The notes below the pieces were generated by a model that was given only the letters and a program-made list of their open reading frames with translations, made no database searches and was not told where the DNA came from. The translations under genes and the position numbers were made by a program. This document shows, piece by piece, positions 1 through 64,000 of a DNA stretch of 64,000 nucleotides (position 1 is its first letter; each line of letters opens with the position of its first letter). This DNA comes from a virus: IMG/VR virus record IMGVR_UViG_3300035157_000753, positions 1 through 64,000 of that record, one strand, 5' to 3'.

Positions 1-3000
1 TAATAACACCACTTGTAACTGTATAAGTTGCTCTTGCAACACCACTATCAGTAACACTTACGTTACCACCTTCAAGTGGAATGTTCTGATAAGTTCCATC
101 AGTATATGATGTACCACCATTGGTGATTGTAATACTATCAATATATGTACTGTCTGTGACAGATCCATCAATAACAATACAATCCTGAGTAGCAGGTCTA
201 ATTGCTTGTAATGCATACTCCCAAGAAGAATCACCACGTAAGAATGTGTAAGAGTTAGATACACCTCTACTTGCTAATCTCTCTGGGTCAATAGTACCAG
301 CAACAATGTTAGAAGCATCAATGTTAGTTGATGTTAACTGTGTCCAGTTCGCTGCATTAGAAGCAGAAGTATTAATTACCCTTGTAAGGTCAACAATTCT
401 CTTTCTAGCAAAGTTACCAGAAGTACTTGCTGAAGCAGCAGAAGTTACAGAATACTGGTTAGCATTGATTAGAGAAATTGTATAGAAACCATCAGCACCT
501 TGACCACTTGTAAAGTCTAAGTAAACAAGAGATGCGTTTGATAATCCATGTCCAGTATCATCAACTGTAATGGTAGTACCAGATTGAGAATAAGTACCAG
601 TTCCCTCATTGGCATTAGCACCATCAAGAATATAGTCACCTGCATCAAACTTGATATTGTTTGCAATGTTGATGTTAACTCTACCTTCAATCTGAGCAGC
701 AAGAACTGCATTGTTGTTTGTAGGTGAGTTGGGTGCAGTAACAGTTGGTTGTGTATAATATTTTGAACCAGGATTGGTAATAGTAACCTTAGTTACGATA
801 CCACTTGTTACGTTAGCAGTAGCAGCTGCCTGTGTTCCTCCCGCAGATGGTGCAGAAATTGTTAGTGCAAAGTCACCAGTATAATCTCCACCACCATCAG
901 TGATAACGAAGTTATAAATCTGACCATCGTTATATGACTGAACAGTACCACGAGCAGTAGTAGAACTACCACTTAGGATAGCACCATTAGTGAATGAGTA
1001 GTTGCTATTAGGTGTGAATGCTAAGAACTGAGATTCTAAGTCATTCTCCAAGATATAGGAGATTGCAGTACCATCAGTTGTAAACGTATGAGTACCTGTA
1101 CCCTGACCAGTAAGGTCAATAGCAGTACCATTTGTTGCGTTTGATGATGTAGAAGCAAGCTTAACAGTGTTGTCATCAACCTTAATAACAAAGTACTTGG
1201 TAGCAGTTGAAAGTCCACCAATCGCTGTTGTTCCCTCAGTATATGTTAATCCATCACCAGTATTTGTACCATGAGCTGTGATGGTAATCTGTTCATTACC
1301 TGTATTAACTGAAGCAGGAGCAACACTAAAGTCTATAGCAGTTGTCTCAATAGCAATGTCACCAGCATTTGCGTCTTCAATAGCAAGTCTTTCTGCCTGA
1401 GATGTAACAGAAGTAATGTTGAAAGGACGTAAAGCAGGGATCTGGTCGATGTTGATCTTACCTGAAGACGTTAACTGAACCAGAGCAGATGGAACTGCGT
1501 TTGTTGAATATGGCTGGTTGAGGTATGGTCCTAGGTTATTTGAAATATAATCTTTAACTGATGCCTGAGTAGGTAGTAAACTATCAGATGCGAATGCACC
1601 ACCTAAGTTGTCATCATCAGAGAAACCTGTAATCGTGATGTCACCACCAACGATCTTAATGGATGATAGTTCAGAGATACTAACAGTACCAACGAAACTA
1701 ATAGCACCAGTTCTGTTGAAGATGGTAACGAAATTACCAACCTTGAAGTCACCAAACTCGTTAGTACCTGATGTATAAACTTGTCCGAAACCTTGTTCAG
1801 ATGCTTCATATGCAGTACCTAAACCAAATCCACCGTTCTGAGGTAGAGCAGCATAGGTGTTACCAGATCCAGAATATTCCCAAGTGTGTGATGAGGAGTT
1901 AACAACAGATGGTCTATGGAATTGGATTGAGCGATTGACTAAGTTACTTAAGTTACCGTTAGCATAACTGTTCCTAGTGTTAGGAGCTGCTGTATCGGTA
2001 TAATCCATCGACCTGTTGGTGATGATCTTAGCAACTACCTGAGTTCCAGGAGCACCACTGACTACTTCTGTTTCAAGAATGATATGCTCAACAGCAGGGT
2101 CAGTTGGATTACATCCACCAATTCTAATGATATAATCTTCTGTTGGAATATTGGTTAATGTTGTACCAGATACTTGAATGACCTGTCTACCAGATTCAAC
2201 TTGGTTGTTATCAACATCATTAGTAATACTATCAATGACACCAATATCAAAGCTGTATGGGTCTGCTCTAAATCCAGTTGCACGTAGAGAGTACGTACCA
2301 AAGTTAGATGCAGAGTTAGTAATAGATGCATATCCACCAGACTGACAAACAACACCATCTTGACAGAAGATAGCGAACACAGAAACGACCTGTGTATATC
2401 CATCATTAGTGACGTTGTATGCAGTACCACCAAAAGATATAATGGTAAATGCGTTTGCAACCATCGACTTACCTTGTGGGTCGAACTGTGCAATACTATT
2501 ACCTTGCCCATCAAGTTTTAAACCTGGACGAGGTACGTTTGGTGTAGCAACCTTAGCACCGTCAATATCACAACCAGAACCTCCAAGGAATGATATAACA
2601 GAAGAGTTCTGAATGAATGGTGATGCTTCAACTACTGGTAAATCTAAGAATAGATTGAGTAGTGGGAACTTGTACTTAGCAGCATCCTGTTCAGTAATAA
2701 GAGGATCTGGTTCTGTAATAGTACCACTGTATAAAGTACCACTAGATAAGACGTTATCTAAAATACCCCAATTGGTAGTTAGTGCAGATATAACATTAGC
2801 ACACTCAGGAGCACTTGAATCTACAGTAATAGAACTGTTAGAAACAGGAGCAATTGGTGTAAAGAATCCTGCTTCCAAATCATTTCTTATTGCTTTGATG
2901 CAAAGCTCTTTAGCATATGCAAAGATAGCACGAGTATAATCTACTTCTTGAGTAACGTGTGCAATAGCACCACTAGAGATATACTTGTTAGCAGACTCAA

Positions 3001-6000
3001 CTATTGAAGAGTTACCAGTGTAACGAAGGTCATACTGGAATGCTCTAACAACATGAAGAATATCATCTAAACATTGCTGATCACCAGGTGAGAATGTTCT
3101 TGTTACTGCATTTAAGTTACCATATGATCCATCTGTACCTAATGCAGTTGTAATTATACCGAAGAAGGTATCAATCGCAGATACTACATCAGTACATGTT
3201 GGAGTTGTAGCAGCGGTATCAGTAGCATGAGCTAAACTATCTGTAGCAATTGCTTGCTCAACAATTGAGAATAAAGTATCAACTGTGGACTTAGGAGTTG
3301 TACATCCACCAGGATCAACTGTAATGGATAGATCCTTACTTTGATCTACACCATGCCATCCTCTAATGTTTACAGTCTCGTTAGAAATAACCTGTTGTGT
3401 GATATCACTTGCAATCTCCATGACTGCACGAGCGTAGAATTCCTCACCATCTACGTGAGTAGTTCCAACGAAATATCCTGCATGATCATAAACAGCATCA
3501 TTACCACCATTAACAATATTGTATGCAACTGCTCTAAGAACATCAGAAACGTCATCCTTACAATCCTGATTATGATTAGGAATTGAGAATCTTGCAGCAG
3601 CAATTGGGTCTGTTGTACGAGGATAGGTATAGTTTCCACCACCCTGAGCACAACTATAAATTATAGAATTAGTTGCGATCTTAACTGTAGATCTAGCATG
3701 ACTAATAGCATCAGCTGCAGCACTTTGATAAGTATGAGTTGTAGTGTTAGTAGAAGGAACTGTATCTAATACTTGTACATCAAATGTGTTCGTAGTAACA
3801 TTAGAAATAATAATCCACTTGTTAGCAATTGGATCTGTTGAACGTGGATATGCAGTTGTTCCACCGCCACCATGAGTACAACTAAAGCTTATTGCACCAA
3901 CATCAAATTTAACTTTATCACCAACAGCAAATCCATGATTGTTGATGGTTACAGTCATAATACCTGTATTAGGATTATAAGCACCACCAGTTGCAGTATG
4001 TGTAGTAGGAGCTAGTAATTCATTAGATCCAATAGTTAATACTAGATCACCTGTAGCAGGAGTATATGTTGATGCAGATGGGATATAATTGTTAATAGTA
4101 GAAGAAGTTGATCTCTTAACACCATTAGAAGTCGCACTTATAAATGTATGAGCATAGTTACCACCAGTGATAACTGAGTTACCTAATGCAGACTGGAAAG
4201 CATGAGTAGTAGTGTTAGATGAAATACCAACATCAAGAGTAATTGTAGTTCCTGTTGTTGCTACGATAGGAACTGAAGTATTGTGTGACTTATCACGCTT
4301 TTGTGTGATTCCACCTGTTGTTGCAGATACAAATGTATGAACATCTGTATTTGTTGATGGGATTGTAGATAAGACTTGAATTTCAAATGTAGTTGAAGTT
4401 ACATTAAAGATCTTCTGGAATTTTCCAGAGATAGGATCAGATGATCTTGGATATGACTTCTGTGCAGCAGGACCAGAGGCACCACCAAATGCACAACTGA
4501 ATGTAATTGAATTATCAGCAAACTTAACCCAGTCACCGTTTCTCATTCCATGAGCAGCAGTAGTGGTAACTTTCATGATACCTGTAGCAGGATCATAAGT
4601 TGTACCGTTAGTTGCTGTATGTGAATCAACTATTGATCTTGGATATGCGTGCTCAGTTGATTGACTATCCTCATCACATTTGAATGTAATAGCACCTGTT
4701 GTGAGCTTGACATGCTCTTTAACATGTTGAAGACCATTGCTAGTTGCACTTACAAATGTATGAACATCATTAACTGATAGTGCTACACCACCAGTACAAT
4801 CAAACTTAAATGTATTTGCAGTAACACCCCAGATGTTAACCCACTTACCATCTAAGTACTGACCTGCCTTTGGATAAGATTCGCTACCACCGCCACCATA
4901 AGGGCAACTCATGGATATAGATCCAACAGCAAGATTAATCTTATCTCCTTCTTGGAAACCGTGATCATCAATAGTCACAGTCATAATACCTGTGCTATTT
5001 TCTAAAGTAGCACCAGTGATTGTATGTGATGTAGGAGCCTCAAGGGTATGATTACCTATAGTAACCTCCATAAGACCCGTTGTAGGGGTATATACAGCGT
5101 TTGTAGGAGTGAATGTAACAGGTGGTGTAGTACCTACGTTAATATCAAAAGTATCAGCAGTAATGTTAGAAACACTCTTCCAAACATTAAGAGCTGGATC
5201 TGTTGCTCTTGGATATGTGTGCTTGGAGAAATTATCATCCATAGCACAAGTAAAGGTCAATGAATCTTGTGCGACCTGTACTTTCTCACCAACTGTGAAA
5301 CCATGACCAGGAATTTTAAGAGTTAATACACCTGTAATTGGTTCGTATGAAGCATCAGTTACTGTGTGCTGTGTAAATCCAACATCATTATAAACAACAG
5401 CTCTTGTTACAGAATTTGCTGCTGCACTTACAAATGTATGTGGAGTGACATCAGTTACTGCCTTACCAACATTAACCCTAATATTATTAGCATCTACCTT
5501 AGTTACACCAAGATACTTGTTATAGAATGGATCTGTTGTACGAGGATATGTCTTATTAGAACCATCATTATCCATCTCACAAGTAAATGTGAGTGAATTG
5601 GGTGCAATTAAAATTCTGTCTCCATCTACAAATGGGTGACTTGCAATGGTAAGAACCATTTCACCTGTTTGTGGATTATAATCAGCACCAGTTGGTTGGA
5701 ATTGATATGTACTTAAACCTTGGAATGTATGTGTAGTAGTATTGGTTGGAGTCTCACCATTAAGTGCATTAATAGTAATATCATTTCCATTAACAGCAGT
5801 TACAGGAGTTTCAGTAAGACTTGAAACAAAACGCTCTACTGCTTCTTCCGAAATGAACTTGTTATTAGTATTAATTAAATTAGCAGCATCCTGAGTTAGG
5901 TTAGGTACAGTACCATATGTTGCTCTATCAAGAGTAATAGTTTCATACTGTTGAGGATGAGTAGTATGTGGATGTCTTAGAATTGGTAGGTTACGAATTA

Positions 6001-9000
6001 CCTTAGCAGCATATCCCTTAGCATTATTGAATGCAGTTACATACTTACTCTGATTACTTGTAGTTACATCTTTAAGGAAGTAATTAGCAGCATCATATAC
6101 TCTGTCATTACCACCCCACTTAAGGTTGTGATAAAGTGACTTCTTAAGGAAGTCGGAAATATCATCAGTACATGCTGTATTACCAGTAGGTACACTATAA
6201 CCAGTATCAGCAACCATCTTCTCGACAGCTACTTCAGCAATCATCTCAGCATTAGCAGCTAGTAACTCTGCAGCATCTGCCTGTTTATTATTCTCTGGGA
6301 AACTATTTGGAGTTCTATATGGTTTTCTTAGATCAGTGAAAGTACCATCAGTTCCTGTGTATGTTGTACCTACAGCTGTATTTTTACCAGAACTATTAAC
6401 ACCAAGATCAAGAGTGAAAGTTCTATGATCTACAATATCCTTAATAGGCCATGTGCTATTAAGACTAAATCCATTTGCAAATGCAGCAACACCTTTAATT
6501 TCTACACCAGCAGAAGTACCAACATTAACTGTAACCGTTCCAGCTGCATCTACTGCTGTGATTGCTAATGTAGCACCATATGCAGGGTCAGTTGATCTTG
6601 GGTAAGTATGAGATGTAGCATGGTTGTCTCTGGAGCATGTAAAGCTTAGAGAACCATTAGCAATGGTTAATGTATCAGAGGTACTGAAAGTATGAGCACC
6701 TATTGTTAATACTAGGTCTCCTGATACAGGATCATATGTTGCACCAGTTACATTCTTTTGAACACTACCAGCAGTTATTGTAATAGCATTACTTGCTGTA
6801 CCACCATTGTAGATGTGATTGTGATTCTTATATCCTCTATAAAGGTTATGACCTTGATTAACTTTAATAGTAGCAACATCATCACTTACAGTCCATGAAG
6901 TGATTGGATGGTCAAACTCCATTCCCAATGCACTGAATGTAGTAGGTCCAATTACAAGAGTACTATTCCTAGTAGAAGACTTCTCATAATGAGACTTGAC
7001 ATATCCGTATGCTTCTTGTGCAATAAATTCTTGGTTTGCTCTGATAGATTCAGCAGCATCCCTAAAGCGAGCAGTCTGAGAGATCTTGACAAATCCATAA
7101 GGAGAGTTCCTTAGAGATGCAAGAACATAGTTATTAGTAGAAATAACTGACTGGTTACCAGTAGGATTAAGGTTTGCATCAAATACACTAATAGCTGCTC
7201 TTACAACAAATTGCAATGCATAACCATCAGCACGCTCAATACGATTAGTAATGTACTTACGTCCATTAAGATCTTCAATGTTATCTAAGACACTAACTGT
7301 AGATCCAGTAGCAGTTGCAGTATTAGTAGTTGACTGAATATTTGCTGTCTTAAGTACAAAGGTAACAGTTAAGTTGGAACTATTGTATCTACCATAACCC
7401 ATACCCAATGCAGTATTGCCAGGTAAGGATGGAGTACCAGATCCAAGATCAAACTGATCAATAAAATATGTTTTACTTAATGCTTCAGATCCAGCTCCAT
7501 CAAAGTTGAACTTAAGTCCACACTCTCCTAAAGAACTCCAATTACCAAATAAAGCAGTAGTTAAAGTATTATCTACGTTAGCAAGAGTAACTGTAACTTC
7601 GCCACTTGATAAAGACCAAGATGGGTTGACACTTCCACCAAAGTTAACAGCAGAGCTTTGGAAACCATATAAGTAAACTTCTTGACCAACTTCATAGTCA
7701 TGGTAAGAAGTACCTGCTAAAGTGAAAGTTGGACCATTGTAGGTCTGTTGTGTAGCTAATGATGTGTCCAGAGTTGCGACTGATAATAATCTTGTCGCAT
7801 CTTCAAATCTTTGATATCCTAAACCTGTAGATGTAAGATCTAGAGTTGTAGGATCATCGTTACCATTAGCATCCTTATTAAGAGCGTTAGCAGCAGTAGC
7901 AGCAAGTCTTATCCAATCATTATTTTCTTTATAGACATAATAAGTTGTACCATCTACAAGACCACCAATCGCACCCATCTTACCAGCACGATATACAACA
8001 CCATCACCACTTGAATATTGGTGAGTGAAGATTCTCATATTATTCGATTCTGGCATAACATTACCAGAAGTGAATAGATGGAGACTAGTATCTGGAGATA
8101 CTCCAGTTATATCCTTCCTACCTGTAGTTGAAGTAGTTGTAGTAGCGTTTAACCAAGTATCAAATAGTTCAATAGTATCAGCATCAACAAACCTTACATA
8201 ATATGTTGCACCATCAATAAGACCACCAAGAGCTTCAGTGTTCTCATCTTTCTGGTAATAAACTTGATCACCACTCTTAAAGCTATGTCCAGTAATTGTG
8301 ATCCTATCAGTGGTTAGATTAACCTTAGTAGCATCAGCAGCAAAGGCAGTTGTTTCTCTTTCAGTATTAACTGTATGCTGATAAACCTGGTTAGAGATAG
8401 TCTCTAGTTCAGGTCTTAATGATTCAGCATCAACAACGTCAAAGCGATCTGATACACTTGGGTTAGTGATGTCAGTAATAATATTAGCTGCTACAGCATC
8501 ATAGAATACTTTTTCAGCGTCTTGGAATACGTCGTTAACACCTGATGTAATTAATATCTTAACAGTACCACTTGCATTTGGTGTTCCCTGTGGTCCTGTG
8601 AAATTGACCTCTTGAACAGTACCTAATGTACCTGAAGATCCACCTTGTACAAAGTAACCAACCTGTAGAGTTATGTCACTACCTGTATGGTTGTTAAATG
8701 TAATAAGGAAGATGTTATCACCACGGAACTTATCACCAGGAATAGCTGGAATCTGTGCAAGTTCTGGTTCGTAGTATAATCTCTGCTTATCGTCAAATAC
8801 AAATGCATACTTCCAAGTATGAATTACTGTACTTTGTGGGTCAGAAGAGTTCTGTAGTGCATCTCTGAATACACAACCAGCAACATATGTTTCGTTAGAT
8901 GCTTTGATCATGTGACGATCAGCATTTAACGGTCTTACAATTACACGACGTAGGTTGTCACCGATCAGTGAGCAGTTCCTTGGAAGTGAAATTGGGTTAT

Positions 9001-9871
9001 CTTCTAAGTATTCACCACCAGATACGATTAGTGAAACGTACTCATCACTAGGATCTGGTTGTGCTTTTTGTAAACCGTAAGCAATTTGTGCTGCTTTCTT
9101 AATAGTTTTTACAGGTCTTGCAGCAGAACGACCATCATTTTCATCACTACCAATGGTTTGGGAAACATAAACACGTCCACCAGTGTCATTTGTAGCAACT
9201 TTATAAACGAAATCTGTAGTTGCGATACGTCTTGACTGGTCAGTCAGAGGAGGAGTATCAGCAGTTGGATAAAATGTTGTACCAAAAGTATTACTTGTTA
9301 CGTCTGTATCTTCGTAGTTGATTAAATTAGGAGCACGAAGAGCCAGTGCAGGGTTGATAATGGTCTGGATGTCTAAGTTAACAACCTGAGCAGTATCAGA
9401 AATGATAGAACGAGTGGTTCTGATTTGACCCTCAACGTCAAGTTCGTACTGAGGATCGGTAGTATTAACACCAACGCGAATATTATTTTGAGGATTTAAG
9501 TTTAATGTTAATGCATCTTTCTCATTAGCATCAACACCAACAGATAATTCTACAGATTCATCCCCTTGAATACTTAAAGAACGTACTCTCTTATATGAAC
9601 ATGTATTACCAGCAGTAATTACACCTAAGTTTGTACTCTGGAATGAAAGATTATCATCATCTACCTTGGTTACAGTATAGGTACCATCTACCTCACCGCC
9701 AGATGTGAAATCTATATAAAGTTTTTCACTCCCGATGAAACCGTGAGCAACAGAAAGAATATTAACAACACCTGTTACTGTCCTACTGTAGGTAGAGTTT
9801 ACCCAATTACCTGTAGGAGTAGCACCAGATGCCTGTATTCTTTGCTGGTCGGCATTAATCTTAAGACTCAT
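1..9871 (-). CDS. Giant fibre/virion structural protein, >3,280 aa, 3' end outside window
   Basis: ATG at 9871 after AGGA, reading MSLKINADQQRIQASGATPTG. The same frame reads ...SVTDSGVARATYTVTSGVI at the left edge. I spot-checked the frame but did not translate every codon; its absence from the ORF track fits having no stop. It contains a beta-helix entry motif (RVYVSQTIGSDENDGRS..PVKTIKKA..GDNLRRVIVRP) and ~8 'YPRxxDP' modules. Confidence 0.9.
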   Translation of the reverse strand, partial: MSLKINADQQRIQASGATPTGNWVNSTYSRTVTGVVNILSVAHGFIGSEKLYIDFTSGGEVDGTYTVTKVDDDNLSFQSTNLGVITAGNTCSYKRVRSLSIQGDESVELSVGVDANEKDALTLNLNPQNNIRVGVNTTDPQYELDVEGQIRTTRSIISDTAQVVNLDIQTIINPALALRAPNLINYEDTDVTSNTFGTTFYPTADTPPLTDQSRRIATTDFVYKVATNDTGGRVYVSQTIGSDENDGRSAARPVKTIKKAAQIAYGLQKAQPDPSDEYVSLIVSGGEYLEDNPISLPRNCSLIGDNLRRVIVRPLNADRHMIKASNETYVAGCVFRDALQNSSDPQSTVIHTWKYAFVFDDKQRLYYEPELAQIPAIPGDKFRGDNIFLITFNNHTGSDITLQVGYFVQGGSSGTLGTVQEVNFTGPQGTPNASGTVKILITSGVNDVFQDAEKVFYDAVAANIITDITNPSVSDRFDVVDAESLRPELETISNQVYQHTVNTERETTAFAADATKVNLTTDRITITGHSFKSGDQVYYQKDENTEALGGLIDGATYYVRFVDADTIELFDTWLNATTTTSTTGRKDITGVSPDTSLHLFTSGNVMPESNNMRIFTHQYSSGDGVVYRAGKMGAIGGLVDGTTYYVYKENNDWIRLAATAANALNKDANGNDDPTTLDLTSTGLGYQRFEDATRLLSVATLDTSLATQQTYNGPTFTLAGTSYHDYEVGQEVYLYGFQSSAVNFGGSVNPSWSLSSGEVTVTLANVDNTLTTALFGNWSSLGECGLKFNFDGAGSEALSKTYFIDQFDLGSGTPSLPGNTALGMGYGRYNSSNLTVTFVLKTANIQSTTNTATATGSTVSVLDNIEDLNGRKYITNRIERADGYALQFVVRAAISVFDANLNPTGNQSVISTNNYVLASLRNSPYGFVKISQTARFRDAAESIRANQEFIAQEAYGYVKSHYEKSSTRNSTLVIGPTTFSALGMEFDHPITSWTVSDDVATIKVNQGHNLYRGYKNHNHIYNGGTASNAITITAGSVQKNVTGATYDPVSGDLVLTIGAHTFSTSDTLTIANGSLSFTCSRDNHATSHTYPRSTDPAYGATLAITAVDAAGTVTVNVGTSAGVEIKGVAAFANGFSLNSTWPIKDIVDHRTFTLDLGVNSSGKNTAVGTTYTGTDGTFTDLRKPYRTPNSFPENNKQADAAELLAANAEMIAEVAVEKMVADTGYSVPTGNTACTDDISDFLKKSLYHNLKWGGNDRVYDAANYFLKDVTTSNQSKYVTAFNNAKGYAAKVIRNLPILRHPHTTHPQQYETITLDRATYGTVPNLTQDAANLINTNNKFISEEAVERFVSSLTETPVTAVNGNDITINALNGETPTNTTTHTFQGLSTYQFQPTGADYNPQTGEMVLTIASHPFVDGDRILIAPNSLTFTCEMDNDGSNKTYPRTTDPFYNKYLGVTKVDANNIRVNVGKAVTDVTPHTFVSAAANSVTRAVVYNDVGFTQHTVTDASYEPITGVLTLKIPGHGFTVGEKVQVAQDSLTFTCAMDDNFSKHTYPRATDPALNVWKSVSNITADTFDINVGTTPPVTFTPTNAVYTPTTGLMEVTIGNHTLEAPTSHTITGATLENSTGIMTVTIDDHGFQEGDKINLAVGSISMSCPYGGGGSESYPKAGQYLDGKWVNIWGVTANTFKFDCTGGVALSVNDVHTFVSATSNGLQHVKEHVKLTTGAITFKCDEDSQSTEHAYPRSIVDSHTATNGTTYDPATGIMKVTTTAAHGMRNGDWVKFADNSITFSCAFGGASGPAAQKSYPRSSDPISGKFQKIFNVTSTTFEIQVLSTIPSTNTDVHTFVSATTGGITQKRDKSHNTSVPIVATTGTTITLDVGISSNTTTHAFQSALGNSVITGGNYAHTFISATSNGVKRSTSSTINNYIPSASTYTPATGDLVLTIGSNELLAPTTHTATGGAYNPNTGIMTVTINNHGFAVGDKVKFDVGAISFSCTHGGGGTTAYPRSTDPIANKWIIISNVTTNTFDVQVLDTVPSTNTTTHTYQSAAADAISHARSTVKIATNSIIYSCAQGGGNYTYPRTTDPIAAARFSIPNHNQDCKDDVSDVLRAVAYNIVNGGNDAVYDHAGYFVGTTHVDGEEFYARAVMEIASDITQQVISNETVNIRGWHGVDQSKDLSITVDPGGCTTPKSTVDTLFSIVEQAIATDSLAHATDTAATTPTCTDVVSAIDTFFGIITTALGTDGSYGNLNAVTRTFSPGDQQCLDDILHVVRAFQYDLRYTGNSSIVESANKYISSGAIAHVTQEVDYTRAIFAYAKELCIKAIRNDLEAGFFTPIAPVSNSSITVDSSAPECANVISALTTNWGILDNVLSSGTLYSGTITEPDPLITEQDAAKYKFPLLNLFLDLPVVEASPFIQNSSVISFLGGSGCDIDGAKVATPNVPRPGLKLDGQGNSIAQFDPQGKSMVANAFTIISFGGTAYNVTNDGYTQVVSVFAIFCQDGVVCQSGGYASITNSASNFGTYSLRATGFRADPYSFDIGVIDSITNDVDNNQVESGRQVIQVSGTTLTNIPTEDYIIRIGGCNPTDPAVEHIILETEVVSGAPGTQVVAKIITNRSMDYTDTAAPNTRNSYANGNLSNLVNRSIQFHRPSVVNSSSHTWEYSGSGNTYAALPQNGGFGLGTAYEASEQGFGQVYTSGTNEFGDFKVGNFVTIFNRTGAISFVGTVSISELSSIKIVGGDITITGFSDDDNLGGAFASDSLLPTQASVKDYISNNLGPYLNQPYSTNAVPSALVQLTSSGKINIDQIPALRPFNITSVTSQAERLAIEDANAGDIAIETTAIDFSVAPASVNTGNEQITITAHGTNTGDGLTYTEGTTAIGGLSTATKYFVIKVDDNTVKLASTSSNATNGTAIDLTGQGTGTHTFTTDGTAISYILENDLESQFLAFTPNSNYSFTNGAILSGSSTTARGTVQSYNDGQIYNFVITDGGGDYTGDFALTISAPSAGGTQAAATANVTSGIVTKVTITNPGSKYYTQPTVTAPNSPTNNNAVLAAQIEGRVNINIANNIKFDAGDYILDGANANEGTGTYSQSGTTITVDDTGHGLSNASLVYLDFTSGQGADGFYTISLINANQYSVTSAASASTSGNFARKRIVDLTRVINTSASNAANWTQLTSTNIDASNIVAGTIDPERLASRGVSNSYTFLRGDSSWEYALQAIRPATQDCIVIDGSVTDSTYIDSITITNGGTSYTDGTYQNIPLEGGNVSVTDSGVARATYTVTSGVI

Positions 9872-9886
9872 TTCGTTCCTATTCTG

Positions 9887-10420
9887 TTATGATACTACTG
9901 TGATATCTAAAATACCAATCCACTTAACAGTAGAATTGGTTGTCACTGACTTCACTTCAAACGTGAAGAATGGGGCAGATCCAATCTGGAAAGCGTCTGG
10001 AGTTACATTCCAAACCTCCTGTCCAGGTGGATTATTCCGAATAATATTTTCATAACTAGATGCTACTGTTGGCGTACCATCATTAGCAGTGGTTACTACA
10101 ATATCAAATACTGTTGCATAAACATATTCATTGCTTGTAGTTTCCTGTCCAAAAACTCTTGCCTTAATGAAAGATACCCTATCTGCAGCAAGTGCAGGGG
10201 TATTTCCAGCGAGAGCAGTTGTACCATCAAGGGTCAATTGTAAGGTATTGTTAGCAGCATCTGTTACTCTCTTAACAAGATACTTGTCATGAGTAGCGTC
10301 AGCAAAATTATCACTGACCATATGAATCGCTGAGATGTTCTTGAGTTCGTAAGATGTGTTTACGATCTCTGTAGAACCTACAGCGAAACCCCCAATTGAT
10401 GAAAAATTCTTGGTTGGCAT
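9887..10420 (-). CDS. Virion structural protein, 177 aa
   Basis: Beta-rich ORF within the structural operon, downstream of a late promoter. Confidence 0.75.
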   Translation of the reverse strand: MPTKNFSSIGGFAVGSTEIVNTSYELKNISAIHMVSDNFADATHDKYLVKRVTDAANNTLQLTLDGTTALAGNTPALAADRVSFIKARVFGQETTSNEYVYATVFDIVVTTANDGTPTVASSYENIIRNNPPGQEVWNVTPDAFQIGSAPFFTFEVKSVTTNSTVKWIGILDITVVS

Positions 10421-10442
10421 GACGTTATAATACCTTCAGGGT

Positions 10443-10450
10443 TATTTATA
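10443..10450 (-). promoter_or_regulatory. T4-type late promoter TATAAATA
   Basis: Exact TATAAATA overlapping the stop of the upstream gene, 23 nt before the ATG at 10420. Confidence 0.8.
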
Positions 10451-13400
10451 CCTTGACCTTGGTAGTTGTATATCTACCAGTAAAGGATGTGGATGTTGTT
10501 GCAGCAGAAGATTTGTTTAAACTGATATTTACAGAATTTGCAGCAACTGAAACGGTAGCATCCATCAAATCATTGTCCGAAGTAATGGAATTAGTGACAG
10601 TGGCATGTGCAACAGTACCACCAGCAGCACATATAGCAGTTACTTCAAACATATGTACCTTTCCATCATCACTTTCAACAGTGATTAATGTCTTGGCTCC
10701 CTTATATGCTGTCTTATCAAACGCAGTGATAGATGCGTTAGAAGTGAATGTAGTCATCTGACCACCTTCTACACGACAATCATCAAGTTCCATAAAGTCA
10801 GCAGTTGAATCAAAGACTGTTTGATAACTTGCTGTACCACCAGCACCCCAGTTCTTATTAATCTTCCATAATGCTTCAGAACCATTAGCATCCAAATCAA
10901 TAAAGAATTTATTATCTAATCTAGTAATAAAGTTTTGAAGCAGTACGTCGTTTCTTGCATATGGAGCAGATCCTCCAGAAATTGTATCAACCTTAATTGT
11001 GACATCTTGAGCAGGTGATGTTCCACCAAGAAGTGTACCAGCAATCGTAATTACTTCCCCTACCTGGTAAGTAGTACCACCAGCATTAACTGCAACTGTA
11101 GTTACTGTTCCATTTCCATCTGTAGTAACATCTACCGTTAATCCAGTACCTTCAATCTGTGCAGTTGTTGCTAATCCAGTGAATGTTTGAGATGCAGTAT
11201 ATGATGTTGCAACCTGAGTTAATGTAGCAGCATCTAATGTAGCAACAACACCCTGAGAAGGAACATTACGTAGTCTTAAACCACCAGAAATCTCAATATC
11301 TTGTTGACTTCTTACTGATAATAATGTAGTACCACTAGATTTAATATTTAATGGATTTATAGCAGAACTTGTACCATCAATATTAAAGCTATTTGGAATA
11401 GTATGAGTGAATTCAACATTTGGATAAACAATAGTTGCCATGTTGCCCTTAAGGGTCATGGTATCTTTGCTTATAGCAAGGTTATTCTGACCTTGAGCAA
11501 AGAACTCAAATGTATCTTCATCTGAACCTGGTGCTGATTCAGTTAATATGTAAGTATCTTGGTCAACGTCTCTAACACCACCAAGAGAAACAAAGTCAGT
11601 TCCGTTATAACCTTCAAATTGTAATTGGGTAGTATTATATCTAATAGCACCTGGTCTACGATCTAATGCATTAGGACGTTCGTTTGTAGTACCTGAAGGA
11701 ACTATTAATGAACCTGTAGTATTACATAGAACATCGAAACCTGCAGATGGTTTAAGTTCAACACCTAGACCGTCAACATCAGTAATATTAACAGTTCTAC
11801 CACTACCACCACCAACAGCAGGAATTGTTAAAGTTTCACCTGCAGCATAATTTTGACCTTTATCGACAACTGTAACCGCTGAGAAGTCTCCACCAGAAAC
11901 AGTAACTGTTACAGTACATCCACTACCAACACCATTAGTTGTTGTTGCAGTTGCAGTATAAGTTCCATCTGTATATCCAGATCCAGATCCAGTAACAGTG
12001 GTTGCTAGAATCTGACCGAAAGATCTAGTTGCAGTTGTACTATTGTTTATTATCGCATTATCTAATATACGAAGCAATCCAGCATCAAGATTTCCACTAA
12101 CAGTTACGTCACCAGTTGTTGTCTCAATCTTAAATTTTTCTGATGTTCCATCAGTAATACTAAAGTCTTTATCAGCACCACCTTTAAATATGAAATCTCC
12201 ACCACCCTTAGTTTCAAAGTTTAATGGAATATCAACATTACTACCATCAGATTTAATAGTATTAGTATTATCAATTGATAAGAAGTTTGTAGCAGGTCCA
12301 ATTGTAAATGAATTTGTAGATGGATCTACCTTAAAGAATGGAGAAACATTTCCAAGAGTGGAATCTATTTGAAGTTTAGCAGTATCAAATCCAGCAGAGC
12401 TAAGTCTAAATGTTTCTGTACCTGCAATTGCAACTCCAATACTATCAGCAGCTTGTCTGAATAAACCAGTAGTTAAAGAATTATCAAAGTTTAATGTTGG
12501 AGCTCCTTCACTACCATCAGCAAAACTTGCAGTTGTTTGAACAAGAGTTGTAACACCAGCAGTTGTTATTCCACCATTGAAAGTTGATAATCCAGTAAAT
12601 GTAGATGTGGATTGTGCTAATAAAACACCACTAAACGTTCCAGTAGTTCCAGTAACACCTGTGAATACTGCATTACCACTTCCAGCAATACTCCAAGATC
12701 CAGCAGATATCTGACCATCTGGATTTAAAACTAATTGAGTTGCACCTGTAGGTCCAAGAGTTAGAACTCCCAACTGGGACATCTCTAACTGCTTAGTACT
12801 GTTTATAGTAGCAAGAGTTGCAGTAAGACCAGATCCCTGTGCAACATTAGCACCACCAACAGGACCAAGTATTAATGTATCCGCAGCTTCATATGCAGTA
12901 CCTTCAGAAGATACAGCTAGTGCAGTACAAAATCCAACGTTACTAACAGTATATTGGAATCCAGATCCTCCACCACCTCCAACTGTAGCATCATCTACAG
13001 AAAGAACATCACCAATTACATATCCAGCACCATCTAGTGATATGTCAGTAACAGTGGTAACACCTGTAGTATTAGTTTGAAGAGTATATTGGAAACCAGA
13101 ACCTCCTTGACCACCAAGATCTACATCATCTACCAATAAGACATCACCAATCTGATAGTTAGTACCTTGAGCTGTAATAGTTGCAGTAGTAACAGCACCA
13201 CCACTAACAACCAATGATGCAGTCATTTGATCACCAGCATCACCTAAAGCACCAGAAGAGAATGTAATTACTGCATTCTCGGACATTGTAACTCCGTGAG
13301 TCTGACATGTATATGTCGAAGTTGCAGTAGTTCCAGATACAGATTGAAGAATAACTTCAAAATAAGATCCAGCCTGTCCTGGAGTTCCATATTGTCTAGT

Positions 13401-16400
13401 AGCCAAATCTGGAACACCAGTTATTTGTAATGGGTGACCAGTATTGGATGAATCACTAGTATCAAATCTATATGTATTATTATCTAATAAAGTAAAGCTA
13501 GCAGCTTCAGTTGGACCAGATCCAGTGTCTATAAAATACCTACCAACTCCACCAGATAAATTATCTAACGTTGCGGTAGCATTTGAAGTTCCACCTGTTA
13601 TAGTATCTACTTGAGCATCTGAAAATGTACCAGAAGAATTATTAACATATATGAAAGCAGCACCTGCATCAACATATGTAATTGTTGCAGTTACACCAGA
13701 ACTTGAACCAGTTACTGTCTCTCCTACTTGGAAAGGTCCATTAGCAACACTAGAAATTTCTAATTTTTCCCTATTTGCTACTGTAACTGGATATGTTGCA
13801 GTTGGTGTATTGCGGAAGCTTACAGCATAAGTTCCATCTAAGTATCCAGAACCAGCAGCAGTAATAGATCCTTGAATACCTGGAATAGTGAATGTAGCAG
13901 TTGCCGTAGTATCTGGAGATCCACCAGTAAAAGTTACGTTTGGATATGTACCTGCAGTATAACCAGAACCAGCAGCAGTAATGGTTCCTGTAAGAGATTG
14001 AATACTAGCTTCCAGAGTACCACCAGTACCACCACCTCCAGTAAATGTAAGTGTTGGAACTGAAGTATATCCTTCACCAGGAACAGCAACAGTTACAGAT
14101 GATATCCTACCTTCTTTCTCGTTAAGTACAGGAGTAAACTGTGCATCTACTGTAGCATCGCCTGTACCAGGATCTAATACTGGAAGATTTCTATATCCTA
14201 AACCTTGACTAGTTAATGTGACTGTATCAATAGGAAATCCAATAACTGCAGTTGCAGTAGCACCAGATCCAGTTGTATCTCCAGCACCAAGGGTAAATCC
14301 TACTGTTGGTGCAGATGTGTATACACCACCTTGACCAACTGTTATACTGTCAACTGAAAATCCTAATGTAGTTGTAACAGCAGCACCAGCACCTGTTCCA
14401 GAATCACTTATTGTAATATTTGGTGAGTTTTGATATCCACTACCACCATTAGTAACAGTGAATCCGTCAATAACACCACCAGTTTGACTGATAGTTACAG
14501 TTGCAGTAGTACCAATAAGGAATTGATCTAATGTACCTGTGCTAGTAATATCAATTTCAGTTCCAGAATTAGCATTGCCTAAAGTAGTTGCTAATTGAAC
14601 GAAATCTTTATCTACTCTAATAACAAAATATGAACCATTGTGAGCAAGTCCACCAGGAGCAGTTGCAGCAGGATCTATAGTTTGTGAATCAAGAGTACAA
14701 GCCATCCCAGTCTCAAAGGAATGGTTCTCAATACGAATAGTATTTGCAGTTACATCTACAGTATTTTGAGTAGCACCATTAGCATCTTGATATGTGCCAT
14801 CACCAGTATAAAGATTTTGTTGAGGAGCATCTACAACACCAGTAGGACCAGAATAGTTTGCACCACCAGTTTGTATACCAACAGAGTTTAGAATACCTGC
14901 TTGACCTAATGTAGTTGACGCAGCACCACCACCAGTACCACCACCAGTAAATGTAACAGTAGGATTAGCAGTATAATTACTTCCTCTAGCTGTTAATGTA
15001 AGACTTTTTAATGCACCATCTGTTGAAAGAGTACATGTAGCAGTTGCTAATTGGAATGGATTGGTTGTAACTTCAATGGGTTGAAGACCACCAACATACC
15101 CAGTACCAGCACTTGTAAGATTAACGGTACCAAGACCATTCTTCATTACAACAAAAGATCTTGTAGAGAAACAAGAAGCTTCAGATGAACCAAATAATGT
15201 ACTGTCATTAAATCCAGCGACATTCAGAGCACCTTGAATTACACTACCAAAAGAAATAGATTTGTTTACATCAAAGTAAACTGCCTCTTTAACGATTGTT
15301 TCAGCGTTAACAACAAAGTCTTCTTGACCAGCAGGGTCAACGATTACCTGACCTGTCGTTGAAGTAATACTGTTACCTGCAAGACGTAAGTTACCAGTCT
15401 CAATATATGCAGGATAAATGTTTGTGGTACCAGTTCCATCACTCAGTGTGATGTTTGCAGCAGACTGAGCAGTAGATGTTGCTTGGAACTGAACGTTTCC
15501 AGTCTCTTGATCAACTGTAAATGCATCACCAACACGGAAGTCACCGTCTTGGTCAGTTGATGAATATAGTACTTTACCACCATTCAGTTCTTCAACTTCA
15601 TTTGCTTGAACTGCCAATGATGGGTCATTAGTATAGTCGGACTGAGCACCAATATATCCAAAGTTATGTGCAGTAAGAATTAATTTTACACCAGCACCAT
15701 CTGCCTGTACACCTTTAAGACCATATACGTTAGCAGAAGCAACTGAACGTAACTCACAACCAAACTGAGAATAGTCAGCAGTTATAACTGAAGTAGCAGA
15801 ATCTCCACCACTAGAACGAACATCACTTGTACCACCAGAGTTATCTGTAAAGGTAGTAGTAGCGTCGTCACCGTTTGCATGAAGCAATAGTACTGTATTA
15901 AGATCTGAACTATATTCGCTTGTTGTAGGGGTAAATGCACCAGTGAAACGAGCAGCACCTTTACTGATTCTTACTTCATCAATATGACCATCAAATTCAT
16001 CAGCAGGTGTGGCGGCATAGTTTGCACCAATTCTTACTGGTTTAGTAGATCCATAGTCATTAGTATCTGCACCAGTACCTAATTCTACTCCATCTAGGAA
16101 TAATTTTGTTGTACCACCATTTCTAGCAACAGCAACATGATACCAAGTACCTGTAGCAAGAGTACCACCACTACGTACCGATGAGTTACCAACACCAAAG
16201 TGAAGTGTAGTACCATCTAAGTATAGTTTAGGAGCAGTATCTGTAGCATTAGTATCTCTTAAGTCAAATATATGCTGTGTACCTGTTACACTATTTGGTC
16301 TAATGAATGCCTCAAGACACCAGTTTGAAGTACCAAATCCAAAGTCTTCAGAAGTTGGTACAGTTAAAGCATCCTCAGTACCATCAAATAATATTGCAGC

Positions 16401-17732
16401 AGTTCCGAATTTCTTTTGATTAGTATCAATTTGGGTGTCACCAAATCTACTAGTAGTCTTAGCAGCCTTAGTTGTAGTTACAAATTGACCTGTACCCTTA
16501 CCAGTTATATAAACGTATGTTCCATCATTACTTGCTAGTACACCACGAGCAACTGCTTTTTTATATGTTACATTCCCAGAAGCAATTGTTCCAGATGATG
16601 AATCTGTATAAGTGAAAGTATTGGCATCTACTACAGTTACCTGATAATAATTATCTGTGGCACCACCACTAATATGATCTGCATAGATGTAATCATTGGT
16701 TGTTAGACCATGACCAGTTCTGGTCAAAGTAACTACAGCAGCAGCACGAGCATATGTACCAGACTGGAAACTATCCTCTAATTGATATGTTACTTCAGCA
16801 GCAGAGAATGTTCCACTAACACCACCAAGTTTTAAACGTGTTTGTCCTGTACCGTACTTACCTGTAGCACCTTGAACACCTTGTATACCAACAGAAGCAA
16901 AGTAACAAAAAGAATTTAACCACTCAACACGAATACCATTAGTTAATAATAAACCTACCTGATTTGGTGTAATGAAAGTACATTCATTAAAGAGAACAGC
17001 AGCATGTTGTGAACCAGAATCTACTTTTGAACCATCTAACTTAGCACCACGTCCTGCGTCTCCTTGTGCATACCCATATGGATCTGCACCAGATGTTACA
17101 CTACCCTTGGTAGCTACTGTAACTCTTTCAATGTAAGGACTTTTAACAGAATCTTTAGATGCTACTAACTCAAAACCATATCCATCATCATTACCAGAAT
17201 CATAAAAGAAATCCTTAATAGTGAAATCAGATACGTGTGTATCACCAGAAAGTATAAATGCAGTATTTGAAGTTGTTCCTCCAGTTGGTTTAACTTGTGT
17301 AGAACGTAAGTTAGTACCACGAAGAGTAACCCCATCAGGAACTGTCATGGGGAATGCTTCCTGATATTCACCAGGAGCAACAAGAATAGTATCCCCAGAA
17401 GAAGCTACACTGAGGGCTTTAGTAATAGTTAAAAAAGGAGTATCTGGATGCTTACCACCAGCTCCACCGTTAGCAAGAGTTGTATTATCCGAACCGACCG
17501 ACGCAACATACCAAGTACTTCCCTGACCATCTGTAATGTCAGTAGAAAGCATCGTGGTAACAACCTCACCCGTATTGGGTTTCTGGTTTGCTACTTCGAT
17601 TATATTGGATCCGTTTCTAGCGTATAATTTTTTATCCGCTATATTAAGAGCTACCTCACCGTCTTCTAAATTAGAAGTCGTCGGTACTGTCGCTGCTACT
17701 GTCGATCTCTTTAGCTTGATTCTCGTTGCCAT
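10446..17732 (-). CDS. Tail fibre/virion protein, 2428 aa, with beta-helix and LamG/ConA-like domain
   Basis: N-terminal attachment motif IKLKRS..P...L.DGE.A.N; beta-helix start (PFLTITKAL..GDTILVAPGEY); LamG-like segment (WYHVAVARNG..LFLDG..FDGHIDEVRISKG); many 'TxxGSGYT' repeats. Confidence 0.85.
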   Translation of the reverse strand: MATRIKLKRSTVAATVPTTSNLEDGEVALNIADKKLYARNGSNIIEVANQKPNTGEVVTTMLSTDITDGQGSTWYVASVGSDNTTLANGGAGGKHPDTPFLTITKALSVASSGDTILVAPGEYQEAFPMTVPDGVTLRGTNLRSTQVKPTGGTTSNTAFILSGDTHVSDFTIKDFFYDSGNDDGYGFELVASKDSVKSPYIERVTVATKGSVTSGADPYGYAQGDAGRGAKLDGSKVDSGSQHAAVLFNECTFITPNQVGLLLTNGIRVEWLNSFCYFASVGIQGVQGATGKYGTGQTRLKLGGVSGTFSAAEVTYQLEDSFQSGTYARAAAVVTLTRTGHGLTTNDYIYADHISGGATDNYYQVTVVDANTFTYTDSSSGTIASGNVTYKKAVARGVLASNDGTYVYITGKGTGQFVTTTKAAKTTSRFGDTQIDTNQKKFGTAAILFDGTEDALTVPTSEDFGFGTSNWCLEAFIRPNSVTGTQHIFDLRDTNATDTAPKLYLDGTTLHFGVGNSSVRSGGTLATGTWYHVAVARNGGTTKLFLDGVELGTGADTNDYGSTKPVRIGANYAATPADEFDGHIDEVRISKGAARFTGAFTPTTSEYSSDLNTVLLLHANGDDATTTFTDNSGGTSDVRSSGGDSATSVITADYSQFGCELRSVASANVYGLKGVQADGAGVKLILTAHNFGYIGAQSDYTNDPSLAVQANEVEELNGGKVLYSSTDQDGDFRVGDAFTVDQETGNVQFQATSTAQSAANITLSDGTGTTNIYPAYIETGNLRLAGNSITSTTGQVIVDPAGQEDFVVNAETIVKEAVYFDVNKSISFGSVIQGALNVAGFNDSTLFGSSEASCFSTRSFVVMKNGLGTVNLTSAGTGYVGGLQPIEVTTNPFQLATATCTLSTDGALKSLTLTARGSNYTANPTVTFTGGGTGGGAASTTLGQAGILNSVGIQTGGANYSGPTGVVDAPQQNLYTGDGTYQDANGATQNTVDVTANTIRIENHSFETGMACTLDSQTIDPAATAPGGLAHNGSYFVIRVDKDFVQLATTLGNANSGTEIDITSTGTLDQFLIGTTATVTISQTGGVIDGFTVTNGGSGYQNSPNITISDSGTGAGAAVTTTLGFSVDSITVGQGGVYTSAPTVGFTLGAGDTTGSGATATAVIGFPIDTVTLTSQGLGYRNLPVLDPGTGDATVDAQFTPVLNEKEGRISSVTVAVPGEGYTSVPTLTFTGGGGTGGTLEASIQSLTGTITAAGSGYTAGTYPNVTFTGGSPDTTATATFTIPGIQGSITAAGSGYLDGTYAVSFRNTPTATYPVTVANREKLEISSVANGPFQVGETVTGSSSGVTATITYVDAGAAFIYVNNSSGTFSDAQVDTITGGTSNATATLDNLSGGVGRYFIDTGSGPTEAASFTLLDNNTYRFDTSDSSNTGHPLQITGVPDLATRQYGTPGQAGSYFEVILQSVSGTTATSTYTCQTHGVTMSENAVITFSSGALGDAGDQMTASLVVSGGAVTTATITAQGTNYQIGDVLLVDDVDLGGQGGSGFQYTLQTNTTGVTTVTDISLDGAGYVIGDVLSVDDATVGGGGGSGFQYTVSNVGFCTALAVSSEGTAYEAADTLILGPVGGANVAQGSGLTATLATINSTKQLEMSQLGVLTLGPTGATQLVLNPDGQISAGSWSIAGSGNAVFTGVTGTTGTFSGVLLAQSTSTFTGLSTFNGGITTAGVTTLVQTTASFADGSEGAPTLNFDNSLTTGLFRQAADSIGVAIAGTETFRLSSAGFDTAKLQIDSTLGNVSPFFKVDPSTNSFTIGPATNFLSIDNTNTIKSDGSNVDIPLNFETKGGGDFIFKGGADKDFSITDGTSEKFKIETTTGDVTVSGNLDAGLLRILDNAIINNSTTATRSFGQILATTVTGSGSGYTDGTYTATATTTNGVGSGCTVTVTVSGGDFSAVTVVDKGQNYAAGETLTIPAVGGGSGRTVNITDVDGLGVELKPSAGFDVLCNTTGSLIVPSGTTNERPNALDRRPGAIRYNTTQLQFEGYNGTDFVSLGGVRDVDQDTYILTESAPGSDEDTFEFFAQGQNNLAISKDTMTLKGNMATIVYPNVEFTHTIPNSFNIDGTSSAINPLNIKSSGTTLLSVRSQQDIEISGGLRLRNVPSQGVVATLDAATLTQVATSYTASQTFTGLATTAQIEGTGLTVDVTTDGNGTVTTVAVNAGGTTYQVGEVITIAGTLLGGTSPAQDVTIKVDTISGGSAPYARNDVLLQNFITRLDNKFFIDLDANGSEALWKINKNWGAGGTASYQTVFDSTADFMELDDCRVEGGQMTTFTSNASITAFDKTAYKGAKTLITVESDDGKVHMFEVTAICAAGGTVAHATVTNSITSDNDLMDATVSVAANSVNISLNKSSAATTSTSFTGRYTTTKVKV

Positions 17733-17877
17733 CTAAAGCATTCTCAGGTTGTTGGTCTTGATTTATACTATTTAACTGACTTTGCAGATCCTGAATCTGC
17801 GCTTCCAGCATCACATTAATAAGGGTCAATTCAGAAACTTTTTTCTGTAATGTAGCAATAACAATTTGTCCGTTCAT
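17671..17877 (-). CDS. Small coiled-coil protein, 68 aa
   Basis: Heptad pattern; overlaps the start of the next fibre gene. Confidence 0.7.
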   Translation of the reverse strand: MNGQIVIATLQKKVSELTLINVMLEAQIQDLQSQLNSINQDQQPENALDGNENQAKEIDSSSDSTDDF

Positions 17878-17889
17878 AATTCATAAATT

Positions 17890-19575
17890 CTAAAAAGTTC
17901 CACCATCTATGGTGTTTGTCCATACAGGTACACCACCACTAGTGACTGTTAGTACTTGATAAGATGTTGTTGCATCATTACCAGTACCAGGAGATGCCAT
18001 ATTAGCAGCAGCAGTTACTTGTAATGGGTTAGCAGCATCACCATATGGTATACCATACTGTGTGAATGTTGAAACACCTGTACCACCATATTGAACCTCA
18101 AGATCAGTATCTAACTCAAGGTCACCAATAACAACAGTACCACGGTTACCAGTTATACCAAATACAGTGCCTGTGTCGGTTGCTTCCTCAATGAAAGTCC
18201 AAGCACCAGCACCATCGCCACCACCTGTACGATCATAACCAAAGAAACCAAACTTATTAGCACCAGATACATTATAGTGTACTTTAACACCACGATCCAT
18301 TGCATCATCAGCACCTCTGGTAGTAACTAAGGTAGCACCTACAACTTGGTCAGTAGTAATTGCTGCACTTAATGTAATGGTTTTTGTACCTGTGTTGATA
18401 GAAGCAATAGTTGTACCACCAGGGATACCAGTACCAGTGACTGCATCACCAGCCTGTAATTGTTCTACAGCATCAACCTGAACATCAACTGTTGCGTTAC
18501 CTGCAAAGGTAGCAAGAGTTTTAACTGTAACAGGTGTAGTAGGATCACCCAATTCAATGGTAGGATCGTTAACACTCATTGAAGCAGAGTTAACAGTCGT
18601 TGTAGTACCATCAATTTGAAGGTCACCTTTAATTATGACCAAACCATCAGCGTCTCCACCTGCAGGATATGGGTCAATAATCAATTCTTGTATGTTATTA
18701 ATAGTGGAAAGTGTGTTTCCATCTAATTTCAGATTGTCAATTTCAATTTGACCAGTCTGAGATGTATTACCACTAATGTTTGTTACACCATTAAAGGTAA
18801 CTCCGTTCTGGAAAGTTGTGGTTGCATTAACTGTTAATGTATCAGTATTTGCTGTACCAAGAACAGTGTTATCATCAACCTTAAGGTCTTTGACCCATGC
18901 AGTTGCCGCAACACCGATACCACCAGCAAATGTTGTACTTGCTGTTGATACGTTTGAAGCATCAGTAGTATCAGCAATGTTTAATGTGACACCTGTAGCA
19001 AAGTTCCAATCAGCACCTTCTATCTGAATTTTATCAGTAGTTGTTTCATCATAGTAGATAGAAGCATCCTTTGTATTACCGAAGTGAAGCTTCATATCAT
19101 CAGCGATACGCAAGTCGGGGGTTCCTGCAACACGCTTGATGTCTACAACAGCATCAGAATCATTGAATACAAACTCTACATCACCTGTAGTACCAAATTC
19201 TAATTCTTGTCCATCTTCTATAACGAGCTTACCTGTTCCGTTTGCTCGGAATATAAGGTCAGCATCTGTTGTGGAAGTTGTAATGACGTTTGCATCTAGG
19301 GTGATGTCGTCAACGTTCCATGTGTCGATCTTCGAGTTACTATCGACTAGTACAGATGAACTAGCGGTAAGAGTACCATGAACATGATCCAACATGTCAC
19401 AGAAGTATCTACCACCAACTATTTGGGCAGCACCGTTATTGTCACCTGCAAACAGACGGTCACCAGCATTTGCTTGTGTACCATTAGCACCTGTAGTTAA
19501 TGCTAATTCACCATATGTAATGGTGCCTGGTGCGGTTGATCCAGTACTCCTTTTAATGAGTATATTTGATGCCAT
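17890..19575 (-). CDS. Fibre-like virion protein, 561 aa
   Basis: N-terminus (ILIKRSTG..PG.I.YGELA) resembles that of the 2428-aa gene; has G.L.IDGTTTTVNS and C-terminal IDGGTF motifs typical of cyanophage fibres. Confidence 0.8.
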   Translation of the reverse strand: MASNILIKRSTGSTAPGTITYGELALTTGANGTQANAGDRLFAGDNNGAAQIVGGRYFCDMLDHVHGTLTASSSVLVDSNSKIDTWNVDDITLDANVITTSTTDADLIFRANGTGKLVIEDGQELEFGTTGDVEFVFNDSDAVVDIKRVAGTPDLRIADDMKLHFGNTKDASIYYDETTTDKIQIEGADWNFATGVTLNIADTTDASNVSTASTTFAGGIGVAATAWVKDLKVDDNTVLGTANTDTLTVNATTTFQNGVTFNGVTNISGNTSQTGQIEIDNLKLDGNTLSTINNIQELIIDPYPAGGDADGLVIIKGDLQIDGTTTTVNSASMSVNDPTIELGDPTTPVTVKTLATFAGNATVDVQVDAVEQLQAGDAVTGTGIPGGTTIASINTGTKTITLSAAITTDQVVGATLVTTRGADDAMDRGVKVHYNVSGANKFGFFGYDRTGGGDGAGAWTFIEEATDTGTVFGITGNRGTVVIGDLELDTDLEVQYGGTGVSTFTQYGIPYGDAANPLQVTAAANMASPGTGNDATTSYQVLTVTSGGVPVWTNTIDGGTF

Positions 19576-19796
19576 TAGAAGCTACCCCCGTTGATAGTTA
19601 CGTCGTTCAAAACATTTGTCGGTACAAATTTTGTGTCAGCTGCAGAATAAACTAGCACTGCACCATTTGCTAGTCCACCTTGTGAAGTGTCGGTGAGATC
19701 GACATCAGACATACCGCCAATAGTACCACCGCCACCACCTGTGGCGACCCGTGTTACCCTTGGTACTGATTGATCTCCAAATCTGAGTCTTGCCAT
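19575..19796 (-). CDS. Small virion protein, 73 aa
   Basis: SDVD...NG.VLVY..KF..INGGSF fibre-repeat-like motif; coupled by TAATG overlap. Confidence 0.75.
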   Translation of the reverse strand: MARLRFGDQSVPRVTRVATGGGGGTIGGMSDVDLTDTSQGGLANGAVLVYSAADTKFVPTNVLNDVTINGGSF

Positions 19797-20134
19797 TAGA
19801 CAGTTACCCCCTCAAGTACGCTTACTGAACCTTCCAAAACTCTGGACTTAGTACCAGAGGCAGAAGTAATAACGACATCATATACGTAACGACCTGACTT
19901 CATTGCGGCCGTTTGACCATTTGTTAGAGATAGTTGAATCTGTCCAGCAGTAGCAGGAGATAAAATTGCTGCTGTTACTGTTGTAGAAGTACTACTTGTA
20001 TAGTGCTTCTTAATTTTACATGCTACGGTATATCCTACAAGGCTAAAAGCAGTTCCGTTATCATTCTCGACAGTAAAGTCGATAATGAAATCAGAACCTT
20101 GATAAATCAACAGGTTGGATACAGCAGAAGCCAT
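19796..20134 (-). CDS. Virion structural protein, Ig/BppU-like, 112 aa
   Basis: L.IYQGSDF...G.I.LSLT..QT..GRYVYDV...RVLEG pattern. Confidence 0.7.
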   Translation of the reverse strand: MASAVSNLLIYQGSDFIIDFTVENDNGTAFSLVGYTVACKIKKHYTSSTSTTVTAAILSPATAGQIQLSLTNGQTAAMKSGRYVYDVVITSASGTKSRVLEGSVSVLEGVTV

Positions 20135-20156
20135 TCTCTAAAATAATCCTAATTAT

Positions 20157-20178
20157 TATTTAGCTTAAATCTATTTAT
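20157..20178 (-). promoter_or_regulatory. Late promoter(s) CTAAATA / ATAAATA
   Basis: Two matches upstream of the ATG at 20134. Confidence 0.55.
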
Positions 20179-20389
20179 CTGCTTTCTGGACCAAGGTATT
20201 TACAAGATCCTTTAATTCATCTACTTCCTTTCTTAAATCTTTAAGATCTCTATCCTTTTTTCTAGCTGCATCTCTGGCTTGTTTATATGCCAAATATCCA
20301 GTATCGTCAGTATTTAATATCGCATTAGACTGCGAATCCCTGCCGAGGGTTGTGTGACCTTCAACAGGGATTAGTTCAAGTTCATCCAT
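20171..20389 (-). CDS. Hypothetical coiled-coil protein, 72 aa
   Basis: VEGH..L.RD..SNAILN motif, located directly after the VrlC-like gene. Confidence 0.75.
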   Translation of the reverse strand: MDELELIPVEGHTTLGRDSQSNAILNTDDTGYLAYKQARDAARKKDRDLKDLRKEVDELKDLVNTLVQKADK

Positions 20390-20392
20390 TAT

Positions 20393-23300
20393 TTACGCAA
20401 GAGCAATTGCTCTGAAATCTTTAACTCTAGGTATGTATGGTTGCTCGTAAGCAAGAAGACTAATCTTCACTTGGAAACCATCAAACTCAGGTGCATCATC
20501 TACAGTGTACTCATAATCAGTAAACGTTGTCAAATCATTTTGTGGTACCAATTGACCGCTATCTGGTATACCTGTGGTATTGAAGAATTGGAAGTCAAGA
20601 TCATCAATACTACCTGAATAACCAACGGGTATTAATTTATACATAACTCTAATCTCAGATTGTGTCCAAGTATTAGCAGCAAGCATAATCTTAAGTCCAC
20701 TAGCACTCTTATCCATTCTTGCTGCCTTAGTAATATAGTTAGCAGCACATTCTCCACCAATACCTGATGTAGGTTCAATATTGTTAATGATATTCGCCGA
20801 TGTTAAAGTAGCAATAGCAGTTATATCGACTACTGGAGATAGATGTGTTACCTCTGTCTCAAGATCTAATTCCATAGTAAAGGACTTAACATTGCTCATC
20901 CTATTAACTTCATTAAGTTGATTAGCAATAACCTTAGTCTTAGGGAAATAGTTTTCTTCATTAATTGTTACATCTGACCATGCAACATCTTTAACGAATG
21001 AAGTCTCTAACCCAGCATTTGATCCATCAGAATCAGGACCACATGAGGTTGCTTGAGTACCTTTAACTCTACTAATAATACTACACTGTGGTTGTGTTTG
21101 GTTATTAACCAATGGAGTAACAACATCCCATGCAACGTTTTGAGAAGCAGTCATTGTTGTACCACCACCAGCCATAGTTGTTAGAGCTTTCTTACCACTA
21201 ACCTGTATCTTATAACTATGTGGACTATTAAGTGTCACAATAGATGTATGAGTCTTATTAATATCTGTTAATGGAATACCATTGATATTATAACACTGTA
21301 CAACTGCACCAGTAGCATGTACTTTACCACTTGCAGATCCACTAGTACCGTTATGATTTCTAGGTTGAGATGTAACAAAGTTTATTGTGTTTCCAGCAAT
21401 TCCTTTGTATGCAATAATTTCATCACCACTACCATCTGCTTCTGTACCTAAGATCTTAATAAATCCTGGAATTGAATCACTTACTGCGTTACCACTTGGA
21501 CTTCCAGAAGTTCCATACATTGTAGTATGGAATAATGATGCATCATCTACTGTACAACTAGTTCCTGTCAAAGTAACTCCAGATGAAAGAGTTGTATCTG
21601 GTACTTCAGAAGCTACTCCAGTCAATTCCAAGTAATTGAGAGTTGATTGCATACCATGGTTACCATGGAATACTCTAATAGTATCATCCTCTGCAGTGAA
21701 TTGTAGTGCATTAGGTAGAAGACCTAAGTAACCACCATTAGATTCACCAAGTTGTGCATTCTCTAGTACAAGTTTACTATTGGCTGCTGTGGTTGGTTTT
21801 GTAAATTCTGCTCTATAGATCTTGAACATCAAGTCTTCATACTGAGAAGGTGTCCAAGTAGATGCGTTCTGTGACTTGAATAGTACACCGATATATGGCT
21901 GTTCAGATATCTTCTCACCAGCATGTGCAGCATCAATAGCATCCTTACCTAGGATAGAGATGAATACCTTATACTGATTAGAGTCTGAGGTCAATACAAT
22001 AGCATGTTCCTGTCTAAATGGAAGATATACTGGGGATGCGAATGTAAATGTAGTAGGTTTAGATGCATCTACAGATGTAAATACGTCTACAGGTTTCTTA
22101 ACTACTTTAGAGAATGGTATAATCTTCTGAGTTGGATTACCATTAACTACGGTTCTAACATCAAGAGATACTGGAATTTCTTCATCCTTAGTATTGAAGA
22201 ATATATCAATCTTAGTTAAGAACACACCACCCTCAAGAGCAGCATCTTCAATCAAGAATGTTTGTGCAAGTGGGTCACAGTGTCTAGTCTCTGTAGTACT
22301 TGTACTACTGCTACTAGTTAATGTTCTAGAATCACTCATCTCTTCTGTAGTGACCTTAGCATTTCTTACAGAAATAACATCTTCCTGAGTAGTTTGAAGA
22401 ATACCAGATGATGTAAATTCTGCCTCAGCATTAGAATCTGAGAACCCAATTACCTTACTATCAGTTTCGTCATCAGTAATTCTGAATAGTTTAGTACCAG
22501 TCTTAAATGTAAGATTACCTGCTTTATTAGGAGCATCAATAAAGAATGAAGCACTAAAACTACCTGACTTATCACTAATTAAATCTTTATTTGATACTTT
22601 AGCAACAGCACCTGAAGTTTCTCCAATAAGATAATCATTAATCTTAGGAGATCCATAGTAACTACCCTTTGCTTGATCTGCAAGAGCATGAGTATCAATA
22701 TTAATAAATCCTAAGTTAGAAGTATAATCACTAGTTCCAGTAATATCTGTACCGTCTAATGGATTAATAGAATACTGTTCATTTGGTGCGGAAACTCTAG
22801 CTTTAAATCTAAATGCATTCTGTCCCTTCTGAGTACTTGCATTTCCTTTCTTAACATAAACAGTTTCACCAATCTGGAAAGGAATACTATTTGTCTTAGC
22901 ATCCGTAGTAGGATCTTTCACAAGTCCCATTATCTTAGGTGTAATTAGCTTCTTAGGTAGTGCAATACCATCAAAGAATGCAAAGAACTTGGTTCTTGGT
23001 TTTAATTTCTGACAAGCAAACTCAATGTTCCTAGAACGCATAAACTGAACATGATCAACTGATACAACCTTATCACCAAGAGATGTAGTTTCCAACACTG
23101 GAGTTATCTTATATCTAATACCACTTCTGGTCTGATTTGTAGTCTTAGTGGTTGTAGTAGTAATAGTCCTTGACTGCTTCTTCTTAGCACTATGCCTCCA
23201 AGCACCAACTTTCTTACTAATACTTGTACCAGTCCAAGTAGTCTTCCATGAGTTCCACTGAATCGGAGTAAATCCATTCTGGTCAGCATTATATTCTCTG

Positions 23301-26300
23301 ATAGTTGTTAAGAAATTACCTTCAACAATTGTTTCCTTAACCTTACCTAATTTTGTAGTATCTACCCAATTATCCTGTTCTGGATATAAGTTAATATCAC
23401 CAACATATGTGAATACGTTAAATGGGTTTACATTCTCAACACCAGATGCAAATGGTTGGTCAAGTAAAACTGTATCAGTATAAGGAAGTGTTACTAGATC
23501 ACCAGTTGTTCGTACATTAGTAGATGCAGTAGAGTAAACAAGAGGTATAGTAGTTGTAAAGTGAGAAGGTCTTAATTGCCCTTCCTCAAAGTCAAGAGAT
23601 ACTCTATAATCTGGATGTAATGTGTCACTTGTAGCAAAACTAGAGAAATTATCTACAACAAATCCATTCTTGAATCTGCTAAGACCACTAGTATCTCTAA
23701 TCTCCATAGCAGCAGTCTCACTTTCAAGTAATGAAAGTTGAGTATAATATTCTAAAGTCTTGATTCTATCTTCAAGGAACTGAATATCTTTAAATGTATA
23801 TCTCTTATAATTTGTTTCTTTAATATCAATATCTGTCTCAACATCAAAAACATATGGTTTATATGTTAATGTTGCCAATAACATCGCATCTTCAACATCC
23901 TCTGGTTCAACTGGATTTGATCCTGGAGCACCTTTTGCAATCTGGACAACATTGTCCTTATTCATAAAGACTTTATCAATTCTTGGAAGATAATACTGTA
24001 GACTTAAAATTGTAGTATCACCTATTCCAGGAACTCCAATTACATTACCAGTAAAGGATCTTGATCCATAATCAAAAAACTCTGTTCCATTTAATGTCCA
24101 TGGAGAAGCAACAGATCCAGATCCAGCAAGCTTTTCAACTACCTGTGGTCTAAAGTCTATGGCATCTCTCAATGGTTGCTCATCATAAGTTGGAATTATC
24201 TTATAATCAGCAGTATCATATGAATCTACTGTGTATGGATTATCTCCAGCAGTAGTAAGGAAACGGTCAAAGATTACTAAAACTTGATGTGTAGGTGCTG
24301 CATAGTTAGGTTTTCTAACAAGACTTGAGTAATCATAGAACTGATCTCTCATTCCATCATCTAAATCAAAACTATCAGTTATATCCTTTGCACCAGTAAT
24401 TATTTGCCCTGTGACAATTTTGAAAGTGGCAGAAGGGGATGTAATAGTTTCAGCATCTGTGAATTTATCGTCATCTACTGGAATAAAGTATACCTTATTG
24501 TTTGTACTGTCATATGAAACAACTCTTGCCCTAGAACCCGAATCATCACCTGTAAGAACATCATCTACAGCAATAGTACCAACTAAGTTGGTAAACTGTA
24601 GGTTAGGAATCATCTCATTGAGGGTAGCAGTCGCATTAGTAGATTCATAAATTGCTTTAATCTTGAATACATCACTACAACCTAAAGAAATCCTAGCATC
24701 ATCTACTCTGTATCCATATCCATCATCCTCAGCATTCTCTTGAGTTAATCCATTAACACCAGCAACTACACTCTTATTGAGTTTGAGGATCTTCATCCTC
24801 TCAGTAGTTTTAACTTTAGCAGATCTATTAGATGCATAGACTGTAGCAATTACATCAATTGTCTGTCCATTACTAAGACCAGTTACTGTGACACTCTGAA
24901 CATTGGCTGAAGAACCAGAGAATCCAGGTGCTTGGAAGATATCACCTTCATTAGTACCTGCACTAACAGACATCAAGAAGTCATCATTATCTGCAGCATT
25001 CTTGAATACAAGTCCAGCACCAGCATTAAATGTATGAGTTGTTCCTGATACTGTACCACTAATAGTTTTTCTAAAGTATCCAGCTGGAGTAACAGTATTA
25101 TCTTTATTAGTATTCTTTACTGCATCAAATCCAAGAGGAGTAATAAGCTTATTCTTTTGTGCTTCCTTAATCTCAGCACGAGATCTAATTATAGAACTGG
25201 TAATAGATCCTGTAGCCATTGCAGCTGCACCAGCACCACCAGCCTTAATAACATCCATAACATAGGCACTAGTAATACCAGTAACCTTAACCCTCTGTGC
25301 AACACTGTTGTTGGAGAATTCAATTATATCTCCTACTTTTAGTTGACTTTGGAAATTAGAAAGCTGTGCTGTAATTGTAGCAGTCTGTGTAGCACCACTA
25401 CTTCCTAAATTTGAGATAATAGGAGCAGATCCAGGAAGTGCAACTCTTACATCTAATCTTGCATCAGCACAACCATTAGTACCATACTTATAAGATTTTA
25501 CATCACGGAAATCGTAAGTTATAACAGAAGCAGCATTATTATCTAACTGTCCTAGTTGAGTTCCACTATTTGCTTTGTTTAGGTCTAAATACTCATTCTG
25601 AACAAAATTACCTGTTACATCAATAAGATATCCTTCCTGATTTGCAGAAGCACCATTAGCATCAACTGCTACGTATCCAGTAGCACCAGAAGTTCTACCT
25701 ACAACAAAATCACCTACATGCCAATTTATACCACCTTGACAATTTAATTTAGTGTAGAATTTTGTATCTAATATATTAATTCTATAAACTGTAGTAGCAG
25801 TATTAACAGTACCTGATTCATAAGCAGCATTAAGTACTCTAGTTCTACCAATAGTATTACCAGCAGCAGTACCTGCTGAAGTTATTATTTCATCTCTAAG
25901 TTCAATATCTTCATATATTGTAGGTACTTCAGAAGCATTGGTTAAAAATATGTAATTACCAACATCAGTAGTTATAGATTGATTATCTGCACCTGTAAAA
26001 GTTCTTGGCTTATCAACATCCTTATATGTTGTTGATAATCTTTCTGTTCTATATCCAGAAACATATGCAGAACCTGAAGATAATTGAACAGCAATATTAG
26101 CTTCATCTGCTGTATTACCATCTGCAGTAGTTGTACCTGATGCATATACACCATTATTAAAACCATCATCAAGATTCTCTCTTGCATCTATAGTAAATTT
26201 CTTAACATAATAGTCACCAGATTCTTCTTTAGTTCTAGTTGCAAGAACATCATTAATGAACCCAAGATCACTTCTCTCTACTTTCTTTTGAATCTTACCA

Positions 26301-27136
26301 GTATTAGTTCTTAAAAGTTCAATAAAGTCAGCAGAGTTAGGATCTGTAGTTGCTTTTTTAACTAATGTTAGATTAATTTTAAATCTATCTGCACCTGGAG
26401 CAGAGAAGTTTGTACTACCGATTGCATTATCATATAGAGATGCATCTTCATCAGCAGTTATGATCTTTTCTTCTACTTTTAAACCAACTTTATATGATGG
26501 ATTTGTACCATATTGGTCTAAAATAAGAGTCTGTTCATTTACAGGAACAAAATATCCCCTAACATAATAAACACCAGCACCAACATTAGCAGTAGAACCT
26601 TTAGAGTTAGAATTAGAATTTAAAAGCTGTGCAAGAGGAGTTCCAGCAGCAATAGTTGTGGAAAGATATGTTATATCTGTCTCACAAGTAAGTGTTTCAC
26701 CGTCTGTGAATGTAGTTGTAGTATTATCGTCTGCTTTTTGTAGATAATTTATATAAAATGTTATCTGATTCTTGGTTGATGTAGAGGAACTAATAGAAAA
26801 TAGGACACGACCACGAACACCAGAGGTAGATCCTTTAATTACTAATCCATCAAGAGCAGTTCTGTATAATTCTACATCTAAATTCAAATAAGAATTATTG
26901 ATTATAACACAAGCAACATCATTGTTCAGAGTAATACCACCAGGGATTACCTGAGCACCTTCTTTATATACACCCTGACCGAAAGAATCGATCTGGTTTT
27001 GCATTAAACTCTGGAGAGTTGTTAGCTCCCTTGCCTGTACAGGATATCCAGGTTTAAATAAGACTTTTAAAAAGCCCTTACTCGAATCAAAGTCGTCGTA
27101 GTAAGGAGCAATATTCAGGTTCGTGTTCTGTGCCAT
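20393..27136 (-). CDS. VrlC-like (DUF4815) baseplate-associated structural protein, 2247 aa
   Basis: N-terminus NLN.APYYDDFD..K.F.KVLFKPG.PVQARELT.LQS; APGADRFKI, RFKNGF.VDNF and DPLAQTF motifs. Confidence 0.9.
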   Translation of the reverse strand: MAQNTNLNIAPYYDDFDSSKGFLKVLFKPGYPVQARELTTLQSLMQNQIDSFGQGVYKEGAQVIPGGITLNNDVACVIINNSYLNLDVELYRTALDGLVIKGSTSGVRGRVLFSISSSTSTKNQITFYINYLQKADDNTTTTFTDGETLTCETDITYLSTTIAAGTPLAQLLNSNSNSKGSTANVGAGVYYVRGYFVPVNEQTLILDQYGTNPSYKVGLKVEEKIITADEDASLYDNAIGSTNFSAPGADRFKINLTLVKKATTDPNSADFIELLRTNTGKIQKKVERSDLGFINDVLATRTKEESGDYYVKKFTIDARENLDDGFNNGVYASGTTTADGNTADEANIAVQLSSGSAYVSGYRTERLSTTYKDVDKPRTFTGADNQSITTDVGNYIFLTNASEVPTIYEDIELRDEIITSAGTAAGNTIGRTRVLNAAYESGTVNTATTVYRINILDTKFYTKLNCQGGINWHVGDFVVGRTSGATGYVAVDANGASANQEGYLIDVTGNFVQNEYLDLNKANSGTQLGQLDNNAASVITYDFRDVKSYKYGTNGCADARLDVRVALPGSAPIISNLGSSGATQTATITAQLSNFQSQLKVGDIIEFSNNSVAQRVKVTGITSAYVMDVIKAGGAGAAAMATGSITSSIIRSRAEIKEAQKNKLITPLGFDAVKNTNKDNTVTPAGYFRKTISGTVSGTTHTFNAGAGLVFKNAADNDDFLMSVSAGTNEGDIFQAPGFSGSSANVQSVTVTGLSNGQTIDVIATVYASNRSAKVKTTERMKILKLNKSVVAGVNGLTQENAEDDGYGYRVDDARISLGCSDVFKIKAIYESTNATATLNEMIPNLQFTNLVGTIAVDDVLTGDDSGSRARVVSYDSTNNKVYFIPVDDDKFTDAETITSPSATFKIVTGQIITGAKDITDSFDLDDGMRDQFYDYSSLVRKPNYAAPTHQVLVIFDRFLTTAGDNPYTVDSYDTADYKIIPTYDEQPLRDAIDFRPQVVEKLAGSGSVASPWTLNGTEFFDYGSRSFTGNVIGVPGIGDTTILSLQYYLPRIDKVFMNKDNVVQIAKGAPGSNPVEPEDVEDAMLLATLTYKPYVFDVETDIDIKETNYKRYTFKDIQFLEDRIKTLEYYTQLSLLESETAAMEIRDTSGLSRFKNGFVVDNFSSFATSDTLHPDYRVSLDFEEGQLRPSHFTTTIPLVYSTASTNVRTTGDLVTLPYTDTVLLDQPFASGVENVNPFNVFTYVGDINLYPEQDNWVDTTKLGKVKETIVEGNFLTTIREYNADQNGFTPIQWNSWKTTWTGTSISKKVGAWRHSAKKKQSRTITTTTTKTTNQTRSGIRYKITPVLETTSLGDKVVSVDHVQFMRSRNIEFACQKLKPRTKFFAFFDGIALPKKLITPKIMGLVKDPTTDAKTNSIPFQIGETVYVKKGNASTQKGQNAFRFKARVSAPNEQYSINPLDGTDITGTSDYTSNLGFINIDTHALADQAKGSYYGSPKINDYLIGETSGAVAKVSNKDLISDKSGSFSASFFIDAPNKAGNLTFKTGTKLFRITDDETDSKVIGFSDSNAEAEFTSSGILQTTQEDVISVRNAKVTTEEMSDSRTLTSSSSTSTTETRHCDPLAQTFLIEDAALEGGVFLTKIDIFFNTKDEEIPVSLDVRTVVNGNPTQKIIPFSKVVKKPVDVFTSVDASKPTTFTFASPVYLPFRQEHAIVLTSDSNQYKVFISILGKDAIDAAHAGEKISEQPYIGVLFKSQNASTWTPSQYEDLMFKIYRAEFTKPTTAANSKLVLENAQLGESNGGYLGLLPNALQFTAEDDTIRVFHGNHGMQSTLNYLELTGVASEVPDTTLSSGVTLTGTSCTVDDASLFHTTMYGTSGSPSGNAVSDSIPGFIKILGTEADGSGDEIIAYKGIAGNTINFVTSQPRNHNGTSGSASGKVHATGAVVQCYNINGIPLTDINKTHTSIVTLNSPHSYKIQVSGKKALTTMAGGGTTMTASQNVAWDVVTPLVNNQTQPQCSIISRVKGTQATSCGPDSDGSNAGLETSFVKDVAWSDVTINEENYFPKTKVIANQLNEVNRMSNVKSFTMELDLETEVTHLSPVVDITAIATLTSANIINNIEPTSGIGGECAANYITKAARMDKSASGLKIMLAANTWTQSEIRVMYKLIPVGYSGSIDDLDFQFFNTTGIPDSGQLVPQNDLTTFTDYEYTVDDAPEFDGFQVKISLLAYEQPYIPRVKDFRAIALA

Positions 27137-28651
27137 TTAGAATTCTATGACTACTTTGATTTCTTCATTTTGATCAGCCGATCTAGTGATCGGATTTCTA
27201 TTGTCTATGTAGAGCATTTCACCAGATCCAAGTTCAATTTCTTGGTTGGCATAACCAGTTACAAATGATAATCCCAACTCATATACAGATACACCGATAG
27301 TAATCTGAGTAACAGGAACAGCGGATGTTCCTATAGTTGCATCGGGAGTTGCTGTATAAGCATTTTGAGAAGATGTAATCTGATTTGCTCCAGAAAATGC
27401 AATAACATTTCCATTGACAGTACCATCGACTGAGTTTTGATAATACTTCAATACTTTAGTTGTAGAATCATATGAAACTACAAATCCTTTAGCATTCGTA
27501 GATGCTTGTGTGATTGTTTCACCAGGTGCGAAGTTTCCACTAGGTGAACCAGTACCAGCCTGAGGGAAGATCATTGCCTTTACAGCAGATCTTGTATTCT
27601 GACTACAAACTGTCGAGGTATTGTAATCAAATGGATTTAAGACAAGTCCAACTCGTCTATAAGTCAAGTCATTAGGAAAATCAACAAATGCACTACTAGT
27701 TTCTAACTTACTAGTAAACATAAGGCGATATGCACCTAATTCTCTAACAACATTCTTTCCATGTCCACCAGAAGGAGGAATAACAACATCAAGAGATGCT
27801 CCAGTACCACTTCCAACATTAGGAATTAAAGCAACATCAATTGTTCCAAAAGTATATCCAGAACCAGCAGTAGTGATAGTAACAGATTCAACTGAACCAG
27901 AAGTTATCTTCACCGTACATTTTGCTTCATTTCCACCATTAATTTCCCAATCACCACGAATGGGAACATCAGTATACTCTTTATTATTATAACCAGTTCC
28001 AGCATTCTCAACAACTACACTATCAATAGCACCTGCACCAGCAGCGGCTTGGACTAAAGTATTTGTCAATACAGGAATAAATTCTGAAGTAACAAACTTA
28101 AGAATGTTATCAGCGTCAATGGTGTACATATACTTCCAACGATAGGAGTATACACCAGGACTATCACCAGTTTCTATAATAGTAGTTGATGTACCAGTTG
28201 GTTCTACCAATGAGGGTCTTCCTCTAGGGAATTCTGGATTCTGACCATTGTACAAACACTTGTACACATTAAAATCAGAGTTCATTACATAAAAATTACT
28301 GTCATAGAGCCTAGTAGCTCCATTGGCAGTAGTCTTGGTTGGTGCGTAGTCAGGCTTATACATTGAATATGTACGTCCTACTCCACCTGTTGTTTGAGTT
28401 GGGTCAACCCAATCAACTCTTGGTACTACTAAAGCAGTATCCGAGATATCTACACGCTTAAAGGCAACGGAATCAGCGTATGATTCTGATTGATACTCAA
28501 AACTATCGATAGGTTCACCTGCAGGTGGTACATCTGTACTACCCCAAGATTTCGCCCTACCGACGAACATAAACACCTTATTCTGGGTTAACAAAGTATC
28601 CCTGAAGCTTTCTGCGGCGTAAATTCTAAATTTGTCAGTAACTAATGCCAT
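27137..28651 (-). CDS. gp8: Baseplate wedge subunit gp8
   Basis: FYVMNSDFNVYKCLYN, Y.WKYMYTI, SGEMLYIDNR.PITRS.DQ.EEIKVVIEF; synteny with gp7 and gp6. Confidence 0.9.
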   Translation of the reverse strand: MALVTDKFRIYAAESFRDTLLTQNKVFMFVGRAKSWGSTDVPPAGEPIDSFEYQSESYADSVAFKRVDISDTALVVPRVDWVDPTQTTGGVGRTYSMYKPDYAPTKTTANGATRLYDSNFYVMNSDFNVYKCLYNGQNPEFPRGRPSLVEPTGTSTTIIETGDSPGVYSYRWKYMYTIDADNILKFVTSEFIPVLTNTLVQAAAGAGAIDSVVVENAGTGYNNKEYTDVPIRGDWEINGGNEAKCTVKITSGSVESVTITTAGSGYTFGTIDVALIPNVGSGTGASLDVVIPPSGGHGKNVVRELGAYRLMFTSKLETSSAFVDFPNDLTYRRVGLVLNPFDYNTSTVCSQNTRSAVKAMIFPQAGTGSPSGNFAPGETITQASTNAKGFVVSYDSTTKVLKYYQNSVDGTVNGNVIAFSGANQITSSQNAYTATPDATIGTSAVPVTQITIGVSVYELGLSFVTGYANQEIELGSGEMLYIDNRNPITRSADQNEEIKVVIEF

Positions 28652-28670
28652 GCCATTGAGCTTTTGTTGT

Positions 28671-28678
28671 TATTTATA
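28671..28678 (-). promoter_or_regulatory. Late promoter TATAAATA
   Basis: Exact match overlapping the gp7 stop, upstream of gp8. Confidence 0.8.
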
Positions 28679-31600
28679 ATGATCTCAGACGAACTTCTGG
28701 AAGAAGTGAGACGTTTCCGCTTGCTGTGCGCGAGAACGGATATTCAACTGTAAATGTATCTACAGCTGTGACAGTAACTTTATATGCTCCGTCAAATCCA
28801 TCGCCTGAAGTATGATCTAGATATATGCTCATACCTGTTATCAGGTTATGAGCTGCAGAAGTAGTAACTGTACATACAGTTCCTGAAGAACTATACGTTC
28901 CTGTCTGAATGGATATTGCAGAAGCTGTAGTTCCACCATATCCTCTACCACCTGTTGCAACTGTAAGAGTGTTAGCAGTCGTGTTCTTAGAACCATATAG
29001 AATCCTTTCACAGGTCCATGATCCTTTAGATGCATCCCAATATGGAATTAAGACTTCTCCCTCATCAGGGAAACCTATATTCTGACTGACATCAAAGTAT
29101 ATATTCTTACAAGTTAAAGTTGTATCTACAGCAGAAATAGCAGTAGACAAATATGTATTTGCTAGTGCAAGAGTATTAGAGATAAGTCTCTGTCTTGATT
29201 TTCTCTCTACATGTAAAGGATGTACAGCAAACACAGTTGGTGGTGTTAAGTATCCAGCACCACCATTTAGATTAACGACAGAGGTTACTCTACCACTTCC
29301 AGATTGAATAACTGTTTCTGCAGATGCTCCTGTTCCACTACCACCTTGGAAATAAAGAATTGGTGGAACTTCATAATTACTACCTCCATCTAATATACTA
29401 ACTGTATTAACCTTTCCATTATTAATTGTACATTCAAAATTAGCAACGGTTGGTCTTAATCCTGTATACTCATAAGTGTCTATAGAAGTTGCACTTGATA
29501 CTGTTGCTAATAGACGATCTTCACCTTCACTCTTAACCATAATTCTATCATTAGCATCAAGAGAATTGAAAGTATTAGAAATGAATATATCTTCTGCAGA
29601 TCCAACGTAAATATAAAGACTGCATGTTGATCCTGCTCTTGGAGCTTCAAAGAATTCAATAATTGATCCGTTTAATTGATATGCAACTCCAGGTTCCTGG
29701 AATACACCATTAATAAAGATCATTACGTTATTAGCTGGTTCAACAGAAGTGTTATCACTCTGTAAGGAGAATGGTTCGCTATTCAACGTCATAACAAAAG
29801 TCTGTCTAGCATTATCAAAGAAAGGAGCTATTGTATCAAGTAATTGTAATTTACCGAAGTAGAATCCATAGAAGTCCATACCACTAGTAGGTGCTTCAGT
29901 AAAGGATATTGTACTTCCTGTATATGTGTATGCTTCTGTGCTACCTTTAATCTGAAGAATACTATTCAAGAATATCAAGAAGTTATCAGATGCAGGTAAT
30001 GCATAGTTACTACCAGCAACTTTAGCACTGAATATCTTATCAGTTCCATCAAATGCCACAGTACCAACTTCAACTTGGAATTCTGGATTTGATGAAGATG
30101 TTCTAGTGATTCCAGTTAAATTACCTGCTCCACCAGAAGTGGTTCCAACTGCCTGAGTAACAATTGCAGTTAAAGTAGTAATTGCAGATGCAACATCAGT
30201 ACAATCATTAGTATCATAAGTTGCATTACCACTATCATTAGTAATAGTTAAATCTCTGTACTGTGCTCCCTCTGTATAAGAGTTTGTTGTAACTGAGATA
30301 TTACGCATAACCTCACGACAGATATCTCTAGCATGATTGAATACTAATACAGTCTGATCTTCTTCACCTTGTAAATGAACTGTACCAACATAGTATTTCG
30401 CTGCATCATAAGTAGAATCATTACCACCAAACTCAATATTATTAGCAATAGCTTGAGCAATTAACTTAGTATCACGAATACACTTAACAAAACTAGGAAC
30501 AACGAATGTGCTATTAGTAGCCATCATTCTTCCATAAGCAGTTGTTGCAATAAAGTCTAAGTTTTCACGTATCAATCTACCAGCATCAGCAAGTCTGTCA
30601 TATTCATATCCACCAGATTGTACAAGAGACCTTGTGACACTATTTGCATTGGCACTTACGAACTGATGTGCAAAACCAGTCTTAACAGACCCAGGTGTTG
30701 CATTAACGAACGTATGTGTATGGTTACCACCTGATCTAATAGCATTAGCAGTTGCTTGAATGAAGGTATGAGTATAATTACCTCCTGCTATGACGGCTGT
30801 AGCACCTGCTGATACAAAACTATGAGCATACTGATGAGTAATAGCAGAATCTCTATTGTTAGTATTAATCGTGATAACGCCAGTTTGCTTCTTGACGGCA
30901 GAGCGAGTAATAGAGTTACTAACTGCGGAGATAAACGTATGAGCTGTCGTATTAGTTGACGGTACACTGTTTAGAACCTGTATATCGAAAGTGTTGGTTG
31001 TGACATTGTATATCTTAACCCATTGACCGCTAATTGGGTCTGTACTACGAGGGTAGTTATGGAATGAAGTATGGAAGTCCTCATTACATGTAAATTTGAA
31101 GGTGTCATCATCAATCTTAATTTCATCACCAGCAACGAATCCATGATTATTAATAGTTATAGTGAATACACCTGTAAGAGGATCATAAGCAGCAACAGTA
31201 GGTGTTAACTTACCTTCGGGTACAAATGTATGAGCGTGCTGTCCATTAGGTCCAGCAACACCAACATTGATATCAAACGTATCAGTTGTAACATTTGATA
31301 CAAGCATCCATTCATCATAATTAGGATCTTCTAAAGTTGGATAACTCTTAACTGTTGCATTACTATCCTTATTACATGTGAACTTCAATGCACCTTGATT
31401 GACCTTAACATAATCACCATTAGAGAAACCATGTCCAGCAACTGTTGCTGTTAGTACACCTGTACCAGGTGCATATGTAGCATTTGATACAGCATGAGAT
31501 GTATATCCAACACTCTTAATAGGAATTGGTCTATCATATGCCCAATCCTTTTTCTTCTTCATACCATTGCTAACAGCACTATCAAAAGTATGTACTGTTA

Positions 31601-34600
31601 CGTTAGTAGAAGGAATAGAATCTAATACCTGAACCTTAAAGGTTGTATTGTCAGCATCCCAAATAGTTAACCATCTACCACTAGCAGGATCAGTTGCTCT
31701 AGGATAAGCATGTGTGCCTCCACCTTGAGTGCAAGTGAATACAATAGCACTATCATCAAATTTAACTTGATCACCGTTCACAAAGGCACCTGCACCCCCT
31801 CCATGAGTAATAGTCATAATACCTGTAGCAGGATCATAATCTGCATCTGTTGGGGTATATGAAATAGTATCAGTTCTAGGATAAGACTGGTTGCTAACAC
31901 CACCATTATCACAACTCATCACAATACCACCATCTGCCAACTTGATAGTATCTCCTTTTCTTTGAACACAATTATCTGAAGCAGAAACAAATGTGTGTGC
32001 TTGACCTGTTGCTCCAGTTGCAACATAGAAATTCAATAATATTGTATCATTTGTTACATCAATTACTTGTAACCATGATCTATAGGCAGGATCTGTTACT
32101 CTTGGATAACTATGATTTCCAGCACCAGCAGTACATGTGAATGTTAATGATTCTTTGGCAATCTGAACAAAGTCACCTTTATTGATAGTATGACCTTTGA
32201 TTGTTAATGTCGCTATACCTGTAGCAGGATCATAAGCAATATCAGTTGGAGTGAATGTATCATATCCACGGAACTTATGCCCACCAACAGTTAGATCAAG
32301 ATCTCCATTAGCAAGGTTAAGAGCAGCACCTGTTGGTTGATAATTTACAGTAGGTGATGGTCCAACATTAACTGTGATTGTTGTTCCAGTTGTAGCAGTA
32401 ATATATTGATTAGTCTTAGCAGCTGGATCTGTTACTCTAGGATAGTTGTGTAAAGTAGCACCTAAGCTAGTTAGATTTCCACTAGCAAGAGTACCATCAT
32501 TCTCCATATGACATCTAAACATCAAGGAGTTAACATCAATATTAATACTATTTCCAACCTCAAGACTATGAGATCCAATAGTTAATTGAAGATCTCCAGT
32601 TGTTGCAGTATAGGTAGCTGCCGTTGGAGTAAATGCAACTTCAGGTGATGCACCAACATCAACGGTAAATGTGTCTGAAGTAACGGACTCGACTCCAAGT
32701 ACTGCCTTAGAAGACCTATCACCTGCAGCTGGATATGAATGTCTGGAGAAGTCATCATCCATTGAGCATGTGAATGTCAATGCGTCATCATCAATGCTAA
32801 CGAAGCTAGTTGCATAAAGAATACCATCTGCCAATCCAGAAACGAATGCATGAGTAGTGGTATTAGTACAAGGAGTATCATCCAAACATTGAATATCAAA
32901 TGTATCTGTAGTCACTGCTCTAATTGTAATCCACTTACCGCTAATTGGATCTGTTGAACGTGGGTAAGCACTCTGACCGCCACCACCGTGAGTACAACTC
33001 ATGGTTATAGCACCATCCTTAAGTTTTACTTTATCTCCTGCTTCAAATCCATGTCCAGTAACAGTTATTGTAACAATACCAGTTGATGTATTAAATGCTG
33101 CATCAGTTGCAGTATGAGATGTAGCAGCAGTCAATCCATGGTTATCAACACTCATTGACAAAGCACCTGTAGATGCATTGAATGTAGCTGAGGTTGGTGT
33201 CATTGCCTTCTCTACTGCCTGTCCAATATTAACTTTGAAATTATTTGTAGATACTTCAAATACATTGAGCCAGTTACCTGCAGCAGGATCAGTAGATCTT
33301 GGATATGTGTGATTTGTAGCATATCCATCACGAGAGCACTTGAAGGTTAAACCATCAGTAGCAAACTGAACAAAGTCACCATTAGAAAGACCATGAGCAG
33401 TAGCCCAGACTTCCATTATGCCAGTAGTAGCATCATAATCACAGTATGATGGTTGATACTGATAAGTTGCTAGTGAATCAAATGTATGTGTAGTAGTATT
33501 TGTAGCAGCAGTACCATTTAATGCATTAACAGTAAACGTAGTAGATGTTATAGCATCAACTGGGACATTCTTACCAGAAATAGGATCTGAAGAACGAGGA
33601 TATGAATGAACACCTCCACCATGAGTACAAGTGAAGTTCAATGAGTTATTTGAGAACTTAACTGTAGATGTGGCAATGCTTAGACCAGAAGCAACAGCAG
33701 ATACAAATGAATGAGCATCAGTATTTGTAGAAGGAATTGTATCCAGTACAGTTACATCAAATGTATTAGTTGTTATGTTTGATACTTCTAACCACCTATC
33801 ACTAGCATAGTCAGTACTACGTGGATAATCCTTTTGTGCTGCAGCACCAGAAGCACCACCAAACGCACAACTTAATTTAAGTGAACCATCAGCAAACTTA
33901 ACCTGATCACCTGCCTTTAATCCATGTGCCACTACAGTAACTGTCATAATACCTGTAGTTGGGTTATAGTCAGCATCAGTTACAGTTGTGGTTGTAGGAG
34001 CAGTTAAAGTATGTTCTCCAACAGTTAATTGTAGTACACCTGTACTAGGAGTGTATGCTGCAGCACTAGGTACATATGAATTGGTTAATGGTTTTCCAAT
34101 TGGACTGATTCCTAAGATATCATTTTCTGTATATCCGTTACCTGGGTTGTTTAATACTACATTCTTAACACCACCATCAACAACAACTATATCACCAGTA
34201 GCACCAACACCTGTTCCAATCTTATTGAATAATGGAATGTTAGTATATGTACCATCTGCATATCCTGTACCAGCAGTCAGTCCATCAGGAGTGTCTCTAA
34301 CGGGACTTAGATTAGTATTGACCTGTACAGTAATAGTAGTAGCAGTTTCTGCTGTAATTGCCAAGGTAGCACCAAATGCTTCATCCGATGGTCTTGGATA
34401 AGCATGTGTACTAGCATGATTATCAGCAGCACAAGTGAACTTAAGAGAACTATCAGCAATCTGAATAGTATCACTAGTTGTATAGCTATGAGATCCAATA
34501 GTTAATTCTAAGAGACCAGTAGCAGGAGTATATGCAGCATCTGTTACATTCTTCTGGGTATTACTATCACTAACCACAGTTACAGCATTGGTTACTGTAC

Positions 34601-37600
34601 CACCAACATAGGTATGAGCAGCACTACCAGACATACCAGTATCTAAAGTCTTTATCTCATCTCCAATCTGATCTAATTGGAAGCTAGAAGTATATGATGC
34701 ACGATCATAGTACATTACCAAAGCACTAGAACCTAATTGAGGTGCAGTAGAGAATGTTATAACATCACTAGCAAAAGTATAATTATTTGGATTCTGAACA
34801 ATACCATCAATTATAACTAAGAACTGTGATTTAACAGATGTCTTGTTAATCTTGGTACTAACTGCTGTATTATCAACTCTTGTTGAGAACTGAGTATTAA
34901 CTCCATCAATTCCTACTGTGAATCTATTAATAGCAGCAGTAGATCCAACATTAACAGTAAATGTATCAGTAGTTTCTGCTATAATGTTCAATATCTTTCC
35001 ACCATGACCTATTGGATCTGTTGATCTTGGATATGTGTGGTTAGTTGCATTGTTATCCATTAAACAAGTTAATGTCAATGCATCATCAGCAATAGTGATT
35101 GTATTAGCAGTAGTTAATCCATGTCCAGCACTATGAATTACTAAATTACCATCTGCAGGAGTATATACAACATTTGTTGGGTTAAAGGAACTTCCATTAT
35201 TTGCTTCAATACCATCTGTCTTACAAGAAACAAATGTATGTGTACCTACACTGAGTGAGGATAGTACAACTGTACTACCTCCAAGAGAAGGTTTCAAAGA
35301 TATTGTATTAGCATCAATAACATCAACGTAATATACAGTTCCTGTTGTCAATCCACCAATATCACCTTTAAAGGTAACAGTTTGATTCTCAATCAATCCA
35401 TGATTAGTTAATGTAATTCTATTATTACTTAAATCAACTACACTAGAAGATGCTCCATCAAAGACGATATCTCTAGTTGTAATATCATCAACCTTATATG
35501 AGACACAAGTTAAGATCTTCTGAATATCTAACAACTGTCTACCGAATACTTGAACCTCTGTAGGAACAGCAGCTGTATAATCTGGTTTACCAAGAGCAAA
35601 GTTATTAATAGTTGCCAACTTACCAGTATTCTTAGCAGATGGTTTTGGTGTTACAAATGTAAGACCATTAAAGGTTGAATTAAGACTATTAGTACCAGGA
35701 ACCCACCAATCTGTTGAACTAGTGGTAAGTAAATCAAGAGTAGGTTTACCCCTATAAGATTTCTTAGATGCCTGTGATAGTATCTGTGTACCAACAACTT
35801 TTAACCCTGCAGGGTGAGCAGCAAATTTAAGTGGATTCTTCCAATCTTTAATATTAATAGGTGAAGATATCTCATATGAGAATTCTTGGAACCTATCACT
35901 ATCATATAATCTCTGTTCGTTAATATCTAAGAATCCAGTAGTACGTTCCCACTTAGAAGATGATATACTAATTGGAGAAACTTCAAATACAGCATCTGCT
36001 CTATCAAACGCATGAATCGAACCAAATGATGAAGATTCCTCACCAAATATAGGTTGACCAACTTTAAACTCACCTTCACTAATTTCTACACTAACAACAC
36101 GTCCAGCAGGATCCCAATTCTTAACATATCCAAATGCAGTATATGAAGCTGTAGATGCACCCTGATAAACTCTTTCTCCAACTAAGAATGTTGCAGGTCT
36201 CATATATGCAGTAATAGTATCACCAAGATCAGTAGTATCTAATGTAAAGGTTGTTAATCCATTAGCATCTCCAACTGGAGCAGAAGTGAATGTAATTGTT
36301 GTTGGACTGTTCGCAAGTGCATTTGCTTCAGATGTTGCTAATCTAACTTGATTATCTGCCAATCCATTTGAACCATTAGAAGCAACAACATAATATGTTG
36401 TATTAATTGCCAATGGAGCTGGGAAAGTACCAACTACTTCATTTAAGGTTACTGCAGTACCTGTTGGTATCTTTGTATTGTATGGGAAGTTTAAAGTACT
36501 ATTAGACATCAATGCAACCCAGTTATGAGTTACTCTTGCATTTACAATTGGAGCAGATAAGAATCCTCTACCTCCATTTCTAACCTCTACCGATTGTATA
36601 ACTTCATTCTCAACAATCGCTTCTAATTGATAAAGTGACCCACTTCCACCAGTAAGAACAATTGTTGGTTGTGATACAAAATTAGATCCACCATTAGTAA
36701 CATCAATATAATCAATAACCTGAGTTCTTGTTAATTGAAGATTATAGGTTGTATTTAATTCTGGTTTTAGAGTTCTATCATGACTATAGTTAAATGTAAT
36801 ATTATCTCCACCAATCTTTAATATCTTACCCAAATCGGAAGATTTAAGTAATAAAGAAGCACCCTTTCCTGTTTTCTGTGTAATATTAACTACAGGAGCA
36901 TTCTGATATAATGTTCCACCATCTTCAATATTAATAGCAGAAACACCTTCATTTACAATACTTGAATTGAACTTAGCGTTGATTCCACTACCACCACTAA
37001 CATCTACATTTGGTGCTGATAGATAACCAGATCCAGTATTGGTTACTGTAATAGCATCAATAGATGCATTTAACACACAATTGGTAATCGCTGGATCAAG
37101 ATGTGTAAGTTTATCAACTGTCACAGTAGCATCATGAGTAACATCAGTACCACCCATTGATGCACCAGAAATTGTAATAACGTCACCTAGTGCATATGTA
37201 CTACCACCATCAGTAACGGTAATACTTTCAATAGTTCCTGCACCATTAACAACTACTGTAAACTCAACACCAGTTCCCCCAGTAGGAGCAACACTCTTCT
37301 GAGCAACACCAGTATATGATCCAGTTGTATAATTGGTACTAGACTGTGTAGTAATTGCTACAGTGTTTACTAGTCCATATGTGGGATCATCAAGATCAAT
37401 AGTAGGAGCAGCTCTATAATTAGATCCTGCTGCAATAATATTAACAGATTCTAATTTACCAACATTTGGACCTGAGCTGGGAATAATGGCCTGGACGTTA
37501 GCATGAATTCCACCCACAGTTGTGACCTTACCTTCAGCATCAGAACTATAAACCTTACCTCTAGCATTGTTAGATGTATATGGAGTGTACATGATCCACC

Positions 37601-40600
37601 CTCTAGTTGCTGCACTAAAGTTCCCAGCTCCATCTTTTAGATTATTTCGCAGAGGTTGAATTCTCAATATGGAAGTTGTTGGATCCCAACTAATAACTTT
37701 ACCTCTAGCAGTTTGAGCACCTAGAACTGGTTCTGATATAACAATTTCATCTTTAGCAAACGAACCACTACCTAATACTTCAGTTAGAGTTAAATCTACA
37801 AAATCTGGTAAAGTTACATATGCTACTGGAGCAGATGCAGGATTATAACCAGATCCCATGTTAGCAATAGTAACACCAGATACTGAACCAGAAATAGTAG
37901 CAACTGCAGTTGCACCAGATCCAGATCTAGTAGATCCAGTTAATTTTGGAAGAGATGAGTAGTTTCTTCCCGAATCACCGATAGAAATTTTTCCAATACC
38001 GCCTGTTGGGTATATTGAAGTTGTAACATAAGTAATACCACTTGTATATCCACTTTCAGGTTCTTTTCCACAAATATAAGTGAAATTGAGATCAGTTACA
38101 TCTTTTACAATATTTGTGCCCGATAAAGGCTCATTCATAACTGTAAGGTAACTTCCAGCAATAGTTCCTTGAATATCGAAGTAATAGAAGATTCCAGGAA
38201 GATCTGTCATCAATATAGTGATAGAAGTCTGTTGACCCGTTTGTGCATTCTTTGTTTCCGCAGATATGTTCTTATAAGTGAAAATATCGGTATTTGCGGG
38301 ATCTAGAGTAAATGCAAGTGTTTTTCCAACATTACTTGCATCTGAAGTGTCAAATGTGTAAGAATGCCCGTCAATCAACTCTAACTTGGGTTCTTGGACA
38401 TAAACATCAGCAGAAGTGACTGTAGCGGCAGCTGTAGACCCATGATTGCGTTTTACAGTGAATCTACGAAGAGTTTCCGTTCTAATTACTTCATAATCAG
38501 TTTTATCGTATGCAGATGGAGAAACTCCTGAAATATTAACAGTATCGCCTATTGCAACTTGATGAGCAAGATTTGTATGACATACTGCCTCTCTTAGAGT
38601 CTCAGTTAATGTAATACTGAAACTAGACCCTCCACCATTACCTAAGTTCTGATCACTAGCAGAAATAGTATCTCCAACATTATATGCAGTACCAAAGTCT
38701 GTAATTGTAACTGTGGTGATTGCACCGCCAGAAACGACTATAGTTGCCTTTCCGTTTCTACCACTATTATTAGTAGTTAATGGAACGTCATTATAAGTTC
38801 CATTTGTATATCCAGATCCACCAGTAATACCTGACCATCCACCTTGGACTAAATTACCGTCTGTACGAGTTCTTACGTAAGTCCAAGTCAATGTACCATC
38901 AGATGCTGTCCCTGATAAATGAGTAGGAGCATTTCCTGCACCAGAATCAGATGTACCAGCTGCAGCAGCCTTATAAACTCTATTTGAAACATAAACAAGA
39001 TCATTTTTAGCATATGCAGTACTATTAGTCCAAGGACCAATTAACTTCATGCTTACTAGGTCAAAATACTCAAAATGGTACTTATTATTGATAATTTTAG
39101 TATTAAGAGATCTTGTAGCTGAATTATCAGAAATAGAAACAGTAAGTTGATCATCACCAACCAAATAATGCTTATCTGAAGTTGTTAAAGTCGCAGTAAC
39201 AACATCATCGTCATCTACAGCATAATTTAAGGAAGAAACAACTGCACCACTAACTGCAGAGACAGATGCACTAACACCTTCTCCTCCAGAGGTACTATTA
39301 TCAAATAATAGTCGATCATTAACCTTATAACCAGTACCACCACCTTCTATAAGGTATTCATTGATATTAGAAGAAGAATATTGGTTAGTAGAGGTAACTG
39401 TTAGTGATTCTGCTATTCCACCACGAATTACTGGATAATAACTGAAATATCCAATACCATCTTCAACATATTGAAGAATTTCTCCAGTTTCAAGTGTAAT
39501 AAGAGTTGTAGTGTCTTCTAGTGCTAAAACGAAGTCAACTTTGTTATCAAGTTGCTTTCTCTTAGTGGTTATGTTGTCAGTTCCGATATATGGTGCTTTA
39601 TACCTAATTGCGTCTTCTGTAAAGTTTTTCTGAAGACCATTTCCGTCCCAGTTGACTTCATCCGCTTCTGAGTAGAAATTTGGTCCTACAAAATATGGAA
39701 ATTTCGGATTTCCACTGATTCCATCAATTGTACAGAAATATGCATAAACTCCATCTGGAAATTCTGGAGTTACGCAGAATCTACCATTATATTGGTCTAA
39801 ACCGCCTAATCCCTCTACATATTCATAATCTTCGATAAAGGTTCCCATAGGGTCGCTTAGACCGCTTAGAAGAGCATCCCTAGTTGTCTTCAATCGGTAG
39901 CTTGTACCAGGTTGCTTATATGAATTGTATGGATTCTGATTTTCAGGATCTTCATACCCATAAGGTCCATATATGGGGTGTCCATCGTATGCCCAACCTA
40001 TAATCGGTGAATGTTTAGTTGGAGTTAGCTCTTTCCATGGTGGATTATTAGGATCCGTGTCAGGTTCAATATTATCAGCTAAGTAATACCTAAGATTCTT
40101 AGGATTATACAAATATCCATACTCTCCACCATATATTCCAATATTCTCACCTACCATCACTGCTCCACTAGCCTGATCAGTCACTTTCCTTGCATTGAAG
40201 TTTACTTGACCAACTTCTGTAGCAGTTGCTGATTCGTTATAGGTTAATTCTGTTAATTTGGTTGTAAATGAAGCACCAGTTCCAGGATATACAATACTAA
40301 TGCTTGTATTACCTATAGTGTATCCAATTCCTTTATTTGTTACGACAATACCAGTAACAATGTTCTGTGATAAGTCTACTTGAGCAAATGCAGTAGCACC
40401 AACTCCATCTCCAGTGATAACAACGTCTGGAGCACCAAAATACCCACTACCACCAAAAGTTACGATAGCACTCTCTATCTTTCCATTCAAGATTGATGGA
40501 TAAGCAACAGCACCACTACCAGAGATCAATTTAATAATCGGTTCGTATGTATACTGCGATCCAGCATTAGTAATAGTAATATCCTTAAGAGGTCCACGTA

Positions 40601-43064
40601 CAACAGCAGTTGCAGTTGCTCCTGCACCGTTACCACCAGTAATTGTAATAGTTGGTAATCCAGCAGCCTGTGTATATCCACTTCCAGATCCAGTAACTGT
40701 GATTCCAGTAACCTTACCATCAGTTATCTGTGCAACAGCAGTTGCCTGTGTATTATTAGATGCACCACCTCCACTAATAGAGACACTTGGTTCACTTGTA
40801 TATCCACCACCTCCATTCGTAACGTTAATAGCAATAACTCTACCATCTACCTCTGAAGTTGCAGCTGCAGCAAGACCTAAGTAGGTCCATTCAACAGTTC
40901 CTAGAGTTACATCACCAGATGTATGTGTAGGGTACAATGTATTACTACTTTGACCTACATTCTTAGATTGATATCTTTTTCCATTCCATTTAACAATTAT
41001 TCCACTAGCATAGGTAGTTGCAAGCTTATAATCTGGTTCAAACTCAACTGTAGGTGGGTTTTGAATATCATATCCATCTCCACCTGAATTTTTAATAACT
41101 GACTTCAATCCACCATATTTTTTAGTAGCACTTCCCTTATATGAGAACAAAGGAACACCATTAGTACCAATTCCAACCTGACCTATAGGAGTTGGAGTTT
41201 TTGTACTCTTAGTAGATGTTGTTAGTGGTATTCTTTTAAGATATCTCTGGTTTCCTGGATCTACATCACCTGCTGCAAAAGGTCCAATCTTATGTGATGG
41301 TATACCTGTACTAGCTATAATACAATCTGTTGATGACTTGTAGGTATTACTGGTATCTGCAATAAACTTAGAAATTGTAGCATTGTAAGAGTAGTCAGAT
41401 GATCCATATGCAAATTCTCTAGCAATAAAGAATTCCTTACCTGCTAATATCGGAGCAGCAGGAGTTGATGAAAGAATAAACTCAAAAACAAAATCATCAA
41501 CAATACCAATTACATCATGTTGGTTATTGTAGATATCTTCCTCAGCATTAAGGATTCTAACCTTATCATCTCTTCTTAATTGATGCTTCTCTTTTGTTGT
41601 AACAGTTACTCTAACAGAACCATTAGGATTGGGTGTTCCTAGGGTTGCTGTAACCCCTCTAAGTGCCCTTCTGACGTTATATAAGAAAGAACTCCATATT
41701 GGGTCAAGACTATCGAAACCAGGTGCTAGAGGGGTCGTAACCTTACTCTGTGGAAGGTAATACTTACCACCCTTTGCTATATTAACACCTCTGGTTCCAC
41801 CATAGACCTTTAATTGAATTTCAGACCCATCTACGTTGCTTTTACCGTAAATCTTGTATGCAGCAAAAACTTCTTGCCCTGCATCGTGTGCTACATTGAG
41901 TGTATTCTCTCTAGCACGATTACAACCTAAAAATTGGTTAACTGTCTTATCTTGATATGTAATAATTTCATCTTCAATCCTAAATCGACCATTTTTCTCT
42001 GGCCAACCTAATGTAGAATCAACAGTAATGATATTATCACTTAAATCACCAGTTAAGTCCGCAGCAAGAATTGATTTGTAAGGAGTTACAAAAGTTCCAA
42101 GTGAATTATTGGTATCTACATCAATTTCAAAGATTGAACCAGTTTGAGTGAATACTTCAACAACACCTTTAACGTATATACGTGCTGTATCAACATTTGG
42201 ATCAGTTGTATCTGCTTCTTGATATAAAACTTCCCCAACAAGCTCAGTTGGGTCTCCTGTTATAGCAACACAACGAATTACTTCCCTAGAAGTGTAATAT
42301 GCGTCAGATGGTTTGAAAATTCTATCTCTTGGATAGGAAACTTCCGATTCTACACCAAAAATTGTTCTTAAAACGAATTGGAACGATCTTGTAGACCCTT
42401 TAGAAGCATAAAAGTCCTTAATTCGCTTAATTACGGTACTTTCAGTGATTCCAGTGTAAAAATTCTTCGGATAAGTGGATAAAAGCAGTTCTTTGAACTG
42501 TCCCAACATGAAAAGTGGGAAAAGGTTGTTCAAATTAACAACTTTTGACCCAATAACGTGTTCTGCAGCAATTGTTGATGAAAAAACGAATTCTCCTGCA
42601 TCTCCAAGTGCTTTTACAGCATCAAAACCTCTTTCACAACTGTTAAAGAGGGTTGCACCCTTACTTTGGTAGTAAATTATCTCATCATCTATTAAAAGTA
42701 GTCCTTCATCGGGAAAATCACGAGTTGAAGTAACGTCAATAGTAGAAGAAGAGGTAGTTACCGTTGAAATTGTCGTTGTTTCAGTAACTAAGTTCCCATA
42801 ATTGTCAAGATTGTAATAATCAGCCCAATTATTGATTATATCTAAGCAATATCCCTTTAATTCTTGTGATTTATAGTATGCTCTAACGAATTCTATGAAT
42901 GTAGGAAAGCTCTGCTGTACAAAACTGGCAAATTGACCAGTAATGCTGTCAGATAACTGCGATCTAGATTCAGGACTTACTTCCGATGGAACTGGTGGTG
43001 CCGATACCGTTGTGGTCGGAGTGGTCCACGACCCTACTTTCCAGGATGAATTCGATTGAGCCAT
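28674..43064 (-). CDS. gp7: Baseplate wedge initiator gp7, 4796 aa, with large repeat insertions and a split YHYH-like domain
   Basis: IKRIKDFYASKGS..SFQFVLR; QEFSYEI.S....W...HPAG; HSPIIGWAYDGHPIYGPYGY..TPEFPDG.YAYF; lies between gp6 and gp8. Confidence 0.88.
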   Translation of the reverse strand: MAQSNSSWKVGSWTTPTTTVSAPPVPSEVSPESRSQLSDSITGQFASFVQQSFPTFIEFVRAYYKSQELKGYCLDIINNWADYYNLDNYGNLVTETTTISTVTTSSSTIDVTSTRDFPDEGLLLIDDEIIYYQSKGATLFNSCERGFDAVKALGDAGEFVFSSTIAAEHVIGSKVVNLNNLFPLFMLGQFKELLLSTYPKNFYTGITESTVIKRIKDFYASKGSTRSFQFVLRTIFGVESEVSYPRDRIFKPSDAYYTSREVIRCVAITGDPTELVGEVLYQEADTTDPNVDTARIYVKGVVEVFTQTGSIFEIDVDTNNSLGTFVTPYKSILAADLTGDLSDNIITVDSTLGWPEKNGRFRIEDEIITYQDKTVNQFLGCNRARENTLNVAHDAGQEVFAAYKIYGKSNVDGSEIQLKVYGGTRGVNIAKGGKYYLPQSKVTTPLAPGFDSLDPIWSSFLYNVRRALRGVTATLGTPNPNGSVRVTVTTKEKHQLRRDDKVRILNAEEDIYNNQHDVIGIVDDFVFEFILSSTPAAPILAGKEFFIAREFAYGSSDYSYNATISKFIADTSNTYKSSTDCIIASTGIPSHKIGPFAAGDVDPGNQRYLKRIPLTTSTKSTKTPTPIGQVGIGTNGVPLFSYKGSATKKYGGLKSVIKNSGGDGYDIQNPPTVEFEPDYKLATTYASGIIVKWNGKRYQSKNVGQSSNTLYPTHTSGDVTLGTVEWTYLGLAAAATSEVDGRVIAINVTNGGGGYTSEPSVSISGGGASNNTQATAVAQITDGKVTGITVTGSGSGYTQAAGLPTITITGGNGAGATATAVVRGPLKDITITNAGSQYTYEPIIKLISGSGAVAYPSILNGKIESAIVTFGGSGYFGAPDVVITGDGVGATAFAQVDLSQNIVTGIVVTNKGIGYTIGNTSISIVYPGTGASFTTKLTELTYNESATATEVGQVNFNARKVTDQASGAVMVGENIGIYGGEYGYLYNPKNLRYYLADNIEPDTDPNNPPWKELTPTKHSPIIGWAYDGHPIYGPYGYEDPENQNPYNSYKQPGTSYRLKTTRDALLSGLSDPMGTFIEDYEYVEGLGGLDQYNGRFCVTPEFPDGVYAYFCTIDGISGNPKFPYFVGPNFYSEADEVNWDGNGLQKNFTEDAIRYKAPYIGTDNITTKRKQLDNKVDFVLALEDTTTLITLETGEILQYVEDGIGYFSYYPVIRGGIAESLTVTSTNQYSSSNINEYLIEGGGTGYKVNDRLLFDNSTSGGEGVSASVSAVSGAVVSSLNYAVDDDDVVTATLTTSDKHYLVGDDQLTVSISDNSATRSLNTKIINNKYHFEYFDLVSMKLIGPWTNSTAYAKNDLVYVSNRVYKAAAAGTSDSGAGNAPTHLSGTASDGTLTWTYVRTRTDGNLVQGGWSGITGGSGYTNGTYNDVPLTTNNSGRNGKATIVVSGGAITTVTITDFGTAYNVGDTISASDQNLGNGGGSSFSITLTETLREAVCHTNLAHQVAIGDTVNISGVSPSAYDKTDYEVIRTETLRRFTVKRNHGSTAAATVTSADVYVQEPKLELIDGHSYTFDTSDASNVGKTLAFTLDPANTDIFTYKNISAETKNAQTGQQTSITILMTDLPGIFYYFDIQGTIAGSYLTVMNEPLSGTNIVKDVTDLNFTYICGKEPESGYTSGITYVTTSIYPTGGIGKISIGDSGRNYSSLPKLTGSTRSGSGATAVATISGSVSGVTIANMGSGYNPASAPVAYVTLPDFVDLTLTEVLGSGSFAKDEIVISEPVLGAQTARGKVISWDPTTSILRIQPLRNNLKDGAGNFSAATRGWIMYTPYTSNNARGKVYSSDAEGKVTTVGGIHANVQAIIPSSGPNVGKLESVNIIAAGSNYRAAPTIDLDDPTYGLVNTVAITTQSSTNYTTGSYTGVAQKSVAPTGGTGVEFTVVVNGAGTIESITVTDGGSTYALGDVITISGASMGGTDVTHDATVTVDKLTHLDPAITNCVLNASIDAITVTNTGSGYLSAPNVDVSGGSGINAKFNSSIVNEGVSAINIEDGGTLYQNAPVVNITQKTGKGASLLLKSSDLGKILKIGGDNITFNYSHDRTLKPELNTTYNLQLTRTQVIDYIDVTNGGSNFVSQPTIVLTGGSGSLYQLEAIVENEVIQSVEVRNGGRGFLSAPIVNARVTHNWVALMSNSTLNFPYNTKIPTGTAVTLNEVVGTFPAPLAINTTYYVVASNGSNGLADNQVRLATSEANALANSPTTITFTSAPVGDANGLTTFTLDTTDLGDTITAYMRPATFLVGERVYQGASTASYTAFGYVKNWDPAGRVVSVEISEGEFKVGQPIFGEESSSFGSIHAFDRADAVFEVSPISISSSKWERTTGFLDINEQRLYDSDRFQEFSYEISSPINIKDWKNPLKFAAHPAGLKVVGTQILSQASKKSYRGKPTLDLLTTSSTDWWVPGTNSLNSTFNGLTFVTPKPSAKNTGKLATINNFALGKPDYTAAVPTEVQVFGRQLLDIQKILTCVSYKVDDITTRDIVFDGASSSVVDLSNNRITLTNHGLIENQTVTFKGDIGGLTTGTVYYVDVIDANTISLKPSLGGSTVVLSSLSVGTHTFVSCKTDGIEANNGSSFNPTNVVYTPADGNLVIHSAGHGLTTANTITIADDALTLTCLMDNNATNHTYPRSTDPIGHGGKILNIIAETTDTFTVNVGSTAAINRFTVGIDGVNTQFSTRVDNTAVSTKINKTSVKSQFLVIIDGIVQNPNNYTFASDVITFSTAPQLGSSALVMYYDRASYTSSFQLDQIGDEIKTLDTGMSGSAAHTYVGGTVTNAVTVVSDSNTQKNVTDAAYTPATGLLELTIGSHSYTTSDTIQIADSSLKFTCAADNHASTHAYPRPSDEAFGATLAITAETATTITVQVNTNLSPVRDTPDGLTAGTGYADGTYTNIPLFNKIGTGVGATGDIVVVDGGVKNVVLNNPGNGYTENDILGISPIGKPLTNSYVPSAAAYTPSTGVLQLTVGEHTLTAPTTTTVTDADYNPTTGIMTVTVVAHGLKAGDQVKFADGSLKLSCAFGGASGAAAQKDYPRSTDYASDRWLEVSNITTNTFDVTVLDTIPSTNTDAHSFVSAVASGLSIATSTVKFSNNSLNFTCTHGGGVHSYPRSSDPISGKNVPVDAITSTTFTVNALNGTAATNTTTHTFDSLATYQYQPSYCDYDATTGIMEVWATAHGLSNGDFVQFATDGLTFKCSRDGYATNHTYPRSTDPAAGNWLNVFEVSTNNFKVNIGQAVEKAMTPTSATFNASTGALSMSVDNHGLTAATSHTATDAAFNTSTGIVTITVTGHGFEAGDKVKLKDGAITMSCTHGGGGQSAYPRSTDPISGKWITIRAVTTDTFDIQCLDDTPCTNTTTHAFVSGLADGILYATSFVSIDDDALTFTCSMDDDFSRHSYPAAGDRSSKAVLGVESVTSDTFTVDVGASPEVAFTPTAATYTATTGDLQLTIGSHSLEVGNSINIDVNSLMFRCHMENDGTLASGNLTSLGATLHNYPRVTDPAAKTNQYITATTGTTITVNVGPSPTVNYQPTGAALNLANGDLDLTVGGHKFRGYDTFTPTDIAYDPATGIATLTIKGHTINKGDFVQIAKESLTFTCTAGAGNHSYPRVTDPAYRSWLQVIDVTNDTILLNFYVATGATGQAHTFVSASDNCVQRKGDTIKLADGGIVMSCDNGGVSNQSYPRTDTISYTPTDADYDPATGIMTITHGGGAGAFVNGDQVKFDDSAIVFTCTQGGGTHAYPRATDPASGRWLTIWDADNTTFKVQVLDSIPSTNVTVHTFDSAVSNGMKKKKDWAYDRPIPIKSVGYTSHAVSNATYAPGTGVLTATVAGHGFSNGDYVKVNQGALKFTCNKDSNATVKSYPTLEDPNYDEWMLVSNVTTDTFDINVGVAGPNGQHAHTFVPEGKLTPTVAAYDPLTGVFTITINNHGFVAGDEIKIDDDTFKFTCNEDFHTSFHNYPRSTDPISGQWVKIYNVTTNTFDIQVLNSVPSTNTTAHTFISAVSNSITRSAVKKQTGVITINTNNRDSAITHQYAHSFVSAGATAVIAGGNYTHTFIQATANAIRSGGNHTHTFVNATPGSVKTGFAHQFVSANANSVTRSLVQSGGYEYDRLADAGRLIRENLDFIATTAYGRMMATNSTFVVPSFVKCIRDTKLIAQAIANNIEFGGNDSTYDAAKYYVGTVHLQGEEDQTVLVFNHARDICREVMRNISVTTNSYTEGAQYRDLTITNDSGNATYDTNDCTDVASAITTLTAIVTQAVGTTSGGAGNLTGITRTSSSNPEFQVEVGTVAFDGTDKIFSAKVAGSNYALPASDNFLIFLNSILQIKGSTEAYTYTGSTISFTEAPTSGMDFYGFYFGKLQLLDTIAPFFDNARQTFVMTLNSEPFSLQSDNTSVEPANNVMIFINGVFQEPGVAYQLNGSIIEFFEAPRAGSTCSLYIYVGSAEDIFISNTFNSLDANDRIMVKSEGEDRLLATVSSATSIDTYEYTGLRPTVANFECTINNGKVNTVSILDGGSNYEVPPILYFQGGSGTGASAETVIQSGSGRVTSVVNLNGGAGYLTPPTVFAVHPLHVERKSRQRLISNTLALANTYLSTAISAVDTTLTCKNIYFDVSQNIGFPDEGEVLIPYWDASKGSWTCERILYGSKNTTANTLTVATGGRGYGGTTASAISIQTGTYSSSGTVCTVTTSAAHNLITGMSIYLDHTSGDGFDGAYKVTVTAVDTFTVEYPFSRTASGNVSLLPEVRLRSL

Positions 43065-43072
43065 GCGTTTTA

Positions 43073-44956
43073 TTAATTATAGCTGGACTCTGGTACAACT
43101 CCCGTACCAGATAGGTTTGAACCGCTACTGATAGTGTCTTCTACAACACTAACTGTCGTATTATCTATACCTAATGTCAAATAGGTTTCACGCAAAGAAA
43201 CAAGGTCATTAGATTCTGGAACTGCTGAAAGTTGAAGAATATTACCTGATGTTATTGTATTTGAAATTATTATGTCATTAATGACAATTTCACCCATAGT
43301 GTAATCAACAGTACCTACGTCAGCAGTACTGTATTCAAATGCACCAGTATCTTTAATGTAATAAAGTCTCAATTTACCAGCTCCATCATCATTGATGAAG
43401 TAAGTATTAACATTATCACCCTGAATTCTAAATCCTGAAGAGGAAACCGTGGGTTCTGTCGAGGTTCCTTGGTTAATTCTGTTACCATAACAGATTTTAT
43501 AGTTCACACGAGCGTTTAAATCAACTGTTACGTTCTTTCTCATCTTGAGACGAGTGATATTCGATGTAACTGAGGTATCTGCACCGTCAATTATACTCTG
43601 AAGTTTAGAGTATTTGAACTTTCCACCAAATTTATTGAATTCAGACCCTGTGTTAAGCGCAGTTAATGTTGCAATAACTGCAGTTTTAACTTCTTCTTGG
43701 GATTTACGTGTAATATTAGGGTTAAAATACACAAAACTGTTCATATCGATGTATAAAATCGATGGATCAATGATAGAAGGCTGAATCGCAGCAACAGAAT
43801 ACTCTCTGAGCTTCTTCAAAACGACATTTTTCTCTGCAAGAGATAATTTATCCGCATTTTTTGGTTTAATTGCCAAAAATACCTTCCCATATTCAGGAGG
43901 ATCCGCTTCTTCACCACCATAACATGCAATTGAAGCGACATTTGGATAAATTTGAGGAACAATTGCCTCATAATCCTGCGTTGAGACTGCTCTACCGAAT
44001 GCAGAGTAGAATTTAGGCGCAGAAAACTTGATTCCTTCCTTAGTTTCCGCTGGAGCACCACCTTCAGGACGTTTATCCAACGTAATAGTGATTCCAGAGG
44101 TCAAAGAATTCGCTTCATCGTCTAAAAATGTTCCAATATTAGTGAAAGTGAGCAATCCATTAGCTCCAGTTCCACTAGAAGTGGTATAAGTGACGCTAAT
44201 TACATCACCATTGAGCAAATCTTTACCAATTGTACCATCACCAAACATAATTTCAGGTCTTCCATACTCAGATTCTTCTAAAAAGAAGACTTTTGATGAA
44301 GAATTAATCTTAGTGATGTCTGTTGCTTGCAAATAACGCTCTGTGACAGTACCAGAAGTGACCTGAACCTTCATTACAGAGGTGTCTGCATCAGTATTTG
44401 TAAGAATAAAGCGTTGTCTTTCGGAAGTATTACGTACAAATGTGTCTGTTAAGTAAACACCTTCATAAACTATGAGACCTGCAAAGGTTGCAATACCAGT
44501 TGTACTGTCTACAGATACCGTAACATCAGATGGAATAGAGAAAACAAAGTTATTATTGTCTAGTCCAGTGAAATTTAGTACCAATCCTTGTGAAATTGTA
44601 ACAGTTTTTGGATATCCTTTTGTAATTACACCCTGTGAATTGGTTGTAACATTAGTTTGAACCTGAATTGTAACAGTTGCTTGGGAAGAACGAGATGATT
44701 TTGGTGTATAACCAAGCATTCTTGCCAATTTTACGACATTTTCACGTAAAACTGCGGTCTCTAGGAACCCTTCATTAACTGCAAGGTTGGCATTTACACT
44801 AGTGTAATAGGTATTATATGCTAAAGTATCAATCAGTACAGTCAATGATGACCCTTCAAAGTCATAATCACTAAACTCTGATTGTGCTGTTAGATAATTT
44901 TTAATCTGTGCCTTGATTTCGTTGAACTCAAGTGCATTTACCTGCTTAAATGCCAT
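43073..44956 (-). CDS. gp6: Baseplate wedge subunit gp6
   Basis: F.DYDFEGS.L..LID.LAYNTYY, LARMLGY.PKS, RAVS.QDY, PPEYGKVF. Confidence 0.95.
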   Translation of the reverse strand: MAFKQVNALEFNEIKAQIKNYLTAQSEFSDYDFEGSSLTVLIDTLAYNTYYTSVNANLAVNEGFLETAVLRENVVKLARMLGYTPKSSRSSQATVTIQVQTNVTTNSQGVITKGYPKTVTISQGLVLNFTGLDNNNFVFSIPSDVTVSVDSTTGIATFAGLIVYEGVYLTDTFVRNTSERQRFILTNTDADTSVMKVQVTSGTVTERYLQATDITKINSSSKVFFLEESEYGRPEIMFGDGTIGKDLLNGDVISVTYTTSSGTGANGLLTFTNIGTFLDDEANSLTSGITITLDKRPEGGAPAETKEGIKFSAPKFYSAFGRAVSTQDYEAIVPQIYPNVASIACYGGEEADPPEYGKVFLAIKPKNADKLSLAEKNVVLKKLREYSVAAIQPSIIDPSILYIDMNSFVYFNPNITRKSQEEVKTAVIATLTALNTGSEFNKFGGKFKYSKLQSIIDGADTSVTSNITRLKMRKNVTVDLNARVNYKICYGNRINQGTSTEPTVSSSGFRIQGDNVNTYFINDDGAGKLRLYYIKDTGAFEYSTADVGTVDYTMGEIVINDIIISNTITSGNILQLSAVPESNDLVSLRETYLTLGIDNTTVSVVEDTISSGSNLSGTGVVPESSYN

Positions 44957-45345
44957 TATGGTTTCAATGCAACTTCTACTGAATCTTGTATAGGAGGAAT
45001 TCCAAGTATAATGTATTCAATTGAAACGTCTAATTGGTTACGATTCTCTTCCCACTTAGTGTAAACGTCAAGGACTGCTACCCTAGGTTCGTGAATATTG
45101 ATCGCATCTGATAGACGCTCCGTTATTTCATTCTCAAGATCAGGACTAGCATTCTCAAATAACAGCCCTATAATATTGCCACCAAAGAAAGGATCGAATG
45201 GTTTCTCATAAAAATTATATAATACTATATTTTTCACGCTAGCCTTGATGGCTGATTCATTAGTCAGTGCCAAAACATCGTTTGTCACTGCATTCTTTTC
45301 AAAAGTCAAGCTGAAGTCACGGAAAGACTTCGATGTAATTGCCAT
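44956..45345 (-). CDS. gp25: Baseplate wedge subunit gp25
   Basis: AIKASVKNIVL...EKPFDP.FG..I..LLFE...HEPRV; adjacent to gp6. Confidence 0.92.
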   Translation of the reverse strand: MAITSKSFRDFSLTFEKNAVTNDVLALTNESAIKASVKNIVLYNFYEKPFDPFFGGNIIGLLFENASPDLENEITERLSDAINIHEPRVAVLDVYTKWEENRNQLDVSIEYIILGIPPIQDSVEVALKP

Positions 45346-45369
45346 CCTTTACGGAATTAACCTTCTTTA

Positions 45370-45377
45370 TATTTATA
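45370..45377 (-). promoter_or_regulatory. Late promoter TATAAATA
   Basis: Exact match upstream of gp25. Confidence 0.8.
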
Positions 45378-45385
45378 CCTGTTAT

Positions 45386-45679
45386 TCAGACTTGATAGAA
45401 AGTGTACTTCAAGAAGAGCTCTTGACCCTTTTTAATTGGTTTAGTGGTCATCATATGATATATCTTACCCCATCCCTCATCTTTATATCCTTTAACGCAG
45501 TTGGGATCATTACTATGATTCACAAAACCACCTAAAGGAGTTCTCATAATCTCTTCATCCACCACAACATGTGATATACCAAGATAGATGTTGTCTGGTA
45601 TATCCTCTTTAGCAAAAATGCCCTGTCCTGCGACAGGGCTATCTTTGATGTGTAGGCACTTGGGTAATGCTTGATACAT
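45386..45679 (-). CDS. Minimal SET-domain protein-lysine methyltransferase, 97 aa
   Basis: All three SET signatures present: S.VAGQGIFA..DI, FVNHSNDPN, IKKGQELFLKY. Confidence 0.88.
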   Translation of the reverse strand: MYQALPKCLHIKDSPVAGQGIFAKEDIPDNIYLGISHVVVDEEIMRTPLGGFVNHSNDPNCVKGYKDEGWGKIYHMMTTKPIKKGQELFLKYTFYQV

Positions 45680-45828
45680 TATCTGCCCTGTCCCCTATAT
45701 CTCTTCTTTGCACTATTACGACTGGTAGCAGAGAACTTACTATGTTGACCTCTACCTTGTCTTGTTTTCTTGGGGATTGCTTCCATTTTTGAGGAAGTAC
45801 CAAATCCACCTGCCTTAGTCTTTGCCAT
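45679..45828 (-). CDS. Very basic 49-aa K/R/G-rich peptide (not in ORF track)
   Basis: MAKTKAGGFGTSSKMEAIPKKTRQGRGQHSKFSATSRNSAKKRYRGQGR; starts 2 nt after the PAAR stop, and its TAA overlaps the SET ATG. Confidence 0.8.
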   Translation of the reverse strand: MAKTKAGGFGTSSKMEAIPKKTRQGRGQHSKFSATSRNSAKKRYRGQGR

Positions 45829-45830
45829 AA

Positions 45831-46124
45831 TTAACCTGCGAATACGTTAGATGATCCTTCAGCGACTGATGTACAGCCACTTATTGCATCTCCTATTCTA
45901 CCACATCCTTTGCCATTTACAAATACGGTTGTACTTCCTGTAGCAATTGGTGCAGAATGAGATGGACAAGGAACACCTGGTTTAAGATGTCCAGTGTTCA
46001 CATCACCCTGACGAGAAATAGGAATACAATTAGCAAAGACATTACCAGACCCTTCTGCTCTGACCATACCAGAACAATGTGATACGTCTGCGTCTCCTAC
46101 TCTAGTTACGGCTGGCATTTTCAC
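45831..46124 (-). CDS. PAAR-repeat spike tip protein (gp5.4-like)
   Basis: PAVTRVGD..H..AEGS.NVF, H...C..H..PIATGS.TVFVNGK..GRIGD. Confidence 0.92.
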   Translation of the reverse strand: MKMPAVTRVGDADVSHCSGMVRAEGSGNVFANCIPISRQGDVNTGHLKPGVPCPSHSAPIATGSTTVFVNGKGCGRIGDAISGCTSVAEGSSNVFAG

Positions 46125-46368
46125 TACCTCCTATATTACAGTCTAGATCATTATGACAGTTCTCTGATCCACCAATAGCAAATGGATTATGATATGCTGT
46201 AGCAATCCTGTACATCTTCTCATGCATTGTTATCTCTTCTTCAGGGGGATCAGGTGGTTCATATTCACTAGGTGCAGTATCTTCCCAATCAAATGCTGCA
46301 GCTATCTCTTCTTCAGGTCTAGGTGGATCATCAAACCAGTCATCATGTACTATACGTGGATAAGTCAT
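46102..46368 (-). CDS. Acidic hypothetical protein, 88 aa
   Basis: Coupled ORF within the late operon. Confidence 0.65.
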   Translation of the reverse strand: MTYPRIVHDDWFDDPPRPEEEIAAAFDWEDTAPSEYEPPDPPEEEITMHEKMYRIATAYHNPFAIGGSENCHNDLDCNIGGSENASRN

Positions 46369-46865
46369 TAGTTGTAATAAGTGTCAATAAGGGATCGCAT
46401 ACCTTCCCATGAGTTATTTATTTTCATGGTAAGGGTAAAGGATTCAGGTGTCTGAGCCGCGTTATTCAATTCATAAGATACAACAATAGTAAACGTCTTA
46501 GTCGTATATGCAGTCATATCTTGGTTAATGGTATAAACAACCTTACCTGCAGGTAGGTTATCTGCACCTGTAACAGTAGTAGAGCTCATCGTATTTGTTG
46601 ATTCCCCTGAGCAGGGAGCTGTATCAAGATATGTGAATGTATCTGAAAAGGGGTCAGCAAAAGACCCTGTAATCGACACAGAGGTTGTACCTGGTGTGAT
46701 TACAAGGTTAGGTTCTGTTCCATCTACTGAAGCAGTTACATTCGTTATCGTCTCATTAACGGCATCATCTGTAGATGCTGTTACTGTCTGATTGATTGTA
46801 AACGTTGGTCTAGTCCTATCTGGTATAGACCATGGTTCAGCAAATGGTGAAACAGAGATTGTCAT
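46368..46865 (-). CDS. Thr-rich Ig-like hypothetical protein, 165 aa
   Basis: Beta-rich ORF upstream of PAAR. Confidence 0.7.
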   Translation of the reverse strand: MTISVSPFAEPWSIPDRTRPTFTINQTVTASTDDAVNETITNVTASVDGTEPNLVITPGTTSVSITGSFADPFSDTFTYLDTAPCSGESTNTMSSTTVTGADNLPAGKVVYTINQDMTAYTTKTFTIVVSYELNNAAQTPESFTLTMKINNSWEGMRSLIDTYYN

Positions 46866-47068
46866 TTCGTCTCTCTAGTCATCAATTCTTGTAAGTAGTC
46901 TGCATACTTGGACATAGCATTATGCTGTGCCTCAGTATGTGGAGGTTCTGGAGAACTAGGGGCAAACTTAATAAGATGATCAAACGAAGCAGGTAAATCC
47001 CTTGCTCTGTTATGCCTTATCGTTTCTCCATTAACCTTAATAATGAATTCTCCTTCCAATTCGTCCAT
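46862..47068 (-). CDS. Hypothetical protein, 68 aa
   Basis: FDHLIKF.P..P.PPHTE.QH motif; late promoter upstream. Confidence 0.75.
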   Translation of the reverse strand: MDELEGEFIIKVNGETIRHNRARDLPASFDHLIKFAPSSPEPPHTEAQHNAMSKYADYLQELMTRETK

Positions 47069-47081
47069 AGTTTTTTGATGC

Positions 47082-47088
47082 TATTTAG
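47082..47088 (-). promoter_or_regulatory. Late promoter CTAAATA
   Basis: 14 nt upstream of the ATG at 47068; first late promoter of the structural block. Confidence 0.6.
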
Positions 47089-47124
47089 AGATCCCTTCGC
47101 GATTTTGGACGCGAATTTTTGCGT

Positions 47125-47244
47125 TCAACTACGCGATTTTTTAACCTCTAAGGATTTTTCCCACTCTCTAATCATATACTCAAGTTCTTTAATTCTCCCC
47201 TGAGCAGTCTTAATCTTTTCCTCTAAGTAATTATTGGTTTGCAT
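47125..47244 (-). CDS. Small hypothetical protein, 39 aa
   Basis: MQTNNYLEEKIKTAQGRIKELEYMIREWEKSLEVKKSRS, read by hand. Confidence 0.6.
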   Translation of the reverse strand: MQTNNYLEEKIKTAQGRIKELEYMIREWEKSLEVKKSRS

Positions 47245-47491
47245 TTAAAGGTGGCTCAGGGGGTGGCATTGGTTCTTCAAAGTGTAATCCAGATTGTGTC
47301 CATGATTCAGACACTGGACCTTGCTCAATCTCTTGATTAATGTTTCTAATCTGCTTCTCATGATCGCACACAACATCGACGAGTTTCTCATATTCAGATG
47401 TAGGTGTTCTCTTCATCATTAGAAGACTATTCGAGACCTTATGTTCGAGTGCTGTGATTCTAGCGAGAAGTTCTTCGTTTGATAAACTCAT
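47231..47491 (-). CDS. Hypothetical protein, 86 aa
   Basis: ORF track; AGGA Shine-Dalgarno. Confidence 0.7.
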   Translation of the reverse strand: MSLSNEELLARITALEHKVSNSLLMMKRTPTSEYEKLVDVVCDHEKQIRNINQEIEQGPVSESWTQSGLHFEEPMPPPEPPLNANQ

Positions 47492-47642
47492 AATTCCTAA
47501 TCAATACGTTGTGGGTGTCAATGGTATTTACCAATGTTTCAATTTGTGCTTCGAGTTCGGTTACTCTTTCTTTGAGATCACTCACTTGTGAGTAACTTAT
47601 AGTCTGTTGATATCTCTCTGATGAAAAATAATCACCTGACAT
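47460..47642 (-). CDS. Coiled-coil hypothetical protein, 60 aa
   Basis: ORF track; AGGAGG upstream. Confidence 0.65.
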   Translation of the reverse strand: MSGDYFSSERYQQTISYSQVSDLKERVTELEAQIETLVNTIDTHNVLIRNYEFIKRRTSR

Positions 47643-47838
47643 GTAATTCCTCCTTGTCTATGAACCTCTCTTGTAGATCATAGTTCAATCTCCAGTTCTC
47701 TGTATTGACATAATAACCAGTTATGCCATTACCATCGCAGTTATATCCATATCCTGTCACACGTTCTCTACATCCGTCAAGGTCGAAAGTCTTACCGCTG
47801 GTAAGATAGTCGTGGTACTTAGCGTCTAGTGTGATCAT
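47632..47838 (-). CDS. Hypothetical protein, 68 aa (start MITLDAKY)
   Basis: Start moved downstream of the sigma70 promoter at 47876-47904. Confidence 0.7.
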   Translation of the reverse strand: MITLDAKYHDYLTSGKTFDLDGCRERVTGYGYNCDGNGITGYYVNTENWRLNYDLQERFIDKEELHVR

Positions 47839-47875
47839 TGGCTGAGAGAAGAGAGGGCGTAATTTATATATTAAT

Positions 47876-47904
47876 ATTATACCGAAACCCTCACATAAAG
47901 TCAA
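47876..47904 (-). promoter_or_regulatory. Sigma70-type promoter TTGACT-N17-TATAAT
   Basis: Near-consensus boxes with a 17-nt spacer. Confidence 0.85.
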
Positions 47905-48060
47905 TGGGCACTTCACAGTTTTTACAAACTCTTAAGACGTTCTTTATATTTGAAAGGGTCTGGGGGATTTTTTGGGAAAATTTTTTATTTTGTTTCACGC
48001 TCGCTCATGCAAGACTTTATAGCTTAGAAAGCGTATGGATGTTAAGCTATGGGGGGCATG

Positions 48061-48082
48061 AAAAAACCCCCACTAGGGGGGT
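48061..48082 (-). terminator. Rho-independent terminator
   Basis: ACCCCC-N-GGGGGT hairpin followed by a U-run on the minus strand, after the ORF ending at 48099. Confidence 0.8.
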
Positions 48083-48098
48083 AGTGCCTCCGAGTGCC

Positions 48099-48254
48099 TC
48101 AGCGAATGTGCGGTGGGGCGATCTCGGCACGCCATCCAAGTCTTCCAAAGTCTTCTAAGATCTGAATGGCAGACTCATAAGTTGGAAAACTGATGAGTCT
48201 TGGATTTTGTTGCTGGTTTGTCCAGTAACGAACCTTTGTGCTGTTTTTGGTCAT
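48099..48254 (-). CDS. Early hypothetical protein, 51 aa (not in ORF track)
   Basis: MTKNSTKVRYWTNQQQNPRLISFPTYESAIQILEDFGRLGWRAEIAPPHIR; ends just before the terminator. Confidence 0.7.
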   Translation of the reverse strand: MTKNSTKVRYWTNQQQNPRLISFPTYESAIQILEDFGRLGWRAEIAPPHIR

Positions 48255-48335
48255 GTTGAGAATAAGGGTCAGAATTCAGGAAATAATAACGGATGAAAGA
48301 ATCATGCTTAAGCAGATCATAAGTTGATGCGTTCA

Positions 48336-48521
48336 TCATGCGTTCACTTCCATCCATTTGAATTCTGCCTCAGTGCCGACCTTCCATATGGTCATCGCTT
48401 CCATTTGATCAGTTGCCCAATCTAATGCGATGTCCTGTATGCGGTCGAATGAATGACCAAACTCTGCATTTGCTTTGAGTTCGTTGCCCCATGCTGAGGG
48501 TTGGACTGCCCAAGATGTCAT
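48336..48521 (-). CDS. Early hypothetical protein, 61 aa (MTSWAVQP)
   Basis: Internal ATG chosen to avoid overlap with the upstream gene. Confidence 0.7.
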   Translation of the reverse strand: MTSWAVQPSAWGNELKANAEFGHSFDRIQDIALDWATDQMEAMTIWKVGTEAEFKWMEVNA

Positions 48522-48562
48522 AGTGAAAAACCTCATGTGAAAAATGGATAATGGAAAGGCGA

Positions 48563-48748
48563 TCAGTGACGATCGCTTATATTCCATGCTTCGCCGAGTG
48601 AGTGGGACTTGAATTGAAATCCGTCCTCTGCGAGTTTGGTCAATGCTGCCATCACTGCCGCATCTTTGGTTGCTGCTTCGTTCATAAGAACAGCACCGCC
48701 GAATGCGGGGCGAAGATCAGAATTGAACATTGGTTGTTTGTTTGACAT
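48563..48748 (-). CDS. Early hypothetical protein, 61 aa
   Basis: ORF track; TGC-TATAAT lies 6 nt before the ATG. Confidence 0.75.
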   Translation of the reverse strand: MSNKQPMFNSDLRPAFGGAVLMNEAATKDAAVMAALTKLAEDGFQFKSHSLGEAWNISDRH

Positions 48749-48939
48749 GCCTTAATTATAGCAGATGGGCATGAGGGGGAAACGGGTAGGGGTGAACTCT
48801 TAACAATCTGTTGTAAAAATTCCAGCCGTCCCACTAGTACATATGTGCTATGCTTCCAAGGCGCATATAATGAAAATGAAAACTCCCCGAATGAAATGTC
48901 CGAGGAGTCGGGTCTTGGATTTTTTGGGTTTGGGTTTGG

Positions 48940-49254
48940 TCACGTGAATACGAGATCAGCGAGCGACGTGGTAGAATATAGAACACAGTCTTGGCGAAAC
49001 TGCTTTTTGTAACGTTGCCCGACCTCATGAAGATTTTTGATCATGCGATCTGCACCCGCTGTTCTTTCATCCACGGTGATTGAAATAGTCATGCATTCTT
49101 CCAAATCGCCTTTGTAAATTCCAACCCCTTCCGTGATCGTTGCGAAATCCAAAAGAGAGCAAACCTCATCTTTCAAAAACTGATTCCACATTTGACGGGT
49201 CACGGTGCCTGAGTTTGGGATGTTGCGACCTAGGGTGATGCTGTGGGTTTGCAT
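48940..49254 (-). CDS. DUF3574/SAM-lyase-like early protein, 104 aa
   Basis: LGRNIP...V....W.QFL..EV...TI.EG.G.YKG..EE...YKKQFRQDCVL; start placed downstream of the TATAAT at 49282-49287. Confidence 0.65.
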   Translation of the reverse strand: MQTHSITLGRNIPNSGTVTRQMWNQFLKDEVCSLLDFATITEGVGIYKGDLEECMTISITVDERTAGADRMIKNLHEVGQRYKKQFRQDCVLYSTTSLADLVFT

Positions 49255-49281
49255 AAAGCAGAAATCCTCTGAACTAGTTCC

Positions 49282-49340
49282 ATTATAAACCCCGTGGATA
49301 TCGATTTCCATATAGGGTGTGCCACTATGTCAACTGGTCA
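49282..49340 (-). promoter_or_regulatory. Early promoter with palindromic upstream element
   Basis: TGACCAGTT-GACATA-GTGGCACA-N30-TATAAT. Confidence 0.75.
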
Positions 49341-49443
49341 GGGCAGCCGTTTTTTTGTTTCATTATGTTACGCTTCGCCGCTGCATCTGATTTTGTCAAG
49401 CGATCCTCTGTATAATATGAGAGTACAAAACGCCAGCATCCAA

Positions 49444-49731
49444 ATGCCAGCATCCGCTAAGTCTGCTCCCGTCTCAACCGTTGCTCCTAAAAAACCAGCA
49501 CGTAAGACCAGAGCACGCAAAGCACCCGCCGCCCCTCGCACTCGCAAAGCAGCGGCAACCCCTCAACCTCAAACCCCAAAGGTCGAAATGGTTGAACTCA
49601 AATCCATTTTCAAGGATTACCCTCGTGACGGATTTGCTCTTATCCTCCTTCCCGTTCTACTCTTGGAAGCAATGGTTAAGGAAATTCTACCCGTCCTCGG
49701 CAGAATAAAAGTTCCTACCTCATTCGGATAA
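49444..49731 (+). CDS. Basic A/K/P/R-rich protein with hydrophobic C-terminal segment, 95 aa
   Basis: PKKPARKTRARKAPAAPRTRKAA...GFALILLPVLLLEAMV; TATAAT at 49411 upstream, terminator downstream. Confidence 0.75.
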   Translation: MPASAKSAPVSTVAPKKPARKTRARKAPAAPRTRKAAATPQPQTPKVEMVELKSIFKDYPRDGFALILLPVLLLEAMVKEILPVLGRIKVPTSFG

Positions 49732-49738
49732 ATCACCT

Positions 49739-49761
49739 GACCCCGTAAGGGGTCTTTTTTT
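49739..49761 (+). terminator. Rho-independent terminator
   Basis: GACCCC-GTAA-GGGGTC followed by T7. Confidence 0.9.
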
Positions 49762-49778
49762 ATGGATTCCGGCCGCCC

Positions 49779-49837
49779 GTGGACAGTTGGATTAGTGGCA
49801 CAAGAGACCTTCCATTGGGTCGGATTTGCCCTATACT
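49779..49837 (+). promoter_or_regulatory. Early promoter with palindromic upstream element
   Basis: GTGGACAGTT-GGATTA-GTGGCACA-N29-TATACT. Confidence 0.75.
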
Positions 49838-49866
49838 TAAGAAGTCAACCAAAGCGATTCATTTTA

Positions 49867-50124
49867 ATGATCCTCAGACAACTCGGATCCAATCAGACCG
49901 AACTTTCTTTGAATAACGGAACCTCGTTATTTTTCTCCTACGAAACTCCCGTTGCTGGATTCTCTCCTGACTTGGGTTGGTTCAAAACCTCAACCTATTA
50001 TTCACGGACGACATCCAAGCACATCAACCAGTATTTCAAGCACGCTCCTAAAGACAAAATCAGAATTGTTTCAGATGATGTCATTTCCGAGATGTGTCAT
50101 CCAGACGATCGAATCAAGGTGTAG
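49867..50124 (+). CDS. Conserved phage early protein, 85 aa (FFSY.TPVA...S.TTSKHIN family)
   Basis: Recognisable motif; start at MILRQLGSNQTE, downstream of the promoter. Confidence 0.8.
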   Translation: MILRQLGSNQTELSLNNGTSLFFSYETPVAGFSPDLGWFKTSTYYSRTTSKHINQYFKHAPKDKIRIVSDDVISEMCHPDDRIKV

Positions 50125-50133
50125 AATGTAGGT

Positions 50134-50289
50134 ATGAGAAATCTACAAATCACCGAATCTGAAGAAGAAGTCCTTGCTCAAATGGCGGTCTTCTTCTTCG
50201 ACTGCGGAATCCCTGATCACTTCGATCAGGACGCTTTCAATTCTCTCTTTGAGAAAATCACCGAACCTTCACCCTTCGATTATGTCTGA
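50134..50289 (+). CDS. Acidic early protein, 51 aa (not in ORF track)
   Basis: MRNLQITESEEEVLAQMAVFFFDCGIPDHFDQDAFNSLFEKITEPSPFDYV. Confidence 0.7.
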   Translation: MRNLQITESEEEVLAQMAVFFFDCGIPDHFDQDAFNSLFEKITEPSPFDYV

Positions 50290-50419
50290 AACCTACCTTG
50301 AAGATCTAGCAGAGGCAATCTTCGACCAAATCGTCACCGAGAATTTCAAAGACCTCACCAAATCAGAAGAGGCACTCATTTATGAAATTGCGTGTGATCG
50401 AGCATATGAGGGAGTCTAG
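50282..50419 (+). CDS. Acidic early protein, 45 aa
   Basis: MSETYLEDLAEAIFDQ...RAYEGV; overlaps the previous stop and is followed by a terminator. Confidence 0.7.
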   Translation: MSETYLEDLAEAIFDQIVTENFKDLTKSEEALIYEIACDRAYEGV

Positions 50420-50432
50420 CACTCCCTTTTTT
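50410..50432 (+). terminator. Rho-independent terminator
   Basis: GGGAGT-CTAGC-ACTCCC followed by T6. Confidence 0.8.
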
Positions 50433-50459
50433 CCTGTCCCATTATTTTAAAAGAACACT

Positions 50460-50957
50460 ATGCCAAATTGGTGCAATAACAGACTCACAGTCTCAGGCGA
50501 AAATACTGCAGACGTTCAAAAGGTCAAATCCTTCTTTGAAAGCGATTCCCCATTTGCTGAAATCTACCCCGAACCCGATTGGTCAAAAATCCCACTCGCT
50601 GAGGATGACCTTAAATATCTTGGGCGACAGCGTGGCGAGGTTGGTGAACTCCCAGTCTATAAAGAATACAAATCCCCAAACGGCGAGGTTTGCCATAGGG
50701 GTTTAGAATTTGCGTCCACAGGAAATCAGGACGATCGCTGGTATAATTGGCGGTGCTATCATTGGGACACAAAATGGGACATCAACCGAGACCATATAGA
50801 ATGGGGTGATGAGGATGACGATTATTTCGTTTGCCATTTTGACACGGCATGGAGTCCACCAGAGGGCATCATTCACAAATTACGTGAAATGTTCCCTGAC
50901 CTCGGCATCTCATTATTTTATGATGAACCAGGAATGGAAATTGCTGGGTACGTCTAA
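50460..50957 (+). CDS. DUF1281/YubB ferredoxin-like protein, 165 aa
   Basis: MPNWCNNRL, WYNWR..HWDTKWD, FDTAWSPP, YDEPGM signatures. Confidence 0.85.
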   Translation: MPNWCNNRLTVSGENTADVQKVKSFFESDSPFAEIYPEPDWSKIPLAEDDLKYLGRQRGEVGELPVYKEYKSPNGEVCHRGLEFASTGNQDDRWYNWRCYHWDTKWDINRDHIEWGDEDDDYFVCHFDTAWSPPEGIIHKLREMFPDLGISLFYDEPGMEIAGYV

Positions 50958-51124
50958 TGAACCAATTTAGAATCGAATGCTCTGAGGTCAACTACTTCAC
51001 AGTTCTTGTTGAAGCAGAGACCGAAGAGCAAGCGAGGGAACTTGCCCACGCAAATATAAATGGATTCCCTGTTGAAATGGAATACGTCTCCGAATGGACG
51101 ATTGAGTCAGTAGAAGAACTCTAA
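50957..51124 (+). CDS. Acidic early protein, 55 aa (not in ORF track)
   Basis: MNQFRIECSEVNYFTVLVEAETEEQARELA...; TAATG coupling. Confidence 0.75.
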   Translation: MNQFRIECSEVNYFTVLVEAETEEQARELAHANINGFPVEMEYVSEWTIESVEEL

Positions 51125-51139
51125 AAAATCCGGCCGCCG

Positions 51140-51197
51140 ATGGACAGTTGAGAGACTGTCCATTTTTTCCCCCATGGGGTCGATTTTCATGTAATAT
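51140..51197 (+). promoter_or_regulatory. Early promoter with perfect 9-bp inverted repeat
   Basis: ATGGACAGT-TGAGAG-ACTGTCCAT-N28-TAATAT. Confidence 0.75.
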
Positions 51198-51203
51198 AAG
51201 AGT

Positions 51204-51380
51204 ATGAAATTCAACGACCAATTCACGATCACTCTCACCTCAGCACAGCACGATTTGCTGACATCCATTTTCAGTTCACTCGCTGATCTGGATTTGCCAC
51301 CCGCTGAGGATGACCAATTCGACTCCCTCTGGGATCAGGTCATAAACGCTGAACACAAAATCATCACTGAGGAATCATGA
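51204..51380 (+). CDS. Acidic early protein, 58 aa (not in ORF track)
   Basis: MKFNDQFTITLTSAQHDLL...FDSLWDQVINAEHKIITEES. Confidence 0.7.
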   Translation: MKFNDQFTITLTSAQHDLLTSIFSSLADLDLPPAEDDQFDSLWDQVINAEHKIITEES

Positions 51381-51544
51381 GCATCATTTCTGAATTTTAC
51401 GGCGGTCTGCTAGAAAAGGGTTACACTGAGCGAGAAATTCGTGAGAGTGCCCAAAGACACCAGACCCGAACCGCGCCAGATTGGTTCAACGGAACCTATG
51501 AAGAATATCTGGACAAAATGCACGATTTTCTAAACGGGATTTAA
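51377..51544 (+). CDS. Early protein, 55 aa (not in ORF track)
   Basis: MSIISEFYGGLLEKGYTEREIRES...HDFLNGI; ATGA overlap and a terminator downstream. Confidence 0.7.
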   Translation: MSIISEFYGGLLEKGYTEREIRESAQRHQTRTAPDWFNGTYEEYLDKMHDFLNGI

Positions 51545-51557
51545 CTCCCGTTTTTTT
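51532..51557 (+). terminator. Rho-independent terminator
   Basis: AAACGGGA-TTTAAC-TCCCGTTT followed by a T-run. Confidence 0.8.
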
Positions 51558-51620
51558 ATGCGATGCCGCCAGGCGGCTGACTTTTTTGATATCGCGGTCC
51601 AGCCGCCTGTGGACAATTCA

Positions 51621-51803
51621 CTAACTGTCACAAGGGACGTAGTATACTAGTCCTTCTGTGAGATAATAGGAACAGATCTGCTCAAACTCTGGGTGAGATT
51701 TGTGCATGTCAGTGTCAAGCAATCCCTGAACTAAATCTATGCTTTCCTTCCAATCTAATCCCGATTCTTTATACTTAGTGATTAGTACTTCTATACTATT
51801 CAT
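51621..51803 (-). CDS. Hypothetical protein, ~60 aa
   Basis: ORF track, with the start moved to MNSIEVL. Confidence 0.6.
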   Translation of the reverse strand: MNSIEVLITKYKESGLDWKESIDLVQGLLDTDMHKSHPEFEQICSYYLTEGLVYYVPCDS

Positions 51804-51966
51804 AATCATCCTCCAAGTGATTCAGATCTTGTCTTATTCTATTAATATTGCTTATCTTGTCAGAATAGCCAGAATTGGCTAAATCCTCAAATTGTTCTAA
51901 TTCTCTCTTTTTTTGGCCAAATGATCCCTTTTTGCGATTACCGCGATAATCCCACGACTTTGCCAT
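51796..51966 (-). CDS. Hypothetical protein, 56 aa (not in ORF track)
   Basis: MAKSWDYRGNRKRGSFGQKKRELEQFEDL...EDDYE. Confidence 0.65.
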   Translation of the reverse strand: MAKSWDYRGNRKKGSFGQKKRELEQFEDLANSGYSDKISNINRIRQDLNHLEDDYE

Positions 51967-52001
51967 TTTTCTGTCCGTTTGTAGAAGTTTACAGGTTTTA
52001 A

Positions 52002-52256
52002 CTAAACTTGGGGCTTTTGAACTAAATCGCCACTTTTCAAAGAATCATTATAAAACCTTCCAAGTGACAGGGAAGTAGGATCTTCAACAAAACCTTCGAG
52101 CTTGGCTAAAAGAGTTTTGTTTGCGGGTTTCCACTCATACTCATAGGTTTTCTCATTCCCTGAGAAGTTGATGAATACCTTGGAACTCTGCACGACTATC
52201 TTGTCAATTGCAGAACTCAACTCGGCGATTTCAAATGTGTGCTTTTTGGCTGCCAC
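52002..52256 (-). CDS. KTSC-domain-like protein, 84 aa
   Basis: SSAI..I....V.I.F....Y.Y....S.GRFYN pattern. Confidence 0.65.
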   Translation of the reverse strand: MAAKKHTFEIAELSSAIDKIVVQSSKVFINFSGNEKTYEYEWKPANKTLLAKLEGFVEDPTSLSLGRFYNDSLKSGDLVQKPQV

Positions 52257-52282
52257 GTTCTTTTTGGTTATCTACATTAGTA

Positions 52283-52342
52283 ATTATAATCGATCTCGCC
52301 TCACCTGTCAACCAACCTCTGAGCCACTTCGAGAACTGTCAC
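52283..52342 (-). promoter_or_regulatory. Consensus sigma70 promoter TTGACA-N17-TATAAT with palindromic upstream element
   Basis: GTGACAGTT-CTCGA-AGTGGCTCA-N8-TTGACA-N17-TATAAT. Confidence 0.9.
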
Positions 52343-52471
52343 AAAACCACTTGACAAACTGGCACACTGCGGGCTTAGACCCCAAAGCACTCTGATACAA
52401 TAACAAAGTAAACCGCCCAACTACGTTTTTATTAACATTTCTTAAAAGGGTAGTATCCTTGAGTATCTTAC

Positions 52472-53068
52472 TCACAAAATACCTGGTCCTTCGCGGAATA
52501 CATCAAATATGAGGGAAATTCTATCGAATCTACCCATATTTTCTACCTTATGCATCGCGGAACTCTGGAAAATCATCAATTTACCCTCCGCCTGGGGTCT
52601 AGACTCATTCCGTACAGATAGCGTACAGATCTCAGCAGTAAATGGCAACTGACACCTCAGTCTCTGAGTATGACTATTAGGATCAGGGTCATAATGCCAT
52701 CCTAGAGATGCATCAGGTGCTAGTTTAACCATACCTACGTACATAGTTTCACCTAACCATGTCATTGTCTTTGCTAGTTTAGGTAATACTTCTACGTTCC
52801 TTGGGTATGGTGTACGATTAAAGAATAATGGTGCTATACTCCACTTACTATCTTCTGTTGCTAGTGGTGCAGTAAAGTATTCATCATATTGTATTTCATG
52901 TCCTTGATTACTTTCTTCTATGGTCTTCTTCTGGTATGATGTAAAGTCTCTCCACTCTAGTCCATAATGATTGCTATCCCACTCCTTCTTTAGAGTAGGA
53001 TAGACTGTATGTAATCCCTTTAGTCGTCCGTTGACTTCTTCAGGTTCATAGAAATAATCACCTTTCAT
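52472..53068 (-). CDS. Asp/Asn beta-hydroxylase-family 2OG-Fe(II) oxygenase, 198 aa
   Basis: L.P.A.L.WHYD, RLRCQLP, H.V.N...RI.LIFDV. Confidence 0.8.
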   Translation of the reverse strand: MKGDYFYEPEEVNGRLKGLHTVYPTLKKEWDSNHYGLEWRDFTSYQKKTIEESNQGHEIQYDEYFTAPLATEDSKWSIAPLFFNRTPYPRNVEVLPKLAKTMTWLGETMYVGMVKLAPDASLGWHYDPDPNSHTQRLRCQLPFTAEICTLSVRNESRPQAEGKLMIFQSSAMHKVENMGRFDRISLIFDVFREGPGIL

Positions 53069-53219
53069 TCGCTAGTTGTGTTGGTGATTTGGTTGTAGGA
53101 TTATGTGCCCATGCCGTACATATGTTATAGATCTCATTCCCTAGTCCTTCATGTGATAGTTCTAGGTAACATTGACGGCGACGTTCCATTTCGTCTTCTG
53201 TGGGGTGTTCTACACTCAT
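53058..53219 (-). CDS. Hypothetical protein, 53 aa (not in ORF track)
   Basis: MSVEHPTEDEMERRRQCYLELS...; fills the gap between coupled ORFs. Confidence 0.6.
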   Translation of the reverse strand: MSVEHPTEDEMERRRQCYLELSHEGLGNEIYNICTAWAHNPTTKSPTQLANER

Positions 53220-53422
53220 TTCTTTAACAGTTGCTTACTAGTTGTACCATACTGTGAATAGAGTTTGGCATCATTGATTGCATGATCCTCGCTCCTAAAC
53301 GGTCCATATGATTGTGGTACATCGGTGAATGACCAGTAAACTCCTTTTCTCTTTGGTTGTAATTCAACCAGTATGTCCTGATTCAGTACTGTGAACTGGA
53401 CTTTCTTGAGGGACTTTGCCAT
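53216..53422 (-). CDS. Hypothetical protein, 68 aa
   Basis: YW....YGPF.SE..AI.DA motif. Confidence 0.65.
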   Translation of the reverse strand: MAKSLKKVQFTVLNQDILVELQPKRKGVYWSFTDVPQSYGPFRSEDHAINDAKLYSQYGTTSKQLLKK

Positions 53423-53624
53423 TTGGGATCCTTGGGGTGATTTGATCGTAATAGTCAGGATAGACTAAAACGTTAACTTGTTTAATGCCATGTAGTGTCC
53501 CTTCATCGGGCCACTCATGTGTACAGACTACGATATAATCACTACAAACGAAATTGATGTATGCACTGTCGTGCCCATCAAAGGAGACTGGATCTCCGAT
53601 CTTGAACTGATGTTTCTTAGGCAT
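53364..53624 (-). CDS. Hypothetical protein, 86 aa
   Basis: ORF track; coupled to the upstream gene. Confidence 0.65.
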   Translation of the reverse strand: MPKKHQFKIGDPVSFDGHDSAYINFVCSDYIVVCTHEWPDEGTLHGIKQVNVLVYPDYYDQITPRIPNGKVPQESPVHSTESGHTG

Positions 53625-53830
53625 TAGTTACCAAAACCATTACCCTTATTTAACTCTGTTCTCTGTGCGTATAAACTACGCAACTCACGTTTCAACCTTG
53701 CTTCCTCTTCTCCCGTGTAGATATAGGACTGTTTTAAACACTCCTTGATCATTTTAATTTGTTTGGATAGAGTGCCGACTGATTGATACATCTGAGGTTT
53801 ACTGGATAATGGTTCTGGTCTAAGCTTCAT
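53624..53830 (-). CDS. Hypothetical protein, 68 aa
   Basis: ORF track; C-terminal KGxGFG. Confidence 0.65.
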   Translation of the reverse strand: MKLRPEPLSSKPQMYQSVGTLSKQIKMIKECLKQSYIYTGEEEARLKRELRSLYAQRTELNKGNGFGN

Positions 53831-53834
53831 GTCA

Positions 53835-53951
53835 TCATAAGGCAGTTGCTACATCTTCCTCCACACAGTCTACGATATGGTCTAATACTTGCAATACTTC
53901 AGCACCACTGTTGGTGTTCTCAAGTAGAAAGAAAGCAAATGATTCAGACAT
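53835..53951 (-). CDS. Small acidic protein, 38 aa
   Basis: MSESFAFFLLENTNSGAEVLQVLDHIVDCVEEDVATAL, immediately after the tRNA. Confidence 0.55.
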   Translation of the reverse strand: MSESFAFFLLENTNSGAEVLQVLDHIVDCVEEDVATAL

Positions 53952-53981
53952 GATGATAATAAAATGAGGTTTACATTTGAA

Positions 53982-54056
53982 TGGTGCCACAAGAGAGATT
54001 TGAACTCCCGACCTTGGCTTTACAAAAGCCCTGCACTACCGCTGTGCTATTGTGGC
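53982..54056 (-). tRNA. trnT: tRNA-Thr(UGU) with encoded CCA
   Basis: GCCACAA acceptor pairing with TTGTGGC-ACCA; D arm GCAC..GTGC; anticodon loop TTTGTAA; T loop GTTCAAAT. Confidence 0.95.
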
Positions 54057-54062
54057 ATGTTA

Positions 54063-54165
54063 TGGTAGTTTCCTATCGCCTCCATGTCTGAAACTACCAA
54101 AGGGACATGCAGCAGTAAGAGGTTCGACTTAAAGAGCAACTTGTGTGCTCACCCTTGCCTTACTC
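54063..54165 (-). ncRNA. Structured pseudoknotted RNA upstream of the tRNA (manA-motif-like candidate)
   Basis: Crossing helices CATGTC/GACATG and TGGTAGTTTC/GAAACTACCA, plus GAGCA/TGCTC and AGTAAG/CTTACT stems; has its own promoter. Confidence 0.65.
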
Positions 54166-54169
54166 TCTT

Positions 54170-54227
54170 ATTATAGCAGATCGAGACTGCCATGCAATAC
54201 CCTATGTGCAGGTTTGTTGGCTGGCAC
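54170..54227 (-). promoter_or_regulatory. Early promoter for the ncRNA-tRNA transcript
   Basis: GTGCCAG..CCTGCACA-N7-TTGCAT-N16-TATAAT, with an extended TGn -10. Confidence 0.7.
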
Positions 54228-54842
54228 ACCATCCATTAGTCTGGTGATGATCGGTGCTAGTCTAGTCTTGAAGAAGTCAAAATACTCATCAATGGTAAAG
54301 GGCATATTATCTTCTCCTACCCATCTAAAGAGATCAGAGACACCATACACACCCACTCCAAGAGCAACATACTCTCTTGATATTTCTACTGGTATCTCTC
54401 TCTTGACTGGTATGAAATATCCCCTTTGTACCTCAGTATTATACTTCTCTCCTAATACTTCAGCGATTTGATGTATCTTCTCATTTGATGCACGTATCTT
54501 CTCTGTATCAAAATTCACATTGCACTTACTCTCTAGGTACATATGTGATGCATACATGAGTTCAGGTATAGTAAAGAAATGATCTATCTGTCTTGTTCTA
54601 CCATTGACATCAACACGATCACTATCTTCAATTAAATTACGTGACACACTATTATCAAGATCACTAATGACTGTGTTCCAAAACTTCTCTAGTCTACCAC
54701 CTACTGTAATGGATACAGACTGTGTAGATGGACGTGATCCTAGACCACATGCTTCTAGAATGAATGATTCTGTTGCCTTTGGTTTGATACTCTCAATGAG
54801 TGGAAGCAATGTTGCTTCCAAGTATTCAGTGGATGATAACAT
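54171..54842 (-). CDS. PD-(D/E)xK nuclease, restriction-endonuclease-like (start probably MLSSTEY)
   Basis: G.RLE.FW, RQIDHFF, YLESKCN.NFDTEK catalytic-type motif. Confidence 0.6.
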   Translation of the reverse strand: MLSSTEYLEATLLPLIESIKPKATESFILEACGLGSRPSTQSVSITVGGRLEKFWNTVISDLDNSVSRNLIEDSDRVDVNGRTRQIDHFFTIPELMYASHMYLESKCNVNFDTEKIRASNEKIHQIAEVLGEKYNTEVQRGYFIPVKREIPVEISREYVALGVGVYGVSDLFRWVGEDNMPFTIDEYFDFFKTRLAPIITRLMDGVPANKPAHRVLHGSLDLL

Positions 54843-55008
54843 TGGAAAAATTGTAAGTAGGAATAGAGCGTATTCGTATAACATTATAACCTCTTTCTCT
54901 CTTGATTTCAACTATACTGAAATCCTCGTCTTTGTCGTAGTCCACAATATTGATAGTCTCTTCAGGATCAAACTGTTCGAGATGATGAATTAACTGTCGT
55001 ACTAGCAT
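54826..55008 (-). CDS. Hypothetical protein, 60 aa
   Basis: M.VRQLI..LEQFDPE...I motif common in small phage genes. Confidence 0.65.
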   Translation of the reverse strand: MLVRQLIHHLEQFDPEETINIVDYDKDEDFSIVEIKRERGYNVIRIRSIPTYNFSNVIIH

Positions 55009-55220
55009 CTTGACTGCTCATACTCTGTAACAACATCAGTAACTAACTGCTTATGAATGTAGAATAGTTTACCTAGGTCAACATCCTCTAGTTCAGTCCA
55101 CTCAGATACATAATCAGTTTGATCTAGATCAGGTGTACCATCAGTAAATGTAGGGCATGAGCAGAACTCATCCTCATCATCTAACCAGAAGTGTCTACCG
55201 AAATGCAATGAAGCGATCAT
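55002..55220 (-). CDS. Acidic hypothetical protein, 72 aa
   Basis: ORF directly downstream of an early promoter. Confidence 0.7.
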   Translation of the reverse strand: MIASLHFGRHFWLDDEDEFCSCPTFTDGTPDLDQTDYVSEWTELEDVDLGKLFYIHKQLVTDVVTEYEQSRC

Positions 55221-55241
55221 GTGAACTGTGTAACTATGATT

Positions 55242-55300
55242 ATTATAGTCTCTTTATGCAGCATCTTGCAACATAGGCAGTGCCACTCTATGAAGTGTCA
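55242..55300 (-). promoter_or_regulatory. Early promoter with palindromic element, inside the MTase 3' end
   Basis: TGACACTT-CATAGA-GTGGCACT-N7-TTGCAA-N18-TATAAT. Confidence 0.75.
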
Positions 55301-56096
55301 TATCATTCTCGTAATTGGTCACGTACATATGCTTTACTTGAGCATTGGCATGGTTCTTACCCTTGCCCCATCGTTGAGCATACTGATGAGGTTTAATCAT
55401 AATATGATAGTCCTTTAGGGCATTCATATAATAATCATCCTCAGTATGTACAAATAACCATTTGGCACTGGTATTATTCATACACTCTACTAATCGTTCA
55501 TGTAAATCCTCACCACCATCACCAGTGGTGTATCCTAAACGATTGAGATAGGGTGGATCAATGAATATCCAGTCATTCTCAAGTGCATCTTCAAATATAC
55601 TCTCAAAAGATCCATTGTTTAATTTGCATCGCTTGAGCATTTTCATGTGCTCCCAATTAAGATTGCATGAAAACTTCTTGTAATGACCAAATGGTACATT
55701 GAATTTACCATTGCTGTTGTATCTCTCCATACCAGAGAAACACAACTGCCTTACAGTAATGTAACTGACTGCCCATTTATATGGGTCACGTTCACCATCA
55801 TTAATGTAATCTCTTGATTCATAGTACTCTTTCTCTAATGCATCATGATCTAATGTTTTTAGATAGCATACGTGAGAGAATACTTCCTGGAACATGATAG
55901 GATCTTTAACCTGAGCATACATGTTCATCAAGGTAGCATTGATATCATTCAATACTGATGTTTTATTCAATGCAAATGAGACCGCAGCACCACCACAAAA
56001 GGGTTCTAATACCCTTTCAAACTGATCTGGTAGCAATTGCTTGATCAGTGGTAGTTCTTTGGTCTTACCGCCTTGATACTTGACAATAGGTTTCAT
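55254..56096 (-). CDS. DNA adenine methyltransferase, D12/Dam class
   Basis: KYQGGK, EPFCGGAAV, LNDIN, RYNSNGKFNVPFG, FIDPPY. Confidence 0.92.
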   Translation of the reverse strand: MKPIVKYQGGKTKELPLIKQLLPDQFERVLEPFCGGAAVSFALNKTSVLNDINATLMNMYAQVKDPIMFQEVFSHVCYLKTLDHDALEKEYYESRDYINDGERDPYKWAVSYITVRQLCFSGMERYNSNGKFNVPFGHYKKFSCNLNWEHMKMLKRCKLNNGSFESIFEDALENDWIFIDPPYLNRLGYTTGDGGEDLHERLVECMNNTSAKWLFVHTEDDYYMNALKDYHIMIKPHQYAQRWGKGKNHANAQVKHMYVTNYENDMTLHRVALPMLQDAA

Positions 56097-56323
56097 TTCT
56101 TACGCAGTCTCTCCACTTCATTACGTGCAGACTGCTCATTGCGACAATACTTTATTATAGCACCATTGTGGACTAAAGCCAACTTGGTCTTACTACCCAT
56201 CACTGGTATAGCATAATAACCATCTTTAGTTGCAAATCCATGTTCACAATCTTTATAGAACCTAGCAATAGATTCTAATTCCTTCTGTTCAGGTGTTTTG
56301 GTCGATTTTCTTGTTGTGCTCAT
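56093..56323 (-). CDS. Hypothetical protein, 76 aa
   Basis: GF.TKDG.YA.IP...HNG..IK.CRN..SA; start at MSTTRK. Confidence 0.7.
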   Translation of the reverse strand: MSTTRKSTKTPEQKELESIARFYKDCEHGFATKDGYYAIPVMGSKTKLALVHNGAIIKYCRNEQSARNEVERLRKK

Positions 56324-56540
56324 CCCAAGGGTGTACATAATCACGGTTTTCAATTGTGTGGATGGATAGATGAGCATCTTTGCCCCATCTATTCATTTGT
56401 CGGATCCCACCGAACCCTAATTCTAAATCTTTATCTGTCCAACCAAGTTCTTTAACTAACTCTTCTCGTATGTAAATGTGTAGTTCTCCTTCAACATACT
56501 TGTAGTCAAAATACTTGTCAATGTGTGGGTCAATTGCCAT
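56289..56540 (-). CDS. Hypothetical protein, 83 aa
   Basis: ORF with TATAAATA (56562-56569) upstream. Confidence 0.65.
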   Translation of the reverse strand: MAIDPHIDKYFDYKYVEGELHIYIREELVKELGWTDKDLELGFGGIRQMNRWGKDAHLSIHTIENRDYVHPWDEHNKKIDQNT

Positions 56541-56564
56541 AGTTATCTGTAAGCACCTCGATAT

Positions 56565-57080
56565 TTATACCAAACCTTGTTGGTAAAAATCCTCTTCTTG
56601 TGTTGATTCTGGAACTGTCACTAGATTACCAGACACCACAATTCTATCATGCAAGCATGTATGTGGGGTTACGTAATGTATGCGTTCTCCATCAAACACA
56701 TGTAAGTTACCAACTTTAGGTTTAACAACTTCAGGTGGTAACCATGGGTGTTTTATGTCAGGGAAGATAAGAGGAGAGCATTTAGGACAGGCATCCAAAT
56801 ACCACACAAAAGACCAAACAGAACCGTTATGGTTATGAGCCTCTGCGTAGTCACCTTGTCTGTAGATGCTGATCCAGAGATCCTCGACCTCCAACGTTGG
56901 ATAGATGACATTGAGTTGACCTAAGAGTTCATCGAAAATATAACAATCAGACACGTCCCAGTCAGTCAAATCTGCTTTGACTGGCGCGTCCTCCCTTCGA
57001 TATAAAGAGAGTTCCTTAATAATCTCTTTATAATTTATAGGTGGACGTACATAGAACTTGTCAATCGTTAAGTTTTGCAT
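56565..57080 (-). CDS. 2OG-Fe(II) oxygenase, TIGR02466-like
   Basis: W..IY..GDYA..HNH...SFVWY, PK.G.L.VF....HYV, RIVVSGN. Confidence 0.85.
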   Translation of the reverse strand: MQNLTIDKFYVRPPINYKEIIKELSLYRREDAPVKADLTDWDVSDCYIFDELLGQLNVIYPTLEVEDLWISIYRQGDYAEAHNHNGSVWSFVWYLDACPKCSPLIFPDIKHPWLPPEVVKPKVGNLHVFDGERIHYVTPHTCLHDRIVVSGNLVTVPESTQEEDFYQQGLV

Positions 57081-57516
57081 CCTGATACTCTTTAAAGAAG
57101 ACTGATTCCATCTTGTATGCATCAATCTCCCATGGTTCATCCATGTATTCTGTTTCAGGGGGTACTGGTACTCCCTTCCACTTATTTACTACTCTACTAT
57201 GACGTGTAGAGAAACGTTGTACATGTGTACCACGTAATCTTTGTTCTACATGACGTAGTTCATGGAATAGAGTAGTTAAATACTGCTCTTTGTTGTCTAA
57301 TCGGTTCTCCAACTCGATCTCAAAGTAACGTGGACGTGATAACTCATCAATTGATAAGCATGTTCCATCATTACCCTGATGCCACAACCGTTTGTCTACA
57401 ATATGGACAAACGTGTTGAAGCGATTGAGTTTACGATGCTTGAAGAACCACTCGATTGCAGCGCGAGCGATCCGCTTGCGATTACGATACCCACCAAACG
57501 TGACATAACAAGACAT
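57061..57516 (-). CDS. HExxH zinc-metallopeptidase-like protein
   Basis: TLFHELRHVEQ...Y..PWEIDAY. Confidence 0.8.
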   Translation of the reverse strand: MSCYVTFGGYRNRKRIARAAIEWFFKHRKLNRFNTFVHIVDKRLWHQGNDGTCLSIDELSRPRYFEIELENRLDNKEQYLTTLFHELRHVEQRLRGTHVQRFSTRHSRVVNKWKGVPVPPETEYMDEPWEIDAYKMESVFFKEYQDAKLND

Positions 57517-57586
57517 GACCAATGAAGAAAGTAAATGAATGAGGAAATAAAGACTAGTTTTTCAAGTCCAGACATATCTTTTGCGT

Positions 57587-57781
57587 TCATGTAACCAACC
57601 TCCCTAACCTATCAAACTCTTTATCAAGAACTGGCACATATAATATGCCATCATCCTTTAACATAGAGAGTGTGTCCATAAACCATTTGTTGTTAGCAAT
57701 GTGCTGATCTAATGGTAAATTAGAGAAGTAAGTCTGTGACCAATTCGAGAAGAATGGTGAATCAGCGTAAGTTAATTTCAT
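57587..57781 (-). CDS. Hypothetical protein, 64 aa
   Basis: ORF track; coupled. Confidence 0.65.
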   Translation of the reverse strand: MKLTYADSPFFSNWSQTYFSNLPLDQHIANNKWFMDTLSMLKDDGILYVPVLDKEFDRLGRLVT

Positions 57782-58008
57782 TCTTGTATCTCATCTAAAC
57801 GTAGACCACGATAACCTGATGCTGGTGCATCAAGTTCGTCCAAAGCTCGACCTAGTTCTTTGGTAAGGTGCTTTTCTAACTGTATATCATCAACATTATG
57901 TCTTACTGCGATCTGGTTTCCTATGGTTGGGTCTGTAGACCACATAAGATCAATAAGATACTTGATCTGTTGTGTGTCCAGTTCAACCATCGTTACTACG
58001 CTGTCCAT
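57778..58008 (-). CDS. Hypothetical protein, 76 aa (start MDSVVTM)
   Basis: The track ATG at 58038 abuts the -10 box; the internal ATG has a GGAG SD. Confidence 0.6.
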   Translation of the reverse strand: MDSVVTMVELDTQQIKYLIDLMWSTDPTIGNQIAVRHNVDDIQLEKHLTKELGRALDELDAPASGYRGLRLDEIQE

Positions 58009-58028
58009 TTCTGGTTGCTCCGTGATGA

Positions 58029-58988
58029 TTACTTCCATAGTATATCAGGTAATTGAGTTGGAATGCTATCAATACGGTCAGTTTGCAAACTGGCATAGTC
58101 CTTATTGAGTTCACACCCAATATAGTGTCTATTATGTTTCTTGGCAACCATGGCAGTGGTTCCTGATCCCATAAAAGGATCCAGAATCACATCACCCTCG
58201 TTGCTCCCTGCCAAGATACATGGTTCAATGAGGTCTGGGGGGAACACTGCGAAATGTGCTCCTTTGTATGGTTTATTCGTAACTGACCATACACTACGCT
58301 TATTTTTCTTCTCGTAAGACTTGGTGAGACCACTATGTGGCTGTAACCCTGTCCCTTCATTATGATACTTCCCTTCAGTTCTATTTCTCGTTCCCCAGTC
58401 TTGCTTGACTGGTTCTTTGATTGCTTCATTGTCATATTTGTAATTCTTGCTCTTGCTTAGTAGAAAAATGTATTCATGCGACTTAGTACATCTATCACGA
58501 ACACTCTCAGGCATGGGGTTAGGCTTGTGCCAGATTATATCCTGTCTCAACCACCACCCATCAGCACGTAGTGCAAATGCTAACATCCATGGTATACCGA
58601 TTAGATCCTTACTCTTAAGTCCTTCTAGTCTATTTCCTCTTACTGGTGTATTCTGAGGTAGATCTTGTCTGGTCTTAGCAACTGTCTGTTTAGGATAGTT
58701 ACCATCACTTCTGTAATTATAGTATGTGTCACCTATGTTAACCCACAACGTACCATCCTCTGCAAGTACATCACGCACTAATGAGAATACCTTAACCATT
58801 TCAGCAATGTATTCTTCTGGTGATTGCTCCATACCTATCTGCTCCTCCTTACCACCATAGTCCCTTAGACCATAGTAAGGTGGTGATGTTACACACATCT
58901 GTGGTTTTTCCGCAATACCAGTTGTAATCTGTGCTTTCAGTGTGCCTAGTGTCTTACGACAGTCACCAAATAATACTGTGTCTCTCAT
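58029..58988 (-). CDS. N4-C/N6-A DNA methyltransferase, beta class
   Basis: VTSPPYY, IIWHKPNPMPES, HEYIFLL, HFAVFP, ILDPFMGSGTT. Confidence 0.93.
   Translation of the reverse strand: MRDTVLFGDCRKTLGTLKAQITTGIAEKPQMCVTSPPYYGLRDYGGKEEQIGMEQSPEEYIAEMVKVFSLVRDVLAEDGTLWVNIGDTYYNYRSDGNYPKQTVAKTRQDLPQNTPVRGNRLEGLKSKDLIGIPWMLAFALRADGWWLRQDIIWHKPNPMPESVRDRCTKSHEYIFLLSKSKNYKYDNEAIKEPVKQDWGTRNRTEGKYHNEGTGLQPHSGLTKSYEKKNKRSVWSVTNKPYKGAHFAVFPPDLIEPCILAGSNEGDVILDPFMGSGTTAMVAKKHNRHYIGCELNKDYASLQTDRIDSIPTQLPDILWK
58039..58096 (-). promoter_or_regulatory. Early promoter with palindromic element, inside the MTase 3' end
   Basis: ATGCCAGTT-TGCA-AACTGACCGT-N29-TATACT, with TGn extension. Confidence 0.65.
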
Positions 58989-59156
58989 CTAATTGTCCCA
59001 ATGCCGAATGACACCACTAATAATAAAGCAATTAGTGACAAGGTAAGTAGCAAATATGATGCTACGGACAATAATAATCGCATTGTCGTATCGTTTTGTG
59101 GTTTCGTCATTAAATGATCCTAGTGAATACTTCCATACTCTAATAAATCTCCTCAT
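58989..59156 (-). CDS. Small membrane protein, 55 aa (not in ORF track)
   Basis: MRRFIRVWKYSLGSFND.TT..YDN...IVRSIIFATYLVTNCFIISGVIRHW. Confidence 0.75.
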   Translation of the reverse strand: MRRFIRVWKYSLGSFNDETTKRYDNAIIIVRSIIFATYLVTNCFIISGVIRHWDN

Positions 59157-59257
59157 TTCCTTTTATTCCTTTTCTTCTTAGTAGGTTTAAAAGCACCGAG
59201 GGATCTGAGTAAGAACAGTGTGAGTACTGTCCAAAAAATTACATACCAACCATTCAT
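59153..59257 (-). CDS. Single-TM peptide, 34 aa
   Basis: MNGWYVIFWTVLTLFLLRSLGAFKPTKKKRNKRK. Confidence 0.6.
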   Translation of the reverse strand: MNGWYVIFWTVLTLFLLRSLGAFKPTKKKRNKRK

Positions 59258-59258
59258 T

Positions 59259-59879
59259 TCATGCAAAGTTTAAAGCTATGGTAATACGCTCCCCATCAAA
59301 TGTTGACGGTGGAACTGAGTGTTGCAAGTTAGATCTGAAGATAACAACAGCTTTCTCTTGCGGTGGTGCAATCAATACATCCTGATTTAATGGTGTTGGT
59401 TGCACTTTATTCTTAGGTGGTAGCATACTTCCCATATCAGGACGCTTAAAGTATGTACCAGCAGCACCTTTAGGTACTTTCACATAATATATTGCGGAGA
59501 ATATGTTATATGGGTGCATGTGGAACTCTTGATACTTACCACTCTGATATACATTATACCATGATTCTGTGCATTCGTAAACCTCATCCGAACCATAGTG
59601 TCTAGCGAAGTCATTTACACACTCAGTTACCTTATTAATGAGCGTAGTGAATTCCAAATATTCCGTAAGGTCAGTAAGGTGAAAGCAATTGTCTGGTGAT
59701 GATGCACCACTCAACCAACTCTCAGTGTTACCTTTCTTGAATACTTTACGCAATTCATGTACTTTACTAGATATTACCGCATTCTCTTTATCAGTCAATA
59801 GATTAGTTGCCGCATATAATCCCACTGGGAACACATGCGTCACATTATTATTAACTTGGTGTACGTTTATATTACTCAT
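59259..59879 (-). CDS. 2OG-Fe(II) oxygenase, TIGR02466-like
   Basis: SWYNVY..G.YQEFHMHP..FSAIYY, VIF.S.L.HSV, RITIALN. Confidence 0.88.
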   Translation of the reverse strand: MSNINVHQVNNNVTHVFPVGLYAATNLLTDKENAVISSKVHELRKVFKKGNTESWLSGASSPDNCFHLTDLTEYLEFTTLINKVTECVNDFARHYGSDEVYECTESWYNVYQSGKYQEFHMHPYNIFSAIYYVKVPKGAAGTYFKRPDMGSMLPPKNKVQPTPLNQDVLIAPPQEKAVVIFRSNLQHSVPPSTFDGERITIALNFA

Positions 59880-60135
59880 CTAAGTCAGGCAACTTCTTTT
59901 CAACCCAATGATCCGTGTTATCAATACCAGCAGCAGTAACATAGCGCATAATATGCTCATCTATTTGATGATAGATTGGATGTAGATCCAAGTCCATATT
60001 AATATCATGTGCTATCTGTGATACTTGATCTGCTGAGAAGCAATGATCAGGATGTAATAGATCACAACACGGAATTCTTTTCTCTATTAGTTCGTTGAGA
60101 TTAATCCTAATCTCATAGTCTCTGTATACAGGCAT
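59872..60135 (-). CDS. Hypothetical protein, 87 aa
   Basis: ORF track; His/Cys-containing. Confidence 0.7.
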   Translation of the reverse strand: MPVYRDYEIRINLNELIEKRIPCCDLLHPDHCFSADQVSQIAHDINMDLDLHPIYHQIDEHIMRYVTAAGIDNTDHWVEKKLPDLDE

Positions 60136-60151
60136 AGTATTAAAGGGTTCT

Positions 60152-60183
60152 AAAAGGGGTCTAGGAGACCCCTCAAGGGGTCT
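60152..60183 (-). terminator. Hairpin/terminator with two overlapping alternative stems
   Basis: AGACCCCT can pair with either flanking AGGGGTCT. Confidence 0.55.
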
Positions 60184-60505
60184 ATCTAAGATAAAGGTAT
60201 GATCCCGCCCAGTCTGCTCTAGTTAGGCATTGGGCATAAGATGAATCATCTAAAAGGTTGTAGCGCACATGCTTTGCAGGTTTTGCCCATGATGCTGGTT
60301 TGTACACATCACCAGTCTTTCTATCTATGAAAGCATGTACTGATGACTGGTTATCATCCGCAGTAATCTTAATGTACTTGCGTCCTTCTTTGATGTTGAA
60401 CACGGTACCAGAGTTAGGATACTTACTGTTTACATCCTCTTGAAGGATTTGTCCAAGCTTATGCGCTCTTTCGTAAACTGTGTCAACAAATAGTGCTTTA
60501 GTCAT
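60182..60505 (-). CDS. Conserved T4-like phage early protein, 107 aa
   Basis: GRKYIKI...SVHAFID.KTGDVYKPASW.KPAK.VRY. Confidence 0.8.
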   Translation of the reverse strand: MTKALFVDTVYERAHKLGQILQEDVNSKYPNSGTVFNIKEGRKYIKITADDNQSSVHAFIDRKTGDVYKPASWAKPAKHVRYNLLDDSSYAQCLTRADWAGSYLYLR

Positions 60506-60528
60506 GGGGTTCCTTGATTGATATACTT

Positions 60529-60585
60529 AGTATAGTACATCATGGTGCGGATGGAAGACAATATGTGACACTCATTTAAGTGTCC
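60529..60585 (-). promoter_or_regulatory. Early promoter with palindromic element
   Basis: GGACACTT-AAATG-AGTGTCACA-N29-TATACT. Confidence 0.75.
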
Positions 60586-60920
60586 TCATCCTCCCAATCC
60601 TCATCCCAGTCTATGCTATCATCAGCATCTTCCCAGAATTGCTCATAACACTCCGCATCCTCCTCATCAAACATAGAGAGATGGTGGTTCAATATTATCT
60701 TACCTTCTAAGGATCCAACACTTATAGTACTATCTCCGTCATTGATACAGAACCCACGCATCAACCAACGTGTTAGTTCATGCTCTGGATATGCTTCCAT
60801 CATGAGATCAACCAACTCCTCGAACTGTTCGCGTGGAAGATGCTTGTATTCAGTCCATGGATGACCTACGTTCTCCTGCCAACACGGAGTATTTCCATCA
60901 CGAAGTTCAAGCACGATCAA
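60576..60920 (-). CDS. Acidic hypothetical protein, 114 aa
   Basis: ORF track; D/E-rich tail. Confidence 0.7.
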   Translation of the reverse strand: MIVLELRDGNTPCWQENVGHPWTEYKHLPREQFEELVDLMMEAYPEHELTRWLMRGFCINDGDSTISVGSLEGKIILNHHLSMFDEEDAECYEQFWEDADDSIDWDEDWEDEDT

Positions 60921-61575
60921 ACACCTCTATTCTACCGCTTATCCACTGATGAGCATAGTTAATTAGTTCATCCTCTAGCACCATAGGTTCATTCATAAAC
61001 TCAATGAGATATCCTGGTTTCTCAAATTGTAGCACATCAAAATCATTTATGACACGTCTAGGACATCCCATGGGTAATTCTATACTACCATACATAGCAT
61101 CCTCCGTAGCAACCAGTATAGAATCAGGTCGCATGGGCATGAAGTGCGTTTCTTTATCTACCTTATGTACTTCTCTACGTAAATTTGGTATGTGGTCTGC
61201 GTCTGGATCCCATCCAACACAAATGGCACCGCAATTATTTGTCAGTGCCGTAAACCTAGTGATACCAGACACTCTCATTGATGTATGAGATCCTGGTTTA
61301 TAACGTAGATACTGCGGATATGTAGCAGTTTCGCTCATCCATACACCATCAGTGAACAGTAAGCATCTACTATGTAAGTAAAATCTTGTAAGGAATTCCC
61401 AAGGATACTTTGAAGTATCAAACATCTGCTTGATCATGTCAACATGATGTTCTTTAACATATACTTTGTGCTCTTCAGGATCATCTCCGAAGAACTTAAA
61501 AGCTTGCTGGCATCCTTTATGATATAGTACGGTGAGGTTCTCGAAAGTATCCCTCACTGTGATCGCTGGCATCAT
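60907..61575 (-). CDS. Hypothetical protein, 222 aa (paralogue of the next gene)
   Basis: Shares spaced motifs with 61572..62291. Confidence 0.75.
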   Translation of the reverse strand: MMPAITVRDTFENLTVLYHKGCQQAFKFFGDDPEEHKVYVKEHHVDMIKQMFDTSKYPWEFLTRFYLHSRCLLFTDGVWMSETATYPQYLRYKPGSHTSMRVSGITRFTALTNNCGAICVGWDPDADHIPNLRREVHKVDKETHFMPMRPDSILVATEDAMYGSIELPMGCPRRVINDFDVLQFEKPGYLIEFMNEPMVLEDELINYAHQWISGRIEVFDRA

Positions 61576-62291
61576 CTATCTACAATTTCAATAAGACCAT
61601 CTTCGATTTGTTGTAACCATGTCCTACCAAATTCAGCAACGTCTGGTTCTTCTCTTGTAAACTCTATCACTATTGTGGGTTTGTCTACTGTGATTTGAAC
61701 CATTGTTGGATCTGATATAGCAAATGGAAAGTGTTGTGCTAATTTCTGTTGATTATACCAACAGTCATGCATAGGTACTAGTATACTACCATTTCCTGCT
61801 GGTGTAAAGGCCCCATTCTTCTCATAGAAGTATACTCTTCTATTAGTGGCATGTAAATCCTCAAATCCCTGACATGAGACTACACCACCCTCCTCTTCAG
61901 ATATTAATCTTGCAAGACCTGGGAATCTAAAATGCGTGTATGCACCATTGTGATACACAAAAGATTTATGTGCGGGACGCAAACTGTCACTCTTCCATGT
62001 ACTTCCGAACATGACAGTTCTATGATGTACTTGTAATGTCTTACCGAATTCTCTTATTAAATCCTCATTCTTAGCAACGATCCCTTTCTTATTATTCTTA
62101 ATATGATCTGCAAGGACATCACTCTGTGTGAACAGAGGTATCTCTTTAAAAGGATCTGGATCGTTACCGAATATCTTTTTACCTTTACGTGCGTCTGTAG
62201 TACTAAAGACTGTTAACCCATGAGAAGTAATACTCCTACCAAAGGAGTACTGTGCTATCCTTGAGTCCTGAGTTTCTGCAAATTGATACAT
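61572..62291 (-). CDS. Hypothetical protein, 239 aa
   Basis: ORF track; SD upstream. Confidence 0.75.
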   Translation of the reverse strand: MYQFAETQDSRIAQYSFGRSITSHGLTVFSTTDARKGKKIFGNDPDPFKEIPLFTQSDVLADHIKNNKKGIVAKNEDLIREFGKTLQVHHRTVMFGSTWKSDSLRPAHKSFVYHNGAYTHFRFPGLARLISEEEGGVVSCQGFEDLHATNRRVYFYEKNGAFTPAGNGSILVPMHDCWYNQQKLAQHFPFAISDPTMVQITVDKPTIVIEFTREEPDVAEFGRTWLQQIEDGLIEIVDR

Positions 62292-62294
62292 TGC

Positions 62295-62801
62295 CTACTC
62301 CTCAGTTGCGGCATCTTCTTCTGCTAGTGCTTGTGTAAGTGCTTCAAACTGAAGGTCGAAGTCATCTTCATTATAAACATTAACAACTTGGGTTGTGTTT
62401 ATTGCACCAACAACAGGATCAACATGAGTAGAATCTGCTCTTGCTACTGCTTCTCTATGGCGCATCAAATCTTCCATAGGAACTACTTGTTCCGTATCAA
62501 TAATATTATTGAGAGCAATAAGAGTACCAGACATATCACACTCTTCTAATTGATTGTTCTTAACTGCCTGATATACTGCTTCAGCAATCTGAAATCTTAA
62601 TGGTTCCTTATCTTCAGGTTCTAATGAATCTAGATCCATAGGAATAGGTCCATACCATTCATCATTCTTCAATGTCCCATCATTATAGAACACCTCAAAT
62701 GTATTGTCTTCTGGATTGAAGTTAGTTGCTTTATAAGTTGGAGCTACATCAGCGTCCAATCTAAATTGTACGTCGATGTTCTCGACATTTGTTGTAGTCA
62801 T
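62295..62801 (-). CDS. Acidic hypothetical protein, 168 aa, possibly a fibre chaperone
   Basis: Translationally coupled to the adhesin gene. Confidence 0.7.
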   Translation of the reverse strand: MTTTNVENIDVQFRLDADVAPTYKATNFNPEDNTFEVFYNDGTLKNDEWYGPIPMDLDSLEPEDKEPLRFQIAEAVYQAVKNNQLEECDMSGTLIALNNIIDTEQVVPMEDLMRHREAVARADSTHVDPVVGAINTTQVVNVYNEDDFDLQFEALTQALAEEDAATEE

Positions 62802-63811
62802 TAGTTTACTTGTCCACCGTTGATTGTACCAGAGGTCAACTTGTTTATATAGGAGACTCCATCAATAGCATTTCCACCAGAGCCAGGTGTTCCTCTTCCA
62901 GATCCACCTTGAGCAGTGGATCCCCATCCACCACCTCTACCTCCTGATTTTGAACCACATCCTGAAGCTCCCCCACCATTTCCTGGTGCGTTTACGGAAC
63001 CACTCTGCCCATTGTTTCCTCCTGTTCCTCTCTGTCCTCCTGGATAGCCAATACCACCACCTCCACCGCCTCCTTGTGACGTTGAGAAATTTTGATATGT
63101 TGCTTGACACTGACTTCCCTTCATACAACCATATTGTCCTGTATTCTGATATGTACATTGCCCACCACGGCCACCGCCGCCGCCTCCACCGCCGCCAGCG
63201 ATTTGACCATTATTGATCAGAAGAGATTCTTCTCTTACATATAATGCAGTTTGTCCGTTCTGTCCACCATTGGTATTAGATGTATTTTGTCCAGCTGAAC
63301 CATTACCACCTTTACCCATTATACGTCTACCACCACCAACAACAATTAGTACCTTAGATCCACCAGTTATATTAGGTATAGTTACATTTCTCTGCCATGA
63401 ATTTATATACACAACACCATAAACATCAGCACCACCTTGAGTATTATATCCAGAATATGATAGGGCAGTATCTAAATCAAATGTATAACTATCAGCTGCT
63501 ATTGTGTTATAAGATCCTGTTTGTAGATCATCAGTATTAGATCCTGTACATTCCATCCATCTAGTATTAACTGTCTTAGCTGATGAACCTGAGTTATTAT
63601 TATTCAGATCAAATTGAAATCTATACACATTACCTTTATGTACTTCTCTCCAAGTACCACCACTCTTAATATAATGTTGCTTAGCTCTTCTCCAAGTACC
63701 ACCACTATCTTTAGCGTGGATAGAATGAGTTGGTTCCCAACTATTACTCCTTTTTATCCATGCATTACCACCAAGTAGCTCTGCATATTGATTAGAATAA
63801 GGTAATCCCAT
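62801..63811 (-). CDS. gp38-type glycine-rich tail-fibre tip adhesin, 336 aa
   Basis: IMGKGGNG, G.TAL, INNGQIAGGGGGGGGG, GGGGGGGIGYPGG, GG.GGGWG, GSGGNAI; Trp-rich N-terminus; follows a fibre gene. Confidence 0.75.
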   Translation of the reverse strand: MGLPYSNQYAELLGGNAWIKRSNSWEPTHSIHAKDSGGTWRRAKQHYIKSGGTWREVHKGNVYRFQFDLNNNNSGSSAKTVNTRWMECTGSNTDDLQTGSYNTIAADSYTFDLDTALSYSGYNTQGGADVYGVVYINSWQRNVTIPNITGGSKVLIVVGGGRRIMGKGGNGSAGQNTSNTNGGQNGQTALYVREESLLINNGQIAGGGGGGGGGRGGQCTYQNTGQYGCMKGSQCQATYQNFSTSQGGGGGGGIGYPGGQRGTGGNNGQSGSVNAPGNGGGASGCGSKSGGRGGGWGSTAQGGSGRGTPGSGGNAIDGVSYINKLTSGTINGGQVN

Positions 63812-64000
63812 TAGTATCTATACCAAACATCTCCATTTGAACCACCAGAAGGTGCATTTGTACTTATCCATCTTCTACCGTATGCATTTGATTCATCACC
63901 GATAGAAAATGTAACTCCACCTGTAGTTGAGTTAACAGATCCATCGTGGAAACCTGAAGGATTAGCAAATGATGTTACACCACTGTTACTAATAGTGATA
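63811..64000 (-). CDS. C-terminus of a tail fibre gene (partial)
   Basis: ...SNAYGRRWISTNAPSGGSNGDVWYRY-stop; its TAA overlaps the adhesin ATG. Confidence 0.75.
   Translation of the reverse strand, partial: ITISNSGVTSFANPSGFHDGSVNSTTGGVTFSIGDESNAYGRRWISTNAPSGGSNGDVWYRY

Follow-up and report, generated by a model that had tools for sequence, protein, structure and literature searches.

A minimal SET-domain protein carried in a hypervariable slot between a basic peptide gene and gp25 of marine cyanomyoviruses

The window analysed here is the stretch of 64,000 nucleotides at positions 1 to 64,000 of the viral record IMGVR_UViG_3300035157_000753 from IMG/VR, which is 87.2 kb long and rated about 48% complete. 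Its minus strand carries, in the 5' to 3' direction, three small open reading frames (ORFs) followed by genes for a PAAR protein, a 49-residue peptide, a 97-residue SET-domain protein, gp25, gp6, and a structural protein of 4796 residues (Table 1). The stop codon of the peptide gene and the ATG of the SET gene overlap in the sequence TAATG (junction ...AGA TAATG TAT...), so that the two are overlapping neighbours between PAAR and gp25, as the original prediction described them. The stop codon of the SET gene is 40 nucleotides away from the start of gp25. The isolates nearest to the window are the Prochlorococcus phages P-HM1, P-HM2, and MED4-213, with about 70% nucleotide identity over the flanks; all three match the PAAR and gp25 sides of the locus and leave the SET gene unmatched. 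A SAM-lyase-like reading of positions 48940–49254, elsewhere in the window, was left unconfirmed, because the only match in PHROGs was phrog_16022, a family of unknown function.

Table 1. Genes and sequence elements of the SET locus, with window coordinates.
Feature	Position	Strand	Basis
Candidate late promoter CTAAATA, 13 nt upstream of the first ORF of the run	47082..47088	(-)	sequence position; putative function
First ORF of the close-packed run	46862..47068	(-)	ORF list
Three overlapping ORFs (68, 165, and 88 aa), close-packed with PAAR, peptide, and SET	46102..47068	(-)	phrog_23903, phrog_17144
PAAR-motif spike-tip protein, directly upstream of the peptide	45831..46124	(-)	PF05488, 36.2 bits; phrog_281
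Highly basic 49-aa peptide, cyanomyovirus core gene	45679..45828	(-)	phrog_516; 'T4-LIKE GC 394' in record notes
Stand-alone SET-domain protein, 97 aa, predicted SAM-dependent lysine methyltransferase	45386..45679	(-)	Pfam, motifs, AF2, Foldseek
GC-rich hairpin (8 bp) at the SPVAGQG codons of the SET gene, with ATTTTTGC after it	45620..45639	(-)	sequence
T4-late-promoter-like motif TATAAATA, in the gap that separates SET from gp25	45370..45377	(-)	putative function
gp25 baseplate wedge, right-hand slot boundary	44956..45345	(-)	PF04965; phrog_261
gp6	43073..44956	(-)	Pfam/PHROGs

Sequence comparison and structure prediction both assign the 97-residue protein to the SET family and give it the SET-domain fold. 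It matches the Pfam family SET (PF00856) with 39.4 bits against a cut-off of 22.4 (E = 8.7e-10), the same family is also recovered in the whole record with 30.7 bits, and the PHROGs family phrog_28741 matches the protein with E = 5.7e-53. The top sequence match among solved structures is vSET (1n3j, E = 0.0025), and MLL, EZH2, and SETD2 come next. The three signature motifs reported originally align to those of vSET and MLL and can be followed through an alignment of 32 family members that reaches down to 45% identity. The segment SPVAGQGIFA near the N-terminus, which holds the SAM-binding GxG motif, aligns to SPLGGYGVFA of vSET; its glycine 20 is invariant and glycine 18 is kept in at least 90% of the sequences. 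In the segment FVNHSNDPNC, which carries the NH(S/C)xxPN motif belonging to the pseudoknot and cofactor pocket, residues N54, H55, S56, P59, N60, and C61 are invariant, as are E87 and Y92 of the segment QELFLKY, which aligns to EEITISY of vSET. Y92 is part of a C-terminal ELxxxY-type motif and is presumably the catalytic tyrosine. An AF2 model calculated from the family alignment has a pLDDT of 92.6 and a pTM of 0.81, with low confidence in the last three residues. Foldseek matches the predicted model to 233 structures at E <= 0.001, and those listed at the top are all SET enzymes: 4rz0, vSET (3kma, TMq 0.74, 24% identity), MLL1, SET7/9, and LegAS4 (5czy). The likeness to vSET noticed from the sequence was well founded, since vSET is both the closest solved relative by sequence and among the top matches by fold. 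Relatives of similar length form 735 clusters at 90% identity in metagenomes, with lengths of 53–170 residues, and some copies had already been labelled 'SET domain-containing protein' by the automatic annotation of JGI. Only five longer forms were found, and none of them is a fusion to the peptide. Apparent peptide-SET fusions of 125–147 residues are SET-frame ORF calls that extend over the peptide gene, which is read in another frame. Of the five longer forms, P0122 and P0124 look in our own reading like chimeric short contigs, P0123 and P0125 have unrelated extensions, and P0126 begins with 48 additional basic residues that show no homology to the peptide (hhalign probability 3.6%).

The invariance of the NHS..PNC and E..Y motifs down to 45% identity is difficult to explain without catalysis. 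It is concluded that the 97-residue protein is an active minimal lysine methyltransferase, an activity predicted from its motifs and its modelled fold. A SET fold that works without protein methyltransferase activity, either as a binding module or by methylating a non-protein substrate, is very improbable. The small size of the protein, 97 residues against the 119-residue chain of vSET, together with its lack of a post-SET region and the low confidence of its last three residues, would suit such a role. However, the conservation of the NHS..PNC, E..Y, and glycine positions would then be hard to account for, and vSET demonstrates that a minimal SET protein can be active, according to PMC10117894.

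The gene upstream of SET encodes a basic peptide and is, by its pattern of conservation, a real gene of the cyanomyovirus core, in agreement with the original prediction. It is matched by phrog_516 (E = 5.9e-20) and was found by tblastn in 447 phage records, every one of them from a cyanophage or a marine virus. The entropy at the three codon positions is 14.4, 10.5, and 42.7, so that variation is concentrated at third positions, and the codon differences among 78 distinct 30-codon blocks comprise 42088 synonymous and 16622 nonsynonymous changes. The peptide had been called unannotated. This holds for P-RSM6 and P-HM1, where the annotation omits the gene or places a call in a different frame over it, but not for S-SSM5, Syn9 (gp96), and S-RSM4, where it is annotated as hypothetical. 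No Pfam family matches the peptide at E <= 0.1, its relatives in the ESM Atlas fall into unnamed clusters only, and the literature search returned no paper on it. The peptide is disordered and lysine-rich, with a conserved core of approximately PKKTRQG..H(T/S)K..A(T/S)SRN.A(K/R)K(R/K)YRGQG(R/K), in which lysines K20, K31, and K42 are invariant. The context of K42, A-(K/R)-K, resembles the ARK(S) context of H3K9 and H3K27. The N-termini of the peptides include MAKTKAGG, MALYNN, MAIRKK, MAKATAG, and others. Because of this variation, the AKTK start that resembles histone H3 is confined to one lineage.

Between 47068 and 45386, each gene overlaps or adjoins the next. From this packing and the positions of the promoter-like motifs, SET is probably the last cistron of a late operon that includes PAAR and the peptide. 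The motif TATAAATA is the T4 late-promoter consensus, and CTAAATA is presumably its cyanophage form. Of 129 related loci, 123 have a TAAATA-type motif within the 60 nucleotides that precede gp25, irrespective of the presence of SET. The window contains four matches to TATAAATA against 6.5 expected by chance, so the motif is not enriched and is suggestive by its position alone. The terminator-like hairpin inside the SET gene recurs in many homologues, synonymous changes disrupt it in others, and no compensatory changes were seen among the homologues; it is regarded as an incidental result of the P-V..G-Q codons. Three metatranscriptome runs contain small parts of the locus. Contigs from X18 cover positions 45475–45672, with a related SET allele that has 8 differences in 198 positions, and positions 45699–45879, from the peptide into PAAR. 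As libraries of RNA may contain DNA, these contigs are no proof of transcription or of the operon structure.

The stretch between the stop codon of the peptide gene and gp25 is a hypervariable cargo slot. Among the best 80 of at least 410 peptide relatives in IMG/VR, 75 have gp25 downstream of the peptide, and the slot between the two is 39–2490 nucleotides long; it is empty in 18 of these loci and occupied in 57. Six of the 75 contain SET, always as the last ORF before gp25, and the slot also accommodates SETs of just 51–52% identity, in loci L118 and L124. Other cargo recognized by Pfam includes heme oxygenase, AdoMet decarboxylase, 2OG-Fe(II) oxygenases, and GIY-YIG endonuclease, in addition to several families without an assigned function; altogether 62 ORF families were counted in 127 loci. 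The place next to gp25 is not reserved for SET: speD-like proteins and small acidic ones are found there too. In 34 of the 57 occupied slots, the cargo begins with an ORF that overlaps the peptide stop, and these ORFs belong to many unrelated families. Isolates display the same variability: the slot is empty in S-SSM5, holds gp97 and gp98 in Syn9, a 654-bp gene labelled 'ferredoxin' that starts at the peptide stop in S-CAM1, and two hypothetical genes in S-RSM4. In P-HM1, a direct reading shows PAAR, the peptide, and gp25 in this order, with a slot of about 180 nucleotides and no SET. In two metagenome contigs, of which one stems from a DNA run and the other from an RNA library, agreement with the window gives way to other sequence exactly at position 45677, beside the peptide stop. 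The locus thus has the variable content between conserved core flanks that characterizes island cargo. The proposal that the peptide commonly occurs here and that SET was inserted later is borne out both by the slots of isolates and IMG/VR records and by the tblastn counts of 447 phage records for the peptide and six for SET.

The six records comprise the GenBank and RefSeq copies of P-SSM7 and P-RSM6, AG-345-P14, which is a single-virus contig, and the Pelagibacter phage Kolga. In P-RSM6, an unannotated peptide gene is followed by SET (66% identity) and then by gp25. The SET gene of P-SSM7 (79% identity) comes after nrdA-nrdB and a gene that encodes a small acidic protein, with talC only a few genes further on; SET is 113 kb away from the peptide gene of the same phage, which directly precedes gp25. 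Both cyanomyovirus genomes with SET that were checked, P-SSM7 and P-RSM6, thus have the peptide, and within cyanomyoviruses the co-occurrence of the two genes is unbroken. The SET homologue of Kolga has 47% identity and adjoins genes for an AAA protein and hypothetical proteins; no peptide was found in this phage, and no baseplate genes are annotated nearby.

A broader sample was anchored on SET and consists of the best 80 of 91 relatives in IMG/VR. Gp25 lies 40–71 nucleotides downstream of SET in 54 of the 80 loci, and the baseplate slot is clearly the preferred home of the SET family. In each of the 52 baseplate-locus copies for which upstream DNA is available, the peptide precedes SET: the stop and start codons overlap in 25, a gap of 30–46 nucleotides separates the two genes in 8, and at least one ORF (189–1082 nucleotides) intervenes in 19, with SET still next to gp25. 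The other 26 loci include three after nrdB, as in P-SSM7, nine and five in two other accessory islands, of which one locus each was read, and nine distant relatives with 44–50% identity. There is no peptide match in the flanking DNA, which extends 206 to 3000 nucleotides upstream, in 26 of the 80 loci.

The history of SET differs from that of the genes around it. On the SET tree, the baseplate location requires seven changes, at least three of which are forced by well-supported branches, and the SET of P-SSM7 nests within a baseplate clade. The identities of SET and of gp6 to their counterparts in the window are uncorrelated (rho -0.16, p 0.24). In all 39 loci in which gp6 has less than 50% identity, including those with gp6 at 31–42%, SET is 61–86% identical; close relatives with gp6 at about 90% carry SET alleles at 76–78%. 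This decoupling indicates that SET has passed from lineage to lineage, in most cases entering the same slot. A phylogeny decoupled from the flanks and the existence of alternative genomic locations are further properties that SET shares with island cargo. The preference of SET for the slot could reflect function, beyond recombination alone.

The adjacency of the two genes had led to the proposal that SET and the peptide are an enzyme and its substrate, in which the co-translated peptide would be methylated on lysine and then act as a DNA-condensing, internal-virion, or spike-associated protein. The invariable presence of the peptide upstream of baseplate-locus SETs, the overlaps, and the same gene order in the isolate P-RSM6 are consistent with such a pair, as is the presence of both genes in P-SSM7. 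Furthermore, a very basic peptide with three invariant lysines is the kind of substrate that SET enzymes take, and vSET, the closest solved relative, is a histone-tail methyltransferase according to PMC10117894. However, the distribution of the two genes speaks against the pair. The peptide is present in far more phages than the enzyme, and SET accompanies it in few of the peptide-anchored loci. No peptide residue or N-terminus correlates with the presence of SET when loci with and without it are compared, and the conserved core is alike in both; the substrate gene neither depends on the enzyme nor co-varies with it, and the histone-like start, being lineage-specific, lends the pair no support. 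Conversely, SET is not linked to the peptide gene wherever it occurs, as it resides without an adjacent peptide in at least three other contexts. The original prediction had named SET homologues at unrelated loci, together with a failure of methyl transfer, as evidence against itself; the genomic half of this is what was found, with SET at unrelated loci in P-SSM7 and two further contexts and in the peptide-less Kolga. The ORFs that intervene between the two genes leave SET beside gp25 and away from the peptide, and the longer SET forms provide no natural fusion of the two. Because the peptide stop codon serves many unrelated accessory genes, a start-stop overlap there is not evidence of a functional pair, and because the slot holds so many such genes, the position of SET is no indication that the peptide is its substrate. 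A prediction of the complex of SET, SAM, and the peptide gave no answer (score 0.00) and counts neither for nor against binding. Comparative genomics therefore does not support an enzyme-substrate pair, which is considered unlikely. A fuller version, in which the peptide is a histone-tail-like nucleic-acid-binding protein or a spike or virion-internal protein that is methylated on an invariant lysine in the minority of phages with SET, is a quite unlikely combination; if it applied, K42 in its A-(K/R)-K context would be the best candidate site, and the slot may more broadly gather enzymes, such as SET and the 2OG-Fe(II) oxygenases, that tailor the peptide or its baseplate neighbors.

SET might instead methylate a structural protein of the phage that is synthesized alongside it, for example one of the baseplate, tail, or capsid, and so tune assembly or stability. 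SET ends the close-packed run that includes PAAR and the peptide and immediately precedes gp25, gp6, and the giant structural protein, and its spacing from gp25 is kept in all 54 baseplate-locus copies, including those of distant lineages. By contrast, SET is also placed among genes of nucleotide and carbon metabolism (nrdA/B...talC) in phages like P-SSM7 and in two other islands, and that of Kolga has no annotated baseplate genes in its vicinity. Most cyanomyoviruses have the same structural genes and no SET, and the speD-like and small acidic cargo proteins occupy the same place next to gp25. A structural substrate is thus regarded as rather doubtful. Because the family also functions from other loci and in a phage that lacks the peptide, a target common to all these settings is favored; a structural protein ranks next, and the peptide comes after it. 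The best guess for the target is a lysine-rich host protein, for example one associated with the nucleoid, as vSET and the SET enzymes of bacteria and archaea would suggest by analogy.

The explanation that is favored, with somewhat better than even confidence, is that the gene encodes a functional minimal SET methyltransferase and is a horizontally exchanged, moron-type accessory gene carried in the slot, next to the peptide for positional reasons and with a substrate that its neighborhood does not mark and that an adjacent gene probably does not encode. The protein would bind SAM and methylate lysine on a protein, and its gene would be traded horizontally among marine cyanomyoviruses. SET would occupy the gp25-proximal end of a slot that is bounded on the left by the stop codon of the peptide gene and on the right by the late-promoter-like motif of gp25. 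Its expression would be late, from the final cistron of the operon that includes PAAR and the peptide, with translation coupled to the peptide gene by the stop-start overlap. Such coupling is open to any gene that lands in the slot, which makes the adjacency of SET to the peptide positional. The substrate may be a protein present in all the hosts or phages that carry the SET family, for instance a lysine-rich nucleoid-associated protein of the host.

SET lysine methyltransferases have been well studied in eukaryotes, one algal virus, and a few bacterial pathogens. The cyanophage protein is an unusually small addition to this family, carried as island cargo by phages of marine cyanobacteria. 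The family is widespread in marine cyanophages, as the 735 metagenomic clusters attest, and extends to a pelagiphage. Once the substrate is identified, it would become clear whether lysine methylation serves phages of the ocean's dominant phototrophs in host takeover or in modification of the virion, and the protein would offer a very small scaffold for structural work. If the peptide were methylated after all, a phage protein would carry an epigenetic-style mark that is optional and traded horizontally. For T4-like phages, the locus exemplifies how a small conserved gene can provide, in its stop codon, a site for both the landing and the expression of many unrelated accessory genes. No description of SET among cyanophage cargo, or of any phage SET gene, was found among the papers that searches of the literature outside subscription journals listed.

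The enzyme that most resembles the cyanophage SET protein is vSET, the product of A612L of PBCV-1, a dimeric minimal viral SET protein that methylates K27 of histone H3. Both are stand-alone, virus-encoded minimal SET proteins, and their GxG, NHSxxPN, and E..Y motifs align. Unlike vSET, with its 119-residue chain, the cyanophage protein has 97 residues; the two share about 24% identity. The cyanophage family sits in accessory islands of cyanomyoviruses, and its host is a bacterium without histones. Prokaryotic SET enzymes include Go1-SET of Methanosarcina, which acts on MC1-alpha, and effectors of chlamydiae, Legionella, Burkholderia, and Bacillus; according to PMC10117894, non-eukaryotic enzymes modify small basic DNA-binding proteins or host histones. 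The cyanophage protein likewise belongs to a lysine methyltransferase family outside eukaryotes and has LegAS4 among its fold matches. However, the prokaryotic enzymes are cellular proteins or secreted effectors, mostly larger or multi-domain, whereas the SET protein described here is phage-borne and consists of 97 residues. In its genomic setting, SET resembles the auxiliary metabolic genes and morons of cyanomyovirus hypervariable islands, with conserved flanks, variable content, and a cargo phylogeny decoupled from its surroundings. The region from gp46 to gp25 is a cyanomyovirus hot spot according to Sullivan et al. (2010). Beyond that account, the left boundary of the slot can now be placed at the stop codon of the gene for the 45–50-residue peptide, and SET is located consistently at its gp25-proximal end.

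The gene encoding the 49-residue-long basic peptide has been overlooked in the public annotations of cyanophages P-HM1 and P-RSM6. Similarly, the annotation beneath the tblastn matches of the peptide in Syn30 and ACG-2014h is "none". The 3′ end of the peptide gene marks the point at which two contigs part from the window. These contigs, one from the DNA sequencing run X3 and the other from the RNA library X18, follow the window through the peptide gene and leave it at positions 45677/45678. Beyond the peptide stop codon, both contigs enter one common sequence that is unrelated to the window. Because the two contigs diverge exactly at this junction, they represent natural relatives carrying a different cargo gene there.

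The last position before gp25 is also occupied by a divergent subfamily of SET-domain proteins with 51–52% identity (loci L118, 3647-4641, and L124, 4728-5003). The slot of L118 holds the divergent SET gene together with a heme oxygenase gene, the start of which coincides with the peptide stop. A distant SET relative, P0126, is 171 residues long, has 44% identity, and is represented by 36 member sequences and 89 contigs. Its N-terminus is formed by a 48-residue extension rich in lysine, arginine, and glutamate. An hhalign comparison indicates that this extension is not homologous to the peptide. The extension may be a genuine basic tail, or the predicted ORF may start too far upstream.

A GC-rich hairpin located within the SET gene is present in many SET homologues and is disrupted by synonymous changes in others. 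No pattern of compensatory changes was seen for it among the SET homologues.

Features of the window and of related loci
Feature	Position	Strand	Remarks
GC-rich hairpin, perfect 8-bp, then ATTTTTGC	45620-45639	-	Inside SET gene, over SAM-binding motif codons
165-aa ORF upstream of PAAR	46368-46865	-	phrog_23903, labelled "toxin"
ORF	48940-49254	-	PHROGs: phrog_16022 only, function-unknown family
Single 4796-aa ORF, virion structural protein at gp7 position	28674-43064	-	After gp6
TATAAATA	28671-28678		At 3′ end of 4796-aa ORF
P-SSM7 nrdB-context block with SET	L001 3750-4380
P-HM1 PHM1_084	L004 2978-3266		Called across peptide gene in another frame
P-RSM6 peptide gene	L002 3861-3998		No annotated call

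The counterpart of the 165-residue ORF in P-HM1 is labelled "putative RTX toxin"; the ORF itself has no Pfam match, and its "toxin" label looks like an inherited annotation. If the phrog_16022 ORF were a SAM lyase, it would be relevant to the SAM supply for SET.

In the nrdB context (P-SSM7, and also loci L030 and L032), the gene before SET encodes a small acidic protein that belongs to phrog_1336, a family that is also matched by the commonest gp25-proximal family of the slot. A CTAAATA motif lies at most about 30 nucleotides past the SET stop codon in this context, and immediately after it in L030 and L032. The shared neighbor and the motif therefore hint that the acidic protein, SET, and CTAAATA left the baseplate slot as one block.
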